IMG/VR virus record: IMGVR_UViG_3300037882_002064
Span: 1,423 to 65,422 of that record
DNA from: a virus
Taxonomy: Duplodnaviria > Caudoviricetes
Length of the DNA: 64,000 bases
Strand: one strand, 5' to 3'
Shown here: piece by piece, positions 1-64,000 of the stretch
Layout: every line of letters begins with the position of its first letter
Position numbering within the stretch: position 1 is the first letter of the stretch
Notes under the pieces: generated by a model
Database searches by the model: none
Seen by the model: only the letters and a program-made list of their open reading frames with translations
Told to the model about the DNA's origin: nothing
Program-made: the position numbers and the translations under genes

Positions 1-1
1 T

Positions 2-328
2 GATCTATCAGCTAAACATGCCCCAGGCCTTGCCACCGTAGCGATCCGGCAGGCCACAGGAGGCGGCCTATGCGATGCCTGCAACGGGACGAAGCTCACC
101 ATCACCGCAGACTCAGTGGCTGACTGCAAACCCTGCAAGGGCACCGGGAAGCTCAAAATGACACAAGACCTGGCAGCCAGCATTGCCAAGGTATCGACAC
201 CAACCTATGTCAAAAAGTATGAGCGCATCGTGGATCACTTTGTAAGTCGCCTCGAATTGTACGAAAGCCAGGGGCTTTCCCACATAAGCCGCCGGCTTTA
301 TGGTAAGCGAGCGCAAACAGATGGCTGA
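2..328 (+). CDS. Late-gene antitermination protein Q-like (5' truncated by window edge)
   Basis: Frame is open from position 2 and reads ...LCDACNGTK...ADCKPCKGTG..., a paired CxxCxG zinc finger as in lambda Q. Lies upstream of a promoter/terminator pair and the lysis genes. Confidence 0.75.
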   Translation, partial: DLSAKHAPGLATVAIRQATGGGLCDACNGTKLTITADSVADCKPCKGTGKLKMTQDLAASIAKVSTPTYVKKYERIVDHFVSRLELYESQGLSHISRRLYGKRAQTDG

Positions 329-641
329 CATACTGGACTTCAAAATACCCCCCAAGAAGCAGAAGCCCGAGTCCCAGTGGCGCGATTACTATGATCTGCC
401 ACCCCATATGCAAGATGCACTCCGCAATGCCGTAATGGTTCGCCACTATGAGGGCCAGCTACAAGCCATGCAGCCCGAGCAGCGCCTGGCTTTACTGGGC
501 GAGGCCTTTGAGCAATGGGTAATGAAGATGGCCAACAGTAATGTTGAGGACTGGGCACCCAATGAGCGATGGACGCTGGTATCGTTCATGGCCAATAGAG
601 ACAAGGGAATACTCCCCGATCCCGCGCCCCCAGCGGCTTAG
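321..641 (+). CDS. Hypothetical protein
   Basis: ATG at 321 overlaps the end of Q (ORF track gives 300); 106 aa, no recognised motif. Confidence 0.6.
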   Translation: MADILDFKIPPKKQKPESQWRDYYDLPPHMQDALRNAVMVRHYEGQLQAMQPEQRLALLGEAFEQWVMKMANSNVEDWAPNERWTLVSFMANRDKGILPDPAPPAA

Positions 642-660
642 GAAGTTACTATTTATTCTC

Positions 661-690
661 TTGCAAAGAATGTTTGCCTCAATGTAGTAT
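661..690 (+). promoter_or_regulatory. Putative sigma70 late promoter (pR'-like)
   Basis: TTGCAA (661-666), 18-bp spacer, TAGTAT (685-690) in an AT-rich gap between Q and lysis genes. Confidence 0.55.
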
Positions 691-740
691 CAATTCCTAT
701 GTTGGGGAGCTACCCCCAATAGCTTTACTCGCAGAAATCG

Positions 741-765
741 ACGCCTCCTTTGAGGCGTTTTTTTT
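741..765 (+). terminator. Intrinsic terminator (tR'-like)
   Basis: Stem ACGCCTC-cttt-GAGGCGT followed by a T run to 765. Confidence 0.85.
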
Positions 766-812
766 GCTTCAAATTTGGTAATTGTTGCTAACCAGTAACC
801 AAGGATGTGCTT

Positions 813-923
813 ATGCACCCCTCATTATTGATACTCCCGGTCGCAGCCCTATTGCTGGCCATCATGGGAACGTATGCCATGTGCGCTGGTGTTACGGCAT
901 TCTGTTCCATGTGGAACGCCTGA
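813..923 (+). CDS. Small hydrophobic peptide, 36 aa (not in ORF track)
   Basis: AAGGA RBS at 801-805; MHPSLLILPVAALLLAIMGTYAMCAGVTAFCSMWNA; stop 2 nt before the spanin ATG. Confidence 0.5.
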   Translation: MHPSLLILPVAALLLAIMGTYAMCAGVTAFCSMWNA

Positions 924-925
924 CA

Positions 926-1297
926 ATGATTATTACCAAGATCATGGCTGCGACGATCATGGGCCTGCTTGTTGTGGTCGGCCTTGAGTGGATTGCCATA
1001 CAGGGCTACAAGGTCGACGCTGCGCGCACAGGATCAGCTTTGGCGGCCCTGAGTACCGAACTAAGTCAAAAAGAGGCCAATAACATGGCTTTAATGGCAG
1101 AGATTTCGGCCCAAAACACCGCTTTTTCGACAATGCAGCGAGTGGCCGACGAAAAGCGGAAGGCTGCGATTGTTGCTCGGGATGCTGCATTGGCGGCCCT
1201 GAATAAGGCCAAAGGCGACTATGCCCGGCTACGCAAGGACTGGCCCCAAGAGTGTGTGGCTGCGGTTGCCAGGGTCAGGCAGGAGCTGGGGTTATGA
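926..1297 (+). CDS. Inner-membrane spanin (Rz-like)
   Basis: N-terminal TM helix followed by an Ala-rich coiled coil and a C-terminal Cys; ATGA overlap with a lipoprotein gene. Start moved from 782 to ATG 926. Confidence 0.8.
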   Translation: MIITKIMAATIMGLLVVVGLEWIAIQGYKVDAARTGSALAALSTELSQKEANNMALMAEISAQNTAFSTMQRVADEKRKAAIVARDAALAALNKAKGDYARLRKDWPQECVAAVARVRQELGL

Positions 1298-1608
1298 GCA
1301 AGCAAGGTGCATTGATCCTGTTGTTCGTGATCTTGTATGTGTTGGTGGTTTCTGCGCTGTCCGGCTGCGAGCATACCGTGTATCAGGATCGGCCTGTTGA
1401 AGTGAAGATCCCCGTACCAGTCAATTGCGTACAGCCTGGCGATACGCCGGCCCCCATGATCTACCCGGTTGACCAGCTCACCTCTGGCGACTCAGATGGC
1501 GAGATCGTCGGTGCGCTGCTGGCCGATCACTACCAGCGAGCGGCCACTGAACAGATCCTCAGAGACATTATTGACGCCTGCACTTCAACAAAGAGGGAAG
1601 AATTGTGA
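1294..1608 (+). CDS. Outer-membrane spanin lipoprotein (Rz1-like)
   Basis: Signal peptide with lipobox LSGC, then Pro-rich VEVKIPVPVNC segment. Confidence 0.8.
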   Translation: MSKQGALILLFVILYVLVVSALSGCEHTVYQDRPVEVKIPVPVNCVQPGDTPAPMIYPVDQLTSGDSDGEIVGALLADHYQRAATEQILRDIIDACTSTKREEL

Positions 1609-1820
1609 TTACTGCTGCCGTATATCAAGCGTTGTTTAAGCTCACCCTGGCCCTGTTCGGACTGGTTATGACATGGTTCACGCTGCGCTTTCTCGACAAC
1701 CACATCGAGGACGATTCCTTTGCTGACACACTCAAGACTGCACAGCCTGCTGAAAAGATGCACTATTTTGCCTATCGTTTTTTGGGCGTGTGCATCTTGG
1801 TCGGCCTCGTTATATCCTGA
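1605..1820 (+). CDS. Putative holin (2 TM)
   Basis: 71 aa, two hydrophobic helices, GTGA overlap, directly precedes the endolysin. Confidence 0.6.
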   Translation: MITAAVYQALFKLTLALFGLVMTWFTLRFLDNHIEDDSFADTLKTAQPAEKMHYFAYRFLGVCILVGLVIS

Positions 1821-2310
1821 CCAATGGGACGGCGAATTCAAGACCGCTACCGAGACATTCTTACCAGTCGGAACCGATTGGCGACTACTGAAGGCCCAGT
1901 GCTATCAGGAGTCCAGGCTCAATCCGCTGGCGAGAAGTCCGGTGGGGGCCTATGGCTTATGCCAATTCATGCCGGGCACCGCGAGGGATGTGGGCAAGAA
2001 GCTGGATGCTTCACCCGAAGAATTCTGGATACCCGAGGTTTCAATACGCGCCGCGGGCTACTATATGGGACGGCTGATCTTCAGTTGGAAGGCACCGAGG
2101 CCGCCGCTGGATCGGCACAAGCTGGCCCTGGCGAGCTACAACGCCGGGATTGGGCATTTACTTAAAGCTCAGAAGATATGCGGTAAGCCGCCGCTGTATG
2201 ACCAGATCATTCCCTGTTTACCCATAGTGACCGGACACCATAGCAAAGAAACAATTGGCTATACGAAGAACATCGTCGAGCGGTGGTATCCCCGCCTGTT
2301 GCTCGAATAA
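1720..2310 (+). CDS. Endolysin, SLT-family lytic transglycosylase
   Basis: Motifs QES, GLCQFMPGT, ASYNAG and ETIGY; TTG start with GAGGA RBS at 1707-1711; signal-peptide-like N-terminus. Start uncertain. Confidence 0.9.
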   Translation: MLTHSRLHSLLKRCTILPIVFWACASWSASLYPDQWDGEFKTATETFLPVGTDWRLLKAQCYQESRLNPLARSPVGAYGLCQFMPGTARDVGKKLDASPEEFWIPEVSIRAAGYYMGRLIFSWKAPRPPLDRHKLALASYNAGIGHLLKAQKICGKPPLYDQIIPCLPIVTGHHSKETIGYTKNIVERWYPRLLLE

Positions 2311-2354
2311 ACCAAACCTGGCGCTGTGCCGTATAGCTTTGAGGATGGCGCATA

Positions 2355-2645
2355 ATGTCGCTGGAAGAACTTAAACCGGAATTCATATTCGCAATGTGCG
2401 TGGCCGCAGGTGGCGCAGTGTGGAAGGCAATCCTTATGATATTTAACTGGCATGATCGCCTGAAAGCTGTTGAATCTATTGCTATACAACAGGGCAAAGA
2501 TTTATTCGTGGTCAAAGAGTCAGTTGAAAAACAATACATTGCCGTAAGAAATGACATAAAAGAGATCGGCCGGCAGTCCGAGGCCAGGCATGAAAATCTC
2601 GACGCCAAGATTGATATGCTAATCAATCGAGAGTTGGCCAAATGA
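2355..2645 (+). CDS. Membrane protein with coiled coil (holin-like or lysis-associated)
   Basis: GAGGA RBS; one TM then a charged coiled coil; 96 aa. Confidence 0.6.
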   Translation: MSLEELKPEFIFAMCVAAGGAVWKAILMIFNWHDRLKAVESIAIQQGKDLFVVKESVEKQYIAVRNDIKEIGRQSEARHENLDAKIDMLINRELAK

Positions 2646-2929
2646 GAGGGCTTGCGGAGAGGCTGCTTGCATTCGGGCTGGCCACACTCACCGTGGCCGT
2701 GCTGGTCTATCTGACGTTCAGTGAGTACGACCGGCGCAATCAGGTGGCCCGTAGCCTGTACCGCATGGAGACTCATATAACCAATGGGCCGATCTTCGGT
2801 GCGATCCTTTGTGAGCATATCTACCACATGGAGCGATCAGCCGGGCACTTGCCGGCAATTGATTGCCCGGCAGTGATTCGAGAGTTGCTCGAAAAAGAAA
2901 ACCTGATTAAACCTGATGTGAAAGAATAA
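2642..2929 (+). CDS. Hypothetical single-TM protein
   Basis: ATGA overlap; N-terminal TM; 95 aa. Confidence 0.6.
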   Translation: MRGLAERLLAFGLATLTVAVLVYLTFSEYDRRNQVARSLYRMETHITNGPIFGAILCEHIYHMERSAGHLPAIDCPAVIRELLEKENLIKPDVKE

Positions 2930-3151
2930 AAGACGCATTCCTGATCGCGGCATAAACGTGACGAGGAATGCGTTCACCAGGGGACGGCTAGGCGAGTGAA
3001 GGGGGGGGGTGCCGTGGCCATCGCGCTTCGGTGCAAGCTACAGACAATATCCAACGGGCCGCTATCGGTCTGTGCTATACCGTACATATTCCAAAAAATG
3101 ATGAACATGAAGGACTGATATGGCCACTCATCTTGAAGGGTTGTTGCCCCT

Positions 3152-3412
3152 ATGAGCGATAAAGACGACTCCATCGAGCGATTGATTGGCCAATTGCAGG
3201 AGCAAGTAGGTTTCTGGCAGGGGCGGTATGATGAGGCCAATGCCCGAGCTGAATCGCTTCAAACCGCCTTAACTGAAGCCAGTAACGCACTGACCACCGC
3301 TGGTCTGGTAGGCCGCTGCTTCCCTGAAGAATTACCTGAATACGTTGAAACAAAAGTTGCCGTAATTGATGCGGCGATCACCGAAAACACAGCACCCCCG
3401 GTAGGAGAGTAA
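3152..3412 (+). CDS. Hypothetical coiled-coil protein
   Basis: 86-aa ORF ending 2 nt before the next gene. Confidence 0.6.
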   Translation: MSDKDDSIERLIGQLQEQVGFWQGRYDEANARAESLQTALTEASNALTTAGLVGRCFPEELPEYVETKVAVIDAAITENTAPPVGE

Positions 3413-3414
3413 CC

Positions 3415-3834
3415 ATGTCAATGTCCAATGCAACAGAGAACGCTGCGCTGAAAATGTTTCTGCAAGGCACCGACCCCAGTTATCGTGCAGGCGCTACGCA
3501 GTATCTCGCGCTGGTTACAGACGGCGGCGGCGCAGTGTCCGAGGCCGCGCCTATCGCTAACGAGTGTACCTACACTGGCTATGCGCGTATTCCCCTGACC
3601 AAAGCAAGCGCGTGGACTGACGGCGGCTCGGTGTTTACCAATGCCGATCTGCTACAGTTTGGCACCCGGACTGACGCAGGCGCTGCTCAGGTGGCGAGTG
3701 CCTTCGTAGTCGTAGACACGGCCAGCGGCGCGATTGCGCTCGGGATCATCGGTGTACTGTCTGCGCCCTTGAGTATCACGCAGAACATTCAGCCGCAGTT
3801 CGCTATTGGCGATTTGACGATTACGGCTGAGTAA
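3415..3834 (+). CDS. Virion structural protein (small fibre-associated beta protein)
   Basis: GGAG RBS; pattern YLAL...E.TYTGYAR..LT...W...TN...QF...GDL typical of small phage fibre-associated proteins. Confidence 0.7.
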   Translation: MSMSNATENAALKMFLQGTDPSYRAGATQYLALVTDGGGAVSEAAPIANECTYTGYARIPLTKASAWTDGGSVFTNADLLQFGTRTDAGAAQVASAFVVVDTASGAIALGIIGVLSAPLSITQNIQPQFAIGDLTITAE

Positions 3835-3836
3835 GT

Positions 3837-4736
3837 ATGGCGGGGTTTCGCAACTTACGGGTGATGGCTGAGGCCGAAGAAAATGGGCAGATTCATCTTG
3901 CCTATTTTCGTAAACCCATGTCGCAAGCAACATCAACAGGTACATGGTTCGATACCTCCATGAGTCCCGGCAGGCCGCCACCCAACTACTATATTGGGAC
4001 GCCGCTGGTATTTACGCCAATGACGCAATCGGGCAATAAAGGCTTAGACCTCGGCAACCCTATGGCGGGGACTGGGTACAAGAAGTTCCTTCGGCGCGTA
4101 ACAGTGCAGTGCAATTTGGCCGCCGCCGTGCCAATGCAGATGAAGATACTGGATTACCTCGGATTTTACGGCTTCGTCGATATGTCCACCCTCGACGAAG
4201 ATCAGGTGATGGACAACACGCTATCTCTGACTCGGTATGAAACGGGCGAAGGCGTGATGATGATGCCCATTATTGTAGCGCCCTGTACGGCTGCTGCATT
4301 GGCCTTTGTTACTATCACCTACACGAACAGTGAGGGGGTTTCGGGGAGAACAGCTACATTCCAGATGGGGGCGCTTTTTTCAGGCTCACTATCAGTAGGC
4401 AACGCCATCAGCTTCGATAATTTTTGGTTTTCGTTCACCGCCCAGTCCACAGGCCCCTTCGTAACCCTGCAAGCAGGTGACTTGGGTGTTCGCTCGATAC
4501 AGACCGTCAATGTAACGGCCCCCGGCGATACTGGCCTTGTGGCGTTTGTATTGGTGAAAGTGCTGGGGAATATGACGTTGCTGGAAACGACAGCGGCATC
4601 AGAAAAAGATTTTTTTGTAAATTCCGCCTCGATGCCAGAGATATTGGACGATGCGTTTGTGAGTTTGTATATCGCACCAAATGGAACGCTGGTAAACGCG
4701 CAGCTATTCGGTACGATAGAGACAACATGGGGTTAA
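3837..4736 (+). CDS. Putative virion protein, paralog A (299 aa)
   Basis: Shares LTRYETGEGV / TYTNS.G / GPFVTLQAGDLGVRSIQ blocks with the next gene. Confidence 0.7.
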   Translation: MAGFRNLRVMAEAEENGQIHLAYFRKPMSQATSTGTWFDTSMSPGRPPPNYYIGTPLVFTPMTQSGNKGLDLGNPMAGTGYKKFLRRVTVQCNLAAAVPMQMKILDYLGFYGFVDMSTLDEDQVMDNTLSLTRYETGEGVMMMPIIVAPCTAAALAFVTITYTNSEGVSGRTATFQMGALFSGSLSVGNAISFDNFWFSFTAQSTGPFVTLQAGDLGVRSIQTVNVTAPGDTGLVAFVLVKVLGNMTLLETTAASEKDFFVNSASMPEILDDAFVSLYIAPNGTLVNAQLFGTIETTWG

Positions 4737-4739
4737 TGT

Positions 4740-5639
4740 ATGGGCGGCTTTACATCACAAGATGATCTGGTCAACCAGCTTTCGGTGAACGGGAAAGCCT
4801 ACCGAAACGACTGGCAGAAATCGACCTTCGGCACGACCGCTCAGGCGGCGGGTTTGTGGTACAGCCTGTTCCGTGGGGGCGGCAACCCTGCTGCGGATAC
4901 GATCCTCGGCACCGGCACGAACCTCGCGTTTCAGGCGCTGACGGACGCTACAGCAAACGCGACAGGTATCTACCACGGCGGCAACGTGGGCGGTGGCAGC
5001 CCTTGGAAGCACCTGCTCAATGCGGCGGCGCAGACCGCAGCGGCAACGACCGCGCCCTGTGTGCTGATGTTGGTCGATCTGCTGGGCTTCTATCCGATTA
5101 CGACCGTCACCACGACCGGCGATCAAGCCCTGAACAACACGGTGACGTTGCCCCGATACACTAACGGCGCAGGGGTGCAGGCGTTCCTGACACCCAGCAC
5201 GGTCATGGGCGCGGGCACACCCAGCCTTCGACTGACGTATACGGACAGCGGCGGCACGGCGGGCAACCTGACTCCGGCTACGCTGCCTCTCTGTAACACA
5301 GCGGCACCTGTGACACAGATATGCTACAGCGGCTCGGGCGCAGGCAAGTACGGCCCGTTCGTACCGCTGGCCATCGGTGACTCGGGTATCAGGTCGGTTC
5401 AGCAGTTCAACTTGAGCGCCACCTACACATCCGGTGTGTTGAACCTCGTCCTGTGCAAGCCCCTTATGACCCTGCCGATTACCACGCTGGGCGTGACCGC
5501 TGAGCGCGATCTGGTCAACCAGTTCGCCAGTATGCCCAAGATATTCGACGGCGCGTGTCTGTCATGGCTGATGCTGGCAGGCGCAAACACACTCATAGCC
5601 ACACCGTTATCCGGGCACCTTGAATTTGGCTGGAGTTGA
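4740..5639 (+). CDS. Putative virion protein, paralog B (299 aa)
   Basis: LPRYTNGAGV / TYTDS.G / GPFVPLAIGDSGIRSVQ; Thr/Gly/Ala-rich. Confidence 0.7.
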   Translation: MGGFTSQDDLVNQLSVNGKAYRNDWQKSTFGTTAQAAGLWYSLFRGGGNPAADTILGTGTNLAFQALTDATANATGIYHGGNVGGGSPWKHLLNAAAQTAAATTAPCVLMLVDLLGFYPITTVTTTGDQALNNTVTLPRYTNGAGVQAFLTPSTVMGAGTPSLRLTYTDSGGTAGNLTPATLPLCNTAAPVTQICYSGSGAGKYGPFVPLAIGDSGIRSVQQFNLSATYTSGVLNLVLCKPLMTLPITTLGVTAERDLVNQFASMPKIFDGACLSWLMLAGANTLIATPLSGHLEFGWS

Positions 5640-5642
5640 TAC

Positions 5643-7241
5643 ATGGCCCTGATCGGCAATCAATCGGTACTGCACAAGTCGCCGGGTAGATTTCTGTCAG
5701 GGACGCCGGGAACGCTGCGCTCTAATTTCAACAAATACGGCATGATGGCTGGCCGGTTTGAGAAAATGGGGTTGTACAACGCGATCCCCGCAGGCCACGC
5801 GGGCGGGCCTTCGTGCTGGGCCTTGCCGCAGAAACCTGGCTTTTTGTCGTCCCGCAGCGAGGCGTATGTCACGCTCGATTCCAGCGGCCCCGCCTCTATG
5901 GGCCGAGCGATTGATGGCGATGCGCCAGTTACCATTGACAGCGCGGCGACGATCCGGGCGATCAACTGGGCCTTTGGTGATGCAGTATTCACCATAGACT
6001 CAGCAGGCTACGCCTCGATGGGCGTAAACCTTGAGTCAGACGTAACCATCACCGTAAATGGTACGGCCGATCCATCAGGCGGCGCGTTCATGTACTCCGC
6101 TATAACCATCACCATTGATGGTGCGGCAGATGGCATTTCCGGGGCGGGCATTGCGGGTGACGCCGACTTTACCATCGACGCCAGTGGCCTTGCGTCCTTT
6201 GTGCTGACAGCCGCAGGCCAGGCCGACATATCGTTTGGCGCGTCCGGCACCATGTATGGCGCTATTCAAGTTGTTGGGCAGGCCGACATAGCCATTACAG
6301 TCGGTGTAGTGCCTACCTACGCACTGGGCAACATGACAGGCAACAGCCTGATCCAGCTCACTGACGGTACGCTGGCACCTTTCGCCATTGGCTACATGGA
6401 GGGCAGCACACTTTACGCGCCCGAGCTGACGCCGCAGAACGTGGCTGAGGCAGTCTGGGCGGCAATAGCGGCAGCGAATAACCTTCCCGGCACGATGGGC
6501 GAGCTACTGAATGGCGCTGGTGCTGGTGGAGATCCGTGGCTGACGCCGCTCCCAGGGGCTTACTCGCCAGGTACTGCCGGGCAGATTATTGGCCTGCTCG
6601 ATGAAATGACTCAAGACGATGGCTTGGGCAACGCGCAGTACACGCCGATTGCCCTAGCGCAAGCGCCGGTTGGTATAGGCAGCTCCCCTTCAGGCGAGTG
6701 GCTGTTTGATACAACCCTGACTTCCGGGCCGGGATCTGGCGACTTGCGTGTGAATAATGCGTCACTGGCCAGCGTGACGGCGATCTTCATCAATGAGACA
6801 ACCGCCAACAACGGCAATTCCACTGACTACCTGACCGCGCTGAAGGCCGGCGACTCGATTTTTGTCTATCAGGATGGCGCTGCTGACAAGTTCCTGAAGC
6901 TGAAGATCAGCATTGCGCCGGTCGATATAGGCGCGTCATGGACTATTACCGGGATCGTGACAGACAGCGGCGGCAGCTTCGGCAACAACAAGCGCCTCAA
7001 GGTCACGCTGGTCGCAGAGGAAATCAGCGCGGCCACGATAGCTGATGCGGTATGGATCAAGGGTATTGAGGCCGGGTATTCCGCTGAAGAAATACTCCGA
7101 TTGCTTGCAGCTTATGCGGCTGGTGATGCCTCTGGCCTCGATGGCACGGCAGAGTTTACCGGGCTTGATGGTGTGACTCCGCGAATACAGGGGACGATTA
7201 CCGGCAACGACCGGGCGATCACTGCGCTGGACGGCACATAA
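5643..7241 (+). CDS. Putative fibre/appendage protein
   Basis: About 19-aa periodic G.A..TID repeats; two [VI]A[ED]AVW motifs flank an internal domain. Confidence 0.65.
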   Translation: MALIGNQSVLHKSPGRFLSGTPGTLRSNFNKYGMMAGRFEKMGLYNAIPAGHAGGPSCWALPQKPGFLSSRSEAYVTLDSSGPASMGRAIDGDAPVTIDSAATIRAINWAFGDAVFTIDSAGYASMGVNLESDVTITVNGTADPSGGAFMYSAITITIDGAADGISGAGIAGDADFTIDASGLASFVLTAAGQADISFGASGTMYGAIQVVGQADIAITVGVVPTYALGNMTGNSLIQLTDGTLAPFAIGYMEGSTLYAPELTPQNVAEAVWAAIAAANNLPGTMGELLNGAGAGGDPWLTPLPGAYSPGTAGQIIGLLDEMTQDDGLGNAQYTPIALAQAPVGIGSSPSGEWLFDTTLTSGPGSGDLRVNNASLASVTAIFINETTANNGNSTDYLTALKAGDSIFVYQDGAADKFLKLKISIAPVDIGASWTITGIVTDSGGSFGNNKRLKVTLVAEEISAATIADAVWIKGIEAGYSAEEILRLLAAYAAGDASGLDGTAEFTGLDGVTPRIQGTITGNDRAITALDGT

Positions 7242-7825
7242 TGAGTGCCTTTGATGGCTCTTGGGATGGCGAGTGGAATGGCCGCTGGCTCGGGACTCAG
7301 GCCCTTCCGCCAGGCTTTGCGACCGGCACCGCTGGCCTGCTCATTAACGGACAAGGCAGTATTGTTGGCATTGGCAGGGTCGATGGCGCTGCGGTGCTGG
7401 TCATTGATGGCGCGGCGACTGCAACCGACAACAGCGATCACGGCGCAACCCAAGTGGTTGTGCTGGATACGATCTACTGGGCAACACTGGTTGCAAACAA
7501 GCCGGCCAATGCCCCCCGAGTGGTCACGTTTGGGTCAATTGACGGCAAGCTGGTCACGAAAGCAGCCAATGACGAAGCGCCAGGCAAGATAGTCGCCTTG
7601 CGCCCATTGACCTCGCTGGTATCGGCAGTCAACCAAGCGCAGGCCAGCCGTGTTGTGTTGCTCGATGCCTACCATGTGAGATCCAGGGTGAAGGCCGCGG
7701 GGGAAGATAAGGTGGTTTCCTTCCCGGCATTGGGACAACAAGTGGCCGCTGTGCAGCCGGCCGCGCTGAATGCAATACGATCGATCGACACTACAGCCCG
7801 GATTGTGGCTGCGGTCAACGGATAA
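7241..7825 (+). CDS. Putative virion protein
   Basis: TAATG overlap; Val/Ala-rich periodic sequence. Confidence 0.6.
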   Translation: MSAFDGSWDGEWNGRWLGTQALPPGFATGTAGLLINGQGSIVGIGRVDGAAVLVIDGAATATDNSDHGATQVVVLDTIYWATLVANKPANAPRVVTFGSIDGKLVTKAANDEAPGKIVALRPLTSLVSAVNQAQASRVVLLDAYHVRSRVKAAGEDKVVSFPALGQQVAAVQPAALNAIRSIDTTARIVAAVNG

Positions 7826-7836
7826 CGGAACTAACT

Positions 7837-8193
7837 ATGTCATGCCTGCAAACTATTCGCGTATTCAATGGCCGGGAGAACACTGCCGCACAGGTATTTG
7901 GATTGGTTGCGGCAGACGGAACAGCCAGCCTGTTTGATTTCTCGACTGCTACCCGGTTTACACTGACATTCACTGTGGATGGCGTGGTGAGGGTGATTGA
8001 TACCGCTGTGCTGGCTGAGGCGACCACAATGGTCGAAGGGCCTGGCGCAGGCGAGATTACATTTGACTTGGGGGATGAGGCGATCCCGGCCGGAGTCTAC
8101 ATTGCCGACTTGGTATTCTATTCGCCCACCTACCCTACCGGGTACATGCTCGATGCCGAGGACGGACATACACTGCAATTGGATGTTCGATAA
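7837..8193 (+). CDS. Putative Ig-like virion protein
   Basis: FDFS.AT...G.ITF.L.....PAGVY.ADLV pattern; 118 aa. Confidence 0.55.
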   Translation: MSCLQTIRVFNGRENTAAQVFGLVAADGTASLFDFSTATRFTLTFTVDGVVRVIDTAVLAEATTMVEGPGAGEITFDLGDEAIPAGVYIADLVFYSPTYPTGYMLDAEDGHTLQLDVR

Positions 8194-8756
8194 TGCCTAA
8201 GAAAAAGGCAATTGCCGTTGTGAAATCTAAGCCAACAGCCGACGAGAAGTACCGCGTGTTTGCTGAGGCCTATATCAATACTGGGGTGCAGGCCGAGGCC
8301 GCCAAGCTGGCCGGGTATCGAGGCAACACCCAGTCATTGAAGGTGACAGGCTCCAAATTGCTCAAGCATCCCAAGGTCGTGACGATCCTGGCCGAGCTTC
8401 GAGCGGAGATAAAAACCGAAAGCCAGGTACTGTGCGAGGAATTGCGCGTGGGCACCCACGAAAAGCGCATGTTCTTATGGGAGCTGGCCCACGACTGCCG
8501 CAAGATCGTTCGAGAGGACGAGGAACTGAGCGAGCATGTAGATGCGACCGGGGCGCTGGTGAAGATCGTCAGGACGGTGGAGCGGGTATTCAGGCCGCGT
8601 GAGGCCATTGATTGCATTGTCGCTATGAACGAAATGGACGGCGATGTGCCAACCGGGAAAGACGGTGGCGGCAAACCTGGCCAGTCGCAGTACCCTCCCG
8701 GCATGACCATCGAGCAGGCGGTAATGACCGTGATCTATGGCAATAACCCAGCGTGA
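8193..8756 (+). CDS. terS: Terminase small subunit
   Basis: HTH motif FAEAYI...AEAAKLAGY...GSKLLKHPKV directly upstream of terL. Confidence 0.85.
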   Translation: MPKKKAIAVVKSKPTADEKYRVFAEAYINTGVQAEAAKLAGYRGNTQSLKVTGSKLLKHPKVVTILAELRAEIKTESQVLCEELRVGTHEKRMFLWELAHDCRKIVREDEELSEHVDATGALVKIVRTVERVFRPREAIDCIVAMNEMDGDVPTGKDGGGKPGQSQYPPGMTIEQAVMTVIYGNNPA

Positions 8757-10324
8757 TCGAGCTACCGACAGATCCCGTATTGCGGGCGGCGACCGTTGAT
8801 GAGCTGAAGCGGCTGGTGTACGACTTCCCGTACTACGCTTATAAGTGCCTGAAGGTGGCGACCAAGGGCGGCGCGGAGCAGGGCCTTGTGCCATTCCAGC
8901 TCAATACCGCGCAGCAGTACGTCCACACACGGCTGGAAGAACAACTATTCGAGCAGGGCCACATCAGGGCATTGATCCTGAAGGGCCGGCAGCAGGGCAT
9001 ATCGACCTACACTGAGGGGCGCTTTTACTGGCGCACCAGTGTTCGGCGTGGCGTGAAGGCCTACATCCTCACCCACCTGGCCGAGGCTACCGACAACCTG
9101 TTCGGCATGGTAGAGCGATACCATGTCAACGTACCGGATCGGCTGCGGCCGGCCACTGATAAGAACAATACCCGGCAGCTTCGGTTCATCGAGCTGGATT
9201 CGGGGTACAAGGTGGGCACTGCTGGCAGTAAGGGAGCGGGCCGATCCGGTACTTACAATTACTTCCACGGTTCGGAAGTGGCTTTCTGGCCCAATGCTGA
9301 CAAACATGCCGCGGGCGTGTTGCAGACGGTAGGCCGAGGGAATGGCACTGAGGTTATCTTCGAGTCCACTGCAAACGGGCCGACCGGGTATTTTTATACC
9401 CAGTGGCTTTTGGCGCAGAAGGGCATTGGTGACTTCATTGCCATTTTCGTGCCGTGGTTTTGGCAGGAGGAATATCAGCAGGAGCCGTCTGAGGACTGGA
9501 AACCCGAAGGCGAGGAATCGGAAAGGGCTGGCGTGTATGGCCTGACCCGCGCCCAAACCTACTGGATGCACATCAAGAATCTGGAACTGGGCGGCCAGCC
9601 GGGCATTATCTGCAACCTATTCATGCAGGAGTATCCCTGCACTGCCGCTGAGGCCTTCGTTTCATCCGGTGGCGACAAGGTATGTGACCCGGCGTTGGTA
9701 GCCGCGGCCAGGGCCAATACGATCCTCGATTCACTGGGCGCGCGCGTGATGGGCGTTGACCCGGCGCGCATGGGCGCTGACAGAACCTCGATGATTGATC
9801 GGAAGGGTCGCCGGGCCTACAACCTTGTGAGCTATCGCAAGAAGAAGAATACCGAAGTGGCATCACTGGTGGCTGCCAGGATCAACAAGGCCGCTAAAGA
9901 AGGCGATCCCTACCAGAAAGTGTTTATAGACGTTGGTGGGGTCGGGGCCGGGGTGGTGGACATACTCCAAGACAGCGGATTCGCGGATCTGGTGGTGCCA
10001 GTCAACTTCGGTGGCCGGCCTTTGGATCCAGAACTGTACGTCAACAAGCGATCCGAGATCTGGAAAACGATGGGATTGTGGTTCGAGAGCGAGGGCGGGG
10101 TAGACATACCCGACAACGACTCACTACATGCCGACCTGATCGGCCCCAATTACACACACAATCTGGTCAGAAACCAGTTTGTATTGGAAAGCAAAGAGCA
10201 AATGATTAAACGTGGCGTACCCAGTCCAGACGAGGGCGATAGCTTGGCATTGACCTTTGCATACCCGGTGGCAATGCCGACCGCTAAGAAGCAGCGCCGT
10301 CCTGCACAAGATTGGAGAACCTGA
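8753..10324 (+). CDS. terL: Terminase large subunit
   Basis: Walker A LKGRQQGIST, Walker B FHGSEVAFW, ESTANG coupling motif, RNase H-like GVDPA and SPDEGDSL. Confidence 0.95.
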   Translation: MIELPTDPVLRAATVDELKRLVYDFPYYAYKCLKVATKGGAEQGLVPFQLNTAQQYVHTRLEEQLFEQGHIRALILKGRQQGISTYTEGRFYWRTSVRRGVKAYILTHLAEATDNLFGMVERYHVNVPDRLRPATDKNNTRQLRFIELDSGYKVGTAGSKGAGRSGTYNYFHGSEVAFWPNADKHAAGVLQTVGRGNGTEVIFESTANGPTGYFYTQWLLAQKGIGDFIAIFVPWFWQEEYQQEPSEDWKPEGEESERAGVYGLTRAQTYWMHIKNLELGGQPGIICNLFMQEYPCTAAEAFVSSGGDKVCDPALVAAARANTILDSLGARVMGVDPARMGADRTSMIDRKGRRAYNLVSYRKKKNTEVASLVAARINKAAKEGDPYQKVFIDVGGVGAGVVDILQDSGFADLVVPVNFGGRPLDPELYVNKRSEIWKTMGLWFESEGGVDIPDNDSLHADLIGPNYTHNLVRNQFVLESKEQMIKRGVPSPDEGDSLALTFAYPVAMPTAKKQRRPAQDWRT

Positions 10325-12552
10325 TGCCGACGATTGGAGTGGACGAAACCGCAGCGCCAGGTATGGCGTTGCCGCAGCTTGAGGCCATGTTGGGCGAGAT
10401 CAACATGCAGCCGGTGTGGAAAGACGAGGCGCAAATTGCGGCCGCCTACTACGATGGCAAGCAGTTATCGCCCAAGGTAATGGAAACCCTGAAGGCTCGG
10501 GGCCAGGCTCCGCTGGTGTTCAACCTGATCGGCCCGACCATCGACGCTGTACTGGGCATCGAGGCCAAGACTCGTACCAGTTGGATCGTGCGCCCGGACA
10601 ATGACGACAGCATCGAGGTGGCCGAGGCCATGAACGAGAAGCTGAACGAGGCCAGCAGGCTATCGCTCGCGGATCGGGCCTGCGCTGATGCGTATGCTGC
10701 ACAGATCAAGACCGGGCTGGGATGGGTTGAGGTCAACCGGAATATAGATCCGTTCGACGCCCCATACCGCACCAACTATGTCAGCCGCAATGAGATCTCA
10801 TGGGATTGGCACTCGAAGCGGCCAGACCTGAAGGATTGCCGGTATCTGGTGCGTGAGCGGTGGCTGGACGAGGATCGGGCCTTATTGGCATTCCCGACAC
10901 ACCAAGCCCTGATTGCCAACGCGGTGCGCGGGTGGAAGGCTTGGGAAGGCGTGTGGGACGATAACAAGTCGCATCAAATGGTGCAGTTGCTTCATGCGTA
11001 CAGCGATATGCAGCAGACCACGCTGGACGAAGAAACGTGGTTCGACACTGAGCGCCGCAGGATCCGAGTGTTCGAGATATGGTATCGCACCTATCAGCGC
11101 GGCACAGTGTTGAAGCTGAACGATGGCCGGGTGATCGAATACCAGCCGGGCAATCCCTTGCACAACACGGCCATTGCGCTCAAGACGGCCAAGCCGATTG
11201 TGGGCACCTTCCCCAAGATGCGACTGTGCTACTTCCTTGGGTGCCATAGAATTGTCGACATTCCATCGCCGCTGCCCCATGACAGCTTTCCCTACATTCC
11301 CTTGTGGGGATTCAGGGAGGACGGCACCGGGATACCCTATGGCCTGATCCGCAGGATGATGAGTCCCCAGGATGAAGTGAATGCCCGGCGCTCGAAGATG
11401 ATGTGGTTGCTCGCGGCCAAGCGGGTAATCATGGACAGTGATGCTACGAATATGGACGTAGAGGAAGTCACTGACGAAGTGCAGCGCCCGGATGGCGTCA
11501 TTATAATGAACCCTTCCCGGCAGAACCGTGACCAATACGCATTCAGGGTTGAGCAGGACTTCCAGCTCGCGGCCCAGCAATTCGAGATCATGGTGGAAGC
11601 ACAGAAGATGATTCAGGACACGGCCGGCGTCTATTCGGCCCTGATGGGCAGGCAGGACGGCGGCGCTGACTCGGGTGTGGCCATTGCCAGCCTTGTTGAG
11701 CAGGGCAGTACCACCCTGGCCGAGCTGAACGACAACTACCGCTTTGGCCGCCGACTGGTGGGCGAGCAGTTGATGGCCATGATCCAGCAGGACATAGGCA
11801 AGGAACAAACCGAAGTGGCGACCAATGTGGCCAAGCCGGACAAGACCAAGTACATAAGCCTCAATCAGCCGGTACGCGACGAAGTAACCGGCGTGGAATC
11901 GATCAACAACGATGTGATGCGCTCGAAGATGCAGATCGTGCTGGACGACATACAGGCAACAGCGGGCTACCGGGCACAGGTATCGAACCGCCTGTTCGAG
12001 CTGGCCGCTACTCTGCCAGACGATGTGAAGGTGGCGATCCTCGACATTGTAGTGGATTCGACCGACATACCGCAGCGCGAAGAAATCGTGAAGCGTATCA
12101 GGAAGATCACTGGCACCGGCATCGATCCGCAGGATATGACGCCCGAAGAACAAGCCGAAATGCAGCGCAAGCAGGAAATGGCCGCCGAGCAAGAGCAGTT
12201 GGCTATTGAAGAACTGCGCGAGAAGGTCAACAACCTGAAGTCTCAGGCTATCAAGAACAATGCGGTGGCCACGAATACTGACGCTAAGACCGGCAGCCAG
12301 AAGTACGACGACCGGCTGAAGGACGCGCAGACCGACAAGACTATCGCTGAAATGAAGAAGCTGATGCAGGAAATGTCTGCCATGAGTGAGCAGATGAACC
12401 AGCAGATCACGGACGGCCAGGCCACGATCAAGGCTTATGAGTCTGTCTTGCCGAATGTGATGGAGTACAAGGCATTGCAGTCTCCCGGCGCGACCAAGAA
12501 GCCGGGTGGCATGGCCAGACCAGTGGCGAAGAAGAAAGCCGCTGTGAAGTAA
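10324..12552 (+). CDS. Portal protein (P22-like, with C-terminal barrel)
   Basis: Follows terL with TGATG overlap and GGAG RBS; YYDGKQ...RGQAPLVFNLI, PYGLIRRMMSPQDEVN, long coiled-coil tail. Confidence 0.9.
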   Translation: MPTIGVDETAAPGMALPQLEAMLGEINMQPVWKDEAQIAAAYYDGKQLSPKVMETLKARGQAPLVFNLIGPTIDAVLGIEAKTRTSWIVRPDNDDSIEVAEAMNEKLNEASRLSLADRACADAYAAQIKTGLGWVEVNRNIDPFDAPYRTNYVSRNEISWDWHSKRPDLKDCRYLVRERWLDEDRALLAFPTHQALIANAVRGWKAWEGVWDDNKSHQMVQLLHAYSDMQQTTLDEETWFDTERRRIRVFEIWYRTYQRGTVLKLNDGRVIEYQPGNPLHNTAIALKTAKPIVGTFPKMRLCYFLGCHRIVDIPSPLPHDSFPYIPLWGFREDGTGIPYGLIRRMMSPQDEVNARRSKMMWLLAAKRVIMDSDATNMDVEEVTDEVQRPDGVIIMNPSRQNRDQYAFRVEQDFQLAAQQFEIMVEAQKMIQDTAGVYSALMGRQDGGADSGVAIASLVEQGSTTLAELNDNYRFGRRLVGEQLMAMIQQDIGKEQTEVATNVAKPDKTKYISLNQPVRDEVTGVESINNDVMRSKMQIVLDDIQATAGYRAQVSNRLFELAATLPDDVKVAILDIVVDSTDIPQREEIVKRIRKITGTGIDPQDMTPEEQAEMQRKQEMAAEQEQLAIEELREKVNNLKSQAIKNNAVATNTDAKTGSQKYDDRLKDAQTDKTIAEMKKLMQEMSAMSEQMNQQITDGQATIKAYESVLPNVMEYKALQSPGATKKPGGMARPVAKKKAAVK

Positions 12553-12566
12553 ACCGAATAATGTGG

Positions 12567-12593
12567 AAAAGCCCGCCAAGTGCGGGTTTTTTT
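12567..12593 (+). terminator. Intrinsic terminator
   Basis: AAAA-GCCCGC-caagt-GCGGGT-TTTTTT. Confidence 0.8.
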
Positions 12594-12675
12594 ATGACCA
12601 GAATTCACGAATGCCGAGGTCGTGACGGCTCAATAGTAAATCACGCAGTCATGCGATAAATGACGGAGCGCAGTA

Positions 12676-13629
12676 ATGAGTGACGCAGCAATGGAGAAGA
12701 TTTTAGATTCAGGAAGCCTTGAGGATATAGATGCCTTGCTATCCAACCTTGAAAAGGGAATGGACGAGAGTGCAGCCTTGGCCGCCGTTGAAAGTAGCGA
12801 AACCGTGCCTATTGTTCCAGATGTGGAACCAGTAGCGCCCGTTGACCCGCCCAGTCAAAACGTGCAGAGCCAGGTAGCACCCCCAGCAGAAGCAGACGCC
12901 CCAGCGGCCATACTGGCTAAAGATGGTAAGAACCTTATTCCATTCAGTGTATTGGAGAATACTCGGCACCAAGCCGCAGCTATTCAAGCGCAATTGGAGG
13001 AAGCACAGCGAGTCAATGCCCTGTTACAGGGGCAGCTTACGGAAGCGAATATCAAGCCAAAGGAATTGCCCGAGCATATCCGATTTACCCCGGAGCAGCT
13101 TGAGGACTTTGCAACCTACGGTGAGATCGGTGAAGCGGTGGCGATTCTTGCCCAGCAGAACCAGGCTTTACAAGAGCAGATTGCACGGCAGATCCCGAGC
13201 TACCAGCCGCCAGAAATGGTGGCCCCGGAGTCCAATCCACTTGCCAACAATCCCGACACCTTGCGGTGGAGCGGGAATGACGCCCATTGGGACATGATGC
13301 AGGTCGTGAATAGCGGCCTTGATAGTGACCCCAATTGGGCGGGCAGAGACACAGCAGCTCGCGTTCCTGAAATTGTTCGTCGGATGAAAGTCGCCCTTGG
13401 CGAATCTTCCGGCGCGGATGTAACTGCAAGCGCGCAGGCCACCATAGCGGCGGCGCAGCGCGTAGCACCAAACTCACTAACCGATGTGGGGGGTGAAGTA
13501 CCCGGCCAGACCCGGCCGATTGCTGACATGCTTGCCGATGGGGACGCCCAGGATGTTGAGGCGTACCTAGCGAAAGCAACAGCAGGCGGCAAGTCTATGG
13601 ACGAGGTTCTATCTGCCCTCCTTGGATAA
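12676..13629 (+). CDS. Capsid scaffolding protein
   Basis: Acidic; ILAKDGKNLIPFSVLE motif then a coiled coil; between portal and capsid genes. Confidence 0.8.
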   Translation: MSDAAMEKILDSGSLEDIDALLSNLEKGMDESAALAAVESSETVPIVPDVEPVAPVDPPSQNVQSQVAPPAEADAPAAILAKDGKNLIPFSVLENTRHQAAAIQAQLEEAQRVNALLQGQLTEANIKPKELPEHIRFTPEQLEDFATYGEIGEAVAILAQQNQALQEQIARQIPSYQPPEMVAPESNPLANNPDTLRWSGNDAHWDMMQVVNSGLDSDPNWAGRDTAARVPEIVRRMKVALGESSGADVTASAQATIAAAQRVAPNSLTDVGGEVPGQTRPIADMLADGDAQDVEAYLAKATAGGKSMDEVLSALLG

Positions 13630-13647
13630 TTTTTAAGGAGACATTCT

Positions 13648-14880
13648 ATGTCTACAACTGTAGGAACTAACGCCAGCATTGCGAACAAATTGTTCAATGC
13701 TGCGCTTTTCTTGGAAGCCTCTCGGCGTCCGTCTTTTGCCAACATCCAAACTGGCGCAGCACCCTCGCTGTCCGGTGAGGCTCGAAAAGCAAAAGGCCAG
13801 ACCGCTGCCGGCGCTCCAATCGTGCGCGTTACCGATCTGGAATCTTCAGCCGGCGACGAAGTGACCGTGGACATTTTCCACCAACTGCGTCAGAAGCCAG
13901 TGATGGGCGACAAGATCATCGCGGGCAAAGGCGCTAACCTGAAATATGCGAGCTTCTCTCTGAAGATCGACCAAGGCCGTACTTTGGTTGATGCGGGTGG
14001 CCGTATGTCTCAGCAACGCACCAAGCACAACCTGAAAATGACAGCCAAAACCTTGCTGTCTCCGTACTACAACCGACTGGCAGACCAGATTTCTCTGGTT
14101 CACCTGGCAGGTGCCCGCGGCGATCACAATGACGCTGACTGGATTCTGCCGCTGGCCTCGGATGTGGATTTTGCGGAAATCATGGTGAACCCCGTAACTC
14201 CCCCGACCTTCGACCGCCATTTTTATGGTGGAAGTGGTGCGACCTCGATTGCAACGCTGGATGGTGCCGACTTGTTCGCGCTGTCTGCCGTAGATCGTTT
14301 GCGCCTGGCGCTGGACGAAATGGCGTTCCCCTTGCAGCCGATCCGTATGGAAGGCGACCCAATGGCAGAGGATTCACCTTTCCACTGCCTGTGGATCACG
14401 CCTCGCCAGTGGTACGACTTCTGGACTTCTACCAGCGGTTCTGATTGGCGCGCACTGCAAGCGAATGCGTTCGAGCGGAAGAATAACTTCAATCACCCGA
14501 TCTTCAAGGGTGATGCGGTGATGTGGAACAACATCCTCGTTAAGAAGCAGCCCCGCCCGATCCGTTTCAATGCAGGCACGGTAGTTACGGTTTGTACCAA
14601 TAGTGTTGATGCAGCGACCACGACCAGCACCGCAGCAGTTCGCGTAGAGCGAGCTATCCTGTTGGGCGCACAGGCGATGGCTGATGCTTACGGCGCGACT
14701 GGTGGAGCTGGCGGCGGTTACTACTTCGGCATGAACGAGGAAGTGACTGACCACGGCAACCGGAACGAAATGTCCGTTGCATGGATGAATGGCAAGGCAA
14801 AAATCCGCTTCCAGGGCACTGATGGTCGTGTAAACGATCACGGCGTCATGGTTCTGGATACCGCTGTCAGCACTACCTAA
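13648..14880 (+). CDS. Major capsid protein (N4-gp56/DUF4043-like)
   Basis: AAGGAG RBS; PIVRVTDL...GDEV, IDQGR..VDAGGRMSQQRT, LLGAQA, DHGN, DHGV; 410 aa. Confidence 0.9.
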   Translation: MSTTVGTNASIANKLFNAALFLEASRRPSFANIQTGAAPSLSGEARKAKGQTAAGAPIVRVTDLESSAGDEVTVDIFHQLRQKPVMGDKIIAGKGANLKYASFSLKIDQGRTLVDAGGRMSQQRTKHNLKMTAKTLLSPYYNRLADQISLVHLAGARGDHNDADWILPLASDVDFAEIMVNPVTPPTFDRHFYGGSGATSIATLDGADLFALSAVDRLRLALDEMAFPLQPIRMEGDPMAEDSPFHCLWITPRQWYDFWTSTSGSDWRALQANAFERKNNFNHPIFKGDAVMWNNILVKKQPRPIRFNAGTVVTVCTNSVDAATTTSTAAVRVERAILLGAQAMADAYGATGGAGGGYYFGMNEEVTDHGNRNEMSVAWMNGKAKIRFQGTDGRVNDHGVMVLDTAVSTT

Positions 14881-14920
14881 TAGTAGTTCTGGCACCGCTT
14901 CGAGCGGAGAGTAAACACCG

Positions 14921-14952
14921 CAATGGGCCGGGAATTCTCAGCCCATTGTTTT
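14921..14952 (+). terminator. Hairpin / probable terminator after capsid gene
   Basis: CAATGGGC...GCCCATTG followed by TTTT. Confidence 0.55.
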
Positions 14953-14980
14953 AATCTTTTTCAATCAGAGGAACACAGTC

Positions 14981-15397
14981 ATGGCAGATGTTCAAAGCCC
15001 CGGCTACAAAAACGCGCAGCAGAACGGAGAGTATGGCAACGCCCGCGTCGCCATTATGTCCGTAGCTCTTGCTGCATTCGCAACTACTGACCTGGCACTT
15101 CTTGGGCAACTGCCCGGAAGCTGCCGCATCCACCGTGTCACCGCCAAAACCGGCGACATGGGCGCTGCTCAGACGATGGACATTGGCTACCGCTACAAGG
15201 TGACGGCCGAAGGCACCAGCGATCCTGATGGCTTCTTCGATGGTATCGACACCGGCACCGCAGCGGCGACCAATACCTACGTTGGGCCTGTTACGATTGC
15301 TGCCGGCCAAGGCGTTGACATTGTGGCTGCACCTATCGGTGCCGCTGCAACTGGGCAGCTCGATGTGATTATCGAGTACGAGTACCTGGGTCAATAA
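14981..15397 (+). CDS. Putative capsid cement/decoration protein
   Basis: GAGG RBS; 138-aa beta-rich protein directly after the capsid gene. Confidence 0.65.
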   Translation: MADVQSPGYKNAQQNGEYGNARVAIMSVALAAFATTDLALLGQLPGSCRIHRVTAKTGDMGAAQTMDIGYRYKVTAEGTSDPDGFFDGIDTGTAAATNTYVGPVTIAAGQGVDIVAAPIGAAATGQLDVIIEYEYLGQ

Positions 15398-15459
15398 ACG
15401 ACCCGTAACCCGGAGCGGGCCGGTATGGACGCTCCACCAATTCTTTAAGGAGGCCCTTC

Positions 15460-15894
15460 GTGGCTAACGTAAAAGTGCGGTATATCGGCACTAAGCCGAT
15501 TCGTGGTGACAACATTTGCGGGACGCTGGCCGTATGGACTGGCGAAGGCAGTGTTCAAGCAGTACCAGAGGATGTGGCAGTCAGGCTTTGCCAGTTCCCG
15601 GATGTATGGCAATTGGCCGATAAGCCAGTAATCAAGCGGCCTGCTGTACAAGCTGCGCCGGCAGAATGCGACTATCTGGACGACGATGAACCTGAAGCTG
15701 CACCTGACCAGGCTGACGGCACCCCCGTTACCGCTGCGGAAATCGTTGCGATCCTGCCTTTGTTGGACAAGGACACAGACTTCACCGAGGCTGGCCGCCC
15801 TATCATGGCCAGTGTGCGCGCGCAGTTTGAAGGACGACCAGTGGAAATTGCTGATGTGAAGGAAGCCTGGGCTACCTTTACCGGAGCGGAGTAA
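15460..15894 (+). CDS. Hypothetical head-associated protein
   Basis: AAGGAGG RBS, GTG start. Confidence 0.7.
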   Translation: MANVKVRYIGTKPIRGDNICGTLAVWTGEGSVQAVPEDVAVRLCQFPDVWQLADKPVIKRPAVQAAPAECDYLDDDEPEAAPDQADGTPVTAAEIVAILPLLDKDTDFTEAGRPIMASVRAQFEGRPVEIADVKEAWATFTGAE

Positions 15895-15900
15895 ACCTCG

Positions 15901-16710
15901 ATGGTGAGCGCGGCGATTGAGACTATTTGTGACATGGTTGAACATGCCCGGCTTCGGCTGGACGACATAGGCCCAGTCGCCACGACACCAACGACCAATC
16001 TTGAGTTGATCCAGCAGGCGGCCGAAGTGGCCGACGAGAGTGAATTGCTGTGGTCAACGCCCGAGCTGGTGCATTTTGCCAATGAGGCCATCAAGGAAGT
16101 GGCGCTACGCACCCGCTGTATCCGTGATTCTGAACACGACGAGGCCAATGTCACGACTTACGCATGGGCCGCTGACGTTACGCACAAGTACGTTGACCAG
16201 CGAGTGCTTGAGATCAAGCGGGCTTTTTGGGTATCGACAGGCAATCCGACCGTGATCCTGACGCCGGACTCTGAAAAGTACCTTGACGAGCAGGTAATGG
16301 ATAATAACCAGACGTTATATCAGAGTGTCTATGCGAATACCGCGCCCAACTGGCGCACAGAGCCGGTGGCCACTCCGACCCGGTACGTTGTCTCGCGGGA
16401 GAGCCGAGTGGTTCGCATGGTGGGCGTTCCGTCCATAGCGGGCACCCTGCAACTGGATGTGGTGCGCTTGCCGCTTGAGGCCATCGAGGTCGGTATACCC
16501 GAGATCCCGCAACACTTCCTGTCCGACTGTCTCGACTGGATGTGTCACCTGGCTTATTTGAAAAATGATGCGGATACCTATGATCCTACGCGATCAGAGC
16601 GATACGCCAAGGAATTCGAGCGCAAGGTAGGGCCGAGGCCCACCGATCATCGACTGATATGCGAGTACCAGCAGTCCGGTAGGCGTAGGCCGAGAGGGAT
16701 TTACTTCTAA
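15901..16710 (+). CDS. Head-to-tail adaptor protein
   Basis: LLWSTPELVHFANEA...PEIPQHF...LAYLKNDADT pattern; position. Confidence 0.7.
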   Translation: MVSAAIETICDMVEHARLRLDDIGPVATTPTTNLELIQQAAEVADESELLWSTPELVHFANEAIKEVALRTRCIRDSEHDEANVTTYAWAADVTHKYVDQRVLEIKRAFWVSTGNPTVILTPDSEKYLDEQVMDNNQTLYQSVYANTAPNWRTEPVATPTRYVVSRESRVVRMVGVPSIAGTLQLDVVRLPLEAIEVGIPEIPQHFLSDCLDWMCHLAYLKNDADTYDPTRSERYAKEFERKVGPRPTDHRLICEYQQSGRRRPRGIYF

Positions 16711-17666
16711 TGCCAACCAATGACCAGTCAGTAAAGATCAGTCAATTCCTTGGGTTGAGAAATACCGACCGGCCGGCCAGGTTGCCCGAGGGGGCATTGG
16801 TTGATGCCGTGAACATTGATATTGACGACACTGGGGGCATTGAGCGCCGGGCCGGGTATTCGACCCTGACCGGCCTGACAGCCGTAACCGCGGCATACGC
16901 GACACTGGATGAAGCCAGCCTGTATGTTGTGGACGGCGGCATATTGAAGCGCGTAATGACTCTCTCACCGCTGGTGACTACGGCCGTGGCTATATCGATC
17001 GGCAATGGAGAGGTCTGGTGGGCCGAGAACGGCGAGCATATTTTTTGCTCGGGCGCGGCCAATGGCATAATTTACGGGAACCAGTTGTTCCCTTATGGGG
17101 AATGGGGATCTGACGACCAGCAGGTACTTGACGCCCAAGGGCAGTCCCTGTTTCTCGACGAGGCCGACATTGGCACCCTGGCCCCACCTGAAAACACGGA
17201 ATGCGTGGCATTCTTTGAGGGCTGCGTATGGCTGTCCTACTACGACACCGCGGCAGACCAGACATTCATCTTTCGATCCAAGCCGTTCTTTTGGTCGCGG
17301 TGGGATACGGCCAATGACTACATCGCCGTTCTTGGTCATGTGCGATTGCTAGCTGCGCCAAAAAACAGCAGCGGCATGGTGATCGGTACGGATCGAGCAA
17401 TCCATGTGTACAGCCAGGGTGCGCTGCAACAGGTGGCCGACTGGGGTGTAGCGCCCGGCCAGCACGATGAAGATGATGGCAAAGTGTATTTCTGGACAGA
17501 CTTTGGCCTTTGCCGGGCGCTGCCCTTCGAGGCTATGACTGATTCCGCTGTCAGCGTGAACCCGGCAACTCGGGCCGTTGTCAGTGTTGCCTACCCGGAT
17601 CTGGCGCACACCCGAGCCATTGTAGTGACCACCGGGGGCGGCGTGGCCGAGAATCCTTATGCCTGA
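16710..17666 (+). CDS. Tail nozzle/tubular protein (putative)
   Basis: FLGLRN...L.DAVNIDIDDTGGIERRAG N-terminus typical of podovirus nozzle proteins. Confidence 0.65.
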   Translation: MPTNDQSVKISQFLGLRNTDRPARLPEGALVDAVNIDIDDTGGIERRAGYSTLTGLTAVTAAYATLDEASLYVVDGGILKRVMTLSPLVTTAVAISIGNGEVWWAENGEHIFCSGAANGIIYGNQLFPYGEWGSDDQQVLDAQGQSLFLDEADIGTLAPPENTECVAFFEGCVWLSYYDTAADQTFIFRSKPFFWSRWDTANDYIAVLGHVRLLAAPKNSSGMVIGTDRAIHVYSQGALQQVADWGVAPGQHDEDDGKVYFWTDFGLCRALPFEAMTDSAVSVNPATRAVVSVAYPDLAHTRAIVVTTGGGVAENPYA

Positions 17667-18996
17667 TAATTGTTACTGGATCGGGGAGAGCGGTGCCTAC
17701 GAGCTATGCTTTTCAGTAGATTTGCCAGGCTTGCCAACCGGGTGGATACAGTACGACAGCTTGCCAGATGCCATCATAGGCAGGGCCGGGTACACAACAT
17801 ATCCACCAATCAGTAATCACCCCCAGTCAGGAAGGCCCGCCTACGGCAATGGCAATATCGTGATCGCTTGTGCGTTTTCCTATGGCGTCCAGCCGGCTGC
17901 TTCAAATGGATCGCATGAAACTTACGGCGTTTTTGTTTCCCAGGATGATGGCTTCACCTACGGCGACCTGATTGAGAAGTTTACATGGCTTCCGGGCGGG
18001 CCGTACTTTGAAGGGTATGACGCCAACGGCTTCTTTTATGGGCAGATTGAGCATTTTGGTACTGCTATATCGTTCGACGGCACTGATTTTTATGTGGTTA
18101 GTACCACGAACAATAATACCGCTGACAACGAATTGCTTATTATCACATCAAAATCGAGCGATGGTTTAAGTTGGTCGAATATAACAACCAACGCCGCCGA
18201 CCATGATATTTCCCTATCGGATTCTTATGGCGGGAAGGTGTGGTATTTGGGGACTAACAGCACAATTGCCACCTACACTCCGTTCCCGGCCGATGCCTTC
18301 ACGGTCGGCTATTCTGGCGACGATGGGGCAACGTGGACAACCGCTACTCTGGTGGCACCTAATTATGCCGCGCCAGATGATGTATTTGTGGCGTGTTCCG
18401 CAAATCAAGATGGCTTTCATATGGCCATGCAGAGCTACGTCGTATTTTGGGGAATAGTGTATTACCGGCCGACAGGCAATTCGTCATGGGATACGCCAGT
18501 AGACTTGTTCGATTTTGCGCTAGGCTTCTATGAGGATTTTGGAGTTCAGTTAATAGCGTCCAGAATAGACACGAACAATATCTATGCTTCAGTCAATGGC
18601 TATACGGTCGTGGACTCTTACGACTGTATTTATTTCAGGCGGTCAGGTGATGGCGGCTTAACATGGAGTTCAGATATAACGGCATGGGAAGGTGACGCGA
18701 CAAATTATCTACCATCAACAGGACGATTTAACCGCCATCAGCTTGTTGAGCTGGCAGATGAGCGATTGGTTGTTGTTTTTGTGTATAACGATGGCGCTGA
18801 CGATAATCTTGCGTATGTCATATCGAGCGATAATGGCGTGACATGGGGTGCAGCGACTGTATTGGAGACAGCTCCATTCCTTATTGACAACTACTTTTAT
18901 AACGCTCGAATTTACGCCTGCGCCAGAGGCAATGATGTGATTGTGACCCAGTGTGACCGAGTTATCGCTGGGAATACCTATATCTTCCGACCGTAA
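17659..18996 (+). CDS. Asp-box (BNR) repeat, sialidase-like beta-propeller; candidate receptor-binding protein
   Basis: Five Asp boxes: SQDDGFTY, SSDGLSW, SGDDGATW, SGDGGLTW, SSDNGVTW; visibly more AT-rich than neighbours. Confidence 0.75.
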   Translation: MPDNCYWIGESGAYELCFSVDLPGLPTGWIQYDSLPDAIIGRAGYTTYPPISNHPQSGRPAYGNGNIVIACAFSYGVQPAASNGSHETYGVFVSQDDGFTYGDLIEKFTWLPGGPYFEGYDANGFFYGQIEHFGTAISFDGTDFYVVSTTNNNTADNELLIITSKSSDGLSWSNITTNAADHDISLSDSYGGKVWYLGTNSTIATYTPFPADAFTVGYSGDDGATWTTATLVAPNYAAPDDVFVACSANQDGFHMAMQSYVVFWGIVYYRPTGNSSWDTPVDLFDFALGFYEDFGVQLIASRIDTNNIYASVNGYTVVDSYDCIYFRRSGDGGLTWSSDITAWEGDATNYLPSTGRFNRHQLVELADERLVVVFVYNDGADDNLAYVISSDNGVTWGAATVLETAPFLIDNYFYNARIYACARGNDVIVTQCDRVIAGNTYIFRP

Positions 18997-19022
18997 CGCC
19001 CAGGCACCGAGTACCAACCAGA

Positions 19023-19044
19023 CCCCGCTTATGCGGGTTTTTTT
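19023..19044 (+). terminator. Intrinsic terminator
   Basis: CCCGC-ttat-GCGGG followed by T7. Confidence 0.8.
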
Positions 19045-19068
19045 ATTTAACAGTAAGGAGAAACACCT

Positions 19069-19527
19069 ATGTTGCGATTCTCAACCGGACTCCGTAATGG
19101 ATTCCTAAACGCGACCGGCATCAAAGAGGCGATGGCCGATGGCATCATTCGCATCTATACCGGCGCTCAACCGATCACGGCAGACTCTGCCGCTATCGGC
19201 ACCCTGCTGGTTGAAGTGACCGTCAATGCCGGTGCTTGGGCTGCTGGTTCGCCTACCAATGGCCTTGAGTTTGATGCACCCGTATCCGGTGTATTGGCTA
19301 AGGCCGCGGCTGAAGCATGGCGCGGCAATGGCCTTGCGGTTGGCGTAGCGGGCTGGTTCCGTTTCTATGCAAACCCGGTAGATGCTGGCGGCGCTTCCAC
19401 CACCCTGGCCCGTATCGACGGTTCTGTTGGCAGATCGAGTGCAGACTTGAATCTGTCCAACACCAACATTGAGGTTGGCGTCCCGAACACGATTGATGTG
19501 TTCCAGATTTCAGTCGATCAAGGTTAA
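19069..19527 (+). CDS. Virion structural protein (paralog of 19959-20402)
   Basis: AAGGAG RBS; STGLRN...IYTGAQP..AD...W.G...FRF...RIDGSV...DLNLSN. Confidence 0.75.
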   Translation: MLRFSTGLRNGFLNATGIKEAMADGIIRIYTGAQPITADSAAIGTLLVEVTVNAGAWAAGSPTNGLEFDAPVSGVLAKAAAEAWRGNGLAVGVAGWFRFYANPVDAGGASTTLARIDGSVGRSSADLNLSNTNIEVGVPNTIDVFQISVDQG

Positions 19528-19539
19528 TCGGAGTCCTTT

Positions 19540-19959
19540 ATGGCACACGGAATATCAGACGATGCTATCACCAAGGTACTCGACCATATGTTTGGCTCGA
19601 CGACCTACACCAAGCCAACAGGCAAGACGCTGCATTTGTACCAGGGCGATCCTTACGGCGCGGGATCGGAAGTTGATGTGGTGGTTGACGATACCGCGTA
19701 TGCGGCCCAGTCAATTTCCTTCGCCAACGAAGGTGTGACTACGAACAATCGAGTTTACAACGATGCGATAGAAACCTTTGCCGCTACGGTGTATGGCTCG
19801 GGAGCTGCTCCCTATAGCGTGGATTTTTGGTGCGTTAAGGACGGCAGTTCAAACATCATGGCCGCTGGCCCACTACCAGCAGCCGTCAGTCGAGTCGCAG
19901 GAGAGTCACTGGCTTTCAATGTCGGCTCTATTTATGTTGAATTAGCGAGGACTGTCTAA
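19540..19959 (+). CDS. Virion structural protein (related to 3415-3834)
   Basis: TYTKPT...LHLYQGDP...EV...YAAQSISF...N...F pattern. Confidence 0.7.
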   Translation: MAHGISDDAITKVLDHMFGSTTYTKPTGKTLHLYQGDPYGAGSEVDVVVDDTAYAAQSISFANEGVTTNNRVYNDAIETFAATVYGSGAAPYSVDFWCVKDGSSNIMAAGPLPAAVSRVAGESLAFNVGSIYVELARTV

Positions 19960-20402
19960 TGGCGTTAAAGGTATCTCAAGGCCTGCGTGATTACATGCTG
20001 GCCACAGGATCGTTCAAGGCCGGCGTGGCACTTGGGTTTTTGAAACTCTATGCAGGGGCTGTCCCGGCTGATGCCAATGCCGCAGTTGCGCCAGCAGTGC
20101 TGCTTGCTACTATCTCGGTGAACGCTGGCGGTACTGGGCTGTCCTTCGAGGCAGCGGCAGTGTCCGGGGTGCTATCCAAGGCCGCAGCGGAAGTCTGGCA
20201 GGGCGTTGTTGGATCGAGCGCGACATGCACCTTCTTCCGCTTTGTGGCGGTGGGTGATGATGGGCTTCTATCCACTACCCAGCGGCGATTGCAAGGAACA
20301 GTGGCATTGGTTGGCGGTGATCTTAACCTGTCCAATGTTGCCCTTACGGCGGCCTCAGTGCAGACAATCAACCACTTCAACGTGGCGCTGCCTACGCTGT
20401 GA
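19959..20402 (+). CDS. Virion structural protein (paralog of 19069-19527)
   Basis: SQGLRD...LYAGAVP..AN...W.G...FRF...RLQGTV...DLNLSN. Confidence 0.75.
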   Translation: MALKVSQGLRDYMLATGSFKAGVALGFLKLYAGAVPADANAAVAPAVLLATISVNAGGTGLSFEAAAVSGVLSKAAAEVWQGVVGSSATCTFFRFVAVGDDGLLSTTQRRLQGTVALVGGDLNLSNVALTAASVQTINHFNVALPTL

Positions 20403-22816
20403 AGCACATCCAATTCTTTGGCGAAAGCTCTCTGTGCAGCCAATGGCTGCCTTTCGCCAAGAAGAAGATGGATTCACTTACTCGCCTCTATGGAGCGCGA
20501 GTTTACTGGACATGGGAGCGGGTCATTGGGCCGGTCAGGATCAGCCTGGAACGCGATGGCGCAATTGAGTTCATCCGTATTTATGCGGGAATTCGCGGCT
20601 ATGAGTACATTGCCGTTATCAATAAGTTTGTCGTCGACGAGGAAAATCCAGAGCCAACGGTAGATCCTGCGGTGTCGCGGTTCAGCATTGCTATGTTAGC
20701 GCCGCCCCCCGATCCCAATGAGCCGGTGCCGACGCCCCCGGATGAATGGTGGCTTGACCAGGGCACAATGATTGCCAGAAACCGCCGCGGGACGTTACTG
20801 AAGCCCGAGAACGACAGTAAAAAGCTGGATCGTCGTGACAAGTGGTTGAGTGCAGGCCGGTACGGATTTATTGATCCTGAAGATGATGAAGATACTGATC
20901 TCGGGACAAACCTTTATTCCGCGTCAGACTGGTTTGAGCTGCCCGTTGTCGATACTGACGAGGCTTATGCCCTGGCCGACCTTATTAGCGGGCAGTTTGA
21001 CAAAGATCGCGGCAGGATTCTCAAGTGGTATACCCACCGCAGTCGCAATTTTGACTTGGCCTATTGGTTCCCACTGAAATACCCGATCCTCTTAGCGCCA
21101 GGCCTTGTGTTTTCCATTGCCACAAGCGGAAAGTCTCGCCTTACTGGCTTGACGGTTGCTAACTCCGATGATGATGGCAGCGGGCACTTCCCCCTTGCCG
21201 GATCTTGTGCATGGCAAGGCAATGTCCTCATGGGCGCGTCATGGCGCGGTGACGACTTCATGTTCGAGGTACGCAGCGAGAACTATCGCCAATACTATAC
21301 CGGGTCATTTTTCTTTTCCCTTACCCGGCCCGGATGGATGAATAGCGGCATTCAGACGCCGTGGGTGAGTAGCGCGGCCGGTGGCCACCTTGATGTGTAC
21401 ACGCCTTGGTACTGGCGCGGGGATGGCAAGCGGTGCGTGTCATTGCAGTACAACAAGTACCTGCAACCATCCAGCAGCCAAGAAAGCGATTTACTTGATT
21501 CGGGCTTTGTTGAGGCTGAAATCATTGTCAACCAGTTGGTGCATCCCGGCGATCTTACCCAAGAGCCGCCAGAGATCCCCACGGTTGCTTCAGCGTACTT
21601 TGTTCACCAGCAGCACAACCTGGCTGAAATAGGGATCAACCCTTGCGCCATTGATTACTACATGCTGGATCAGCGCAAGAAGCGCGCCTATTACTTCGCC
21701 CCGTACATGGGGCCGATCAGAACCCGCGGCCTTGAGCCATCCGGCTTCCCTGATCCGCAGCCAGAAGAAAGAACCAGCTTTGCCCGAGACTTGCTGGTGT
21801 ACCTAGTGTGCGTGGAGATAGACGATCTATTCCCAGGCACAGAGATTTGGCGCATCCCGGTTTGGCATGGCCAAGCATGGAGAGGCTACGACCTTATTGA
21901 CGACGACACAGATCCTCCGTTGCCGCCCTATCTGGATGCAATTTATTGGGGGTCAGGGTTTGGATACCCTTCCATAACGCACAATATGGACGATGTGGAT
22001 GGTGTGCCAGTGTGGGACTGGCTTGATATTCGCGGAGTGATTACTGCGATGGATGCCAGGGCTGAAGCCGTAGCGATCCATTATCAGGTGCGAATGCCCG
22101 AGCCGCACAATGTAAATGGGAATGACGTTGAAGAAAGCCGCTGGTTTGGGAAGTATTATCGAATCTGGCGTGACGAGGAACCGATAGTTCCTCCGCCCGA
22201 GCCGCCTATCGTGGCACCGCCATTGCTCAAGTCAGTGAGGCAAAACGAATGGATCAGGCCAGACCTGACATTAAGCCCAATACTGACCGATGGTGATTAC
22301 ACCTATTTGGACTCGGTAGATGGATTGAGTGGAGAGCCAGTATTGCCCGGCGACTTCATGGAAGTATTGTCTGAAATACCCGATGGTTATGTACCCTTTT
22401 TGAAAGGCTCCACATATGATTTAGACGGTACGCAGACAGGCCTTCAGCAACTGTATTCCACCATCTTGCAGCAGGTGGTTTACATTAGCGGCGGTGGATC
22501 ACCTTACCGGGTATACAACGGATTCAGGGTTTCCCCGACCAAGAGCTTTGCCCTGATTGCGAACAACAGGTCACTGTTCCAGCACGTTAATACGGTATAC
22601 AACAGTGAGCTGACCAATGCCCTTGAACCGTGGAGGGGCGTTCCTATGGAGTGGTGGGTAATGGATCACATCGAGCAGTACAAAGGTCGACTGAGCGAGC
22701 CGGCCACCAGTACGCACTATGGCTTATATAACGCGACTCGCGGGAAAGAGTATCCCCCTGGCGAGATCGAGGACAGCTTTGCCACCGCTTCCGTTAATGG
22801 GATATGGGTCGAATAA
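20399..22816 (+). CDS. Tail-associated protein, function unknown (805 aa)
   Basis: GTGA overlap; long, aromatic- and Pro-rich ORF within the tail block. Confidence 0.7.
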   Translation: MKHIQFFGESSLCSQWLPFAKKKMDSLTRLYGARVYWTWERVIGPVRISLERDGAIEFIRIYAGIRGYEYIAVINKFVVDEENPEPTVDPAVSRFSIAMLAPPPDPNEPVPTPPDEWWLDQGTMIARNRRGTLLKPENDSKKLDRRDKWLSAGRYGFIDPEDDEDTDLGTNLYSASDWFELPVVDTDEAYALADLISGQFDKDRGRILKWYTHRSRNFDLAYWFPLKYPILLAPGLVFSIATSGKSRLTGLTVANSDDDGSGHFPLAGSCAWQGNVLMGASWRGDDFMFEVRSENYRQYYTGSFFFSLTRPGWMNSGIQTPWVSSAAGGHLDVYTPWYWRGDGKRCVSLQYNKYLQPSSSQESDLLDSGFVEAEIIVNQLVHPGDLTQEPPEIPTVASAYFVHQQHNLAEIGINPCAIDYYMLDQRKKRAYYFAPYMGPIRTRGLEPSGFPDPQPEERTSFARDLLVYLVCVEIDDLFPGTEIWRIPVWHGQAWRGYDLIDDDTDPPLPPYLDAIYWGSGFGYPSITHNMDDVDGVPVWDWLDIRGVITAMDARAEAVAIHYQVRMPEPHNVNGNDVEESRWFGKYYRIWRDEEPIVPPPEPPIVAPPLLKSVRQNEWIRPDLTLSPILTDGDYTYLDSVDGLSGEPVLPGDFMEVLSEIPDGYVPFLKGSTYDLDGTQTGLQQLYSTILQQVVYISGGGSPYRVYNGFRVSPTKSFALIANNRSLFQHVNTVYNSELTNALEPWRGVPMEWWVMDHIEQYKGRLSEPATSTHYGLYNATRGKEYPPGEIEDSFATASVNGIWVE

Positions 22817-24478
22817 ATGGAATGGCTTCTCAACAAACTCACAAAGACTGGCACTGCGTCTTACACGCCAGGAACGCCGGGAGTCCCTTCTATTCCGGGC
22901 CAGTCTGCCCAGCCATCTTACGACTACTGGGAGGAAGAAACGGTTGGTGGTGGCTATTACACAACGTCAGAGCCACCCCAAGGCTATGAGGACGTTGTTT
23001 ATGGCGGCGGGTATACGGTCAGCTACAACGGCTATCGGTACTTTGGTTCTGTAAAAGGCGTTGTTGTTGCAGTTACCGATGCTGGCGGGACAATTTTCTA
23101 CACCTACCAGATGCAACCAACAGTCGTGCGAACAAAGGTCACTGTCCCGGCAGTGCCCTACATTGCCCCGACTCCGGGTATCCCGCAAGTCCCCGCGCAA
23201 GAGTCCATCGACTACCGCTATGGATGGAACTCAGGTGCCACCGGCCCGGATGTGCTGGCAGTCAATACAGGCATTACATGGCGCTTTGACGAGGGCAGCA
23301 TAGGCGCGGCGGTTGGCCTCTCCCCTATCGGAACACCAGGCCAGACCTACATTGAAATGACGCTGTGTGTTATAGCCCAGTCCGGGCTGTACCAGATATT
23401 GCTTAATGGCGTATCAGTCACCTCACCAAGGGTGTTTGATACCGCAGACAAGTTTGCCATCACGCACACGCCGGGAGGAATTTACCGGGTAGTTGTGAAT
23501 GGCGCGGTGCAATACGAAACGACATTTACCGCCCCCAAGGTGCCCGATAGCTCGCTGTACTCTGCTTACGATGTGATCTTCGATGCAGTAGAGAAAGCGA
23601 TTGCGGTCATTCCTGTGCTGGTCAATGTTGCCGCAGTCACTCGATCTGCCGCGGTCACGCTGGTGGCACCGAAAAGAGCCTTAAAGTACGGCCCAACAAC
23701 AGGGCGCGGCATTGTGGGTGCGGTGTCACCATCGAGCGCGATCTGTACGCGGGTACGGGCAGGATCGACAATGATAACCGCTGGGATAGCGGTAACGAAA
23801 TCAGCGGGTGTCGGCATTGCCTACAGAAACCGGGCATACAACCCTGCTACGGCTGTTGGCGCTGTCACCAGAACACTTGGCGGGATTGAAATCAGTCCGG
23901 GGATCGGCGCGCGCGCTGACCTAGCCTTTGAGGAAATGACTGGTTCCGCTGCCGGCCCTAATCACTTTGTCGGCTGGACAGGCTACAACGGCGATGGCTA
24001 TAAGGCCTATTTACCCGAGTTGACTGTAGATAGCGCGTCAGGTTTCTTTGTGCCATCGACGGCCAATGGCGAAGCCATCATGGTGCCGATGATAGGGTAT
24101 GGCATTGGACTGACCGGAGAAGTCTCTACCAGTTGCGACCTGGCATTTCTGCCGGTTATCGGATTGGCCTCGGGCCGGGATGCTACCGATCCCGTAGAGG
24201 ACGGCGACTATGGCATGGCCGATGTGGCATTCGACGAGCTGTATGTTTTCGCGTCAGACGTACCCTTGCCGCAGGGAGCGGCAATGTCATTCTCTTTCGT
24301 CATTAACGCATATGGCTACACAGAACAAGCCAATGCGGCTTACCTGGCATCCCGCAATGCGTTCAGTGTGATCGGGTACGGCAGCGGGCAGCTTCAAAAT
24401 TCCTTTGGCTTCAATTTGGAAGCCGAAGCGACCGGCGCAAACATTGGATGGATGAAAGGAAGAATCGGATATGGCTGA
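22817..24478 (+). CDS. Tail/fibre-associated protein
   Basis: 553 aa, abuts the previous stop; GWNSGA motif and a lectin-like beta segment. Confidence 0.7.
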   Translation: MEWLLNKLTKTGTASYTPGTPGVPSIPGQSAQPSYDYWEEETVGGGYYTTSEPPQGYEDVVYGGGYTVSYNGYRYFGSVKGVVVAVTDAGGTIFYTYQMQPTVVRTKVTVPAVPYIAPTPGIPQVPAQESIDYRYGWNSGATGPDVLAVNTGITWRFDEGSIGAAVGLSPIGTPGQTYIEMTLCVIAQSGLYQILLNGVSVTSPRVFDTADKFAITHTPGGIYRVVVNGAVQYETTFTAPKVPDSSLYSAYDVIFDAVEKAIAVIPVLVNVAAVTRSAAVTLVAPKRALKYGPTTGRGIVGAVSPSSAICTRVRAGSTMITAGIAVTKSAGVGIAYRNRAYNPATAVGAVTRTLGGIEISPGIGARADLAFEEMTGSAAGPNHFVGWTGYNGDGYKAYLPELTVDSASGFFVPSTANGEAIMVPMIGYGIGLTGEVSTSCDLAFLPVIGLASGRDATDPVEDGDYGMADVAFDELYVFASDVPLPQGAAMSFSFVINAYGYTEQANAAYLASRNAFSVIGYGSGQLQNSFGFNLEAEATGANIGWMKGRIGYG

Positions 24479-25124
24479 CACAATACTAACTGATTTGGCG
24501 GAATATAGTGGGGTGCTGGCCCCTGACGACTGGGTGTATCTGGTCGATGCCAGTGCTACGCCGCCAGCCGGGTCTTACAAAATCCAAGTCAAAAACCTTG
24601 GTGCGCGCATACTGTTGCAGGAAATCATTAACACCTCTGCGGGCCAATTTGATTTCGGGCCTGCTTTGGCTGGCGGCATTATACCCGCGGGGTTTAACAA
24701 ACTGGTTATTGAAGGCGAACTTAGAAGTAATGCGGCCGTTTCCCTGGCCAATGTCTGTAGCATTTTTAATGCCGACACGACAAGCACAAATTACTACTCG
24801 CAGTTGACTACTGCTTATGGTGCCTCCACAGGTGGTGGAGCGGTAGGGCAGGCAGCGGCCTTTAACGCGGCCACCTGTACAGGCGCATCCTCGCCCACTG
24901 ACTCCTATACATTCGTTCGCATGGAGATATTCAACTATACCGGCAACCGCCTAAAGTCTGTGCTATCGAACTACTGCTCTTTAGAAATACCTACGGGGCT
25001 TCGTGTAGGCTCGCAAGCATGTGTGTGGGATTTCAATAACGCTTTGACTCGCATTCGCATTCAGACAGATAACCATCCTGTCAGTCAGTTGTTCGGGGTG
25101 CTGCGCTTATACGGTGAAATGTAA
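24471..25124 (+). CDS. Tail fibre-like protein
   Basis: ILTDL...APDDWVYLVD...SYKI N-terminal attachment-like motif; C-terminal beta domain ending LRLYG. Confidence 0.65.
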   Translation: MADTILTDLAEYSGVLAPDDWVYLVDASATPPAGSYKIQVKNLGARILLQEIINTSAGQFDFGPALAGGIIPAGFNKLVIEGELRSNAAVSLANVCSIFNADTTSTNYYSQLTTAYGASTGGGAVGQAAAFNAATCTGASSPTDSYTFVRMEIFNYTGNRLKSVLSNYCSLEIPTGLRVGSQACVWDFNNALTRIRIQTDNHPVSQLFGVLRLYGEM

Positions 25125-26098
25125 TGTCAGTATTATTACTGCAATCTGGTGACAAGCTATTACTGCAAAACGGTAATGGCCTTGGTTTGGATGGACTGAC
25201 CGATATTGTTGGGTCTGCTGCTGTCACTATTTCCAGTACAGGTACGGCAACCTTCATTGACCATACTGTGCCGGCAGATCCTTATGTGCCGCCTTTTGAA
25301 CCGACAATCAATATCCGGTTTAATGTCGAGGCCAATGCCTTAGTAGGCGCAGTCGGTTTAATGGCCGTCAGTTGGATCGGTCTATCAGGTGCCGGCCAGG
25401 GTGGATCGCAGGGCAAGTTCAGCGCCCCCCTACTGGTATCTTCTTCAGCCGTATCTGTTGGCGCTGTTGGCCGGCTCGACGTACCTATCAACCGGATGTT
25501 CAATCTTCATGGATCGGGCACCCCGGACGTGGCTGGCCGAGCCGTTATGGTTGCGCCACTGTTCCGATCCTTGTTCGGCGTACACCGGGGCACCGCCCCC
25601 CTGTTTGCATTGCGTGGCATTGCCAGCGGCGGCTTACTGGTGCCCGAGCTTTACAATGCAATGGCCGTGAATATCAAGAATGCGGCGCTGACGGAATACA
25701 CCGGGTTCGCCTTTAACCACATGGTTATTTTCAATGGCCAGACGGTTGCCTTCAGTGATGCGGGAGCCTTCCTGCTGGGCGGGGATCTGGATGTGGCGGC
25801 AGAAATCAATTCTGTAGCAGAGCTGGCACCAACCGACTTCGGCTCTAGCAACATGAAGCGAATGCCTTATATGTACATTGGCACAAAAACAGGGGCCGCC
25901 ATGCTGGTATCCACCATCGCCGATGAAGATGAAATACTGGCCAGCCTAACGGCAACGGTTGGTCGCAATCGCCGGGCGAAGATGGCCAGGGGCAAGAAGG
26001 CCAGGTACTGGGCCGCCAAGATCCAAAACAGAAACGGCGAGGACTTCGCTATTGATTCAATCGAATACTTGCCGATGGCATTAGGGAGAAAGGTCTAA
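25124..26098 (+). CDS. Tail protein
   Basis: TAATG overlap; LTEYTGFAFN...TDFGSSNMKR...RGKKARYW C-terminal block. Confidence 0.7.
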   Translation: MSVLLLQSGDKLLLQNGNGLGLDGLTDIVGSAAVTISSTGTATFIDHTVPADPYVPPFEPTINIRFNVEANALVGAVGLMAVSWIGLSGAGQGGSQGKFSAPLLVSSSAVSVGAVGRLDVPINRMFNLHGSGTPDVAGRAVMVAPLFRSLFGVHRGTAPLFALRGIASGGLLVPELYNAMAVNIKNAALTEYTGFAFNHMVIFNGQTVAFSDAGAFLLGGDLDVAAEINSVAELAPTDFGSSNMKRMPYMYIGTKTGAAMLVSTIADEDEILASLTATVGRNRRAKMARGKKARYWAAKIQNRNGEDFAIDSIEYLPMALGRKV

Positions 26099-27999
26099 TG
26101 GCCACTATTGATGAAGTCATTGAGAATGCCCAAGACTACGCCGAGGATCTGAGGGGCCTGGCCGAGGACATGGTAGAAGATGCCTCGCAAATTGCACAGG
26201 GCCGAGCTTTTACAAATGTAAGGGACTTGGAATTTACGCTAGGGCAACAGGAAGATGCTTATGGGTTTATTGACGAGGATGTGCCAGCGGAATTCACGGA
26301 CACTTTTTTCCGCCCGATAAAAGATCAATATGTAGATGAGGTTGATTTTGAAGCGCCTTATCTTATAGCGCAGCCGCAATTTCCCAATGCACCCGATGCG
26401 CTCAATACAGACAATCTTTTTGACATTGATCTGCCTGCTTGGGATATACCGGATTTCACTACTGCGCCGCCGTCGATCAATACCAATTTACTGTTTCCGA
26501 CTGCGCCAGTCATTACGCTGCCGCCAGATCCTACGCCTTCGGGCGATATATTCGACGTTCCTGATGTAGTCGCTCCGATATTTGACGATCAGATGAACCT
26601 GAATGCAGTATCGACGATTGATGTAACTGCGCGAATAGCCGATGAATTCACGATCACCCGGCAACAGTTGGTTGATGCGGCAGAGTCGTATGCGAACAAT
26701 TGGATGGTGCAGCATTGCCCCAATTACACGACTGGAATGGCCGAGCTGGAAGCGCGCATATCTTCGGCCATGCAGGGCGGCAATGCCTTGGACGAGGCTT
26801 GGGAGCAGGCCATCTATGATCGTGCGCTGATCCGCACCACTGACGAACAGCACCGGGCGCAATTGGCGTTGACTGAGGACTATGCTCGCAGGGGCTTTGC
26901 TGTCCCGCCGGGCGCGGTGATGGGCGGCCTGTCCCGCATTCGTTATGAGCAGTCGCGCAATACTGCCGACATATCCGCACAGGTTGCCGTCGAAAGGGCC
27001 AAGATCGAGCTGCAACATTTGCAGTTTGGTATGCAGATCTCTACTACGTTGCGCCAACATTTTTCCAGTGCCATGCAGAACTACATGCAATTGGCATTAA
27101 GCGGCAACGGGATCGCATTGGAGTACGCCAAGGACATTGGCCGCTGGGCTGCCGAGATCTTCAACCAGGGTGTCGAGCTGTACAAGCTGGAAATTCAGCG
27201 GTATCAGGCCGAAGCGCAGGTATATGCAGTGCGCCTTGAATCCGCGTTCGCCATGATTAAAGTGTTCGAGGTCGAGATTGAGGCCGAGAAGCTGAAGATC
27301 GAAGTGGATCGCAATGCCATTGCGCTGTATGAAGCCAAGATACAGGGCGAGCAGAGCAAGATCGAGATTTACAATTCCCAGTTGCAGGCTATTCGGACGC
27401 AGTTGGAGTCAGAAGGCCAGAAGCTCGCCATTTACGAATCACAGGTGAAGGCCTACGCCACGCGAGTCGGGGCGAAAGAGTCTGAATACAATGCCTATCG
27501 AGCTGCCATCCAGGGCGATGCAGAAAAGGTGAATGCGTATTCCGCGGAAGTGAGAGCCTACTCAGAGGGTGTGAGCGCGGCCGGAACGAAAGTGGATGCA
27601 GATCGGGCTATTTCCCAGTCCATCACCGAGTACAACCGGGCGCTGCTGGATAGACGCGACAGCGGTATCAAGCTGTATATGGCTGATATTGACGCTGAAG
27701 GCACCCGGTTTTCTTCTTCAGTGGAAGCGCAGAAAGCTGTCCTGGCGTCTTACACGACCCGAGTGGAAGCCAAGCTCAAGGCCATGCTTAATGAATATGA
27801 ATACAAAAGACTGGATCTTCAGGCCGCAGTCGCTAGGGTAGAAACCAATTTAAGAGCGCAGATTGCCGATGTGGAATCCTCTGTTCGCTCTATTGTGGCG
27901 CAGGCCAATGTTACCAATTCTGGCGCGAATATCATTTCTAACATGGCCAGTGCGGTACTAACTACAAACAACACGATATTGACCAAAGAGGATACCTAA
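26098..27999 (+). CDS. Coiled-coil internal virion / ejection protein (putative)
   Basis: 633 aa with a long Ala/Glu/Tyr heptad region; ARRGFAVPPG motif; position before the giant gene. Confidence 0.65.
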   Translation: MATIDEVIENAQDYAEDLRGLAEDMVEDASQIAQGRAFTNVRDLEFTLGQQEDAYGFIDEDVPAEFTDTFFRPIKDQYVDEVDFEAPYLIAQPQFPNAPDALNTDNLFDIDLPAWDIPDFTTAPPSINTNLLFPTAPVITLPPDPTPSGDIFDVPDVVAPIFDDQMNLNAVSTIDVTARIADEFTITRQQLVDAAESYANNWMVQHCPNYTTGMAELEARISSAMQGGNALDEAWEQAIYDRALIRTTDEQHRAQLALTEDYARRGFAVPPGAVMGGLSRIRYEQSRNTADISAQVAVERAKIELQHLQFGMQISTTLRQHFSSAMQNYMQLALSGNGIALEYAKDIGRWAAEIFNQGVELYKLEIQRYQAEAQVYAVRLESAFAMIKVFEVEIEAEKLKIEVDRNAIALYEAKIQGEQSKIEIYNSQLQAIRTQLESEGQKLAIYESQVKAYATRVGAKESEYNAYRAAIQGDAEKVNAYSAEVRAYSEGVSAAGTKVDADRAISQSITEYNRALLDRRDSGIKLYMADIDAEGTRFSSSVEAQKAVLASYTTRVEAKLKAMLNEYEYKRLDLQAAVARVETNLRAQIADVESSVRSIVAQANVTNSGANIISNMASAVLTTNNTILTKEDT

Positions 28000-28000
28000 G

Positions 28001-29659
28001 ATGCCATTATTGAAGCCGCGACTTACTGAGCAGCAGCGCCTGACGCAGCAGGCATTGACCAAGCCCCCCGGCGTGGATTTGGGTACTGGCCGGCCAACTT
28101 TGGGCAACACGGACTACACGCGCCCTGGCACCACTCAGGCCATCCAAAATCCCAACATTGCTGGTGACGCGCCTTATCAGGCGACTCGGGATGCACAGAA
28201 TGGCCGCCTAGCTGAAGCGAAGATCGAGGCTCGTCGTGCGGGAAGGGGCGCGGCACCCAACCCCACCGCCACGGCTCCCGATCCTGCCCGAGTAGCCGCC
28301 CAGCAGCGGTTCGATGCAAAGGCCGCCGCCGAGGCCGCCGCCAAAGAGACAAAGAAGGCACCCAAGACGAAATTGGTTAAGCCGGCAGCGCCTGCACCGA
28401 CAGCGCCTGCACCGACAGCGCCTGCGGTTAAGCCGGGCCTGTTAGGTAAAGCCGCTGGCATTGGCGGCAAGTTGGTTAGAGGGGGCGGTGTAGCGGCGCT
28501 CGGTTATACGGTGGGTCAGGCTGCCTACGAAGGCACCAAGGCGCTGATTGAAAACACTGAGTATGGCCAGCGAATCCCAACGGCTTTAGCCGACCTGGCC
28601 TCTAATTTGACCGGAGCAGATGAGCGGGAGGCAGCACTGCTGTCAGAGGATCCCGCTGTGCGAAACCCGGCCATCGCGGGAGAGAACTATAAAAGCGATC
28701 TGAGAACCAAGGCGCAGAGTGGTGCGCCTGCACCTGCCGGGCAGCCCGCAGGGCCAACACCATTGCCCGCCCGGCCCGGCTCCACTGAAGAAGCGCAAGT
28801 GGCTGGCTATGTCGCGCAAAATAGTGTCGATGCTGGCAAGGGCGTCAGTGCCGCCAACCCGCAGGCCATACCCAATACCGGCTTTAATTATGCCGGGAAG
28901 TATGGCGATACCGAAGTCTTGTCCCGGCCCACGATGGGTGCCGATGGCAAGCCGGTGATTGATTCTGGCAGCGGGCCGCGCGCGGGACAGGTTGTGCCTG
29001 AATTCACCGACCAGAACACTGCATTCAACCGCCCTGGCTCCGCACCTTCAGCAGAGGCGCAGGCCGCCGAGGCCGCTCGCGTTGCTCAGTCTCGGGCAGA
29101 CTACGAGCGCAACACTACTGGCAGCGATGGTCGTCGATACTACGGCGGTGGCGCTACTGAGGAACTGAGGGCTGCCCAGCTTGAGCAGGCTCGCAAAGGC
29201 GATGCTGATGGCACCGTTGCCCGGCAATTGGCTGATGAGGGCCTGACCCCCGAGCAAAGGGCCGCCTATGCGACTGACCCGGTGGCCGCGTATGGGGTAG
29301 ATGCTGACGCCAATGCTGCGGCTGTTGGCAACCAGCTCGATGCGTACAAGCAGCAATACACCATGCAAGGCGATACCATCAAAAATGCCAGGCTGGAAAG
29401 AAGTGCTGAAATGGAAAATTCAGGGAAATTGATTGCCGGCTTGAAAACGAGCAACCCTGCCTCTTATGACAAAATAATGCAGATGGCAGCAGAGCAATCA
29501 ACAGCCAGTGGCCAGCCAATGAGTAGCGTTGTTTCGCAATTATTGGCATCATTACAGATGGATGCAACAGGTGCGCCAGTCATAGGCGAAGATGGTAATT
29601 TTGTGCCACTTCCTATTGATACTCCGCAGTCTGGCAGTGCATTACAACAATACCTATAA
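28001..29659 (+). CDS. Low-complexity internal virion / ejection protein (putative)
   Basis: Ala/Pro/Gly-rich, with one Gly-rich hydrophobic stretch. Confidence 0.65.
   Translation: MPLLKPRLTEQQRLTQQALTKPPGVDLGTGRPTLGNTDYTRPGTTQAIQNPNIAGDAPYQATRDAQNGRLAEAKIEARRAGRGAAPNPTATAPDPARVAAQQRFDAKAAAEAAAKETKKAPKTKLVKPAAPAPTAPAPTAPAVKPGLLGKAAGIGGKLVRGGGVAALGYTVGQAAYEGTKALIENTEYGQRIPTALADLASNLTGADEREAALLSEDPAVRNPAIAGENYKSDLRTKAQSGAPAPAGQPAGPTPLPARPGSTEEAQVAGYVAQNSVDAGKGVSAANPQAIPNTGFNYAGKYGDTEVLSRPTMGADGKPVIDSGSGPRAGQVVPEFTDQNTAFNRPGSAPSAEAQAAEAARVAQSRADYERNTTGSDGRRYYGGGATEELRAAQLEQARKGDADGTVARQLADEGLTPEQRAAYATDPVAAYGVDADANAAAVGNQLDAYKQQYTMQGDTIKNARLERSAEMENSGKLIAGLKTSNPASYDKIMQMAAEQSTASGQPMSSVVSQLLASLQMDATGAPVIGEDGNFVPLPIDTPQSGSALQQYL
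28386..28425 (+). repeat. 15-bp tandem repeat (about 2.7 copies) encoding APAPT
   Basis: CAGCGCCTGCACCGA x2 plus CAGCGCCTGC. Confidence 0.9.
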
Positions 29660-29669
29660 GGGATAGAAG

Positions 29670-32600
29670 ATGGCTGATCGACCGGGGGTTAAGTGGAGCG
29701 ATATAACCAATCTTGACAGTTTCAAAAATGATACGCCGGAAGGGCAAGAAAAGACCCGCACTGGCTTTTTTGAGCAGCGAGTCGCCCCAAATTTAGCGCC
29801 AGATCGTGTCGAAATCGAGCGCAAGAACTGGGATAGTGCCACCCTGCCGCGACCGGCAGCCCCGGCCCCCGGTGTGGCAGCGCAGAGCCAGAATACCAAC
29901 CTGGCGGATCCGAAGGCGCTGGCCCGGCCCACCACTGTCAATCAAGCCACCCCACAGGGGCAGCAAGCCCCGGCGATCCAGCGACCCAAGGGTGAGGCCG
30001 GGTTTGTCAGTGGCGTGGCAGATTTTGGTCGTGCCGTGGTCAAAGGTGCAGTTGAGGATGTACCGAAGGCCATTGCAGGCGGCATCGAGGCATTCAATCG
30101 GCCGCAATTCGACGAGCAGGGCAGGAAGCTGGCCCCTAATGCGCTGGGCCGGGCCACCGATGCAATAAAAACCAAGGCCGAAGAACTCGGTGCAGGCTGG
30201 CAGCAGTCTGAGTACGGCAAATTCGAGCAGGAGAAGGACGCCTTCGATCTGCGCGGTGCAGCCTATGGCGGCGGCGAAAGCATGGCCATGAGCTTTGGCC
30301 CGGCCCTTGTCGGCGGCATACTCGGTGGACTACTGACCAAATCGGCTGCGGGTGCCGCCAAGGGTGCTGCAATAGCCCAAGCTGCCACGTTGCCCGTATT
30401 CTTTGGATCTGCCTACCAAGACACCTATTCTCGCGTGTACAAGGATCTCGGGGAGCAATACCCCGACCTGACCGAGGAACAGGTTCACGACCAGGCTGTA
30501 AAGGCGGCGCTCGGGACTGGCTCCGTGGAAGCGGGTGGCGAGGCCATTGCTGACGTAGCCACCAATGCCCTGTTCAAGAACGCTCCGGGCTTCGTGAAGA
30601 AGAACGTGGCCAAGGCATTGACCCGAGGTTTCCAAGGCGCGGTGCCCCTGCTGAAAGGCATAGGGCGGGTGCTGGGCACGGAAGTCGGGACAGAACTCTT
30701 GCAGGGTGCAGCACAGGCCGAGATCGAGCAGTCGGTAGGCGTGGGCGAGGGTGCCACATGGGAAAACCAGAAAGGCGTCATTGTCCCGACCATGATTATG
30801 GCGATGGTCGGCGGCGGTGCGGCGGCGGGTGTTAGCGCCAACCAGCGATACCGCACGGCCAAGCTACTGCAAAACCCCAAGATGCCCCCTGAAGAACGGC
30901 AGGCCGCAGTCAATGGCCTGGCCGGGATGCTCAATGAGTACGATCCCGAAGTGGCAAGAATGTTCCATGAGCATTCCTCGAAGCTGATTGCCCAAGGGAA
31001 GCCGGTCATTGTGCAGGACGACCGCTTCTACAGCGACCTGAAGCCGCTGGATCAGCGCGAGATCGACAAGGACATGGCGGCCGGTAACTTTACCGAAAAG
31101 CCCGCTGAACCAGAAACAGGTGCAAATACCCCCCCTAATGCACCAATATCGCCTTCCGCCACCGGCGCAGCCCAGCCCGGCGAGCCAATTACCACACCCC
31201 CTCCCACAGGGACAGTGGCGCAAAGTGAAATAAAAAATCCAGTTTCTGCCACCCCCGCCACTGGCGCAGCCCCCGAGGGCATGAGCCGCCCGCGCCGCCA
31301 AATACTGATGGCCGAGATCGATGCCGGCCTGAAAGTGGCTCGGGCAGAGCTGAAGGCCGCCCAGGCAGCGGGAGACTTTGAGGCAGCCACCGCGGCAGAG
31401 GAAGAAATACGGGCCATTGCGGTCAATATCAAGCGTGTCACCAAGGGTGAGAATCCCCTGCCAACCCCCCGCCAGCAGGCGCAGGGCCAGACTACCCCGA
31501 CAAATTGGGCCAGCGGTGCCGCACAGGAAGGCCAGCCCAAGACGGTATTGCAGAACCGGGATCGGTCGACACCGGCCATGATCGAGCAAATGACCAGTAT
31601 TGCCGCCAATCCCGATCCAAAGCGGTTGGGTTTCTCCCGAGACTTTGGCAATGGCGCACCTGTCATTGAGCCTGGCGCACTGATCCCTGACGAGAACATG
31701 GGCAAGACGGACACGGCCACTACCGCCGAGGGCCGCCAGATCCCCGTACAGTACGCCGTGGTTGAGGCAGAGCAGTTGCTTCCCAGTAACCGGGCCGATG
31801 GCACACCCATTGCCGAGTACGCGGGAGAGGGCGTTGAGGGGCTTTCCAGAGCGATTGCCGGCAATGGCCGGATAGCGGGCCTGCAACGTGCCCACGAATC
31901 AGGCACCGCTGCCGGATACATCGAGGGCATAGCCAATGATGAAGGCCTGCATGGCGTCCCAGCGGCCACGATCCGGGCCATGAAACAGCCAGTATTGGTG
32001 CGGATCATGCCGCAGGAAGAAGTAACCGATAACATTGGCGACGACTCCAACATAGCCACCAGCGCAGCACTACCACCCGGCGACCAGGCTCGAACGGACA
32101 TTCGCCGCATCGATGCCACTGGCGTAGAGCTGAATGCCAAGGGTGAGCCGACGCCCAATGCCTTGATGCAGTTTGTGAATGCAATGCCTGGCAGTGAGCG
32201 ATCAGGCCTTATGACAGGCGACCGGCCAAGTACAGTCGCAGAAACGCGATTAAAAAATGCGATCTTTGCCCAAGCCTACGAAAGCGACGAGCTTATCAAA
32301 ATGTCCTCCGAGGCTCCGTCCCCAGATTCGGCCAACGTGATTGGCGGTATGCGGATCGCAGCGGGCAAGATGGCCCGGCTGGCAGGCGTGGATCCTGGCT
32401 ATGATATTCGACCGATTGTGATCGAGGCCGCAGAAGCCGCAGTCAATGCCGCGCGGTCAGATCTGACGCTGGAAGAATTCTTAAAGCAGCCCGACATGGG
32501 CCGCACCCCCTACGCCCAAGCCATTCTGGAAATGATGGCTACCAATATCCGATCAGCCAAGAAGATAGGCGATGCCCTGTCTAACCTGGCCGATGTGATG

Positions 32601-35600
32601 TACGACGAAGCCACCAAAGAGACTGACAGCTTGTTTGGTCAGGTGGATAAAACACCCGCCAACGAACTCTTGGAGAAGCTGTATGGCAAACAACCCACTG
32701 GAAAGAATGAAGGCGATGCTGTCCAAACCGGGCGGCCAGACAATGTTGAAGGAGGCGATGGAGGGGGAATTGTCGCCCCAGTCACAGAAGGTGCTGGAAA
32801 GCCTACGGACGCCGGGAAGCCTAAACCCAACTCCGCTCCAAAACCAAAGCCCAAGGGAGATACCCAAGAAGGGACTGCCGCGCCAAAGCCCGACCGCGCC
32901 CAAGAGCTAAGGGACAAGATCAAGGCCAAGCTGGAAGAAGAAAGGAAGAAGAACGAGCCGGCCACGCCAGAACCCACCCCCGAGCCTGCCGCCGCACCTC
33001 GAAGCCCTGACTACGGCAGCACCAATACGCTGGTATCCGCAGAGCGGGCCGAGGAACTACGCAAGAAGCTCCGGGCCAAGCTGAACGGCAGCCAGTTGAA
33101 TGCTGGCATTGATCCTGAAATGCTGGCAATCGGTACAGAGCTGGCAGTGTTTCACATCGAGGCCGGTACGCGGAAATTCACTGCCTTTGCGAAGGCAATG
33201 GCCAATGACTTGGGCGCAACCCTTGCACAATTGAAGCCGTACTTGCGGAGCTGGTACAACGGCGCTCGGGATATGATGGAGGATAGTGGCCTCAATGTAG
33301 AGGGCATGGACTCGCCTGAACAGGTGAGCAAGCAGATCAGCGTTATGGGCAGCCCCAATGCTGCGGAATTCGAGCTTCCGATAGAAACCGAGGCAGAGCT
33401 ATCAGCCAGGTTGAAAGCCGAGAAGGACAGGGCCGATCAGGACGCCAAGGCCCAGGCCAAGCAGGACAAGGAAGCGGCAGACGCCAAGCAGGCCGAGGAC
33501 GACAAGAAGCGCGCCGACGAGACTTCCAAAGACTTCCAGCTTGGGCAGGATGCCGAGCAGCAAATGAGTGGGCAGGCCAACATTTTTGATATTCCTCCGG
33601 GACAGAACCCCGATCTAGTTAAAAAGATGAATGCCCAGCGAGAGAAGTTGGCCAAACTTCGTGATTTGTTCGCAAGTCGGGATCAGGATTTAGCAAAAAT
33701 CCAGTTGGCGAAAATAGATGCTGTGCTGGCAGGACTTGATCGAGCAATTGAAACCGGCAAAGACCTGAACGATTTGCCTACCGACGAAGCCTTTGAGTCA
33801 TTGATAAATCAAATGACAAAGAAAGCTCTCAAAATGCGAAGTCAGACAGATGCCGACAAGATGGCTGCTGAGATCGCAGACAAGGTTAAGGCCAAAGACG
33901 AGCGCCTGAAAACCGAAGGCGATATGGCCAAGCCATTTACTGACGTTTTCAGCATACCTGGCGTTGATAAAATGTCGGCTGGGAAACCGGCTAAGTGGTG
34001 GATCGAGATAGCCAACTCAGGCATTGACTGGGCACCAGCAGTTGCCTACGCAGAGAAGGCGCGTAAGGCCCTGAATGAGCGTGGCGTCTATGACAGCTCG
34101 CAGGCCAGCAGGGTAATGGCTGTTCCAGAGGCAGAGCTTATGCCAATGGGCCGGGTATCTGGCACCATCGAGCGGCTGGCGCGGGATCTGGCCAGTTTCA
34201 TTCGAGAGGATGGCCGCCAAGACGCTGATTCCCGATTGGAGCTTATCAAGTCCAATAGCGCCATATTGGGCGTTGATCCGTCACCTGTGATTGACCCGAC
34301 CGAAGCCAAGGAGCCAGTCAAATCCAATGCCCCCGAGCATCGCGCTGTAGGCGTTGACGACCGCGAGCTGGGCCAGATCGTTAAAGAATTCAATTCCGCG
34401 CAGGCGCAAGGGCAAGAGATACATCACCTATTCGACGCGCCGGCCAAGAAGGAAATCGTGCGCCTGGCCGACAAGGTGAAGGTCTACCATGCCGAACATG
34501 GGTGGATGAAGCCTGCCGATGCCAAGAAGAAAATCGAGGAATGGAAGGCAAATGCCAAGGCGCAAGGTAAGCGTGGTGGCGGTCGTGTCGAGAATTCCCA
34601 AAAAGTTGTGCTGTCATTCTTTGATCTGACCGGCAAATGGTCGCAGCCGTGGGAGGAAGCCGGGTATCAAGTTTGGCGCTTCGACATTCAGAACGATGAA
34701 GAAATGGGCGATGTGAACAACTTTTCTGCCGAATTCTTTGGCGACTGGTTTGGCGACTTTGATGGCAATGACGTTTACGCGATCCTCGCGGCCTGCCCCT
34801 GCACGGACTTTGCCTCGTCTGGCGCGCGACACTTTGCGGCCAAGGATGAGGATGGGCGCACGGTTGCGTCTGTCAAACTGGTACACCAAACACTTGCCGC
34901 CATCGAGTATTTCAAGCCATCCGTGTGGGCTATCGAAAACCCGGTAGGTCGCATTGAGTCACTGGGCGGTCTGCCACCCTGGCGCTTGGCATTCGACCCC
35001 AACCACTTGGGCGAAACTTACACCAAGAAAACCCTGATATGGGGCCGGTTCAATGCTGATCTACCTATTGCACCAGTGGATCCAGTGGAAGCATCGAAGA
35101 TGCACAGCCAGTATGGCGGCAGCTCTATCGCCACCAAGAACGCTCGCAGCGCCACACCCGAAGGATTCTCTTACGGCTTCTTTGCGGCCAACAACGCTAT
35201 CGACAACCCTGTTATGGCGCTGGCCAACAAGTTTGACCGGCTGGATCGTGATCTGATTGGAAGGGCCTTGTCGGTGGGCGTCACCGAAGAAGAAATCACC
35301 AGTGCAGTAGAAGATTTCTACTACATGGATCTGGACGACGATGCGGCCAACGCAGCGATCCAAGAGTTGATCGATGATACCGGGCCTGCTGCTGCCATTG
35401 ACGCGGCTGCCCACGAAGCGGCTACCAGTCCGAACAACGATCTGCCACAGCCAACCGATGCACAGAAAGAGGCCGGGAACTACAAGAAGGGCCATATCAG
35501 TGTTCAGGGTATCGACATAACGGTAGAAAATCCGAAGGGATCGGAGCGCACCGGGACTGATGAGGACGGCACCGCTTGGTCACACACCATGCAAAGCCAC

Positions 35601-38600
35601 TATGGCTACATCAAGCGCACCGAAGGCGCTGATGGCGACCATATCGACGTATTCGTGGGGCAGAACCCCGAAAGCGATCAGGTGTATGTCGTTGACCAAG
35701 TAAACGGCAAAGGTGCGTTTGACGAACACAAGGTCATGCTCGGGTTTGATACTGAGAAAGAAGCAATCGCCGCCTATAAGGAAAATTACGATCCGAAGTG
35801 GACAGTCGGCCCTGTCTCTACTATGTCGATGGACGTATTCAAAGGCTGGCTCGAAGATGCTGACCTGACAAAACCCATATCACCGAGCGGTATCCGGGTA
35901 CTCAAGGCAGACAAGGCGTTTCAGGAGAACCAGAAAAAGAACGAACTTGCCATTTACGAACAGCCGGGCATGACACTGCGGCACGAAGGCAAGAGCTATC
36001 CGGTTGACAGCCTGGCTGATGCGGCGACCAAGTACCGCGCAGTCATTGATCGACTGGCCGGGGAAGGAGCCGGTGGCGCAAGTCAGATGGGCGCAAGCCC
36101 GACAATCCATGATGCCAGCGGCAAGCAGATCGCCAGGATCAGCTATAACGGTCGCATTTGGGACATGAACGACAAGGAGCTACCTGGCCCGTATGCGCGG
36201 GATGTGAAGGTAGAGCAAATTACTGCCGATGATGTTTCTGACGAGCAGGCGCTGGCCGATGCGCTCAAGGATAACGACGATCAATCCATCGAGGAAATGC
36301 ACGAATGGATCTCCGCAGCCTACGGTGAGGACAAGATACCGGCGCTGCTGGCCCACCATATCAACCTGGCCATAGCGGCCGGCGTACCAGAATTCAAGAT
36401 CGCGCTAGAAATCAACCGATTGCCACCCGGCAAGAAAGACGACTTTGCCGTAATGACGGCAATCATGCGCCTGAAGAACGAATACAAAAAAGAGGAAGAA
36501 ACGAATGAGCCGACCAGTGAACCCGGCAGCGATACTGAGACTGGCCAAACAGGTCAGAAAACAGGAGGCCGCACAAAGCCAACGCGAAAATCAGCCTCCT
36601 ACACCTTCACCCGAGAAGATCAAAGGATCGTCAGACGGCGGCCCAACAAAAAGCCGTGGGTTAATAAGAATTCAGCCAAGCAAGCACTGAGGGAGCTTGG
36701 GCTTGAAAAGACGCACCGCGTCAACGGGTACTCCAATTCCGGCCCCTTCGGTCGAGAGTGGTGGATTGAGCCAAAATACAGCGCCTTCAAATTCCCGTAC
36801 ACCCAGGATCAGTACCGGAATGCGAAGGACGCAAAAACGGAGGACTATCCCTACGTTATAGAACCGCGATGGGACTCCATGAGCGCAACGGCTCGCGGGA
36901 ATCTTGAGAACGAACTGCGCCGCGGTTTACGCCAGTGGGATGCTCGATTCACAAAAGCGGAAGGCGTATTGCGCTTTGGTAGCGAAGATCAGCGTCAGTT
37001 TTTCATTGATAACGCAATGAACCAGGCCAACCCTTTTTCGATGCTCTATACCAAGAGCATTCTGCAAGAAGGCCAGAAGAAAGCCGAAGTAACTGAGCCA
37101 GCGACTGACGATAAGAAAACGCGCGCGCAAGAACTTCGCGCCAAGATCAAGCAAGGCCTGAAGGAAGCTGGTGGCGGCAAAGAGGCGCTGACAGACTTCG
37201 GTGAGAAGCTGGGCGGCTCTCGGGCCGACAAGGCGGCGGCGCGCAAGGCTAAGCTGATGGCGCTGGCCAGCATGGACGAAAATGAGATCCAGACAAAATC
37301 ACTCAGCGATCTATGGCCGAAAGATGCCTACATGCAGATCGAGGACGATTTCATATCGGCATTCAACTATGTGGCCAGGAAGTCTGTGCCCAAGAAGCCG
37401 CGCAAAAGCTGGAAGCTCAGGCAGTGGGCGAAGGATATTCAATCTGCCGCAGCATTGTCTGACCTATTGGCTGAAGCTGCTGAAAGCGGAGGTTACGAGC
37501 AATTCCGCGAGAGGATGCTGGCCAACGACGAAACGGCGGCCATGCTCCACGAAGTAGACTTGCTGACTAACCTTCCTCGGAAAGACTGGGAGCGCATTGG
37601 TGTGGCCTATTTCAGGTACGATGCCTACACCTACAAGCGCGATGAAAATGGGGATGTGGAGAAGATCCCGAAGCCGTATGCCGGGATGTACATCGATGGC
37701 AAATACCATGAATTCAAAGAAACTAAGGATGTAGTTGCTGACCACCTCCCTAGAATTCAGGAGCTGCTTGGGGTCGAAGTCACTCCGAAATCCAAGAAGA
37801 AAGAGCTGACCCGGTACGACTTCGAGGTGCGTGGTCGCGCAGGAAAATGGAATATCTATCGCAAGGGAGACAGTGAGTATCGGAAGCTGCTGCCAGAAGA
37901 TTGGACTGACAGCAAAGAACTGCAAGCCTGGAAGGTCGATAACATCCCAGCACTGGTTGAAGCATGGGAGAAAATCAAAGAACGGGACAATGTTGGCAAG
38001 GGCGATATGCGCCGGGACTCCAACAAACCGCGTACCGGGAAGGATCACCGCGGCGGCAAGGACATTGACGCCAAGGACTTCCATGAAACCTTCGGCTTCC
38101 GTGGCGGCGAGTTTGGGAAGTGGGTCAAGCAGGGCACCGGGGCGAAGGATCGGCAGGGCCTGCTGAACCAGTCCTTTGATGCGCTGATGGATCTGGCCGA
38201 CATTCTCGGTGTGCCACCTATGGCGCTATCCCTGAACGGATCGCTGGGCATTGGTTTGGGATCGCGTGGAAGCGGCAAGGCCTCTGCCCACTTCGAGCCA
38301 GACTTCATTGTAATCAACCTGACCAAGACCAAGGGTGCAGGATCCCTGGCGCACGAATGGTTCCATGCGGCTGACAACTACTTTGCTCGGGCGCGTGGCG
38401 AGCAAGGCCAGTACATCACCAAGAACCCAATGTCCCGCGAAGTCGGCAAAGCGGGCGTCCGAGAAGAAGTGGAGCGCGCCTTCCAGAATCTTCGCAATGT
38501 GCTGAACCAATCGCCCATGTATGCGCGGGCCAAGAAGATCGACAAGAATAAGCCTGATGGCTACTGGTCGCGGATCATCGAGCGAGCAGCCCGATCCTTT

Positions 38601-41600
38601 GAAGTCTACATCATCGAGAAGATGGCACAGGGCGGCTACGATAATGACTTCCTGGCCAACGTCAGATCCATAGCGGAATGGACGAAAGCACCGGATCGCT
38701 ATCCCTACCCCAAGCGGATCGAAGTGCGGCCCCCACAGGCCAGCGAACTGCCGGATGAAATGGCCCCGATTACCGAGGCCTTTGACACTCTGTTTGAAAC
38801 CATCGAGGTTAAAGACACGGTTCTTGGCAAGGATGAATTTGGCAAAGATCGACTGGGCAAGGCTATGTTCCGGGCCGAGGACGACTTTGGCAGCATCAAG
38901 GATGTACCCGGCCTGTTCATGGTTCAGGGTGATGGCGCGAAGATCGACCCGGAAATGTTGGCGATGGGCGCTGAACTGGCCATGATCCACATGGAGGGCG
39001 GCGGCAAGCCATTCCCCGAGTTTGTGCAGCTCATGGCTGAGGATCTTGGTGTCACGGTAGACCAGATCAAGCCCTACCTACGCGGTTGGTACAATGGTGC
39101 CCGAGACATGATGGAGGACAGCGGCCTCGAAGTGGCCGGCATGGACGACTCCAACGCTGTGCGCGAGGCCATGAAAAATCTTGGCCAGCCCCAGGCCGAG
39201 AAGCCAGCGCCTGCGGAAACTGCGGAAACTGCGGAAAAGCCCGCGGCTAAAGACGTTCGAGACTATCTGTTTGATAACCTGGCCGAGATCACCGACAACC
39301 GCAAGCTGAAGTCGCTCATGGCCACCTTCCACGGCACTCCCGCGGCTGACGTTACCGAACAGCAAATGAAGGAGGCCCAAGAGGCCGTCGAGGTCGCCCT
39401 TGTAAAACAGGCCAGAGACACTATTGCCAAAGGCCGCAAGCACGGACTGAGCGAGAAGGCTATCTACGACAGGCTGGTTGACCAGTATAACGCGCAGCCG
39501 AACTTGAACATGCGATCCAGCACCAGCATGGAGAATCAGGCCTACAGCACACCCTCGCCCCTGGCCTTCATTGCCAGCCGGTACGCCGGGATCAATGCCC
39601 AGTCCAAGGTACTCGAACCCACTGCCGGGAACGGTATGCTGCTGATCGAGGCCACGCCGGGCAATGTCATTGCCAATGAACTGAACAATGACAGGGCCGA
39701 TAACCTGAAATTCCAGGGCTACAAAGTCACTCAGCATGATGCCTCTAAGGTACAGCTCCCCGCCCAGTCTGTTGATGCGTTTGTCACCAATCCACCATTT
39801 GGCCGGTTGCGCGATGAAAATGGCAATAACTATGACGAAAAGGTAGACGGCTACACCATTAAGTCTATCGATCAACTGATCGTGGCCAAGCAATTGGATG
39901 CCATGAAAGACAGTGGCGGCAAGGCTGCCATCATTATCGGTGCCGACAAGGTAGCGGGTGAGATCAGCCCGAGCGACCGGGTATTCTTCAATTGGCTGTA
40001 TGGCCACTACAACGTGGTCGACCACTTCGAGGTGGCCGGCGAGCTGTATCAGCGCCAAGGTGCAGGATGGCCGGTGCGTGTTATAATCGTTGAAGGTAGG
40101 CAGAAATCTAGCACCAAGTCGCCAATATCAGGTAGCATTGAGCGGCTGGACAACTGGAATCAGATCTATGACCGATACGCAGAAAGTTTGGGTGCCACGA
40201 ACCCCCGACCTGACACAGGATCAGGGATCGGTACTGAGCCTGTCACGCGCCCCAACACAGGAACCGGACAGCCTCAAGTTACGGGTGGAGAGCAAACTGG
40301 TACGCCTAATGGATCAGGAGGACGACCCGGAGGCGGTTCTGGAAATACTGGCGGCAGTGCCCGACCTGTATCTGGCGGCAATGGATCAGGAAACAAGCCG
40401 GGAACGGGCAATGGCGATGATGGAAGATACCAGCCTGTCACAACTGGTGAGCCAGGTGGAGTGGGACTTGAGGGGATCGAGCAACCTGAAGCCCTACCCT
40501 TGGGAACTGGAAGTGATACGGGATCACAGCAGCCAGTCATTGAGCAGCCTGATGGCCAGCCTGGCGCGCAGCCTACAGTAAAAGCCCCGCGTGTAGCCGG
40601 GCCACAAGAGGATGGCTCGTCCTTCCAAACCCCCTATCCCGGTCGCAGCAAAAGCCCCAATGAATCTGCGCTTGTGCCGAACAACATGGCCAAGGCTATC
40701 GGTACGGCCCTCGAAACCATCGAAGAAGCCGTGGGCAAGTCGCTCGATGAGTACGTCATGGAAAAGCTCCAATATGACACCATCGAGGAAATGTCCGAAG
40801 TCCTGATGGGATTGCAGATCGATGCTATCGCCGCGACGATTTACAACTTCGAGAACAAAGGCAAAGGCATCATCATTGCCGACCAGACTGGCGTAGGGAA
40901 AGGCCGCCAGGCTGCGGCGATCATCCGTTACGCCAAGATCATTGGCAAGACACCCATCTTCGCTACTGTTGCCGACAACCTGTATTCCGATATGTGGGAC
41001 GACCTGCATGAGATTGGCGAAACCAATATCCGGCCGCTGGTTATCAACAACAATGTGCCGATCAAGAGCGAGAGCTTCAAGGGCCAGAAGGCGTTGAAGC
41101 CGGCCGAGCGCAGGAAGGCGCTGGATACGATCCTCAAGACAGGATCTCTGCCCGCCAACCATGACATGCTGTTTATGACCTATCACCAGATCAAGACAGA
41201 CAATGAGCAGCGCAAGGTCATTGATGCCCTGAAGCACAATGCCATTTTTGTCCTTGATGAATCCCACAACGTATCCGGGCCGCGCTCGGTCGATAAGAAG
41301 GTGAATGGCAAAAAGGTTACTCGCGTAACTGGCGCAGGCTTCATGTTCGAGCAGATCGCTGACGCCCCGGTGCTGTACTTGTCTGCCACTTATGCCAAGC
41401 GGGCCGACAATATGGCCATCTACTACCGCACCGACCTGATGGATGCGGTGGACAGCCCCGAAGATCTGATCGCTGCCGTTGCCGCTGGCGGCGTACCTGT
41501 TCAGCAAATCATGTCCAACATGCTCACGGAGAGCGGCCAGCTATTCCGGCGCGAGAAGTCCTTCGAGGGGATCTCGATACCGACTGTCATTGACACGGCC

Positions 41601-44600
41601 AACCGAGAGAAGCATGTAAAAACCTCTGATGCTGTGAATGTCGGCCTGCAATCCATCTTGGAAGCAGACCGCATGTTCAATGACGTATTCTTCCCGATAT
41701 ACCTGAAAGAGCAGGAGAAGAAGGGTGGCAGCGCCTTCATGGGCGGGAACAAGCTCAATCAAAACATCACCCATACCGGGTTTAATTCCGTGGTGCATAA
41801 CAAGGTGCGCCAGATGCTGCTGGCCCTGAAAACGGCCACAGCGGTAGACCGGGCCATCCAGGCTCACAAGGATGGTAAGAAACCTGTTATTGCGCTGGAA
41901 TCCACTTTCGGATCGTTCCTTAGTTCGTATGTCAAACAGCACGACCTCAAAGCTGGCGATCCAGTAGACATTGATTACCGGGACATTCTCCGCGAAGCCC
42001 TTACGGGCAGCCGCAGGATCACAGTCGAGGATGAGTTTGGCGAAAAACAGTATATCCAGATCCAAATGCACGAACTCGATCCGGCCACTCGCTTGATGTA
42101 CCAGAATGCCGAGAAGGCGATTACTGCGCTCGATATAGCAGATCTGCCCATATCGCCCATTGATTACATGATAAATGGCATGGAGAAGGCGGGCATCAAG
42201 GTCAAAGAAATCACCGGCCGCGAGCTGCGATTGGACTACTCTGGCGGCGGTGTGCCGACACTGGTGAAGGTTCCGTCGAACGAATCGTCCAAGAAGCGGG
42301 CCAAGGTAGACGACTTTAACCGTGGCGACCTCGATGCGCTGATCCTGAACGTATCGGGATCGACTGGCTTGAGCATTCATGCCAGCAAAAAGGATACGGT
42401 AAAAGACAAGAAGCCGCGCAAAATGATCGTCGCCCAGGCGATGCAGGACATAAACATCCTGATTCAAATGCTGGGCCGGATCAACCGCACTGGCCAAGTC
42501 GTGCTTCCTGAATACGAAATGCTGACCGCAGACTTGCCGGCAGAGAAGCGCCCGGCTGCCGTGGTCGCCCGCAAGATGGCGTCCCTGAATGCCAACACCA
42601 GCTCGAACGACGAGTCGGATACCACGATCAAAGCCCCGGACATGATGAACAAGTACGGCGACCAGATCGTGAATAGCTACCTGCAAGAAAACCTCGATCT
42701 GGCGTGGCTGTTGCACATCACCCCCAGCACCGGGGATGGCGCAGCGGCAATTGACCTGGCGTTGAAGGCTACTGGCCGATTGGCCGTGCTTCCTGTTGCA
42801 GTGCAGGAAGCGGTATACGAGGAATTGGAGCGCGCCTACGCTGATGAAATCGAGTACCTGAACGCAACCGGGCAAAACGATCTGATTGCCCAAACCGTTG
42901 ACCTCGATGCCAGGATCAAAGACAGCCGCATCATTTATCAAGGCAAAGCGCCCGATACGATCTTCGGCGGGAACACTACCCTGCACAAGATTGACGCCAA
43001 GTATCAGGGCAAGCCGCCTACGGCTCGGGATGTGGAACATGCACTTGATAAGTCTCGCGGCGAAACCAGCACAGGGATTCTCGACAAAAAGAATGCTGAC
43101 AAGTCCTATGAGAAACAACTTGAGCAGCGGTTCTTGGATGCCCAGGCCGACCTTGTAAAACACAATGAAATGTCCGACCAAGTGAAAACGGACGAGCTGG
43201 ACGCCTACGCGATCAAAGGTGCCAAGCTGGCCGAGCGGCTTGATGCGGCCAGGGGGGCCGCCAATGCTTATGTGGAAAGCAAGAGACTGGCCACCAATGA
43301 AATAGAAAAGTTTACTGTTGGCAAGCAATTCCGGCTTGATCTGAGTGATGAAATTGTCATTGGCGTGGTTGTTTCCGTTAAAGACTCACATGCAGATGGC
43401 AAGGGTAATCCGTGGTCGCTGTCCAAGACTCGCATCACCTTCATGGTAAACAGCGGGATCAGGCAGGTAGAGCTTCCACTTTCCAAGCTGCAAAGTGAAG
43501 GCAAGATCCTGATCGAGAAATTGCGTGGCTTTGGCAAGGACGGCCTCGACCAGATATTCACGCCACACGACACGGCTCGCCGCGAGCAGCGCCACGTTGC
43601 TACCGGAAACCTGATCTCTGGCATGGCCAATTTGGACGGCGGCCGGATAGTCAACTTTACTGACAACAAAGGCGAAACATACCAAGGCATTTTGATGCCG
43701 CGGAAGTTTGGCCGAAACGGCGAATATGAAACGGCTGGCGGCCAGAACACTATCCCGGTTCGTGATCCTGCTGTAGTTAAGAAGCTGTTGCGTGATGGCG
43801 GCAGTGCGCTGTCAGGCGCTGGCGGTGTGTTCAGTGGCAACCAGGCAGTGCGCTTGATCCACAACCAAGGCCAGTGGGTAGTTCAGGTGCCAAAATCCAA
43901 CAAGGACGCCATAGCCAAATCAGTGAAGTTTGACGAAGCGATCCGCAAGATCGTGGGCGACTTCTACGGATCTGGCAACGTAATGACCGCGAAGAACAAC
44001 ATCACTGTTGCTGATGCCCGGCTCGATGCCTTGGTGGATCGGCTTATGGAGCTGACTCCGCTGTATGTGATGAAGTCAATGGAGGCGCAGGCGATTAAGG
44101 CCGGAAACCCGCCCCCCTCAACGGCGACCAACACTTTCGATAAAGACAAGAAGGGGCCGGCAGCCCCCCCGAGCGGCGCTTTCCGCGCAGATGAGGCACC
44201 TCGATCCGGGGCCAGGGTTACGCGGGACGGCCTTGAGCGCCTTGTTAAAAGCATGGGCGCGCAGTGGCAGATCCCTATGACTGTGATGGACAGCGTGAAG
44301 CAATTGCCGTCGCATGTCAGAGGGCTGTTGCGTGACCAGGGGATCACTGGGGAAGTCACCGGCTACTATGACCGTGACAACCAGCATGTTTACCTGATAG
44401 CCAATGGGATCAGCAGCTACCAGTCAGGTGCCGTTACCTTGCTGCATGAGGCCATTGGCCACTTGGGCATCGAGCGCGTGATGGGGGAGGATTTAGACCA
44501 GTTCCTGAAGTCCGTGCATGACGCGCGCAACAGCGATCCGGCTATTGCGGCCGCGTGGGCCTATGCCGAAAGGAACTATCCCAAAGCATCGAAGGCGGTG

Positions 44601-47600
44601 AAGGCGTCAGAAACGATTGCCCGGCTATCCGAGAGCGATCCGAAGCACACCATTGTACAGCGCGCCATTCAGATCGTGCGGCAGATCCTTCGCAAGCTGG
44701 GCTTTACTGTTCAGTTTTCCAATAACGACATTATCGAAGCCTTCCGCAGGGCCAAGCTGGCGCTGCAAGAGGGCCAGCAGTACGCCGGACAGGGAGAGAG
44801 GGGCGGTCTGTTCAGGATCAAAGACGATAACGGCGCAGGATCACCGATCTGGCGCGCAGCGAAGAACAAAGGCCTCGATCTGTCCAAGGATGCCAGGCTG
44901 GCCCGCGCGCGCGACATGGGCTTTGATACCGATACAGTCTGGTATCACGGCACCACCGACAACATTGCGGCCTTCGAGGACAACCCGAGCCGCAGCTTTG
45001 GTATTCATGTTGGCACCAAGTTGCAGGCAAATAACCGGCTGTTGGATCGCGCCCGGCACGACCGAGCGCACACCGGGTCAACCGTGCCGATCACGCGCAG
45101 CCAGGTAGCGGCTCCACAAGATGGTGCAAATGTGATTCCAGTTTACATAGCAGCCAAGAAACTCCTGAAGTTGCACGATGTTGGCCCTTGGCATCACGGC
45201 CCGACCGTGGCCGATGCGGTACTTAAATCGCAATTCGCGCCAGAGTCTTTGCGTGAGGCGGCCAAGAAAATCAAGGAAGAACTGGCTGAAGCTGGGAAGG
45301 CTATGGCGAAAGGCAAGGAACTGGACGCCAAAGGTATGCCAACCGCAGCCTATAAGAAACTTCGTGGCACCCACGGTATGCTGACAGAAATGGCGGCGGG
45401 AAGATTGCGCGATGCGATGATCGCCGCTGGCTACGATGGCATTCAGTACGGCAACCGCTTCGAGGGCAAGAAGCAAGGTACTGTTGGCGCAGACTCGATC
45501 ATTGTGTTCGATCCTGCCAAAGTGCGCTCGATCAATGCGGTGTTCGATCCCGAAGCGGCCCGTAGCAGCAGCATACTGTTCCGCGTCGAAGATGCCGACG
45601 AATTCAAGCTGACTAGCAGCCTTGCGCCTGAATTCTATTCAGAGCTGACCGCGGCGGCCCGCCAGTTGAAGCAGGAAAAAGGCACTCCCGAGCAAATGCT
45701 GAACGCCATCAAGAAAATGGGTGGTGTGAAGGCAGAGGAACTTGAATGGTCTGGCCTCGAAGAATACATGGCCGGGATCAGCGGCACGATCACCAAGCAA
45801 GAGATCGTGGATTATCTGGACGCCAATGGTGTGCAGGTTGTAACAATTTCCAAGGAAACGCCAGAAGCATGGGTATCCCGAGCCAATGCTGTGCTGGCAG
45901 GAACCGGCTATACCGCAGAAATGGACGACTACGATAACGAAAATGTCGTCTTTATGGATAGGGACGACGAATCCTGGGAAATGGGAGACTTGCCGCCCGA
46001 GTTGCAGACAAAACTTGATGCCATTGTTCCCAAAGGCGCGGCCGGGTCGGTCAAGTTCAGCGAGCATGTTTTGCCCGGAGGTACTAACTACCGGGAAGTG
46101 CTGCTGACGTTGCCAGCGAAGCCCCAGCGCAATTCCGTAGAATGGGCGACTGAAGCTCGCCGCCGTTATGCCGAGAAAGATATTACTCGTCTAAGCGAAG
46201 ATCAGAAAAAAATTATTGATCGTGCTGTTGGCGGGGTGAGTTACAACAAAAGCCACTGGGAAGAACCCAACGTCATTGCCCATGTTCGTATGAATGACCG
46301 TACCGATCCTGAAGGCAATCGAGTGTTGTTCCTTGAGGAAATACAAAGTGACTGGCACCAGGCAGGCAGAAAAGAGGGCTATTTAGGAACCCCTACGGGA
46401 AACACTCTATGGGATGAAGCCGATGCCGCAGAAGAAGCCACTCGCCCCGATGCTATCGACGAGATTGAATCGTATGGCCGGCTGGGCTTTGATCGGCTTC
46501 CTATGGCGATGGGTGCCATTCTTGACCATGAGGACTGGGCCGAGCGATGGGATGTGAAAGAGCGGATTGCCATTGAGGCTATCAACAGGTGGCGCACCGC
46601 CAAACTCGCGCAGGTAGAAGCATCTAAGGATAGGGCCATATTTGAGGCCCGAGTGCCAAACGCACCCTTCAAAAATAACGGGTGGGTTGAGCTGGCTGTT
46701 AAAAAGATATTGCGCCTGGCCGCCGAGGGTGGCTATGACCGCGTGGCATGGACGACCGGGGAGCAGCAAAACACCCGATACAACCTGTCTACCCAGGTTA
46801 AGTCTATAGAATGGAGCTGGGATCAGGACAGGGACAAGGGCTACCCTGACAGGAAAACTATTTGGATCGAGCCTGCGGGTCGGGATTTCAACAACACTAG
46901 AATTGTCGTTGACGACAAGGGCGTTGTACTCCGATCAAATGACGAAGGCGGCATGGATGGCTATTACGATGGTAAGCGCCTCGATGCGATAGTTGGGAAA
47001 GGAATGGCCGATAAAATTCTTGAGAATGCCAATGGCAATCTTGAAGGTGACGGCTTGAACATTGGCGGCGAAGGCATGAAGGGCTTTTACGACAATATCG
47101 TGCCGTCTACTTTCAAAAAAGTGGCCCGAAAACTTGATAAAAGCGCCAAAATAGAAGTGACGCCTATTGGTGACATACAGACCAATATCAATGGTTCGGT
47201 TCAGATTGATAATTTCCGCAAAGCTCAAAGTCTGGTGACGGCGCTTCGAGCGCGAGGCATAAGCGCAGCGAGAGCAAATACGGACAGCCTTCCCGGTGAC
47301 GAGGAAGGCGCTGTCATTATGCGATTTTATAACCTGACTTCAAATGAGGTAGAGGACGTTTGGAATCTGGTCGAGCTTGATTTTGGATGGAGATATAACG
47401 CCGAACCCGAACGAGAAATAATGGGCGGCCAGATGAGTATCGCGCTTACTCCAACCATGCAGGACTTGGCCATCAGTAAGGGTTTCGGCCTGTTCCGGGT
47501 CGAGGACGAGAACAAGAACCCTGGCACCCACAATGGCAAGCCATTCTGGATCGGCATGTACAACCCGCTCGATGGCTGGATTGAGGAAGCGCACACCTAC

Positions 47601-50600
47601 GAGGAAGCCCAGGCAAATGACTTCCACCATTCTTTCACCTTCAGCCAGACGGCGCTGGATCACGAAAAGGCTGGCGACTGGCGCATATTCTGGATCAACC
47701 GGGACAATGAGATTGAAGTCGAGTGGCGCGATCCGCGTCCCGAGGCGGCCCGGACACTGGCCCAGTTGCGGCAGAACGCCGGGCTTAATACCTCTGGTGC
47801 TTTCCGTGTGGAAGGTGAGGAAGCGGCTGAAGCGGGTGGACTGACCGCTGCCGAGATAAAAGCCTGGCGTCAGGCCCACAAGGTCACGCAGCGCCAGGGC
47901 CGGGTGCCCGAGATCCAGCAGGCCGCCAAAGACCTGAAAGCGGGCAACCTAAAGCCAGCGGCTTACCGGGCGCTGGTGAAGAAGTACCAGCCGATCATGC
48001 CGATCCGCACCGTGCCGAGACTGACCACTGTGCGGGAGATTGCCGCGGCCGTGGCTACCGACAAGGTGCAGAAGCATGGCATCTTGGGTTACAACAAGGA
48101 TATTGCGGCCGGCACTCGGGTAGCGACCAGGCTCGACATTCCGGCCTATGACTTCTACGACACTTGGGTAGTCACGATCCATGACGGCTCGAAGCGGGGC
48201 GGGAATGCGATGGCCTATGGCGATCATGCTGCCATGAAAAACGTCGAATTCGTGACCAACCCCAAGGCAGCACTGGATATTGCCACCGGAGACAGCTCCA
48301 AAGCGCCCTTTGCGCGCATTCACGGCGATTGGGTGCCCATGAGTGGGGAGCAGGCGCACGGTATGGCAGAGCGCGCCCTGACGGCTCCCGGCTGGACTCA
48401 GGTGGGTATGAACCCCTTCCGGCACAGCTACTTCTACGATAAAGCCACCGGGGAGCCAGTGGTATCGGCAGAACAGGTGATCCAGATCGGCCCGCTGGTC
48501 ATGGCCCGCAATGTGGTGAAGGGAGATCCTGACAGCTTCAAGGTTGGCAATACGGGAGTAGCATTCCGGGTCGAGGACGAGCTGGACACTGACGACTGGG
48601 GTGTTGCCCCCAGGAAACCCTGGCGCGCGGTGCTGCGGGACATGATCGATCGGCAGCGATTCCAGTACCAAGACAAGCTGATCGACCTCAAGCGCATCCA
48701 GGAGAACGCTGACCCGGCTGATTCGGCCAATGCCTACCAGAAGGCCAGCATTTGGGAAGGTAAGGCTGGGGAGCGCCTGAACGACTTTGACGAGCAGCGT
48801 ATACAGCCCCTGTTGCAGGCAATTTCTGACTCGGGGGTGGAGTGGGACACTGTTGGCAAGTGGCTGGTGGCCCGCCATGCCCATGAGGCTAACGCCTACC
48901 TGGCTGAGATCAATCCCGACATGGAGGGCGAGGATCGTTACCGGCTGTCCGGTATGTCCAATGAGGAAGCCGACGAGATCCTGGCCGAGAATGCCAACCA
49001 CCGTGGCCTGTACCTTGTGGGCGACCTCGTAGACCAGATCAACAAAGAGCGCGTGGATCTGCTGATAGCCGATGGCTTGATTTCCGAGGGGGAGGCCGCA
49101 GCGTGGCGGGGCCGGTATCAATTCTATGTCCCGCTGAAGCGCGAGGAAGCCGAGGACGCCAATCACCTACCTGGCCGCGGGCAGGGCTTCAATATCAAGG
49201 GCAAAGAATCCAAGATGCGAACCGGATCGGCGCACTGGACGCCGGGCAAGATCGTGGCCAACGTCATTGCCCAGCACCAGGCCAGCATCATCCGGGCCGA
49301 GAAGAACAAGGTGGGACAGGCGCTGCTGAGCTTCGTGCGCCAGCATCCTGACCCGACATTCTGGACTATCGATACTGAGCGCAAAATCAAGGTCGTGCGG
49401 AACGGCAAGGTAGTCACTGTCACCAAGGGCGTAGACGAGCCACATGAATTGTCCGTGAAGATCAATGGTGTGAGGCATTTTATCGCCTTCAACACCGGCA
49501 ATGAGCGGGCCATGCGCTTGGTCACTGGCATGAAGAACTTGCAGGCCGCTGAAATGGGCACTGTGATGCGGGCAATGGCTACGGCCACCCGCTATCTGTC
49601 TACGATCAATACAAGCTGGAACCCGGAATTCATCATCAGCAACTTTGCTCGGGATGTACAGACGGCAGCCTATAACCTGTCAGACACCGAGATTGTCTCG
49701 ATGCGCGGCAAGGTACTGAAAGACATACCCAGGGCTATCGGTGGGATCAAGCGGGCGCTGTTCAATGGCGGAGAAGCTCTCGATCCAGAGGACGAATGGG
49801 TACAGCTTTGGGAGGATTTCAGGAAGCACGGCGGCAGGACTGGTTGGATTGACATTCACGCTGATGTGTTGAAGCAGGAAACGAACCTCAAGGAAATGGT
49901 CGAGCGACTGGATCAGGGCAGGCCTTCCCGCAAGTGGTTCACTCGATTCCTGAAAAGCGTCGACAGCATGAACACTGTGATCGAGAACGGAGTGCGCCTT
50001 GCAGCCTATGCCAATGCCATCAAGCCAGTATCTGAGGGCGGCGGCGGGCTATCCAAAGACAAGGCCGCGGCGATGGCCAAGGATCTGACGGTCAACTTCA
50101 ACAGGAAGGGCAACCGCGGGGCGCAGGTAAACGCGCTTTATATGTTCTTCAATGCCAGCGTACAGGGCAACATGCGCTTGATTCAGGCAATGGTGAACAG
50201 CAAGCAGGGCCGCACCCTGGCGCTGGCTACCGTGGGCCTGGCTATCGGACTGGACATACTGAACCGGGCCATGTCCGGGGACGACGACGACGACGAGAAT
50301 ATCTACGACTCGATGCCGGATTTTGTGAAGGATCACAACCTGATAATCATGGGCGAGAAAGCGCCTATCGTGAAGATCCCGCTGCCGTGGGGCTATAACG
50401 TGCTGCACATTATTGGCCAGTCCATAGGCCAGGCTATCAGCGGCGAACGATTCAGCCCGCTCGATGCGGCCAGCCGGGTAGCACTGGGCCTGATGAACTC
50501 CTTCAATCCTATTGGCGGGGGCACCCTGGCACAAACCATATCCCCAACCATTATTGACCCGATCACCATGATTGCCGAAAACAAGAACTTCATGGGCACG

Positions 50601-51200
50601 GATCTGAAGCCGGCACACACCTACGATGCGCGCCTGCCCAAGCCAGAGTACCTGATGCACTGGTCAACGTCCCGAGAGGCCAGCCAGTTCATTACCAAGT
50701 GGCTGAATGATGTTTCCGGGGGGAATGAGGTGCGCCCAGGCCTTGTGGACTGGTCGCCGGAATGGGTGGATCTGATCTATGACACCCTGACAGGTGGCAC
50801 CGGCAGGACTGCGGCCATGACCCTCGATGTGGCTCAGAAACTGGTTACGGGCGAGGAATTCCCGCCTGACAGTGTGCCCTTTGTTCGCAAGGTGACTGGT
50901 TTCAACAGCGAACACCAGATCAAGGGCCGGTACTACGAATGGAGCAAAGGCGTGGCGTATGCCAAGTCTGAGGCCAAATTCCTGAAAGGCGACGAGCTGA
51001 TCGCGGCGCAGAAGAACCCGGAGTACCAGTTAGTCGGAGCCTACACCGCTGCCGAGAAGCAATTGACCGGGATGCGGAAGATTCGCCGGGAAATGGTGAA
51101 GAACGATGCCAAGCAGGAAAACATTGATGCGCTCGATGCCCGGATCAGGATCGTCATGGCCCGGTTCAATCAGCAGTACGCGGAAAAGGTGCTTCAGTGA
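29670..51200 (+). CDS. Giant polyvalent (DarB-like) virion protein, 7176 aa: ddrB/ParB-like, C5-MTase-like, InPase, LPD5/LPD1, N6-MTase, strawberry-notch-like SF2 helicase, zincin peptidase, ADP-ribosyltransferase-like, LPD38
   Basis: Uninterrupted 21.5-kb ORF. Motifs: LQNRDR/AGNGR (31.5-32.0 kb), FDLTG/PC/ENP (34605-34943), GNYKKGH/DGDHIDVF/FDEHK (35.5-35.7 kb), DFGEKLGG (37.2 kb), HEWFH (38352), LEPTAGNG/NPPF (39612/39789), DQTGVGKG/DESH/QMLGRINRTGQ (40881/41256/42465), HEAIGH (44445), YHGT (44943), EEIQSDW (46335), TVNFNRKG/FFNASVQG/KIPLPWG (50.1-50.4 kb). Confidence 0.92.
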   Translation: MADRPGVKWSDITNLDSFKNDTPEGQEKTRTGFFEQRVAPNLAPDRVEIERKNWDSATLPRPAAPAPGVAAQSQNTNLADPKALARPTTVNQATPQGQQAPAIQRPKGEAGFVSGVADFGRAVVKGAVEDVPKAIAGGIEAFNRPQFDEQGRKLAPNALGRATDAIKTKAEELGAGWQQSEYGKFEQEKDAFDLRGAAYGGGESMAMSFGPALVGGILGGLLTKSAAGAAKGAAIAQAATLPVFFGSAYQDTYSRVYKDLGEQYPDLTEEQVHDQAVKAALGTGSVEAGGEAIADVATNALFKNAPGFVKKNVAKALTRGFQGAVPLLKGIGRVLGTEVGTELLQGAAQAEIEQSVGVGEGATWENQKGVIVPTMIMAMVGGGAAAGVSANQRYRTAKLLQNPKMPPEERQAAVNGLAGMLNEYDPEVARMFHEHSSKLIAQGKPVIVQDDRFYSDLKPLDQREIDKDMAAGNFTEKPAEPETGANTPPNAPISPSATGAAQPGEPITTPPPTGTVAQSEIKNPVSATPATGAAPEGMSRPRRQILMAEIDAGLKVARAELKAAQAAGDFEAATAAEEEIRAIAVNIKRVTKGENPLPTPRQQAQGQTTPTNWASGAAQEGQPKTVLQNRDRSTPAMIEQMTSIAANPDPKRLGFSRDFGNGAPVIEPGALIPDENMGKTDTATTAEGRQIPVQYAVVEAEQLLPSNRADGTPIAEYAGEGVEGLSRAIAGNGRIAGLQRAHESGTAAGYIEGIANDEGLHGVPAATIRAMKQPVLVRIMPQEEVTDNIGDDSNIATSAALPPGDQARTDIRRIDATGVELNAKGEPTPNALMQFVNAMPGSERSGLMTGDRPSTVAETRLKNAIFAQAYESDELIKMSSEAPSPDSANVIGGMRIAAGKMARLAGVDPGYDIRPIVIEAAEAAVNAARSDLTLEEFLKQPDMGRTPYAQAILEMMATNIRSAKKIGDALSNLADVMYDEATKETDSLFGQVDKTPANELLEKLYGKQPTGKNEGDAVQTGRPDNVEGGDGGGIVAPVTEGAGKPTDAGKPKPNSAPKPKPKGDTQEGTAAPKPDRAQELRDKIKAKLEEERKKNEPATPEPTPEPAAAPRSPDYGSTNTLVSAERAEELRKKLRAKLNGSQLNAGIDPEMLAIGTELAVFHIEAGTRKFTAFAKAMANDLGATLAQLKPYLRSWYNGARDMMEDSGLNVEGMDSPEQVSKQISVMGSPNAAEFELPIETEAELSARLKAEKDRADQDAKAQAKQDKEAADAKQAEDDKKRADETSKDFQLGQDAEQQMSGQANIFDIPPGQNPDLVKKMNAQREKLAKLRDLFASRDQDLAKIQLAKIDAVLAGLDRAIETGKDLNDLPTDEAFESLINQMTKKALKMRSQTDADKMAAEIADKVKAKDERLKTEGDMAKPFTDVFSIPGVDKMSAGKPAKWWIEIANSGIDWAPAVAYAEKARKALNERGVYDSSQASRVMAVPEAELMPMGRVSGTIERLARDLASFIREDGRQDADSRLELIKSNSAILGVDPSPVIDPTEAKEPVKSNAPEHRAVGVDDRELGQIVKEFNSAQAQGQEIHHLFDAPAKKEIVRLADKVKVYHAEHGWMKPADAKKKIEEWKANAKAQGKRGGGRVENSQKVVLSFFDLTGKWSQPWEEAGYQVWRFDIQNDEEMGDVNNFSAEFFGDWFGDFDGNDVYAILAACPCTDFASSGARHFAAKDEDGRTVASVKLVHQTLAAIEYFKPSVWAIENPVGRIESLGGLPPWRLAFDPNHLGETYTKKTLIWGRFNADLPIAPVDPVEASKMHSQYGGSSIATKNARSATPEGFSYGFFAANNAIDNPVMALANKFDRLDRDLIGRALSVGVTEEEITSAVEDFYYMDLDDDAANAAIQELIDDTGPAAAIDAAAHEAATSPNNDLPQPTDAQKEAGNYKKGHISVQGIDITVENPKGSERTGTDEDGTAWSHTMQSHYGYIKRTEGADGDHIDVFVGQNPESDQVYVVDQVNGKGAFDEHKVMLGFDTEKEAIAAYKENYDPKWTVGPVSTMSMDVFKGWLEDADLTKPISPSGIRVLKADKAFQENQKKNELAIYEQPGMTLRHEGKSYPVDSLADAATKYRAVIDRLAGEGAGGASQMGASPTIHDASGKQIARISYNGRIWDMNDKELPGPYARDVKVEQITADDVSDEQALADALKDNDDQSIEEMHEWISAAYGEDKIPALLAHHINLAIAAGVPEFKIALEINRLPPGKKDDFAVMTAIMRLKNEYKKEEETNEPTSEPGSDTETGQTGQKTGGRTKPTRKSASYTFTREDQRIVRRRPNKKPWVNKNSAKQALRELGLEKTHRVNGYSNSGPFGREWWIEPKYSAFKFPYTQDQYRNAKDAKTEDYPYVIEPRWDSMSATARGNLENELRRGLRQWDARFTKAEGVLRFGSEDQRQFFIDNAMNQANPFSMLYTKSILQEGQKKAEVTEPATDDKKTRAQELRAKIKQGLKEAGGGKEALTDFGEKLGGSRADKAAARKAKLMALASMDENEIQTKSLSDLWPKDAYMQIEDDFISAFNYVARKSVPKKPRKSWKLRQWAKDIQSAAALSDLLAEAAESGGYEQFRERMLANDETAAMLHEVDLLTNLPRKDWERIGVAYFRYDAYTYKRDENGDVEKIPKPYAGMYIDGKYHEFKETKDVVADHLPRIQELLGVEVTPKSKKKELTRYDFEVRGRAGKWNIYRKGDSEYRKLLPEDWTDSKELQAWKVDNIPALVEAWEKIKERDNVGKGDMRRDSNKPRTGKDHRGGKDIDAKDFHETFGFRGGEFGKWVKQGTGAKDRQGLLNQSFDALMDLADILGVPPMALSLNGSLGIGLGSRGSGKASAHFEPDFIVINLTKTKGAGSLAHEWFHAADNYFARARGEQGQYITKNPMSREVGKAGVREEVERAFQNLRNVLNQSPMYARAKKIDKNKPDGYWSRIIERAARSFEVYIIEKMAQGGYDNDFLANVRSIAEWTKAPDRYPYPKRIEVRPPQASELPDEMAPITEAFDTLFETIEVKDTVLGKDEFGKDRLGKAMFRAEDDFGSIKDVPGLFMVQGDGAKIDPEMLAMGAELAMIHMEGGGKPFPEFVQLMAEDLGVTVDQIKPYLRGWYNGARDMMEDSGLEVAGMDDSNAVREAMKNLGQPQAEKPAPAETAETAEKPAAKDVRDYLFDNLAEITDNRKLKSLMATFHGTPAADVTEQQMKEAQEAVEVALVKQARDTIAKGRKHGLSEKAIYDRLVDQYNAQPNLNMRSSTSMENQAYSTPSPLAFIASRYAGINAQSKVLEPTAGNGMLLIEATPGNVIANELNNDRADNLKFQGYKVTQHDASKVQLPAQSVDAFVTNPPFGRLRDENGNNYDEKVDGYTIKSIDQLIVAKQLDAMKDSGGKAAIIIGADKVAGEISPSDRVFFNWLYGHYNVVDHFEVAGELYQRQGAGWPVRVIIVEGRQKSSTKSPISGSIERLDNWNQIYDRYAESLGATNPRPDTGSGIGTEPVTRPNTGTGQPQVTGGEQTGTPNGSGGRPGGGSGNTGGSARPVSGGNGSGNKPGTGNGDDGRYQPVTTGEPGGVGLEGIEQPEALPLGTGSDTGSQQPVIEQPDGQPGAQPTVKAPRVAGPQEDGSSFQTPYPGRSKSPNESALVPNNMAKAIGTALETIEEAVGKSLDEYVMEKLQYDTIEEMSEVLMGLQIDAIAATIYNFENKGKGIIIADQTGVGKGRQAAAIIRYAKIIGKTPIFATVADNLYSDMWDDLHEIGETNIRPLVINNNVPIKSESFKGQKALKPAERRKALDTILKTGSLPANHDMLFMTYHQIKTDNEQRKVIDALKHNAIFVLDESHNVSGPRSVDKKVNGKKVTRVTGAGFMFEQIADAPVLYLSATYAKRADNMAIYYRTDLMDAVDSPEDLIAAVAAGGVPVQQIMSNMLTESGQLFRREKSFEGISIPTVIDTANREKHVKTSDAVNVGLQSILEADRMFNDVFFPIYLKEQEKKGGSAFMGGNKLNQNITHTGFNSVVHNKVRQMLLALKTATAVDRAIQAHKDGKKPVIALESTFGSFLSSYVKQHDLKAGDPVDIDYRDILREALTGSRRITVEDEFGEKQYIQIQMHELDPATRLMYQNAEKAITALDIADLPISPIDYMINGMEKAGIKVKEITGRELRLDYSGGGVPTLVKVPSNESSKKRAKVDDFNRGDLDALILNVSGSTGLSIHASKKDTVKDKKPRKMIVAQAMQDINILIQMLGRINRTGQVVLPEYEMLTADLPAEKRPAAVVARKMASLNANTSSNDESDTTIKAPDMMNKYGDQIVNSYLQENLDLAWLLHITPSTGDGAAAIDLALKATGRLAVLPVAVQEAVYEELERAYADEIEYLNATGQNDLIAQTVDLDARIKDSRIIYQGKAPDTIFGGNTTLHKIDAKYQGKPPTARDVEHALDKSRGETSTGILDKKNADKSYEKQLEQRFLDAQADLVKHNEMSDQVKTDELDAYAIKGAKLAERLDAARGAANAYVESKRLATNEIEKFTVGKQFRLDLSDEIVIGVVVSVKDSHADGKGNPWSLSKTRITFMVNSGIRQVELPLSKLQSEGKILIEKLRGFGKDGLDQIFTPHDTARREQRHVATGNLISGMANLDGGRIVNFTDNKGETYQGILMPRKFGRNGEYETAGGQNTIPVRDPAVVKKLLRDGGSALSGAGGVFSGNQAVRLIHNQGQWVVQVPKSNKDAIAKSVKFDEAIRKIVGDFYGSGNVMTAKNNITVADARLDALVDRLMELTPLYVMKSMEAQAIKAGNPPPSTATNTFDKDKKGPAAPPSGAFRADEAPRSGARVTRDGLERLVKSMGAQWQIPMTVMDSVKQLPSHVRGLLRDQGITGEVTGYYDRDNQHVYLIANGISSYQSGAVTLLHEAIGHLGIERVMGEDLDQFLKSVHDARNSDPAIAAAWAYAERNYPKASKAVKASETIARLSESDPKHTIVQRAIQIVRQILRKLGFTVQFSNNDIIEAFRRAKLALQEGQQYAGQGERGGLFRIKDDNGAGSPIWRAAKNKGLDLSKDARLARARDMGFDTDTVWYHGTTDNIAAFEDNPSRSFGIHVGTKLQANNRLLDRARHDRAHTGSTVPITRSQVAAPQDGANVIPVYIAAKKLLKLHDVGPWHHGPTVADAVLKSQFAPESLREAAKKIKEELAEAGKAMAKGKELDAKGMPTAAYKKLRGTHGMLTEMAAGRLRDAMIAAGYDGIQYGNRFEGKKQGTVGADSIIVFDPAKVRSINAVFDPEAARSSSILFRVEDADEFKLTSSLAPEFYSELTAAARQLKQEKGTPEQMLNAIKKMGGVKAEELEWSGLEEYMAGISGTITKQEIVDYLDANGVQVVTISKETPEAWVSRANAVLAGTGYTAEMDDYDNENVVFMDRDDESWEMGDLPPELQTKLDAIVPKGAAGSVKFSEHVLPGGTNYREVLLTLPAKPQRNSVEWATEARRRYAEKDITRLSEDQKKIIDRAVGGVSYNKSHWEEPNVIAHVRMNDRTDPEGNRVLFLEEIQSDWHQAGRKEGYLGTPTGNTLWDEADAAEEATRPDAIDEIESYGRLGFDRLPMAMGAILDHEDWAERWDVKERIAIEAINRWRTAKLAQVEASKDRAIFEARVPNAPFKNNGWVELAVKKILRLAAEGGYDRVAWTTGEQQNTRYNLSTQVKSIEWSWDQDRDKGYPDRKTIWIEPAGRDFNNTRIVVDDKGVVLRSNDEGGMDGYYDGKRLDAIVGKGMADKILENANGNLEGDGLNIGGEGMKGFYDNIVPSTFKKVARKLDKSAKIEVTPIGDIQTNINGSVQIDNFRKAQSLVTALRARGISAARANTDSLPGDEEGAVIMRFYNLTSNEVEDVWNLVELDFGWRYNAEPEREIMGGQMSIALTPTMQDLAISKGFGLFRVEDENKNPGTHNGKPFWIGMYNPLDGWIEEAHTYEEAQANDFHHSFTFSQTALDHEKAGDWRIFWINRDNEIEVEWRDPRPEAARTLAQLRQNAGLNTSGAFRVEGEEAAEAGGLTAAEIKAWRQAHKVTQRQGRVPEIQQAAKDLKAGNLKPAAYRALVKKYQPIMPIRTVPRLTTVREIAAAVATDKVQKHGILGYNKDIAAGTRVATRLDIPAYDFYDTWVVTIHDGSKRGGNAMAYGDHAAMKNVEFVTNPKAALDIATGDSSKAPFARIHGDWVPMSGEQAHGMAERALTAPGWTQVGMNPFRHSYFYDKATGEPVVSAEQVIQIGPLVMARNVVKGDPDSFKVGNTGVAFRVEDELDTDDWGVAPRKPWRAVLRDMIDRQRFQYQDKLIDLKRIQENADPADSANAYQKASIWEGKAGERLNDFDEQRIQPLLQAISDSGVEWDTVGKWLVARHAHEANAYLAEINPDMEGEDRYRLSGMSNEEADEILAENANHRGLYLVGDLVDQINKERVDLLIADGLISEGEAAAWRGRYQFYVPLKREEAEDANHLPGRGQGFNIKGKESKMRTGSAHWTPGKIVANVIAQHQASIIRAEKNKVGQALLSFVRQHPDPTFWTIDTERKIKVVRNGKVVTVTKGVDEPHELSVKINGVRHFIAFNTGNERAMRLVTGMKNLQAAEMGTVMRAMATATRYLSTINTSWNPEFIISNFARDVQTAAYNLSDTEIVSMRGKVLKDIPRAIGGIKRALFNGGEALDPEDEWVQLWEDFRKHGGRTGWIDIHADVLKQETNLKEMVERLDQGRPSRKWFTRFLKSVDSMNTVIENGVRLAAYANAIKPVSEGGGGLSKDKAAAMAKDLTVNFNRKGNRGAQVNALYMFFNASVQGNMRLIQAMVNSKQGRTLALATVGLAIGLDILNRAMSGDDDDDENIYDSMPDFVKDHNLIIMGEKAPIVKIPLPWGYNVLHIIGQSIGQAISGERFSPLDAASRVALGLMNSFNPIGGGTLAQTISPTIIDPITMIAENKNFMGTDLKPAHTYDARLPKPEYLMHWSTSREASQFITKWLNDVSGGNEVRPGLVDWSPEWVDLIYDTLTGGTGRTAAMTLDVAQKLVTGEEFPPDSVPFVRKVTGFNSEHQIKGRYYEWSKGVAYAKSEAKFLKGDELIAAQKNPEYQLVGAYTAAEKQLTGMRKIRREMVKNDAKQENIDALDARIRIVMARFNQQYAEKVLQ
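39211..39237 (+). repeat. 9-bp tandem repeat x3 in a linker of the giant protein
   Basis: CTGCGGAAA x3, encoding AET-AET-AEK. Confidence 0.9.
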
Positions 51201-51337
51201 GGAAATGACCCGCCGATCCCGCAGCCCGCGGCGGCCAGTATAATGGCCACTACGACATAGCCCGGTTGTTTGGCGAACAGCCAGGCCATGCCACTAAGGG
51301 AGGCCAGGTACACAACGGCGAGCAATGCAAGAGAGAT
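51194..51337 (-). CDS. Small 2-TM membrane protein (about 47 aa; ATC start, or TTG at 51325)
   Basis: (I/M)SLALLAVVYLASLSGMAWLFAKQPGYVVVAIILAAAGCGIGGSFPH; AAGGA 7 nt before the ATC; overlaps the giant gene stop. Confidence 0.4.
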   Translation of the reverse strand: MSLALLAVVYLASLSGMAWLFAKQPGYVVVAIILAAAGCGIGGSFPH

Positions 51338-51353
51338 CGGCTATTCCTTTAGT

Positions 51354-51445
51354 TGGTCGAAGGGGGTGGATTGGCTACCACCGCAAGCGGGCGTTCCCTC
51401 CCGCACCAGGGTATCGAACCCCTGCTCTAATTGAGCTACCCTTCG
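51354..51445 (-). tRNA. Atypical tRNA-like element (class II-like; possible CGA/Ser anticodon; may be a pseudo-tRNA)
   Basis: CGAAGGG-TA-GCTC-AATTA-GAGC-A-GGGG-TTCGATA-CCCT-[variable arm GCGGG/CCCGC]-GGTGG-TAGCCAAT-CCACC-CCCTTCG-A-CCA. Perfect acceptor, D and T stems and encoded CCA, but non-canonical loops. Confidence 0.7.
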
Positions 51446-51696
51446 TTTTTATCGAATGGCATAAGAGTCTGCCAAGGATCATCGATCAGCGCATTATGAT
51501 CTTCCTCTAACGCCCTGTCCATGCGGATCACAAGGATCGCCAAGTAGGTCTGCATTGCAGATAGCTGGATACCCAGCAGGCCTCGATCCAGCTCGGTTAA
51601 GCCGGCCGCATTGTCTTTCAGGAAAAACGATAGCTGCCGGGTCTTTGCCTTCAGTTCATTATGTTCTTCGACCAATCGAATATGCCAATCACTCAT
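51436..51696 (-). CDS. crAss001_48-like helical hairpin protein
   Basis: RLVEEHNEL..K...L..F...LL..QL.AM..YL.IL..R pattern. Confidence 0.7.
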   Translation of the reverse strand: MSDWHIRLVEEHNELKAKTRQLSFFLKDNAAGLTELDRGLLGIQLSAMQTYLAILVIRMDRALEEDHNALIDDPWQTLMPFDKNEG

Positions 51697-51714
51697 TTTG
51701 CCCCCCCCTCTGGT

Positions 51715-52653
51715 TTATGCCAATCTGTACCGCCGCCGTATATGCTCGCTCTTGCATTTTTTATCACCGCACGTTGAGAGCTTTTTGTAATCGGATGGCG
51801 TCATGGATATTGCCTTATTGCAGACAGCGCAGTGCTTGGTAAGCCGCGTTTCTTTCCTGATCGCGCTGGCGCACGACCGACTACAGAATCTGGATGGCTT
51901 CTCAGGCCGCACTCGCGCCTGATAGATTTTACCACAATGATCGCACGGCTTCTCAAACGTCCCCTCTCCCGGCGCGAGCTGATTGGGCTTTTTCACTTGA
52001 GCCAGCAAATCATTAAATTCCACATCATCAGGATTGCGTCGAGCAAAACTGTAAATCTGTCCTGTGTGCCTTATTTGCTCGTAAAGAGTGGTTCCTTGCT
52101 CAATGGCGCTCTGGATCGCGGCAAGGTACACCGCCCGATATTTTTCGCCTACAGCGGCATCTTGCACTTTTTTCGCCAGCTTTATGTTGATGCGCGCAAA
52201 TGTCACTTGCTCTGCATTCAGCTCAGGCCTGTGAACCAGTGTTGATTTTGACTTGTGCATTGTTCCGTGCAGGTTGACGATATTTTCTTTTAGCAGTTTT
52301 CTAACGCCTTCCATCTTTGGGCTTTCCTGCCAAGTGCGCTCAGTAATCGCTTTCTTTCGCTCCTTCAAATCCTCGCCACACAAGCTCCTTGTCACAGGGA
52401 TATTAAAATCTATTTTGTACTGCTTGGGGCTAATGCTGTGCGCTATCGACAAGTGGTGTCCGAGACTTTTATATTCGCCACCGCAAATCAGACAGGCTAT
52501 TTTGTCGCCTGACAGATATAGCAACAGCTCTGCAACGGATTGTATAGGCCTGTATGAAATGGCCTTTTTGGGCGGCGGTTTCGGGCGGCTTCTTCTGGAA
52601 TGCGGTTTCCCGCTGCCACCATGATTCGGCTGGATTCTACTGCCCATTATCAA
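51715..52653 (-). CDS. MucR/Ros-type zinc-finger protein with extra C-terminal zinc ribbons
   Basis: IACLICGGEYKSLGHHLSIAHSISPKQYKIDFNIP; then CDHC...FCSRSC and CAVC...TCGDKKC. Confidence 0.75.
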   Translation of the reverse strand: MIMGSRIQPNHGGSGKPHSRRSRPKPPPKKAISYRPIQSVAELLLYLSGDKIACLICGGEYKSLGHHLSIAHSISPKQYKIDFNIPVTRSLCGEDLKERKKAITERTWQESPKMEGVRKLLKENIVNLHGTMHKSKSTLVHRPELNAEQVTFARINIKLAKKVQDAAVGEKYRAVYLAAIQSAIEQGTTLYEQIRHTGQIYSFARRNPDDVEFNDLLAQVKKPNQLAPGEGTFEKPCDHCGKIYQARVRPEKPSRFCSRSCASAIRKETRLTKHCAVCNKAISMTPSDYKKLSTCGDKKCKSEHIRRRYRLA

Positions 52654-53167
52654 GTTGCCTTTCCGTTGTGACTTCGTTGGCCTTGTTTGGTAATTTTGAG
52701 TAATGAATATGCGGAAAATTCAGGCAGTTTTTTTGCACCCTGTAAGCATCGCCGCGACCTCGATGGTTCTCCACTGGATAGGCTGCAATATCAACACCCC
52801 ACATCCAACCCTGAATGCGATAGTCGTTATACGCGCCAGTTACTAAATAATAAACCGATTCTGGCTTTAATTGGTCAACGGGTACAAACAGGTTCAAGTG
52901 ATGCTCTGGTGCCGACTTGGCTTCCACAATCTTACCCACATCAGAAGGCGCATTTTTGTCTGATTTTCCATGCCAATACTGATTAAGATATTTGGCAACA
53001 ACCCGCTCCGCGATAGCGCCTTCTATGTGTTGCTGCCACTTGTGTTCGGTTTCGCTGCCGCGAGGACACTTCAAATCGTCAAATATCACATTGCACACCC
53101 TGGCTGCGCCGCAACAGGCGGCCTCATACAGCTCGGCGTAGGTTAATCTCATTTGAAAGTAGCTCAT
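52637..53167 (-). CDS. PD-(D/E)xK-like hypothetical protein
   Basis: EGAIAE.VVAKYL...SDVG..VEAKS; start at the ATGA overlap 53167. Confidence 0.6.
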   Translation of the reverse strand: MSYFQMRLTYAELYEAACCGAARVCNVIFDDLKCPRGSETEHKWQQHIEGAIAERVVAKYLNQYWHGKSDKNAPSDVGKIVEAKSAPEHHLNLFVPVDQLKPESVYYLVTGAYNDYRIQGWMWGVDIAAYPVENHRGRGDAYRVQKNCLNFPHIHYSKLPNKANEVTTERQLDNGQ

Positions 53168-53598
53168 TGTTTGATATTTCCAGCTACCCATTGCCTCATG
53201 TACGACCACCGCCGCTCGGGAGTGGCGTCATAGTGGCAGCCCTCGTCATTCTCGAACATTATCTCGCGGGCCAGCGCGGGCGCGACATTGAACATATCGG
53301 CCAGTTCTTCGTCGTCGATGGCATCATCTTCAATATCCCAATCCTCTCCATCGAGACTTTGCAGCTTTGGCAGCGGCAGGCCCCTGGCCGCCCCCAGCGC
53401 GCCCAACGTGCAGTAGTCGCCGTCGACCTGTAGTTGGCCGGTAATCAGTCGCTTCACTGGCATCGCATCGAGCGCAGCCAGCAGATCCCGCAGCATAGCC
53501 TGGCCGCGAGCGCCCTTGGTCGCAGAGGCCACGGCTCCGCGCCACATAATCAGCCGCCAGTTATCGTCGCAGCAGTCTGAATAGCCGTGCCTGCTCAT
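53164..53598 (-). CDS. Conserved phage hypothetical protein
   Basis: MSRHGYSD...GARGQA.LRDLLAALDAMP.KRLI...CTLG...ENDE...TPERRW..MR.WV; ATGA overlaps at both ends. Confidence 0.75.
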   Translation of the reverse strand: MSRHGYSDCCDDNWRLIMWRGAVASATKGARGQAMLRDLLAALDAMPVKRLITGQLQVDGDYCTLGALGAARGLPLPKLQSLDGEDWDIEDDAIDDEELADMFNVAPALAREIMFENDEGCHYDATPERRWSYMRQWVAGNIKQ

Positions 53599-53780
53599 AT
53601 TACAAACCCCATTTTCCTCATGGCCACCCTACGACAAGCCTTCGAGCAATAAACGGTTGAGTGTTCATACTTTACGCGCCGGGCCTGCGAATCTGTGCCT
53701 TTGAATGTTTTCTCGCAACACCCGCACTTCAGGGCATCGCGGATCGCTATCAGCTCCTTTGTCATTGGTTTAGTTGCCAT
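53595..53780 (-). CDS. Small zinc-finger protein
   Basis: CGCC...YCSKAC; GGAGG RBS. Confidence 0.65.
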   Translation of the reverse strand: MATKPMTKELIAIRDALKCGCCEKTFKGTDSQARRVKYEHSTVYCSKACRRVAMRKMGFVI

Positions 53781-53994
53781 ATTCCCTCCCATAGTGGTAT
53801 TCCAGATCTTGTGGAATGCGCCTCTCTTTTTTTCTCAGGATAAATCTTCGGTAATCCATTGCCCTTGCCTCCCGAGCCACAATCTTATCTTTTAGCCGGC
53901 CGGCAGAACTACACTTTTGGCAAGGCGGCCTGATTGCGCGGAACATTAAGCAGCAGTCGCGGATCGTCCACAAAATATCATCGCTAGCGGCCAT
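53770..53994 (-). CDS. Hypothetical protein (74 aa)
   Basis: Start MAASDD overlaps the upstream gene end; basic, with CxxC. Confidence 0.5.
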   Translation of the reverse strand: MAASDDILWTIRDCCLMFRAIRPPCQKCSSAGRLKDKIVAREARAMDYRRFILRKKERRIPQDLEYHYGREYGN

Positions 53995-54202
53995 TTTTCT
54001 TCTTTGCCTTTTTAGCATCCACGCGAGCGTTATGCACAACCACATCAGGATCCCCCAGGGTGATTGCCACAGCCTCCAATGGAGTAGCCCCCAAATACCA
54101 TTCATGCCCTTCACTGGCATTGATCCACAGCGCCTTCACTCGCGGCCGGATCCTTTGCCAGAGAAAATAGCTATATTGTAATTTCCACCAAAATGCTTTC
54201 AT
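53984..54202 (-). CDS. Hypothetical protein
   Basis: AGGAG RBS; 72 aa. Confidence 0.6.
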   Translation of the reverse strand: MKAFWWKLQYSYFLWQRIRPRVKALWINASEGHEWYLGATPLEAVAITLGDPDVVVHNARVDAKKAKKKNGR

Positions 54203-54204
54203 GG

Positions 54205-54468
54205 TTACTCCTGCTCTTGTTTGCGAATGATTTCTGCCATGCTGTTAATTTCTCGAATCATAAACAAAGTGCCATGCGGATCGGTGGACGCCTGTATTAC
54301 TGACTGGGCGGCGCTCTCTAGCACCCAGTACCGGCGTAGCGCGTCCTTGATTTGATTCTTGTAAGCACTCGACTGAGCGTTGTGCAGCCGGGCAAGGTAA
54401 AAGTAATACCCTGCTGCCGAAGCTAGGGCGACAATAAACAGACCGACCAATAGATCTCTCTCGAACAT
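54205..54468 (-). CDS. Hypothetical single-TM protein
   Basis: AAGGAG RBS before MFERDLLVGLF; 87 aa. Confidence 0.6.
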   Translation of the reverse strand: MFERDLLVGLFIVALASAAGYYFYLARLHNAQSSAYKNQIKDALRRYWVLESAAQSVIQASTDPHGTLFMIREINSMAEIIRKQEQE

Positions 54469-54616
54469 AATGCAAACTCCTTCCACCGGGAAAACATTGG
54501 CCGCCGTAATAGCCGCCACCATCGAACTCGCACAGATTGTGCGCCCTGGCATCGACCGCGACCCAAGACAGGGTTGCGATCCAGCCAACTACTGCTATGA
54601 ATTTCACCGCGTTCAT
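54245..54616 (-). CDS. Possible secreted or membrane hypothetical protein (overlapping)
   Basis: ATGA-coupled start and signal-like N-terminus, but overlaps the next gene by 224 bp. Confidence 0.35.
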   Translation of the reverse strand: MNAVKFIAVVGWIATLSWVAVDARAHNLCEFDGGGYYGGQCFPGGRSLHYVRERSIGRSVYCRPSFGSRVLLLPCPAAQRSVECLQESNQGRATPVLGARERRPVSNTGVHRSAWHFVYDSRN

Positions 54617-54978
54617 ATTCTTACCCCATCAAAGTCTTTCGGCCCCAGCGGGGGCAGCCCGGTTGCGCTTTCGCCCTTACTGGTCTGCTCTCGGGTGCGA
54701 AAAAATCCATCGTGTTGAGGATATTTTTTCATAAAAGCTCTGGCATAGAACGCGCTATAGTTATTGTTAATTTTGAAAGTGGAATTGCCATCACTATCAG
54801 CCTGATCCGTTTCCCACCTTATGCGCGAAAATACCCCATGTTGAGCGGAATAGTTTTTGAATCCTCGACCTATCAAGTCAAAGGTAAATTTGCAAAACAA
54901 TTCCCATACCAATGGGTTTTCCCTGTGAAAAACAACCACTTGTTCGCGTAGTTCATCATGCCGAGTTTTAGTATTCAT
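54613..54978 (-). CDS. Conserved phage hypothetical protein
   Basis: FHRENP.VW..F...RIRWE...FKINNNYSAFYAR...FF.TR pattern; start MNTK. Confidence 0.7.
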   Translation of the reverse strand: MNTKTRHDELREQVVVFHRENPLVWELFCKFTFDLIGRGFKNYSAQHGVFSRIRWETDQADSDGNSTFKINNNYSAFYARAFMKKYPQHDGFFRTREQTSKGESATGLPPLGPKDFDGVRI

Positions 54979-55237
54979 TCTGAAAAATATCCGCGTAGGC
55001 TCTATCCCAGTCAGCCAGAAGCTCCTGAGTGGAGGAAAGCGCAGTCTCGTCGCCACTGGCCGCGATAGCATCATCGATAAACTCTTGCAGCTCTTGAGAC
55101 ATAAGGATGGCAACCAGCATCAAGTTTTGTAGTGCTTCAAGTCTATTATTGACTTCCTGCATAAGGGCGTCACTCGGCCCCTTAAATTCCGTTGATTCGC
55201 GCATTTCATCAAGAACATGATAGGGGATCTCTGGCAT
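54968..55237 (-). CDS. Hypothetical protein
   Basis: AGGAG RBS after the ssb stop; 89 aa. Confidence 0.65.
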   Translation of the reverse strand: MPEIPYHVLDEMRESTEFKGPSDALMQEVNNRLEALQNLMLVAILMSQELQEFIDDAIAASGDETALSSTQELLADWDRAYADIFQNEY

Positions 55238-55248
55238 TGTCTTTGCTC

Positions 55249-55818
55249 CTAGAAAGGAATGTCGTCGTCGTCGAAGTGCGGTGGATTGTGCGGATCATAA
55301 TAATTTTGTGATGGTTGCGGCTGGTTGGTCGTATATGGGCCGCTCCGCTGCTCAGTGCGCTGCTGGGCGATCTGGTTGGCCTTTCCCATTTCAGTCATAG
55401 GCTCAGACAATTGCGCTTGGGGGCGAGACTGCTGGCCGCCAGCGTGTTGCTGGCCACCCTCAGCCTGGCGCGGATCGAGACTTTGCATTTCGGTCGCTAT
55501 AACCTCTGTGATGTAGTGATCCTTGCCCTCCTTGTCCGTCCACTTGCGGGTTTGCAGTTTACCCTCGATATACACTTTGGAGCCTTTCTTGAGCCACTCC
55601 CCGGCCATTTGTCCCATCTTGTAATTGCCACGATCCCGGAACACGACCTTATGCCACTCGGTGCGCTCCTGTATTTGCCCTGTCTGCTTATCCTTCCAGC
55701 TCTCACTGGTGGCGATGGAGGCATTTGTTACCGCCCCTCCATCAGGAAAGAAACGGGTTTCCGGGTCATTGCCCAGGTTGCCCACGATGATTACTTTGTT
55801 CACGCCTCGTTGTGCCAT
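55249..55818 (-). CDS. ssb: Single-stranded DNA-binding protein
   Basis: [40 protein letters not shown]-terminal DDDIPF. Confidence 0.97.
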
Positions 55819-55827
55819 GTGATTCTC

Positions 55828-56934
55828 CTAGTTATTGAGCAGGTGTGGTACTGTTGCTACGATTGAATGAATTGATTTCTCTACTCCAGCCGTCACCAGC
55901 CGCTTGCGGGTTGAGGCCTCGATGGCGGCCATAGGTGCGTTGATCGGCGTCCGTACTCGCAGCTCGATCATCACTGTGACCCAGTGCTGGCCATCAGCAA
56001 TAATCACATCCGGGGTTTTCGGAACGAAACAGGGCGGCGGTTCGTGTCCTGTCTCCGGGCCATAGCCAAAACTCTCCATCATGCCGGGGGGCGTAGCAAG
56101 AGCCTCAACTACCTGGCGCAGCTCTGGCGATGGCCCATCACCAAAACCCTCGGACAGGCCCGGTGCGCCAAGATCAGGCGGTGTGCCGGTATAAACCTCG
56201 ATTGTCCTTTCAGGCACAAACGCAGCCATTTCCTGTATTTTCTTGGCCGCGGCCATGATCTCGGCCTGGCGCTCAAGCTCCCGGTCGATCAGCGCAATCA
56301 AGTTAGATTGGTAGATCGCCTCGTCGTCCACGAACAGGAACCCGGCCACATGCTCTCGGGTCAGGGGGGAATGCAGGCCGGCCCGGTGACTGCGGTTTTC
56401 CAGCTCAGACAGCCGCAGGGCGCAACGGGTTTGCCGGTTCAGGCACTCACCTACCCGAGCGGCCACAGCATCCCGAGCAGCCTTGGCGACCTTCCCGCCA
56501 GCGGTCATATTGCTGATCTTTATCAGATCCGCTGTTTGACCATTGCGGAACTCGCCACTGACATTGTGCTTGTTGTAGCCCTCGATCAGCAGCTTATTCA
56601 GCTCTGTTTCGAGCTGATCCAGTGTGGTCGCCTCGAAGGCGGCGATCTGATCCAGTATCTTTTTGCGGCCATCTTTGCACATGGCTTCCAGTTCTTTCAC
56701 TTGTGTTTCAAACTCGCGCAACGGCCCACCAATGGACGCGACCACCTCTTTGCGTCGATCCCCAATGGCCGCAGCCATCTTATTCAGCTCAGTAGCCAGC
56801 TTTTTCGCTTCCGCTATTTCATCAGCGACGATCACTACATCATATTGGGCCAGGGTGAATTCAAGCTGCGCGCGCCACACATCATAATTGGTGACGATAA
56901 TGGGCAGGGTTGCTTCTACAAGGAGTTGTTCCAT
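55828..56934 (-). CDS. DUF1351-like coiled-coil protein
   Basis: AKKLATELNK...RRKEV...P...FE...I..QI..FE pattern; between exo and ssb. Confidence 0.7.
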   Translation of the reverse strand: MEQLLVEATLPIIVTNYDVWRAQLEFTLAQYDVVIVADEIAEAKKLATELNKMAAAIGDRRKEVVASIGGPLREFETQVKELEAMCKDGRKKILDQIAAFEATTLDQLETELNKLLIEGYNKHNVSGEFRNGQTADLIKISNMTAGGKVAKAARDAVAARVGECLNRQTRCALRLSELENRSHRAGLHSPLTREHVAGFLFVDDEAIYQSNLIALIDRELERQAEIMAAAKKIQEMAAFVPERTIEVYTGTPPDLGAPGLSEGFGDGPSPELRQVVEALATPPGMMESFGYGPETGHEPPPCFVPKTPDVIIADGQHWVTVMIELRVRTPINAPMAAIEASTRKRLVTAGVEKSIHSIVATVPHLLNN

Positions 56935-56936
56935 GT

Positions 56937-57197
56937 CTATTGCTCCAATTCTAATAAAAGGGCATCAGCCCACCGTACAGCATCGCTTGCAATGGCTTCT
57001 AAGCTGGCGACACCACCATCGTCATACGCGGCAAGCCCGGCCATAATGTGCGTGGCCATGTACTCGCGCTTTGTGAGGCCAAAGGCTTCATTGTTACCTG
57101 TTGCGGCCTTCTCGCCATTGGCCTTGGCCCTGGCCTTTTTGTATGCCTTGAGCCTCTCTCTTTCTGTCATAGAGTAGCTGTCAGTCCCGGCCACCAT
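56937..57197 (-). CDS. Conserved phage hypothetical protein
   Basis: GLTKREYMA..IMAGL...A..AV..ADALL.EL motif; TGATG overlap. Confidence 0.7.
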   Translation of the reverse strand: MVAGTDSYSMTERERLKAYKKARAKANGEKAATGNNEAFGLTKREYMATHIMAGLAAYDDGGVASLEAIASDAVRWADALLLELEQ

Positions 57198-57955
57198 CAG
57201 AAAATATCCCCCAGGTCATTAAGATCAAATTCCGGCACCACCTTCACACCATCAGAGACAAACTCGCGCTGTATGATGCCTGCTTTTATAGCCAGCTCTT
57301 TTTGGCGAGCTAACCATGCCGCCTTATCATTGATCCGCGCTACCAGTGCCTGAACAGTGTTATCGAACTCCACCAGATCATCCACCAGCATGTCGATGTA
57401 GTTATTGTCCCGGTATATCCGGTGAACAATCAGATCCATGCCATTGCACTCGAAGTCAGGGAAGTACAGGCCGTAGTCGCACCATTGCCGATTTGTGATC
57501 CACAGGCACCCTTGGATCTGATCCATTGAAATGCCGTCTTGGTTGTCGTCCAGCATGATCGAGATCACTTTTTCATCATCACTGAAGCACTTGTACTCGG
57601 CCATGCCTTCCTCGCCAATCCATCCGTCCAGCGAACAGCCAAACCGGCGATCATCGGTGGCGACAAAGCCGCCCTGCTCGATGAAGATATTGTGGCGCTT
57701 TTCATGGAGGAACCTGGCTTCGGTTTCCAGCTCATTGCCCCGGCGCATTGCAAAAGTCTGATATTTATCCCAGCTCGCAGCCTTCCCGCTCACGCGCTCG
57801 ACAGCCAGCCGCCAAGCGTATTTCCTAGCCGCCGCAGTAGGTGTTACTCCATCTTTGAGCGTTGAGCGCGCTGTCTCGAACATCGAGGCCGTGATAGCCC
57901 CGGCCCGATCCTCCAACCAGTCGTCAGTGCCTTGCTCACTCAGAGAAATAATCAT
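57197..57955 (-). CDS. exo: Lambda-exonuclease / YqaJ-family 5'-3' exonuclease
   Basis: QGTDDW...RAGAITAS, MRRGNELE, CSLDG, EYKC, QIQGCLW. Confidence 0.9.
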   Translation of the reverse strand: MIISLSEQGTDDWLEDRAGAITASMFETARSTLKDGVTPTAAARKYAWRLAVERVSGKAASWDKYQTFAMRRGNELETEARFLHEKRHNIFIEQGGFVATDDRRFGCSLDGWIGEEGMAEYKCFSDDEKVISIMLDDNQDGISMDQIQGCLWITNRQWCDYGLYFPDFECNGMDLIVHRIYRDNNYIDMLVDDLVEFDNTVQALVARINDKAAWLARQKELAIKAGIIQREFVSDGVKVVPEFDLNDLGDIF

Positions 57956-58739
57956 GTTCAATAGCCTCATAATGTTGTTGTGGGGGTGGGGTGCGGCGCT
58001 TTTCTATCCTTGCTTCCAGGCTGCGCTTGCAGGCCTCGAAGCGGGCGGGTTGCAGGGATTCAATGTTGGGAACGCCTGCCGCTATCAAAAAGCTCTCTGT
58101 TGTGTGCCCAGCGGGGGCCAGTAGAGCATGTAGCTCGTTGAGCTGGTCATGGGTAAGGTATCTGGCGGTTGATTCGTCACCGTCTTGCGTGGCCACAATA
58201 GAACTGTCCAGCGCGGCCTCTGCTTCGTCCTGCTCCATGATCCCGCCCAGGCCAAAGGCGTACCGGGCACACTGGATCGTGGCCTTGTGGCGCAACATGC
58301 GCTTGGGCTTCGACCAAGTATCGGTAGGGCGCTTACATTCGGCCAGATCCTCGGTCAACTGAACCGGGTGATCCCGATCCTTGCGGTAGATCGTGCAGGT
58401 CACAGAGACAAACCGGCCTTCCGTATCGTAATTCTCTTGCAGCTCCATCCCGTTGAACTGGGGGTGTGCGTTGATGATGGATAGCCAGCCATCGATAGAC
58501 ACGACCGGCTGAATGCCGCCGCCCTTGGCCGGGAAGGCGTAGATTTCCTTTTTGAGGGGATCAAGCCCGTAAGCATTGGCCACGGCCAGAAAGCTCACGA
58601 ACATTTCATTACTGACGATCATCGGTTGCTTATTCGCATCCTTGGCCGGCATGATCGTGGCCATGATGATGTTCTTGAGCGCAGCCTCATCGAGCTGTAG
58701 CCTGGCGGCCATCGCGGCCAGTGGGTTGGTTGTACTCAT
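57936..58739 (-). CDS. bet: Single-strand annealing recombinase Bet
   Basis: YGLDPLKKEIYAFP.KGGGI.PVVSIDGW..IIN.HPQF.GM...PKRMLRHKA.IQCAR.AFG. Confidence 0.92.
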   Translation of the reverse strand: MSTTNPLAAMAARLQLDEAALKNIIMATIMPAKDANKQPMIVSNEMFVSFLAVANAYGLDPLKKEIYAFPAKGGGIQPVVSIDGWLSIINAHPQFNGMELQENYDTEGRFVSVTCTIYRKDRDHPVQLTEDLAECKRPTDTWSKPKRMLRHKATIQCARYAFGLGGIMEQDEAEAALDSSIVATQDGDESTARYLTHDQLNELHALLAPAGHTTESFLIAAGVPNIESLQPARFEACKRSLEARIEKRRTPPPQQHYEAIEHDYFSE

Positions 58740-59098
58740 ATTCGTCGTTCCTGTTTGTTGTTTGCTATATCAATGCCAGGCTTCAGGGCATCAAAACACT
58801 TGGCGGCCTGCTGATAGGTTTCGTGGAAATAGACCCGACCAACTATCTCATTTCCATCAACCTGCCATGAAGCCCACATCCGTTTTTCGTAGTAGTCTCT
58901 CTGGCCAGCGCAGCACTTAAACCGGCCAACAGCCGGATAAGCCATTGTGGCATCGGCTGGCATCAAAGGATTAGCGCGCCGAGTATGACGAGCAAGACTG
59001 TTAGTGTTGCCAACTGGATCGTAAGTGTGGCCAGCCGTATTGAGACTAGGGGGTGGCGGTGATTGAGTCGTCTGTCCATTCGTAAGCTCCTTATTCAT
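58736..59098 (-). CDS. Hypothetical protein
   Basis: Start MNKELT overlaps the upstream small ORF; ATGA overlap with bet. Confidence 0.55.
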   Translation of the reverse strand: MNKELTNGQTTQSPPPPSLNTAGHTYDPVGNTNSLARHTRRANPLMPADATMAYPAVGRFKCCAGQRDYYEKRMWASWQVDGNEIVGRVYFHETYQQAAKCFDALKPGIDIANNKQERRI

Positions 59099-59219
59099 GG
59101 TGTGAACTCGCTTTACAGGCCGCCAACAGGGTGACGGAGAAGATGATAGGGCCGGCAATAGGGCCGATCACCAAACAGGCGCAGGCCAGAACGGCCAGGC
59201 TAATTGCTATGAATTTCAT
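59091..59219 (-). CDS. Small hydrophobic peptide (42 aa)
   Basis: MKFIAISLAVLACACLVIGPIAGPIIFSVTLLAACKASSHHE; alternative in-frame start at 59264. Confidence 0.5.
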   Translation of the reverse strand: MKFIAISLAVLACACLVIGPIAGPIIFSVTLLAACKASSHHE

Positions 59220-59302
59220 AATTGGCCGCCGTGCAGCATCATGTACATTTGCAGTAGATTCCATGTCCATACTCCGCTAGTTAAAAAGACGAGTGGGTAC
59301 AT
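59216..59302 (-). CDS. Small hydrophobic peptide (28 aa)
   Basis: MYPLVFLTSGVWTWNLLQMYMMLHGGQL; stop overlaps the next ATG (ATGA). Confidence 0.35.
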   Translation of the reverse strand: MYPLVFLTSGVWTWNLLQMYMMLHGGQL

Positions 59303-59336
59303 ATTCTCTGTTCTCGTTCGTTGTTATTGAGGGTCA

Positions 59337-59366
59337 ACGATACTCCCAACAAAAGTACGCTGTCAA
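59337..59366 (-). promoter_or_regulatory. Leftward early promoter (pL-like)
   Basis: On the minus strand: TTGACA, 18 bp, TATCGT. Confidence 0.7.
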
Positions 59367-59379
59367 TACAATGTCGCGC

Positions 59380-59408
59380 TTGCGATGAAATAAATGTCAT
59401 GGTATTGT
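59380..59408 (+). promoter_or_regulatory. Rightward early promoter (pR-like)
   Basis: TTGCGA, 17 bp, TATTGT with extended -10 TGn. Confidence 0.65.
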
Positions 59409-59440
59409 CCTGACAGGTATATCAATCAGGCAGGTGCATT

Positions 59441-59620
59441 ATGAGTAAGCCAGTAAAGAAAAAGGTTTCCCCCAATGCCATACAGATCCGTGATCCAGAT
59501 GGCGAGCTGGGGCTTATCTTAGACAAAATAGCGGGGTATCGTGGGCTGAATACTCGATCCGCTGCCGTGCGGTTTATCGCTTTGGCAGAGGTCAGGAAAT
59601 ACCCGCCACAGGCGAAATAG
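59441..59620 (+). CDS. Ribbon-helix-helix (CopG/Arc-like) regulator, 59 aa (not in ORF track)
   Basis: MSKPVKKKVSPNAIQIRDPDGELGLILDKIAGYRGLNTRSAAVRFIALAEVRKYPPQAK: strand AIQIR, helix, G turn, TRSAAVR helix; AGGT RBS. Confidence 0.7.
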   Translation: MSKPVKKKVSPNAIQIRDPDGELGLILDKIAGYRGLNTRSAAVRFIALAEVRKYPPQAK

Positions 59621-59690
59621 GATATAGCAATTTTTGCTGTAATCCTTGGGGTTTTCTGGTTTTATAAGAATTGTTGGGGGGTCGAATACT

Positions 59691-60377
59691 GTGCAGTATG
59701 TGCGGTTTAATCTTGGTGATTACGCAAAAAAAACCAATCGTTTATCTTTCATAGAGCATGGTGCCTATACCCAGCTCATGTGGGCGATTTATGACCGGGA
59801 GCGGTTTCCAAAATCCCTTGAAGAAGCAGTTGACTGGCTATGGCCGAGAGATCAGGCCGAACGGGATGCCATAGAATTGATCCTGGCGCGCTTTTTTGAG
59901 AAGCAGCCAGAGGGGGCATATACCAATAATCGGCTGCGTGAAGAATTGGAAAAGTACCAAGAATTCTGTTTAGTTCAGTCGGCCCGCGGGAAGAAGGGAG
60001 GGAGGCCAAAAAAACCCGGTGGCTTAGAAAATAAACCCGGTGGGTTAAAAAATAAAGCCACCGGAAAGCGGAAAAAAAGCCTAACCACTAACCACTATCC
60101 ACTAACCACTAACCATATAGAGAGAGAGGCGTGGCTAAGTAAGATTCCAGAAGGTCTTATTGGGGTGGTCAATGAATTCATTCTCCACTGTGATTCTCTT
60201 GATAAACCCATTACCTCAGAAGAAGCCCTCAACCGCACGATGGGGAAAGTTAAAAAATTATCCGAAGAAATGCTAATATCCCAAACGACCATCATCCAGG
60301 AAATGATCGACGCCCGCTGGTGGTCACTAAATACTAAAAAAATGCAGGCGAGATTAGATCGCCGCGCCGGGGGATAG
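59691..60377 (+). CDS. Replication initiator, YdaU/DUF1376-like
   Basis: GTG start; FNLGDY...T..LS..EHGAY..L...YD.E...IL.RFF...N.R...E...ARGKKGGRP; internal iterons. Confidence 0.85.
   Translation: MQYVRFNLGDYAKKTNRLSFIEHGAYTQLMWAIYDRERFPKSLEEAVDWLWPRDQAERDAIELILARFFEKQPEGAYTNNRLREELEKYQEFCLVQSARGKKGGRPKKPGGLENKPGGLKNKATGKRKKSLTTNHYPLTTNHIEREAWLSKIPEGLIGVVNEFILHCDSLDKPITSEEALNRTMGKVKKLSEEMLISQTTIIQEMIDARWWSLNTKKMQARLDRRAGG
60012..60115. repeat. Iteron-like repeats (putative origin) inside the initiator gene
   Basis: AAACCCGGTGG at 60012 and 60033, AAAGCCACCGG at 60054 (21-bp phase); CTAACCA-type heptamer x5 at 60081-60115. Confidence 0.75.
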
Positions 60378-60381
60378 GGGT

Positions 60382-60651
60382 ATGGGCAGTAGAAAAATAA
60401 CGCCAGAAGAACTTGCACGAAAATTGATGATCGCAAGGCAAAGCACCATCACCAGGGCCATTGCCGCGGTCGAGAAGCAAATCCTCGATATACATCACAC
60501 CAAAAATGGCATGGCCAAAAAGATGGGGCTTTATGGCACCTTGTTCGATGAATACGTTCGTGATCTGCGATTCAACCTGCAAAAAATAAAATACGTTGAA
60601 AAGTACAAATGCCATGCGCCCAAGAATCTACAGCCAGGAGATCCGCTGTGA
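60382..60651 (+). CDS. Hypothetical protein
   Basis: 89 aa, basic; GTGA overlap with the next gene. Confidence 0.6.
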   Translation: MGSRKITPEELARKLMIARQSTITRAIAAVEKQILDIHHTKNGMAKKMGLYGTLFDEYVRDLRFNLQKIKYVEKYKCHAPKNLQPGDPL

Positions 60652-61103
60652 GTACCAAGGAGCCTCAGTTTGATCTGAAGCACCCGAAGGGTTGGGAGAA
60701 CTTCAGGGTCGCAGTCGATGAGCGGATCGCGGCCGGCAAGACAGCCATTGTGCGATTCCTTCAGGAGCATCGAACACTAAGCCAGAACGCTATGAGCTTC
60801 CAGCTCTACGCACAGATCGCCAAGCAGTCAGAGGATCAAGGCCCGGAGGATGTACGCCGGGAGTGCAAGTTGATCTACGGCGTCCCGCTGATGTGCGCGG
60901 CCAGCCCCGAGTACGCTAATTACTGGTTCGACACGATCTATCACCTGAACCATGAGCAGCAGTTGCATTGCATGAAGGACTGGCCAGTGACCAGTCAAAT
61001 GGATAAGCCCACGTTCAGTGAGTATGTGGACACGATCTTGAGAACCTACACGATGCTGGGCTACGCCCTGGCAGATCCGAGACAGGCCAGCGAAAAGCGA
61101 TAA
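60648..61103 (+). CDS. NinB-like recombination accessory protein
   Basis: AGGAG RBS; RTLSQNA...IAKQ...TSQM....FSEYVD.I. Confidence 0.75.
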   Translation: MSTKEPQFDLKHPKGWENFRVAVDERIAAGKTAIVRFLQEHRTLSQNAMSFQLYAQIAKQSEDQGPEDVRRECKLIYGVPLMCAASPEYANYWFDTIYHLNHEQQLHCMKDWPVTSQMDKPTFSEYVDTILRTYTMLGYALADPRQASEKR

Positions 61104-61123
61104 CAGCAAAAGGAGTACCAAAT

Positions 61124-61312
61124 ATGAAAAAGTGGACGCCCCCCAAAAAAAGCAAGCGTAATCGCCACACTGGCCGGATCAATGTTCCCAAGGGGAGCGT
61201 TCTCAGGGCCGGTAAAGCTGTTCGGTCGGTAGACGGCAGGTTGTATCGCGTTATGGCCAATGACAGGGGCCACGCTTACGGCATGATCGTTCGGGATTTT
61301 GCCGCGCTATGA
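61124..61312 (+). CDS. Hypothetical basic protein
   Basis: AAGGAG RBS; 62 aa. Confidence 0.65.
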   Translation: MKKWTPPKKSKRNRHTGRINVPKGSVLRAGKAVRSVDGRLYRVMANDRGHAYGMIVRDFAAL

Positions 61313-61545
61313 GCAGTATCGATAGATTACTGGACGCAATTGAGTGGACGCCAGTGGAGAGGAACCTCGAAGGCCCGGTTGGTGGATCACATGACAATCT
61401 GCCGTTCGTTGTATCCAGGGGGGTGCTGGAACTTGGCGGGATCGTGTTGCGTGTCTACCAGCTCGATACCGGCCAGCGGATCATCGATGCTGACGACATG
61501 AATAACTTGTTTGGAAAGATGGCTGAAGATTTCATAGAGGGGTAG
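61309..61545 (+). CDS. Hypothetical protein
   Basis: ATGA overlap; G.LELGG..LRVYQL..GQRIID.DD. Confidence 0.7.
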   Translation: MSSIDRLLDAIEWTPVERNLEGPVGGSHDNLPFVVSRGVLELGGIVLRVYQLDTGQRIIDADDMNNLFGKMAEDFIEG

Positions 61546-61549
61546 CTGT

Positions 61550-61831
61550 ATGAGCAAACTCAGGAAATCAGCTCGGGGCCAGCACTGCACGATTAGAATA
61601 CCTGGCGTGTGCAATTTCAATACTGAGACTGTTGTGCTGTGCCATAGATCGGGCGGCGGCATGGGGGCCAAGACCCACGACTTGTTTGGCTCGTTCGGGT
61701 GCAGCTCTTGTCATGACGCCATCGATGGCCGAATCAAGACCCAGTATGACAAGCGCACCATCGAACATTTTTTCTATGAGGGTATCTTCCGTACCCAGCA
61801 ATACTGGCTTGATGAAGGGTTGATTAAATAA
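61550..61831 (+). CDS. DUF1364/YbcO-like zinc-binding protein
   Basis: SKLRKSARGQ.CTIRIPGVC..N.ETVVLCH...GMG.K..D...CSSCHD.ID. Confidence 0.85.
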   Translation: MSKLRKSARGQHCTIRIPGVCNFNTETVVLCHRSGGGMGAKTHDLFGSFGCSSCHDAIDGRIKTQYDKRTIEHFFYEGIFRTQQYWLDEGLIK

Positions 61832-61847
61832 AAAAAAGGGGGGATTT

Positions 61848-62171
61848 ATGACCGACATGGAGATCTTTGCAAATATGGTGAAGTCAGCGCAATCGGTACA
61901 GGTGGCCGGTGGACTGCTACTCCCGCAGGAGCGCGCCACCCTGGCCGCGAACGAGGAACTGGTGCAGCTCCGGGCCGCAGCAAAGCTGTACGAATTGGCC
62001 GATGAAACGAAGTATCCGGCCACCGTGAAGTTTGTTGAAACACAGAAGCAGAAGGTGATTGACCGAAACAATCGCCTAGAGGGGGCGCTTATTAAAATCA
62101 GGGATATGGATCATCGAGGAAACCGACACCTTTCCGCAGATATTGCCTTTCGGGCGTTGCTACCAGCATGA
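61848..62171 (+). CDS. Hypothetical protein
   Basis: G-rich RBS; 107 aa. Confidence 0.65.
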   Translation: MTDMEIFANMVKSAQSVQVAGGLLLPQERATLAANEELVQLRAAAKLYELADETKYPATVKFVETQKQKVIDRNNRLEGALIKIRDMDHRGNRHLSADIAFRALLPA

Positions 62172-62374
62172 GCAGATACGAAGGCAAGATCAAAGTGGTG
62201 GGCGTGGATCGGATGTGCTTCCCGATTGACCCAGTAACATTGGAGCCTACTGGGGCATCGAGCTACGATGCTTACGCGATAAGCGATCCAGACAAGACGC
62301 CCAATGAGACAATCTCTATTGGCGAGTGGTACAAGCGACTAAGGAAGGCAGGGAAGGGGTTTGGTCGTGATTGA
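62168..62374 (+). CDS. Hypothetical protein
   Basis: ATGA overlap; 68 aa. Confidence 0.6.
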   Translation: MSRYEGKIKVVGVDRMCFPIDPVTLEPTGASSYDAYAISDPDKTPNETISIGEWYKRLRKAGKGFGRD

Positions 62375-62558
62375 GCCGGAATTCATTGAATGGTATCAGG
62401 TTCGCTATGGCGTGACCCCAACCAAAGAGCAGGCCGCGGTCGCGCACGGCTTGTGGAAGTGGTCAAGGAAGCCAAATCGCAAGAACTTCCGGCTCGTAAA
62501 GGTCTATCCGATAAACAAATACATCATGCGGCGCATTACCAGGCGCAACAGGGGGTAG
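62367..62558 (+). CDS. Hypothetical protein
   Basis: Overlaps the previous stop; GTG start after GGAAGGGG. Confidence 0.5.
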   Translation: MIEPEFIEWYQVRYGVTPTKEQAAVAHGLWKWSRKPNRKNFRLVKVYPINKYIMRRITRRNRG

Positions 62559-62563
62559 GGAGA

Positions 62564-63055
62564 ATGGATAATATCGTGTTGCCCCAGTCGCACCTTAACG
62601 ACCTGATTGGCACCATAGAAACGCTGAGAGCAGATAATGCAGCATTGCGGGAGCGTGTTGCCGCGCTGCAACAGGAAGTAAAGAGCTGGAACCGCGAAAA
62701 TGAGGAAACTATTAAGCGATTCTCCGCTATGGGAATTTGTCAAACTTGCGGAAAACCTCTTGAGGGCGGGTATGTTGGAATACAAGGATTGAAATACCAC
62801 TGTACTGATGTATGCCTGCCAGCAGCCGTTCTAAAGGAGAGTGAAATTACCCCGCCCTTCGTCCTCGCCATGCAAAAGCGCATCGCCCTACTGGAGAAGA
62901 TGGCAAAACAAGCCATTGGATACATAGAAGAAATGGAAGTTAAGGTTGATGGCGAATGGGGCGATTGTTTGAATTTGGAAGAACTGCTCGAACAAGGAAA
63001 GATGCCTGCTTTATATTATGGCTTGATTTCCTGTCTGAAGGAGGATGGGGTATGA
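62564..63055 (+). CDS. Hypothetical coiled-coil / zinc-ribbon protein
   Basis: Start MDNIV; CQTCGKP...HCTDVC. Confidence 0.65.
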   Translation: MDNIVLPQSHLNDLIGTIETLRADNAALRERVAALQQEVKSWNRENEETIKRFSAMGICQTCGKPLEGGYVGIQGLKYHCTDVCLPAAVLKESEITPPFVLAMQKRIALLEKMAKQAIGYIEEMEVKVDGEWGDCLNLEELLEQGKMPALYYGLISCLKEDGV

Positions 63056-63408
63056 GTGATACCGGATATACAGACGGTGGCATAAACCCCTATTACATTG
63101 GCGATTGTAAATACTGTGCCGCAAAGATTGCGCTGATTGATGATGCACAAGGGCAGGAAAAAATAGCACAAGAAGTCGCGTGGGATTTGGAGAAGCGCAT
63201 CGCAGAGCTTGAATCCGAGAGTGCTAATTATGTGCTAGAAATTGAAAAACTGGCAGATGAGAACAAGGCACTGAAACAGCGAATATTGGAATTAGAAGGA
63301 AACGAGCAGTCTTATATCAATAAAGCCGAGCAGGATGATGCCACAATCGCCACGCTGAAATACAAAGAAGCATCTTTTAACAAGAATGGTGTTTTCAAAA
63401 AGTTATAG
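63052..63408 (+). CDS. Hypothetical coiled-coil protein
   Basis: GGAGG RBS, ATGA overlap; RIAELE repeats. Confidence 0.65.
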   Translation: MSDTGYTDGGINPYYIGDCKYCAAKIALIDDAQGQEKIAQEVAWDLEKRIAELESESANYVLEIEKLADENKALKQRILELEGNEQSYINKAEQDDATIATLKYKEASFNKNGVFKKL

Positions 63409-63424
63409 AGTCAAGGGGATTAAA

Positions 63425-63727
63425 GTGAGTGGGATATTAAAACAAAAAGTTTCAAGTTTGCAGCGCAAGTATGGACACGCATTAGATACTTTGATAGCAC
63501 TATTTGAGGAAGATTCTAAAAGAATTTCAGAGCTAGAAGTCGAGAACATGGAACTGCGGGAGCAGGTAGCTAAGATGCCTGTATTGATGGGTTATGCAAC
63601 CATAGGAACCGTTGAGGATGTTAGGTTGCGCTGCATTAAAGACGGCCCAACATTGACGTTTTCACGCGCTTTATACATGGAGAAAAATAAGCCCATACCC
63701 CCACCACCACAGGAGCAGGGCAAATGA
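63425..63727 (+). CDS. Hypothetical protein
   Basis: GTG start after AAGGGG; RISELE motif; ends PPPQEQGK. Confidence 0.6.
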   Translation: MSGILKQKVSSLQRKYGHALDTLIALFEEDSKRISELEVENMELREQVAKMPVLMGYATIGTVEDVRLRCIKDGPTLTFSRALYMEKNKPIPPPPQEQGK

Positions 63728-64000
63728 GTGACCGATATATACCGTTTAGTAGTGACGAGATAGAGAGTGAAATACTCATTAAAAGTATGGTAAATGCTTT
63801 TTTAGCATGGCAACTACCAGACGATTTTTCGCCCGATGGTGGTATTACCTTTGTGCCGTCAACGCATCGACCAACCGGCACAAACCTGCTAACGGCATCG
63901 CAGGCGGAGCAAATGATTTTGCACATGATACACAGACGTAGCCATGTTTGGAGCGACTTACAGTTAGGGGAGACACCACCACAGGAGCAGGACAAATGAG
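63702..64000 (+). repeat. 27-bp direct repeat at consecutive gene junctions
   Basis: CACCACCACAGGAGCAGG[G/A]CAAATGAG at 63702-63728 and 63974-64000 (26/27 identical). Confidence 0.9.
63724..63999 (+). CDS. Conserved phage hypothetical protein
   Basis: MVNAFLAWQLPDDFSPDGGITF...PTGTNLLTA.QA..M; ends PPQEQDK. Confidence 0.7.
   Translation: MSDRYIPFSSDEIESEILIKSMVNAFLAWQLPDDFSPDGGITFVPSTHRPTGTNLLTASQAEQMILHMIHRRSHVWSDLQLGETPPQEQDK

Follow-up and report, generated by a model that had tools for sequence, protein, structure and literature searches.

The window analysed here, a 64,000-nucleotide stretch of DNA from a virus of the Caudoviricetes, carries as the last gene of its structural module (ORF list) a reading frame for a protein of 7176 aa, in which Pfam recognises ddrB-ParB, InPase, LPD5, LPD1, AAA_34/ResIII/Helicase_C_4, a weak ART-PolyVal and LPD38. 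A preliminary description had claimed seven FRVE-like copies in this single ORF, and translation of 29670..51200 returned the strings and their F codons (38868, 44181, 44811, 45579, 47493, 47802 and 48564) exactly as claimed; the unit sizes given there (1771, 210, 256, 638, 103, 254 and 878 aa) follow from the seven F positions. The features are:

29670..51200, +, giant polyvalent virion (ejection-type) protein, 7176 aa (ORF list and translation; Pfam)
38031..38672, +, CLCA_X-type zincin domain, HEWFH (aa 2788-3001; H2895), between LPD5 and LPD1; candidate processing peptidase (NCBIfam NF041907)
38862..38885, +, junction motif 1, AMFRAEDD (F = aa 3067), after LPD1 (translation; BLAST blocks)
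38868..44180, +, 1771-aa unit: repeated module of ~110 aa, N6-MTase (NPPF) and Strawberry-notch-like helicase, DarB-like (Pfam UPF0020, weak; AAA_34, ResIII, Helicase_C_4)
44175..44198, +, junction motif 2, GAFRADEA (F = aa 4838) (translation; AF2)
44217..44786, +, second zincin-like domain (aa ~4850-5039), HEAIGH = HExxxH; second candidate peptidase (AF2; signature scan)
44805..44828, +, junction motif 3, GLFRIKDD (F = aa 5048) (translation; AF2)
44811..45578, +, ART-PolyVal-like unit (YHGT), 256 aa (Pfam PF18760, E = 1.6e-4, below cut-off)
45573..45596, +, junction motif 4, ILFRVEDA (F = aa 5304) (translation; AF2)
45579..47492, +, 'EEIQSDW' domain unit, 638 aa, of a widespread uncharacterised phage family (homologue searches; AF2)
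47487..47510, +, junction motif 5, GLFRVEDE (F = aa 5942), the F being the conserved end of the EEIQSDW domain (alignment of 97 sequences; AF2)
47493..47801, +, compact 103-aa unit of unknown function (Pfam and BLAST, both negative)
47796..47819, +, junction motif 6, GAFRVEGE (F = aa 6045) (translation)
47802..48563, +, 254-aa domain, weakly like Mycobacterium phage L5 gp82 (Pfam PF25735, E = 1.4e-4)
48558..48581, +, junction motif 7, VAFRVEDE (F = aa 6299) (translation; BLAST blocks)
48564..51197, +, C-terminal 878-aa module with LPD38 (Pfam LPD38, E = 1.5e-36)

The C-terminal 845 aa of the protein share 33% identity with the giant protein of Stx phages, a family in which a homologue, gp47 of phi24B, is reported to be abundant in virions by MS and is a proposed ejection protein (bioRxiv 10.64898/2026.04.10.717836). 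The two giants share a core of LPD5, CLCA_X HEWFH domain and LPD1, a second zincin-like domain and the LPD38 C-terminal module, and the structural modules of the phages are of the same type, with portals 40% identical. In contrast, the Stx-phage protein is 2783–2811 aa long, lacks the MTase-helicase, ART, EEIQSDW and L5-gp82-like cassettes and shows [FY]YSR where FRVED is found here. In Bcep22-like phages the giant homologue has been named DarB-like (PMC9144972). As part of our best explanation, the 7176-aa protein would be a polyvalent protein packaged in the head of a podovirus of the phi24B/GP4/Bcep22 type. It resembles the polyvalent proteins with a zincin-like MPTase described by Iyer, Burroughs, Anand, de Souza and Aravind (2017; PMC5512222) in carrying many effector domains per polypeptide (among them LPD1, LPD5, LPD38, DdrB-ParB, InPase and ART-PolyVal) and in its late-gene/virion context. 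Those authors predicted that such proteins are processed by the internal zincin MPTase; no junction or cleavage motif was found defined in their main text, whereas the signature described here is defined by position and has dialects that differ between lineages.

There are 16 FR dipeptides in the protein, and 7 of them are the sites in question. When the sequence was subjected to 2000 composition-preserving shuffles, [ALM]FR[VAI][EDK][DEG][DEA] was found with a mean of 0.007 and a maximum of 1 against 7 observed, and FR[VAI][EDK][DEG] with a mean of 0.13 and a maximum of 2 against 7, the degenerate pattern having been defined post hoc, after the data had been seen. The exact 4-mer FRVE (four copies) is by itself unexceptional (P = 0.69 in a family-wise max-4-mer test). 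Two similar strings had been raised earlier as caveats, and both are present: KQFRLDL at aa 4554, and YAFRVEQD in the portal, the only string besides the seven sites that turned up when all six frames of the window were scanned. Since the latter lies inside the P22_portal fold (aa 31-646) and a Stx phage with a different junction motif in its giant protein keeps it as FRVEQDFQ in the portal, we consider it a conserved fold element unrelated to the junction motif and rejected it as a counterpart.

The sites are located at module boundaries, as had been proposed: Pfam domains fall between them and ends of BLAST blocks cluster on them, with 79 of 258 block ends at most 35 aa from a site against 24.8 under the null (P = 0.007; P = 0.001 with a whole-protein null). 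No block spans junction 1, long blocks to P0002, P0003 and P0005 cover the 1771-aa unit, and near junction 7 blocks end at 6299-6308 and begin at 6317 or later; the LPD38 module beyond is 63% identical to P0004 and 33% to the Stx-phage proteins. The expected coincidence of breakpoints with the motif was also found, in that site-delimited modules are permuted between P0001 and P0002, P0003 and P0005 with breaks within a few residues of the motif. The C-terminal 4100 aa may be pictured as seven exchangeable modules in a row. In the relatives P0043 (P = 0.37), P0042 (P = 0.14) and P0044 (P = 0.058), enrichment at boundaries did not reach significance, which counts against cleavage at these places. 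In AF2 models, junctions 2, 3 and 4 lie in low-confidence linkers (model residues 1-48, 239-263 and 1-26, respectively, all with pLDDT < 50), and at sites 2 and 3 such a linker separates the motif from the preceding fold. Junction 5 is at the last ordered residues (pLDDT 95-96 for residues 631-650, 71 for 651-660 and 38 for 661-671), with F5942 modelled as docked on the EEIQSDW domain. The N-terminal 3066 aa, the half common to the Stx-phage core, contain several modules and not a single copy of the motif, which also tells against cleavage; their linkers are quite different and P/E/K/A-rich.

At the DNA level, arginine of the motif is encoded by CGG (three copies), CGC (two), AGG and CGT, and comparison of codons among the copies bears out the protein-level selection suggested earlier. 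The string could instead be a microhomology for module-swapping recombination, as the permutation of modules exactly at the junctions and the 18 identical nt that copies 5 and 7 do share (TTCCGGGTCGAGGACGAG) would allow. However, the remaining pairs share 8-16 of the 18 core nt with differing synonymous codons, the same junctions carry different peptides in relatives, and, on either side, the flanking 30 nt agree at 4-13 of 30 positions. Because this flank identity is only that of chance, the earlier suggestion of a DNA-level cassette-exchange junction is unsupported, and we regard it as largely refuted and most improbable.

Relatives have strings of related character at the homologous junctions. 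These are VAFYSRKG (Stx phage 86 gp35) and VALFSRTT (P0012) at junction 1; AAFRAGD (P0002), PFFSK (P0005) and PSYSI (P0003) at the aligned place of junction 2; a hydrophobic-[FY]-[SRQ] string after the second zincin-like domain in 10 of 13 relatives (counted by eye), for example SSQYSRSG in Stx phage 86; LFSHI, YYSRI, YLSQI and PAFSM immediately before the L5-gp82-like domain; and GPYYSRTS before the LPD38 module of Stx phage 86. Junction motif 4 is the counterpart of the ART-module tail ...FDPxNPxIx[FY][SRQN] of relatives, on which PF18760 is found as precomputed annotation. Three homologous junctions of Stx phage 86 gp35 read FYSR, QYSR and YYSR, and YSR occurs four times in that protein against 0.4 expected (P = 0.0008, post-hoc test). 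Other giants have repeated motifs of their own: VRFS and LFQP, six copies each (reached in 0 of 300 shuffles), KFQK and QFSL, four copies each (1 and 8 of 300, respectively), and FSR. Where a domain end is shared, the residues that follow F are those of the protein's own dialect (PLFQPG in P0044, PLFQKG in P0031, IKFQKT in P0228 and SQFSLA in P0308). As far as sequence comparison can tell, the seven-copy motif is a local 'dialect' of a family-wide hydrophobic-[F/Y]-polar junction signature, not a private code, and some lineages would have homogenised this signature into their own version. Concerted evolution within proteins gave self 0.79 versus cross 0.53 in a first global test, without a P value, and 0.67 versus 0.66 in a second (P = 0.45); because the global test was negative, dialects are considered valid for a subset only. 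No junction code for such giant proteins was found described in the searchable literature.

The EEIQSDW unit (AF2 mean pLDDT 77) has 233 near-length homologues and 582 viral-contig matches, and no match in Pfam, NCBIfam or among PDB folds. Conservation of G5938 and F5942 is at least 90% in 97 sequences of the family, and 45 of 53 stand-alone proteins matching this element stop just 11-40 residues past PLF. The L5-gp82-like domain is represented by 1402 representative clusters at E <= 0.001, and an F-polar end is present in 113 of 146 windows of this family (77%) against a background of 14%. Stand-alone proteins of both families have the motif near the C-terminus, with short, often conserved tails. 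In at least two module families, and in their stand-alone members as well, the motif Phe is the conserved residue at the C-terminal end. The 103-aa unit between them has no Pfam match, and no BLAST block in any of 45 relatives, namely 44 giants plus gp35 of Stx phage 86.

These family-wide endings, the docked and conserved F5942 and the weak or negative concerted-evolution tests weigh against cleavage, stand-alone proteins with an F-polar end needing no release, and fit an account in which the signature is structural punctuation: hydrophobic-Phe would cap each module C-terminally and the acidic run would be a flexible, DNA-repelling linker, so that a beads-on-a-string protein could be packed alongside DNA and pass through the portal; parallel selection on linkers would account for the similarity of the copies. 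Precedents for giant-protein processing point in both directions; P1 DarB is a 250-kDa protein incorporated in the virion via a capsid-targeting signal (PMC9024508), and N4 vRNAP is, according to Iyer et al., unprocessed when packaged (PMC5512222), both of which would suit an intact protein. However, the same ending would be required of unrelated folds (helicase end, zincin-like, ART, EEIQSDW, L5-gp82-like and LPD1), the 5 or 6 residues after Phe are likewise the same at all seven sites, one VRFS copy is at the N-terminus of P0043, and neither the linkers at sites 2 and 3 nor the different N-terminal linkers are what capping would predict. We consider punctuation without cleavage possible, though rather unlikely.

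Two zincins had been named as possible proteases. The HEWFH region, the sole HExxH of the 7176-aa protein, matches NCBIfam NF041907 (CLCA_X) with E = 1.1e-36 and 126.5 bits, a score below the whole-protein cut-off of 260 bits, and this claim stood: the domain is, by its profile match, most probably a CLCA_X zincin. We know of no CLCA_X protein with a known activity. The family, common in phages and plasmids, is sister to the CLCA_N metalloproteases, which self-cleave at a conserved site, and has the same active-site string HEW[AF]H, whereas the spacing here is HEWFHaaD and the published consensus HExxHxxxD (Lenart et al. 2013, PMC3650047). The CLCA_N site, R/ALY (PMC9007345), resembles the junctions in its small-hydrophobic-aromatic character, which is only a lead. 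The HEAIGH domain did not hold as a canonical zincin, being HExxxH, not HExxH. It is modelled with pLDDT block means of 78-97 and its signature HE[AL][IV][GA]HxG recurs in ~22 of 46 giants scanned (listing read by eye); it has no match in Pfam, NCBIfam or PDB sequences and no significant fold match, a point against cleavage. An HExxH or HExxxH string is present in 43 of 46 giants. No one peptidase family is found in every protein that bears a dialect, which again speaks against cleavage (P0004 has LFR sites and no HExxH), and Pfam finds no cysteine protease domain in the giant protein.

In T4-like and phiKZ-like phages a prohead protease cuts head-internal proteins at short motifs, and such a separate enzyme (T4 gp21 or phiKZ gp175 logic), or a host protease, could act on the sites. 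However, no prohead protease was recognised among the structural-module ORFs scanned (20 by Pfam, 20 by PHROGs), the motif is in no other ORF of the window besides the unrelated portal string, and the capsid protein of the related phi24B is reported without cleavage (bioRxiv 10.64898/2026.04.10.717836); we hold this to be very doubtful.

Our best reading, advanced tentatively, is that the junction signature marks where the giant polyprotein would be processed, through cuts made by a zincin-type peptidase within the protein. Each junction would comprise (i) the hydrophobic-Phe end of the upstream module and (ii) R-[VAI]-[ED/K]-[DEG]-[DEA], the start of a flexible, mostly acidic linker. We infer that one common partner reads the signature, the CLCA_X HEWFH and HExxxH domains being candidate enzymes, and that cutting, either within the head or once the protein is ejected, would free the effectors from one another. 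This reading draws on the copy number above chance, block-end enrichment, linker placement and module permutation; on the homologous-junction motifs, the repeats of other giants and the dialect-matched domain ends; and on the CLCA_X match, the zincin-like strings across giants, the prediction by Iyer et al. and the absence of a recognised prohead protease. MARTX and large clostridial toxins are processed from within, by a cysteine protease domain of their own that cleaves behind Leu residues in the linkers between effectors. The analogy is one of working principle (an effector array, short linkers, a hydrophobic then a small or polar residue, post-delivery release) and not of membership. The phage protein has a bacterial host, is delivered by ejection and has a zincin as its candidate enzyme. 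Polymorphic toxins likewise have short conserved peptides where variable cassettes meet constant parts, such as VENN (CdiA) and DPxGL (Rhs), some being processing sites; their sequences and delivery are different, and they carry a single C-terminal cassette instead of a serial array.

A common partner need not be a peptidase. The signature may be a short linear packaging or ejection signal bound by the portal, scaffold, capsid interior or ejection conduit, which modules would have inherited from stand-alone head-packaged ancestors, the multivalent state being kept after fusion. Capsid-targeting peptides are known for T4 internal proteins. P1 DarB, too, has a capsid localisation signal and is similar in having an N6-methyltransferase and helicase unit in the head that is thought to enter the cell (PMC9024508), although in our protein MTase-helicase is one motif-bounded cassette of a larger array. 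The stand-alone proteins with their near-C-terminal motif and the lineage-specific dialects, as expected with a co-evolving phage-specific receptor, agree with such a signal. However, a single signal should do for one polypeptide, yet seven are strictly kept, the motif is absent from the N-terminal half, and the portal, a candidate partner, offers no counterpart in its FRVEQDF; we judge it unlikely. For processing by an internal peptidase, a tag at seven boundaries, together with the relatives' own versions at these places, makes the old idea of cut-up giant proteins directly testable.

The giant protein is encoded by a single open reading frame of the window, downstream of and on the same strand as the genes for TerS, TerL, a P22-type portal, a probable scaffold, a PF13252 capsid protein, an SU10-type adaptor and the tail. 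Short-tailed Stx phages have portals with 40% identity to this one, and their own giant protein shares 33% identity with the C-terminal 845 aa of the one described here; this stretch matches 355 phage records, some of them from phages of Burkholderia, Ralstonia and Vibrio. In phi24B the homologue is gp47, described as abundant in virions by mass spectrometry and as a proposed ejection protein (bioRxiv 10.64898/2026.04.10.717836). The domains and junction strings of the protein are as follows (Pfam matches unless stated otherwise; the nucleotide position of a site is that of its F codon).

29670..51200 (+), complete reading frame, 7176 aa
aa 626-779, ddrB-ParB
aa 1930-2062, InPase
aa 2685-2807, LPD5 (E = 2.1e-7)
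aa 2895-2902, HEWFHAAD, within the CLCA_X region (NCBIfam)
aa 2958-3016, LPD1 (E = 1.5e-9)
aa 3067 (38868), site 1, AMFRAEDD
after site 1, methyltransferase with NPPF motif (weak UPF0020)
aa 3710-4344, helicase domains AAA_34/ResIII/Helicase_C_4
aa 4838 (44181), site 2, GAFRADEA
aa 4926-4931 (44445-44462), HEAIGH, within the HExxxH domain
aa 5048 (44811), site 3, GLFRIKDD
aa 5090-5289, ART-PolyVal (weak)
aa 5304 (45579), site 4, ILFRVEDA
45579-47492, EEIQSDW domain
aa 5942 (47493), site 5, GLFRVEDE
aa 6045 (47802), site 6, GAFRVEGE
47802-48563, L5-gp82-like domain, 254 aa
aa 6299 (48564), site 7, VAFRVEDE
aa 6877-7072, LPD38 (E = 1.5e-36)

Several unrelated effector or enzymatic domains are thus joined in one chain, LPD domains stand together with a zincin-like peptidase domain (CLCA_X) and the gene lies among late/virion genes. 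By the definition of Iyer et al. 2017 the protein belongs to the phage polyvalent proteins, as a new, very large addition to those already known; the Pfam MPTase-PolyVal model has no match in it. Judged by domain content, the N6-adenine methyltransferase (NPPF motif, weak UPF0020) and superfamily-2 helicase make it DarB-like, DarB being a head-packaged protein. Elsewhere in the window we noted an SLT lytic transglycosylase upstream of the terminase (1720-2310), an HNH endonuclease right after the giant gene on the opposite strand (51715-52653, -) and a RecE-like exonuclease with a RecT/Bet annealing protein (57197-58739, -).

The dipeptide FR occurs 16 times in the giant protein, and seven of these are the strings that a preliminary description had reported; translation and the FR count place all seven at the codons listed. 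With a degenerate 8-residue motif, defined after the data were seen, 7 occurrences were observed against a mean of 0.007 and a maximum of 1 in 2000 shuffles, and the likewise post hoc 5-residue core gave 7 against a mean of 0.13 and a maximum of 2. The exact 4-mer FRVE (four copies) is unremarkable on its own (family-wise test, P = 0.69). As a degenerate pattern, 7 of 16 FR dipeptides with [ALM] always in front lie far outside chance, which the shuffle test rejects as the source of the sites. A six-frame scan of the whole window found the core at the seven sites, once in the portal and nowhere else. The portal string, YAFRVEQD (11536-11559, portal aa 409-416), had been raised as a caveat; it is present and unrelated to the junction motif, since Stx-phage portals retain the block as VFRVEQDFQV (57% identity over 100 aa) and it is thus an element of the portal fold.

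The motif could in principle mark a junction for cassette exchange by recombination at the DNA level, as had also been suggested. Copies 5 and 7 do have 18 identical nucleotides in common, as described. However, the 30-nt flanks of the copies are identical at chance level only, which largely refutes DNA-level recombination and leaves it highly improbable. Codon usage differs among the seven copies, in agreement with the earlier observation, and we count the peptide as selected at the protein level.

BLAST of the giant protein against 44 giant homologues and the Stx phage 86 protein (gp35) gave 129 blocks. Their ends cluster at the sites (79 of 258 within 35 aa, null mean 24.8, P = 0.007), where summed block coverage dips (25 versus 75.8, P = 0.005). 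Site 1 is spanned by no block; at site 3 blocks stop at 5012-5043 and resume at 5153 or later, and at site 7 they stop at 6299-6308 and resume at 6317 or later. Twelve blocks span site 4, where relatives have the same two neighbours and a similar junction. Module order differs from that of three giant relatives (P0002, P0003 and P0005), and the breakpoints lie at most a few residues from the motif.

Structure prediction agrees with these limits. AF2 was run on aa 5290-5960 with a 97-sequence alignment and reached a mean pLDDT of 77; model residues 1-26, including site 4, have pLDDT <50 and are followed by the EEIQSDW domain. This domain closes with a strand, the helix TPTMQDLAIS and the residues GFGLF, modelled at pLDDT 95-96 as far as model residue 650; past it, pLDDT drops to 71 and then 38 across RVEDENK (site 5). 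A second model (aa 4800-5330) was built on a shallow, noisy alignment of whole giants, because the segment with the zincin-like domain and the ART yielded only 5 homologues. It contains a confident alpha/beta domain at aa ~4850-5039 whose flanks, with sites 2 and 3, have pLDDT <50; its ART half is unreliable and uninformative on site 4. The sites lie between the Pfam domains, and the AF2 models put sites 2-4 in low-confidence stretches and site 5 at a domain edge. The motif observation is confirmed and extended, and block ends, coverage, permuted modules and pLDDT drops bear out its placement at module boundaries: a repeated, protein-level-selected peptide lies at the boundaries of exchangeable modules.

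The N-terminal part (aa 1-3066; 29670-38867) has no junction motif; the only degenerate-looking copy is LKADKAFQENQ after InPase. ParB, a C5-methylase-like region, InPase and LPD5-CLCA_X-LPD1 modules are joined here by long Pro/Glu/Lys/Ala-rich low-complexity linkers. A module of ~110 aa without a family name occurs twice in the protein, at aa 1097-1215 (32958-33314) and, starting 23 aa after junction motif 1, at aa 3092-3200 (38943-39269). The copies read IDPEMLA.G.ELA...KPYLR.WYNGARDMMEDSGL and are nearly identical at the end; the module is found in many giant relatives, mostly after P.YG..NK.

The strict FRVED form is almost private to the giant protein, since a PSSM grown from the seven sites matched just 6 of 45 proteins (14 matches, 7 of them in the giant protein itself). 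When homologous positions are compared, the junctions nevertheless prove conserved in kind among relatives.

Junction strings at homologous positions in the giant protein and its relatives
After LPD1: giant protein KAMFRAEDD; Stx phage 86 GVAFYSRKG; P0012 GVALFSRTT
After the HExxxH domain: giant protein GGLFRIKDD; relatives SSQYSRSG, RALFSHI, TIYYSRI, GGGLFQTG, SPFFSAM and others
After the L5-gp82-like domain: giant protein GVAFRVEDE; relatives DVYFSQ, DVFFSD, GVFFAK, GIYFNR, DIRFSL, DVLFQG
Before the LPD38 module (site 7): Stx phage 86 GPYYSRTS; P0004 NILFRVGG

By our count, a hydrophobic-aromatic-polar string follows the HExxxH domain in 10 of 13 relatives. Some relatives repeat a version, or dialect, of their own. 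YSR is found four times in the Stx phage 86 protein where 0.4 would be expected (P = 0.0008, post hoc). Three of the four, at aa ~1439, ~1670 and ~1870, lie at junctions homologous to sites 1, 3 and 7, and block ends cluster at them (P = 0.004).

Repeated strings in other giant relatives, with the number of shuffles (out of 300) reaching the count
P0043: [DE]xVRFS, six copies; 0/300
P0044: LFQP, six copies; 0/300
P0228: KFQK, four copies; 1/300
P0308: QFSL, four copies; 8/300
L021: FQ[RK], four copies; count only
P0045: RYSxR, three copies; count only
P0012, P0029, P0041: FSR, three to four copies; count only
P0042, P0034: [DHS]VRET, five and four copies, no aromatic; 3/300 reach five (P0042 only)

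P0042 and P0034 are related giants, and their VRET repeat falls outside the hydrophobic-[FY]-polar pattern. We asked globally whether the tripeptide at a shared domain end recurs more within the same protein than across proteins. A first test gave 0.79 (self) against 0.53 (others), with no P value; a second gave 0.67 against 0.66 (P = 0.45). Boundary enrichment was not significant for P0043, P0042, P0034 and P0044, the tests on the first three being uninformative because few homologous blocks cover them. Reduced-alphabet k-mer enrichment was too coarse and missed even the giant protein's own motif, all-against-all 7-mer BLOSUM self-comparison gave as many partners in shuffled as in real sequences, and a search of viral contigs with the C-terminal module alone returned no relative. 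Lineage-specific homogenisation is seen in some proteins. Since the global tests and the non-significant boundary tests speak against generality, the dialects are no rule, but they are real in some of the giants, roughly ten of the about 116 scanned.

The aromatic residue itself is part of the module end. The EEIQSDW domain ends TPxM[RK]..a..GxP[LM]F (strict pattern) in 29 of 45 giants; among 120 stand-alone proteins 400-1170 aa long it does so in 53, 45 of which have only 11-40 residues beyond that end. Across a 97-row alignment, conservation of G5938 and F5942 is 90% or higher. For the L5-gp82-like domain, 113 of 146 members end x-F-[SRQNKA], the background in random windows drawn from these proteins being 14%, and the ART modules of relatives end IKSATGNxGxFDxxNPxIx[FY][SRQN] (14 pattern matches, ~11 genuine by our reading). 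The aromatic anchor is a conserved module end, and from these three ends several unrelated module families have a hydrophobic-aromatic-polar end in common, fused or free; in the giant protein, every such end has been brought to FR[VAI]ED.

Stand-alone EEIQSDW tails mostly read PLF[A/S/Q] followed by an Ala/Gly-rich stretch with an acidic end, and the junctions may be uncleaved module caps with an acidic linker, which we consider doubtful. That the same end occurs in free proteins also bears on a signal for packaging or ejection that the modules took over from stand-alone ancestors, an explanation we regard as unlikely. Putative cleavage would account for the retention of the tag at all junctions and for the conservation of residues past the fold.

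The EEIQSDW and L5-gp82-like families are both large. The EEIQSDW domain has 233 near-length proteins and at least 582 confirmed members among the 600 pattern matches listed; it has no Pfam or NCBIfam model, and its confident AF2 model gave nothing significant by Foldseek against PDB. Its stand-alone members start the domain at [GP]FYSA. The L5-gp82-like domain, weakly similar to gp82 of Mycobacterium phage L5, comprises 1402 representative clusters and is placed N-terminally, in the middle or C-terminally in proteins of 200-7000 aa. In many of the smaller ones the domain ends xF[AKNS]xGG (PTFAxGG, RMFNEGG, YFKKGG), with similar FxxGG strings again further downstream, and one subgroup ends in a conserved tail, GGNVERV..N.R.Y.

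Two zincin-like domains are present in cis as candidate readers of the junctions. HEWFH (aa 2895) is the sole HExxH of the giant protein; it has a downstream third zinc ligand, and its region matches CLCA_X (E = 1.1e-36, profile positions 3-216 of 250, under the whole-protein cut-off), which upholds its earlier description as a zincin, here a predicted peptidase. PDB sequence searches found no solved relative of it. CLCA_X is a phage- and plasmid-rich sister family of the CLCA_N zincins, described as self-cleaving at a conserved site (Lenart et al. 2013, PMC3650047) written R/ALY, with active site HEWAH (PMC9007345).

The second domain, also called a zincin previously, is less clear: AF2 predicts it confidently and its motif recurs in relatives (HE[AL][IV][GA]HxG in ~22 of 46 giants by our reading of the list), but HEAIGH has HExxxH rather than HExxH spacing and neither a family nor a significant fold match. 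The spacing resembles that of the HExxGH motif of dipeptidyl-peptidase III. The domain matched nothing in Pfam, NCBIfam or PDB sequences, PDB sequence searches giving weak, unrelated and uninformative matches only; Foldseek against PDB returned nothing at E <=0.001, with weak matches at E 0.5-1.3 to lethal factor, N4 gp50, MATCAP and IrrE/PprI. In P0012 and the Stx phage 86 protein the corresponding position is taken by HExxH. A complex prediction of this domain (aa 4845-5040) with a junction-4 peptide (aa 5290-5325), run without controls, scored 0.00 and speaks neither for nor against binding.

HExxH or HExxxH strings occur in 43 of 46 giants, but the dialect-bearing proteins do not all share any single peptidase family; P0004, with three LFR sites, has the HExxxH domain only. 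A separate phage or host protease is very improbable as the reader: scans of the structural ORFs (20 with Pfam, 20 with PHROGs) revealed no prohead protease of T4/phiKZ type. The giant protein is not a MARTX-type effector array, as Pfam detected no Peptidase C80 (inositol-phosphate-activated cysteine protease) at E <=0.01 in the whole giant protein. MARTX toxins, whose logic was invoked earlier, remain a works-like analogy only, the giant protein, unlike them, being without a cysteine protease domain.

We infer a common reader of the junction signature, for which endoproteolysis by an internal zincin would be the best candidate. The units released would be MTase-helicase, HExxxH, ART, EEIQSDW, the 103-aa unit, L5-gp82-like and LPD38, leaving a 3066-aa N-terminal core. 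Such cleavage, freeing the modules, is plausible, if tentative, and agrees both with what Iyer et al. predicted and with the CLCA precedent. A broader and more speculative possibility is that a putative proteolytic code, a hydrophobic-[F/Y] end plus lineage-specific polar residues, is common to polyvalent proteins and to many stand-alone effectors packaged in the head. Read by their own zincin-type domains, it would let the injected giant chain be cut into free anti-defence enzymes, with dialects (FRVED, [FY]SR, LFQP, VRFS, KFQK, QFSL) co-evolving with protease specificity.

Processing of polyvalent proteins was proposed earlier (Iyer et al. 2017, PMC5512222). P1 DdrB is described as processed, N4 vRNAP as packaged unprocessed and DarB as a 250 kDa virion protein (PMC5512222, PMC9024508). 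The preliminary description knew of no defined cleavage code, and this stands for the literature searched: no junction or cleavage code was found in the main text of Iyer et al. (PMC5512222), in the phi24B preprint, the JC1 paper and the P1 paper (PMC9024508), or by full-text searches on polyvalent, Bcep22, DarB/DdrB, ejection and LPD38 proteins.

The signature highlights two large uncharacterised module families, EEIQSDW and L5-gp82-like, and offers a practical rule to delimit modules in thousands of unannotated giant phage proteins. If the sites are uncut, the common aromatic end of unrelated modules still needs explaining, for example by packaging or portal threading. Polyvalent proteins are widespread in phages and conjugative elements, and their cutting into effectors has been predicted since 2017 and never shown. 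The junction signature makes this prediction precisely testable by naming residues for virion and infected-cell proteomics and for mutation, also in a cultivable relative with proteomic data already at hand.

Follow-up and report, generated by a model that had tools for sequence, protein, structure and literature searches.

Genomic setting of the element

The window, i.e. the whole stretch of DNA analysed here (64,000 nt), corresponds to bases 1423-65422 of a complete virus record of 65,422 bp with direct terminal repeats, which belongs to a freshwater phage. A leftward operon on the minus strand encodes RecT, a YqaJ-type exonuclease, a DUF1351 protein, SSB, several proteins of unknown function, a Ros/MucR-HNH protein and a protein related to crAss001_48. 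A tRNA-like element of 92 nt begins within the gene for this last protein and faces the 3' end of a giant gene located on the opposite strand (Table 1).

Table 1. Coordinates of the element, its parts and its neighbours in the window, followed by irregular tRNA-like genes detected in other phage loci (L numbers)
Feature	Coordinates	Strand	Basis or remark
Convergent giant gene, 7176 aa	29670..51200	+	Ends 154 nt from the 3' end of the element
Possible two-helix membrane ORF after the element, 43-48 codons	51194..51337	-	AAAGGA 5 nt past CCA; unsupported as a gene
Whole tRNA-like element, 92 nt including encoded ACCA	51354..51445	-	Sequence, RF00005 alignment over 51357-51445, fold, pair count
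Acceptor 3' strand CCCTTCG (nt 82-88), discriminator A, encoded CCA	51354..51364	-	Sequence
T-arm GGTGG-TAGCCAAT-CCACC, 5-bp stem, 8-nt loop	51365..51382	-	Sequence, model alignment
Variable region, 25 nt	51383..51407	-	Hairpin GCGGGAG-GGAA-CGCCCGC; GGT and TTGC unpaired at the base
A + second arm GGGG-TTCGATA-CCCT	51408..51423	-	4 pairs including 1 G-U, 7-nt loop
U8-A9 linker + D-arm GCTC-AATTA-GAGC	51424..51438	-	Sequence, model alignment; TAG of upstream ORF = nt 8-10
Acceptor stem 5' strand CGAAGGG, nt 1-7	51439..51445	-	nt 1 is C here, G in the second copy (X2/X15)
Upstream gene, 86 aa, crAss001_48-related	51436..51696	-	PF21825, E 3.6e-14
Promoter-like site TGGACA-17-CATAAT	51493..51521	-	Consensus match only; about 48 nt upstream of nt 1
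Irregular tRNA-like gene, L059	9560-9628		C1-G72, A73, second arm of 5 pairs + 5-nt loop, canonical T-arm; 45.7 bits, missed by ARAGORN
Irregular tRNA-like gene, L048	2308-2442		ACCA end, T-loop TGAAAAT, ~80-nt insert, beside tRNA-Arg; 42.3 bits
Irregular tRNA-like gene, L054	2340-2411		In gap of a 13-tRNA array
Irregular tRNA-like gene, L047	11342-11476		7-bp acceptor stem + canonical T-arm around a ~77-nt middle
Irregular tRNA-like gene, L042			Partial match to Y RNA-like family, 36.8 bits; same AATTA D-loop

The upstream ORF ends in ...DKNEG-stop and its last 10 nt lie inside the element, as expected from the original prediction that the 5' end of the RNA overlaps the stop of this gene. Given the position of the TAG, cleavage by RNase P at nt 1 would strip the stop codon from the upstream gene. 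Two homologues of the upstream protein (P0004 and P0005; 81% identical), found on short ENA and JGI contigs, end in ...MPFTDT, two residues shorter than the protein of the window. The element had also been placed at the end of the early operon. It does come last in the RecT/YqaJ-exonuclease/SSB module, but a possible ORF of 43-48 codons lies beyond it; this ORF had no Pfam match and no homologue.

Promoter-like sites numbered two, versus 0.9 expected. The 154-nt stretch between the CCA and the giant gene also holds a long, imperfect hairpin. No other tRNA gene was found in the phage genome (ARAGORN over the window, Rfam over the genome), and no tRNA-directed enzyme was found in the phage.

Structure and serine-type features of the element

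Every item of the 92-nt minus-strand structure described in the original prediction (acceptor stem, A73, CCA, D-arm, T stem, variable arm and loops) agreed with the sequence. The acceptor stem is a perfect 7-bp helix followed by A73 and an encoded CCA; the D-arm has a 4-bp stem (GCTC/GAGC) and a 5-nt loop without GG; and the hairpin of the variable region is made of six pairs and one A.G under a GGAA cap. Overall, all 26 pairs of the drawn structure are standard (25 Watson-Crick and one G-U). The element has a minimum free energy of -42.4 kcal/mol (z = -3.1), with equally good folds in 2 of 200 shuffles, and the same cloverleaf was returned by RNAfold, which in the second arm favoured five pairs and a 5-nt loop over the four pairs drawn. 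The antisense strand folds too (-38.8 kcal/mol, z = -2.2).

The element has the layout of a tRNA cloverleaf, with a 7-bp acceptor stem, a 2-nt linker, a D-arm, a T-arm adjoining the acceptor stem, and a discriminator followed by CCA. The elbow set, composed of G18, G19, T54-psi55-C56 and a 7-nt T-loop, is not preserved. The anticodon arm likewise departs from the rule of a 5-bp stem and a 7-nt loop with U33 and a purine at position 37: it consists of four pairs and an A.G, with U37, so that the arm lacks either one pair or nt 26. A purine at position 37 is nearly universal among tRNAs. The second-arm loop, TTCGATA, comprises 7 nt, with U33, the anticodon CGA and U37, and also matches the T-loop consensus exactly (G-UUCGAUA-C, closed by a G-C pair); the dual reading proposed for this loop thus holds on both counts. 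Since TTCGA corresponds to a CGA anticodon together with U32 and U33, the likeness to a T-loop may be a coincidence.

The RF00005 alignment located the departures more precisely. The model positions GGU (G18, G19 and 20) are deleted in the element, the anticodon arm is flagged as mispaired, and the T-loop reads U54, inserted A, G55, C56, C57, A58, A59 and U60, in which U54, C56 and A58 survive and psi55 and R57 are lost. U8, A14, A21, G53-C61, U54 and A58 are retained.

Searches at standard settings did not report the element. Default ARAGORN called no tRNA anywhere in the window, the element included, and Rfam gave no match over the window at the gathering score, no tRNA at E<=10 on a 501-nt slice and no tRNA in a search of the whole genome. 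When a 111-nt slice was searched against 4227 families, a setting in which the speed filters are laxer, RF00005 aligned full length (model 1-71) to 51357-51445 of the minus strand, with 25.6 bits (E 9e-4) against a cut-off of 29 bits. Since the element was seen on this slice and missed on the 501-nt slice and the genome, its detection hinges on the speed filters. By score (at least 29 bits or a default ARAGORN call), the element does not belong to the tRNAs, and its description as tRNA-like but non-canonical is borne out. Phage tRNAs from four other loci scored 42-73 bits in 18 of 19 tRNA rows, which places the element far under the usual score of a working tRNA.

Relaxed searches were compared with simulated sequences. 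ARAGORN at -ps80 called the element a tRNA-Ser(cga) with a structure identical to that of the original prediction; this call carries no weight, because the setting does no better than chance: it made 53 calls in the window and, on average, 41 in each of 20 simulated windows. A loose custom cloverleaf descriptor matched the window once, at the element; the same descriptor gave 16 matches in 6 simulated windows and 21 in loci L002-L030, none of them followed by CCA. Overall, the element is derived from a tRNA, as indicated by its full-length alignment to RF00005 at 25.6 bits, and is neither a chance match nor a canonical tRNA.

Several features point to a serine tRNA. The bacterial tRNA-Ser identity set, as given in PMC9976931, includes G73, C72, G2-C71, R4-Y69, C11-G24, a large variable region and G30-C40, with the large variable region described there as the primary determinant. 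Five of these seven elements were found (G2-C71, R4-Y69, C11-G24, the large variable region and G30-C40), G30-C40 being counted only if A23.G39 is taken as pair 27-43; in place of G73 and C72, the window has A73 and G72. A canonical tRNA-Ser(tga) of another, unrelated phage contig (L059, 6507-6596; 59.7 bits), with the acceptor stem GGAAGGG/CCCTTCC, A73 and CCA, is identical to the element at acceptor nt 2-7/82-87 and A73, and both have a long variable arm and the 7/5 acceptor/T-stem layout. The element differs from this tRNA by a 4-bp D-stem of class-I type, a GG-less 5-nt D-loop, an 8-nt T-loop, a 4-pair anticodon stem, U37, C1-G72 and its score of 25.6 bits. No protein similarity between the L059 locus and the window was detected by tblastx. 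The original prediction regarded A73 as unusual for serine, but A73 is less odd in view of the canonical phage tRNA-Ser(tga), which carries it as well, and is no sign of decay.

The element could accordingly be read as an odd but working elongator tRNA, most likely a tRNA-Ser(CGA) that is charged via its long variable arm and supplies UCG decoding during infection; with its loops altered, it might be cleaved poorly by host tRNA nucleases. We consider this reading possible but doubtful. It is favoured by the 7-nt loop with U33 and a clean CGA anticodon, the encoded CCA, the five serine identity elements (PMC9976931), including the large variable region, and the acceptor stem and A73 common to a canonical phage tRNA-Ser. 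A tRNA-Ser(CGA) would also have work, since UCG accounts for 145 of the 921 serine codons of the phage (16%). Moreover, phage tRNAs with anticodon-loop changes that evade nucleases have been reported (PMC10264068), and tRNA-Pyl, according to PMC7609411, works without G18, G19 and T-psi-C and with a 5-nt D-loop, so that loss of the elbow is no proof against decoding. Against this reading stand the score, under the cut-off of 29 bits and far under 42-73 bits, the 4-pair anticodon stem or missing nt 26, U37, the absence of G73 and C72, and the alteration of both elbow loops. The idea that codon bias called for such a tRNA was rejected, as UCG is not enriched in the phage.

Other known RNAs resemble the element in part. 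tRNA-Pyl, as described in PMC7609411, shares with it the 5-nt D-loop without G18/G19 and a T-loop without T-psi-C, and differs in having one linker nucleotide, a 6-bp anticodon stem, a 3-nt variable loop and the anticodon CUA, none of which occurs in the element. Among the irregular and allo-tRNAs of bacteria and phages, some are charged or folded yet unused in translation (Mukai et al., PMC5389517); from the account given there, they are like the element in being tRNA-Ser/Sec-like, with a long variable arm, and in being missed by tRNA finders, and some overlap ORFs. Allo-tRNAs have an 8/4 or 9/3 acceptor/T-stem layout (PMC5389517), whereas that of the element is 7/5, an eighth acceptor pair being impossible because T8 would face C81. 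The Y RNA-like YrlA (RF02553; PMC4201824), a non-coding tRNA mimic, also has D- and T-arm modules; unlike the element, it has a permuted topology, in which a loop closes the acceptor and the two termini of the RNA lie in a Ro-binding stem. At E<=10, no Rfam tRNA-like family other than tRNA, including YrlA and tmRNA, matched the element.

A second copy, relatives and similar genes

A word search of public runs returned small shares only, and four of the runs were compared with the window. In two of these, X2, which is labelled as an organism and is probably DNA, and X15, a metatranscriptome from another study, a contig matched the window only at the element: at 51376-51444 in X2 (0 differences in 69 nt) and at 51359-51444 in X15 (1 difference in 86 nt). 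Beyond the match, both contigs were unlike the window, and at the sole end that both reach they have a flank in common. The copy thus keeps nt 2-87 of the body, with 0-1 differences, between different flanks. It carries G at nt 1 and C at nt 88, versus C and G in the window, which corresponds to a compensatory swap of pair 1-72; C72 of the serine set is therefore present, A73 is kept, and CCA is not encoded. In all, two versions of the element are known, and besides this pair they differ at no more than one base. In X15, the copy and its two flanks lie on a single contig; a longer transcript or carried-over DNA could each account for this. The freshwater runs X1 and X20 yielded short pieces of 95-99% identity from close relatives of the phage, those of X1 covering nt 1-24 of the element.

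Read on the opposite strand, the 3' flank of the copy ends in ...YEAAVGQ-stop, with the stop codon 4 nt from the discriminator. The giant protein of the window ends in ...YAEKVLQ-stop, agreeing in the placement of Y, V, Q and the stop, and the tail encoded by the flank fits the FNxxYxExV tail of the relatives of this protein. Judged from these seven residues, a related phage with diverged flanks probably carries the copy at the corresponding junction. It is less likely to be an engineered cassette: palindromic six-base sites abut both of its ends, as they might in a construct, but the 3' flank appears to encode the end of a giant-protein homologue.

The giant gene was used to collect relatives. 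With the C-terminal 499 aa of its product, 28 relatives were found in IMG/VR (26-38% identity), as well as 336 phage records with less than 60% identity (Vibrio, Stx-converting and other Escherichia phages, Ralstonia and Burkholderia). Annotations as LPD5 or DarB-like occur among these records. An ORF on the opposite strand follows the giant gene in 25 of the 28 relative loci, so the convergent layout is common to the group. No tRNA was called by ARAGORN within ~4 kb of the giant gene 3' end in these 28 distant relatives, and their loci contained no sequence match to the element and no match to a custom covariance model (R1). The junction of a Vibrio phage relative is only 36 nt long, and the element is absent from it. 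The element is thus not a general feature of the giant-gene group.

Direct searches for homologues were also negative. Over the window and 30 loci, R1 matched only the element itself; blastn-short and nhmmer searches against 29 loci gave only words of 11-13 nt; and blastn against plasmids, phages and E. coli genomes gave no match. An IUPAC pattern combining the D-arm and the second-arm loop had 0 matches in IMG/VR, GTDB genomes and JGI metagenomes, and a pattern of D-arm and T-loop with a free middle had 0 in IMG/VR. The 5 metagenome and 2 genome matches to the latter pattern were attributed to chance, as none had an acceptor stem: six of the seven are near-identical copies of one AT-rich stretch (one labelled SAR86) and the seventh is an Anaerolineales contig. 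Among three IMG/VR matches to a looser D-arm/T-loop pattern, two are one stretch without a cloverleaf, probably coding, and the third is a different tRNA-like RNA (L033). Two stretches of the element, searched in full-text literature, supplement text lying outside the search, were found in no paper.

These results bear on whether the element is a dead or dying tRNA relic without function, the stems of which have not yet decayed. In favour of a relic, the score is below the threshold and default finders are silent; no homologue appeared in IMG/VR, JGI metagenomes, GTDB genomes, plasmids, phages or E. coli; the element is absent from the 28 distant relatives and the Vibrio phage relative; and sub-threshold tRNAs are known in phage tRNA arrays (L054 1463-1529, 27.8 bits). 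We nevertheless regard a relic as unlikely. All 26 pairs are standard and the departures are confined to loops, for which a rough binomial estimate gives p ~0.02 for at most one stem event, assuming 8 random events in a 76-nt tRNA. In addition, the ACCA end is intact, and the second copy, set in another context, has a body of 99-100% identity and a compensatory swap at pair 1-72. The original argument that intact stems with altered loops speak against simple decay therefore gains from the second copy and from the retained nucleotides of the tRNA model.

It is more improbable still that the element acts only in cis, as punctuation of the convergent junction, with an RNase P cut at nt 1 and a folded body that protects or defines RNA ends. 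Its position, where the leftward operon ends opposite the giant gene, would suit this role. The role is also favoured by the lack of an intrinsic terminator on the minus strand at 50600-52200, by the convergent stop codon 4 nt from the discriminator in the second copy and by the good fold of the antisense strand. Removal of the stop codon by the cut at nt 1 could couple processing to expression of the upstream gene, and plant mitochondrial t-elements (PMC1920247) offer a precedent. For a purely structural signal, however, the sequence of loops and stems should drift, yet the element is unchanged between two contexts at 85-86 of 86 nt, and relatives do without the element at this junction.

Identity to another genome that is limited to the tRNA body could also be the mark of an attP site matching a host tRNA-like gene. 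Temperate relatives of the 933W type have the prophage end in the region that follows the giant gene, with records that stop soon after the match. This explanation is very improbable: neither a tyrosine nor a serine recombinase occurs in the complete genome of 65,422 bp (PF00589 and PF00239 absent), the identity breaks off at nt 2 and nt 87, with a compensated terminal pair, instead of continuing through the 3' end, and the flank of the other copy looks like phage, not host.

We also searched IMG/VR for the 16-nt D-arm with a GG-less loop, which occurred in 20 loci. Based on inspection by eye, R1 and Rfam, five were judged to be RNA genes (Table 1) and 15 look like chance matches. The five share the D-arm by design of the search and are not established as one family. 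Intact irregular tRNA-like genes thus recur in phages.

Proposed interpretation of the element as a tRNA mimic

The reading we prefer, with a probability of roughly 0.38, is that the element is a maintained, non-decoding tRNA mimic, derived from a tRNA-Ser and processed like a tRNA. Its ancestor would be a class-II serine tRNA of the phage type. Transcription would run through from the leftward recombination operon or begin at the weak promoter-like site that lies in the upstream gene; RNase P would then release the element at C1, and its 3' end would be trimmed to the encoded CCA. What has been retained may be what acceptor-end enzymes read, namely the 12-bp acceptor/T-stem helix, the RCCA end, U8-A14 and the long variable arm. 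What has been lost would be what the ribosome and elbow-reading partners need (G18/G19, T-psi-C and a full anticodon arm), with U37 present and G72/A73 breaking the serine set. This loss of decoding and elbow features from an RNA that keeps its acceptor end suggests a mimic that does not decode, for which the irregular tRNAs unused in translation (PMC5389517) offer a precedent. Its most likely role would be that of a competitor or decoy for a host tRNA-acting enzyme, such as a defence nuclease or a CCA-end toxin. Against a maintained mimic, the identity of the two versions is explained equally well by recent transfer as by selection, and the compensatory swap at pair 1-72 is a single event.

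Phage RNAs processed by RNase P and the stable RNAs C and D of T4 have tRNA-like folds within longer transcripts that tRNA-processing enzymes cut. Plant mitochondrial t-elements are described in similar terms (PMC1920247). None of these RNAs has a known sequence relation to the element, and they are mentioned as leads. Closer in setting are the anti-defence phage tRNAs, among them a T5 tRNA that acts against PARIS (PMC11464382), which, from what is described in PMC10264068 and PMC11464382, are like the element in being phage-borne, with a non-standard anticodon loop, and in lying beside accessory genes. They are working tRNAs with point changes, whereas in the element the whole elbow is remodelled.

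A wider and unlikely proposal is that the element represents a hidden class of elbow-less phage tRNA mimics, which would keep the acceptor/T-stem helix and CCA, carry a true T-loop module on the arm at the anticodon position, be excised by RNase P and titrate a host tRNA-acting or T-arm-binding enzyme. The targets could be a defence nuclease, a CCA-end toxin or a modification enzyme, and related podophages with a giant DarB-like gene would keep the element at the junction beside that anti-restriction gene. TRNA-like genes that are structurally intact, have this GG-less D-arm and lack a usable anticodon loop occur in other phage contigs (L059 9560-9628, L054 2340-2411, L047 and L048).

Phage tRNA genes are now viewed as weapons against host defences that cleave tRNAs, and surveys of them count only what tRNA finders call. 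The element and the similar genes indicate that phages also carry well-folded tRNA relatives that these finders reject. If such RNAs are made and do not decode, they would form a novel type of small RNA by which phages act on the host tRNA machinery; if the element does decode, it would widen the limits of a working bacterial tRNA to one with no elbow, a short anticodon stem and U37.

Genes surrounding the tRNA-like element

Two homologues (P0004 and P0005) of the 86-aa protein encoded upstream of the 92-nt tRNA-like element were found on short ENA and JGI contigs, with 81% identity. Their C-terminus (...MPFTDT) was two residues short of that of the window protein, which implies that, in this relative, either the junction with the element would be altered or the acceptor stem would covary.

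In the 312-aa protein encoded further upstream, a zinc-finger domain of the Ros/MucR type (E 1e-10, residues 48-103) is fused to an HNH endonuclease region at the C-terminal end (residues 233-308, PHROG matches). On the other side of the element, a 171-nt stretch containing the spacer hairpin had a predicted fold of -65.8 kcal/mol (z = -2.1); the hairpin overlaps a small ORF, itself unsupported as a gene.

Proteins similar to the C-terminal 499 aa of the giant convergent ORF were identified in 336 phage records, all at less than 60% identity, including phages of Vibrio, Escherichia (Stx-converting and other), Ralstonia and Burkholderia. Some were annotated as LPD5, as DarB-like antirestriction proteins, or as multidomain transglycosylase/helicase/methylase proteins.

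Coordinates of the features in the window and in other phage loci (L numbers) from IMG/VR pattern searches; R1 is our covariance model of the element
Feature	Location	Strand	Remarks
Giant ORF, 7176 aa	window 29670-51200	+	single ORF; one third of genome
Long imperfect hairpin	window 51235-51295		spacer, element to giant gene stop
Ros/MucR-HNH protein, 312 aa	window 51715-52653	-	two genes upstream of element
tRNA-like gene, 66-69 nt	L059 9560-9628	+	GG-less D-arm as in element
Canonical phage tRNA-Ser(tga)	L059 6507-6596	+	discriminator A73
Irregular tRNA-like sequence	L054 2340-2411	-	GG-less D-arm; R1 24.2 bits
Irregular tRNA-like sequence	L054 1463-1529	-	Rfam tRNA model 27.8 bits
YrlA match (Y RNA-like), partial or sub-threshold	L042 9140-9195	+	36.8 bits
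YrlA match (Y RNA-like), partial or sub-threshold	L047 11890-11990	-	29.8 bits
tRNA with 2-nt anticodon (ARAGORN)	L033 6929-7000
tRNA-like fold	L033 7489-7550	+	immediately 3' of phage tmRNA gene
tRNA-like gene, ~135 nt	L048 2308-2442	-	perfect 7-bp acceptor stem
tRNA-like gene, ~135 nt	L047 11342-11476	-	perfect 7-bp acceptor stem

Irregular tRNA-like genes in other phages

The short tRNA-like gene of L059, for which ARAGORN made no call, scored 45.7 bits with the Rfam tRNA model. It exhibited C1-G72, A73 and a canonical T-arm; in its second arm, 5 pairs enclosed a loop of only 5 nt, and a terminator followed the gene. The acceptor stem of the canonical tRNA-Ser(tga) on the same contig was identical to that of the element at nt 2-7/82-87; its discriminator was A73, whereas G73 belongs to the bacterial serine identity elements tabulated in a review (PMC9976931). 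In the L054 array of 13 tRNAs, two gaps contained irregular sequences, neither of which was called by ARAGORN.

Both YrlA-like matches on phage contigs fell below the family cut-off of 69 bits; the D-loop of the L042 copy (AATTA) was identical to that of the element. In the fold adjoining the tmRNA gene, an acceptor stem of 7 bp was combined with 18 nt of single strand, a short hairpin resembling a D-arm and a canonical T-arm, but there was no anticodon arm.

tRNA-like genes with inserts

The two ~135-nt genes combined the short D-arm of the element with an insert of about 77-80 nt in place of the anticodon arm. The L048 copy, located on a 318-kb contig, ended in ACCA and adjoined a tRNA-Arg. 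These two genes look like tRNA frames with an added RNA module.
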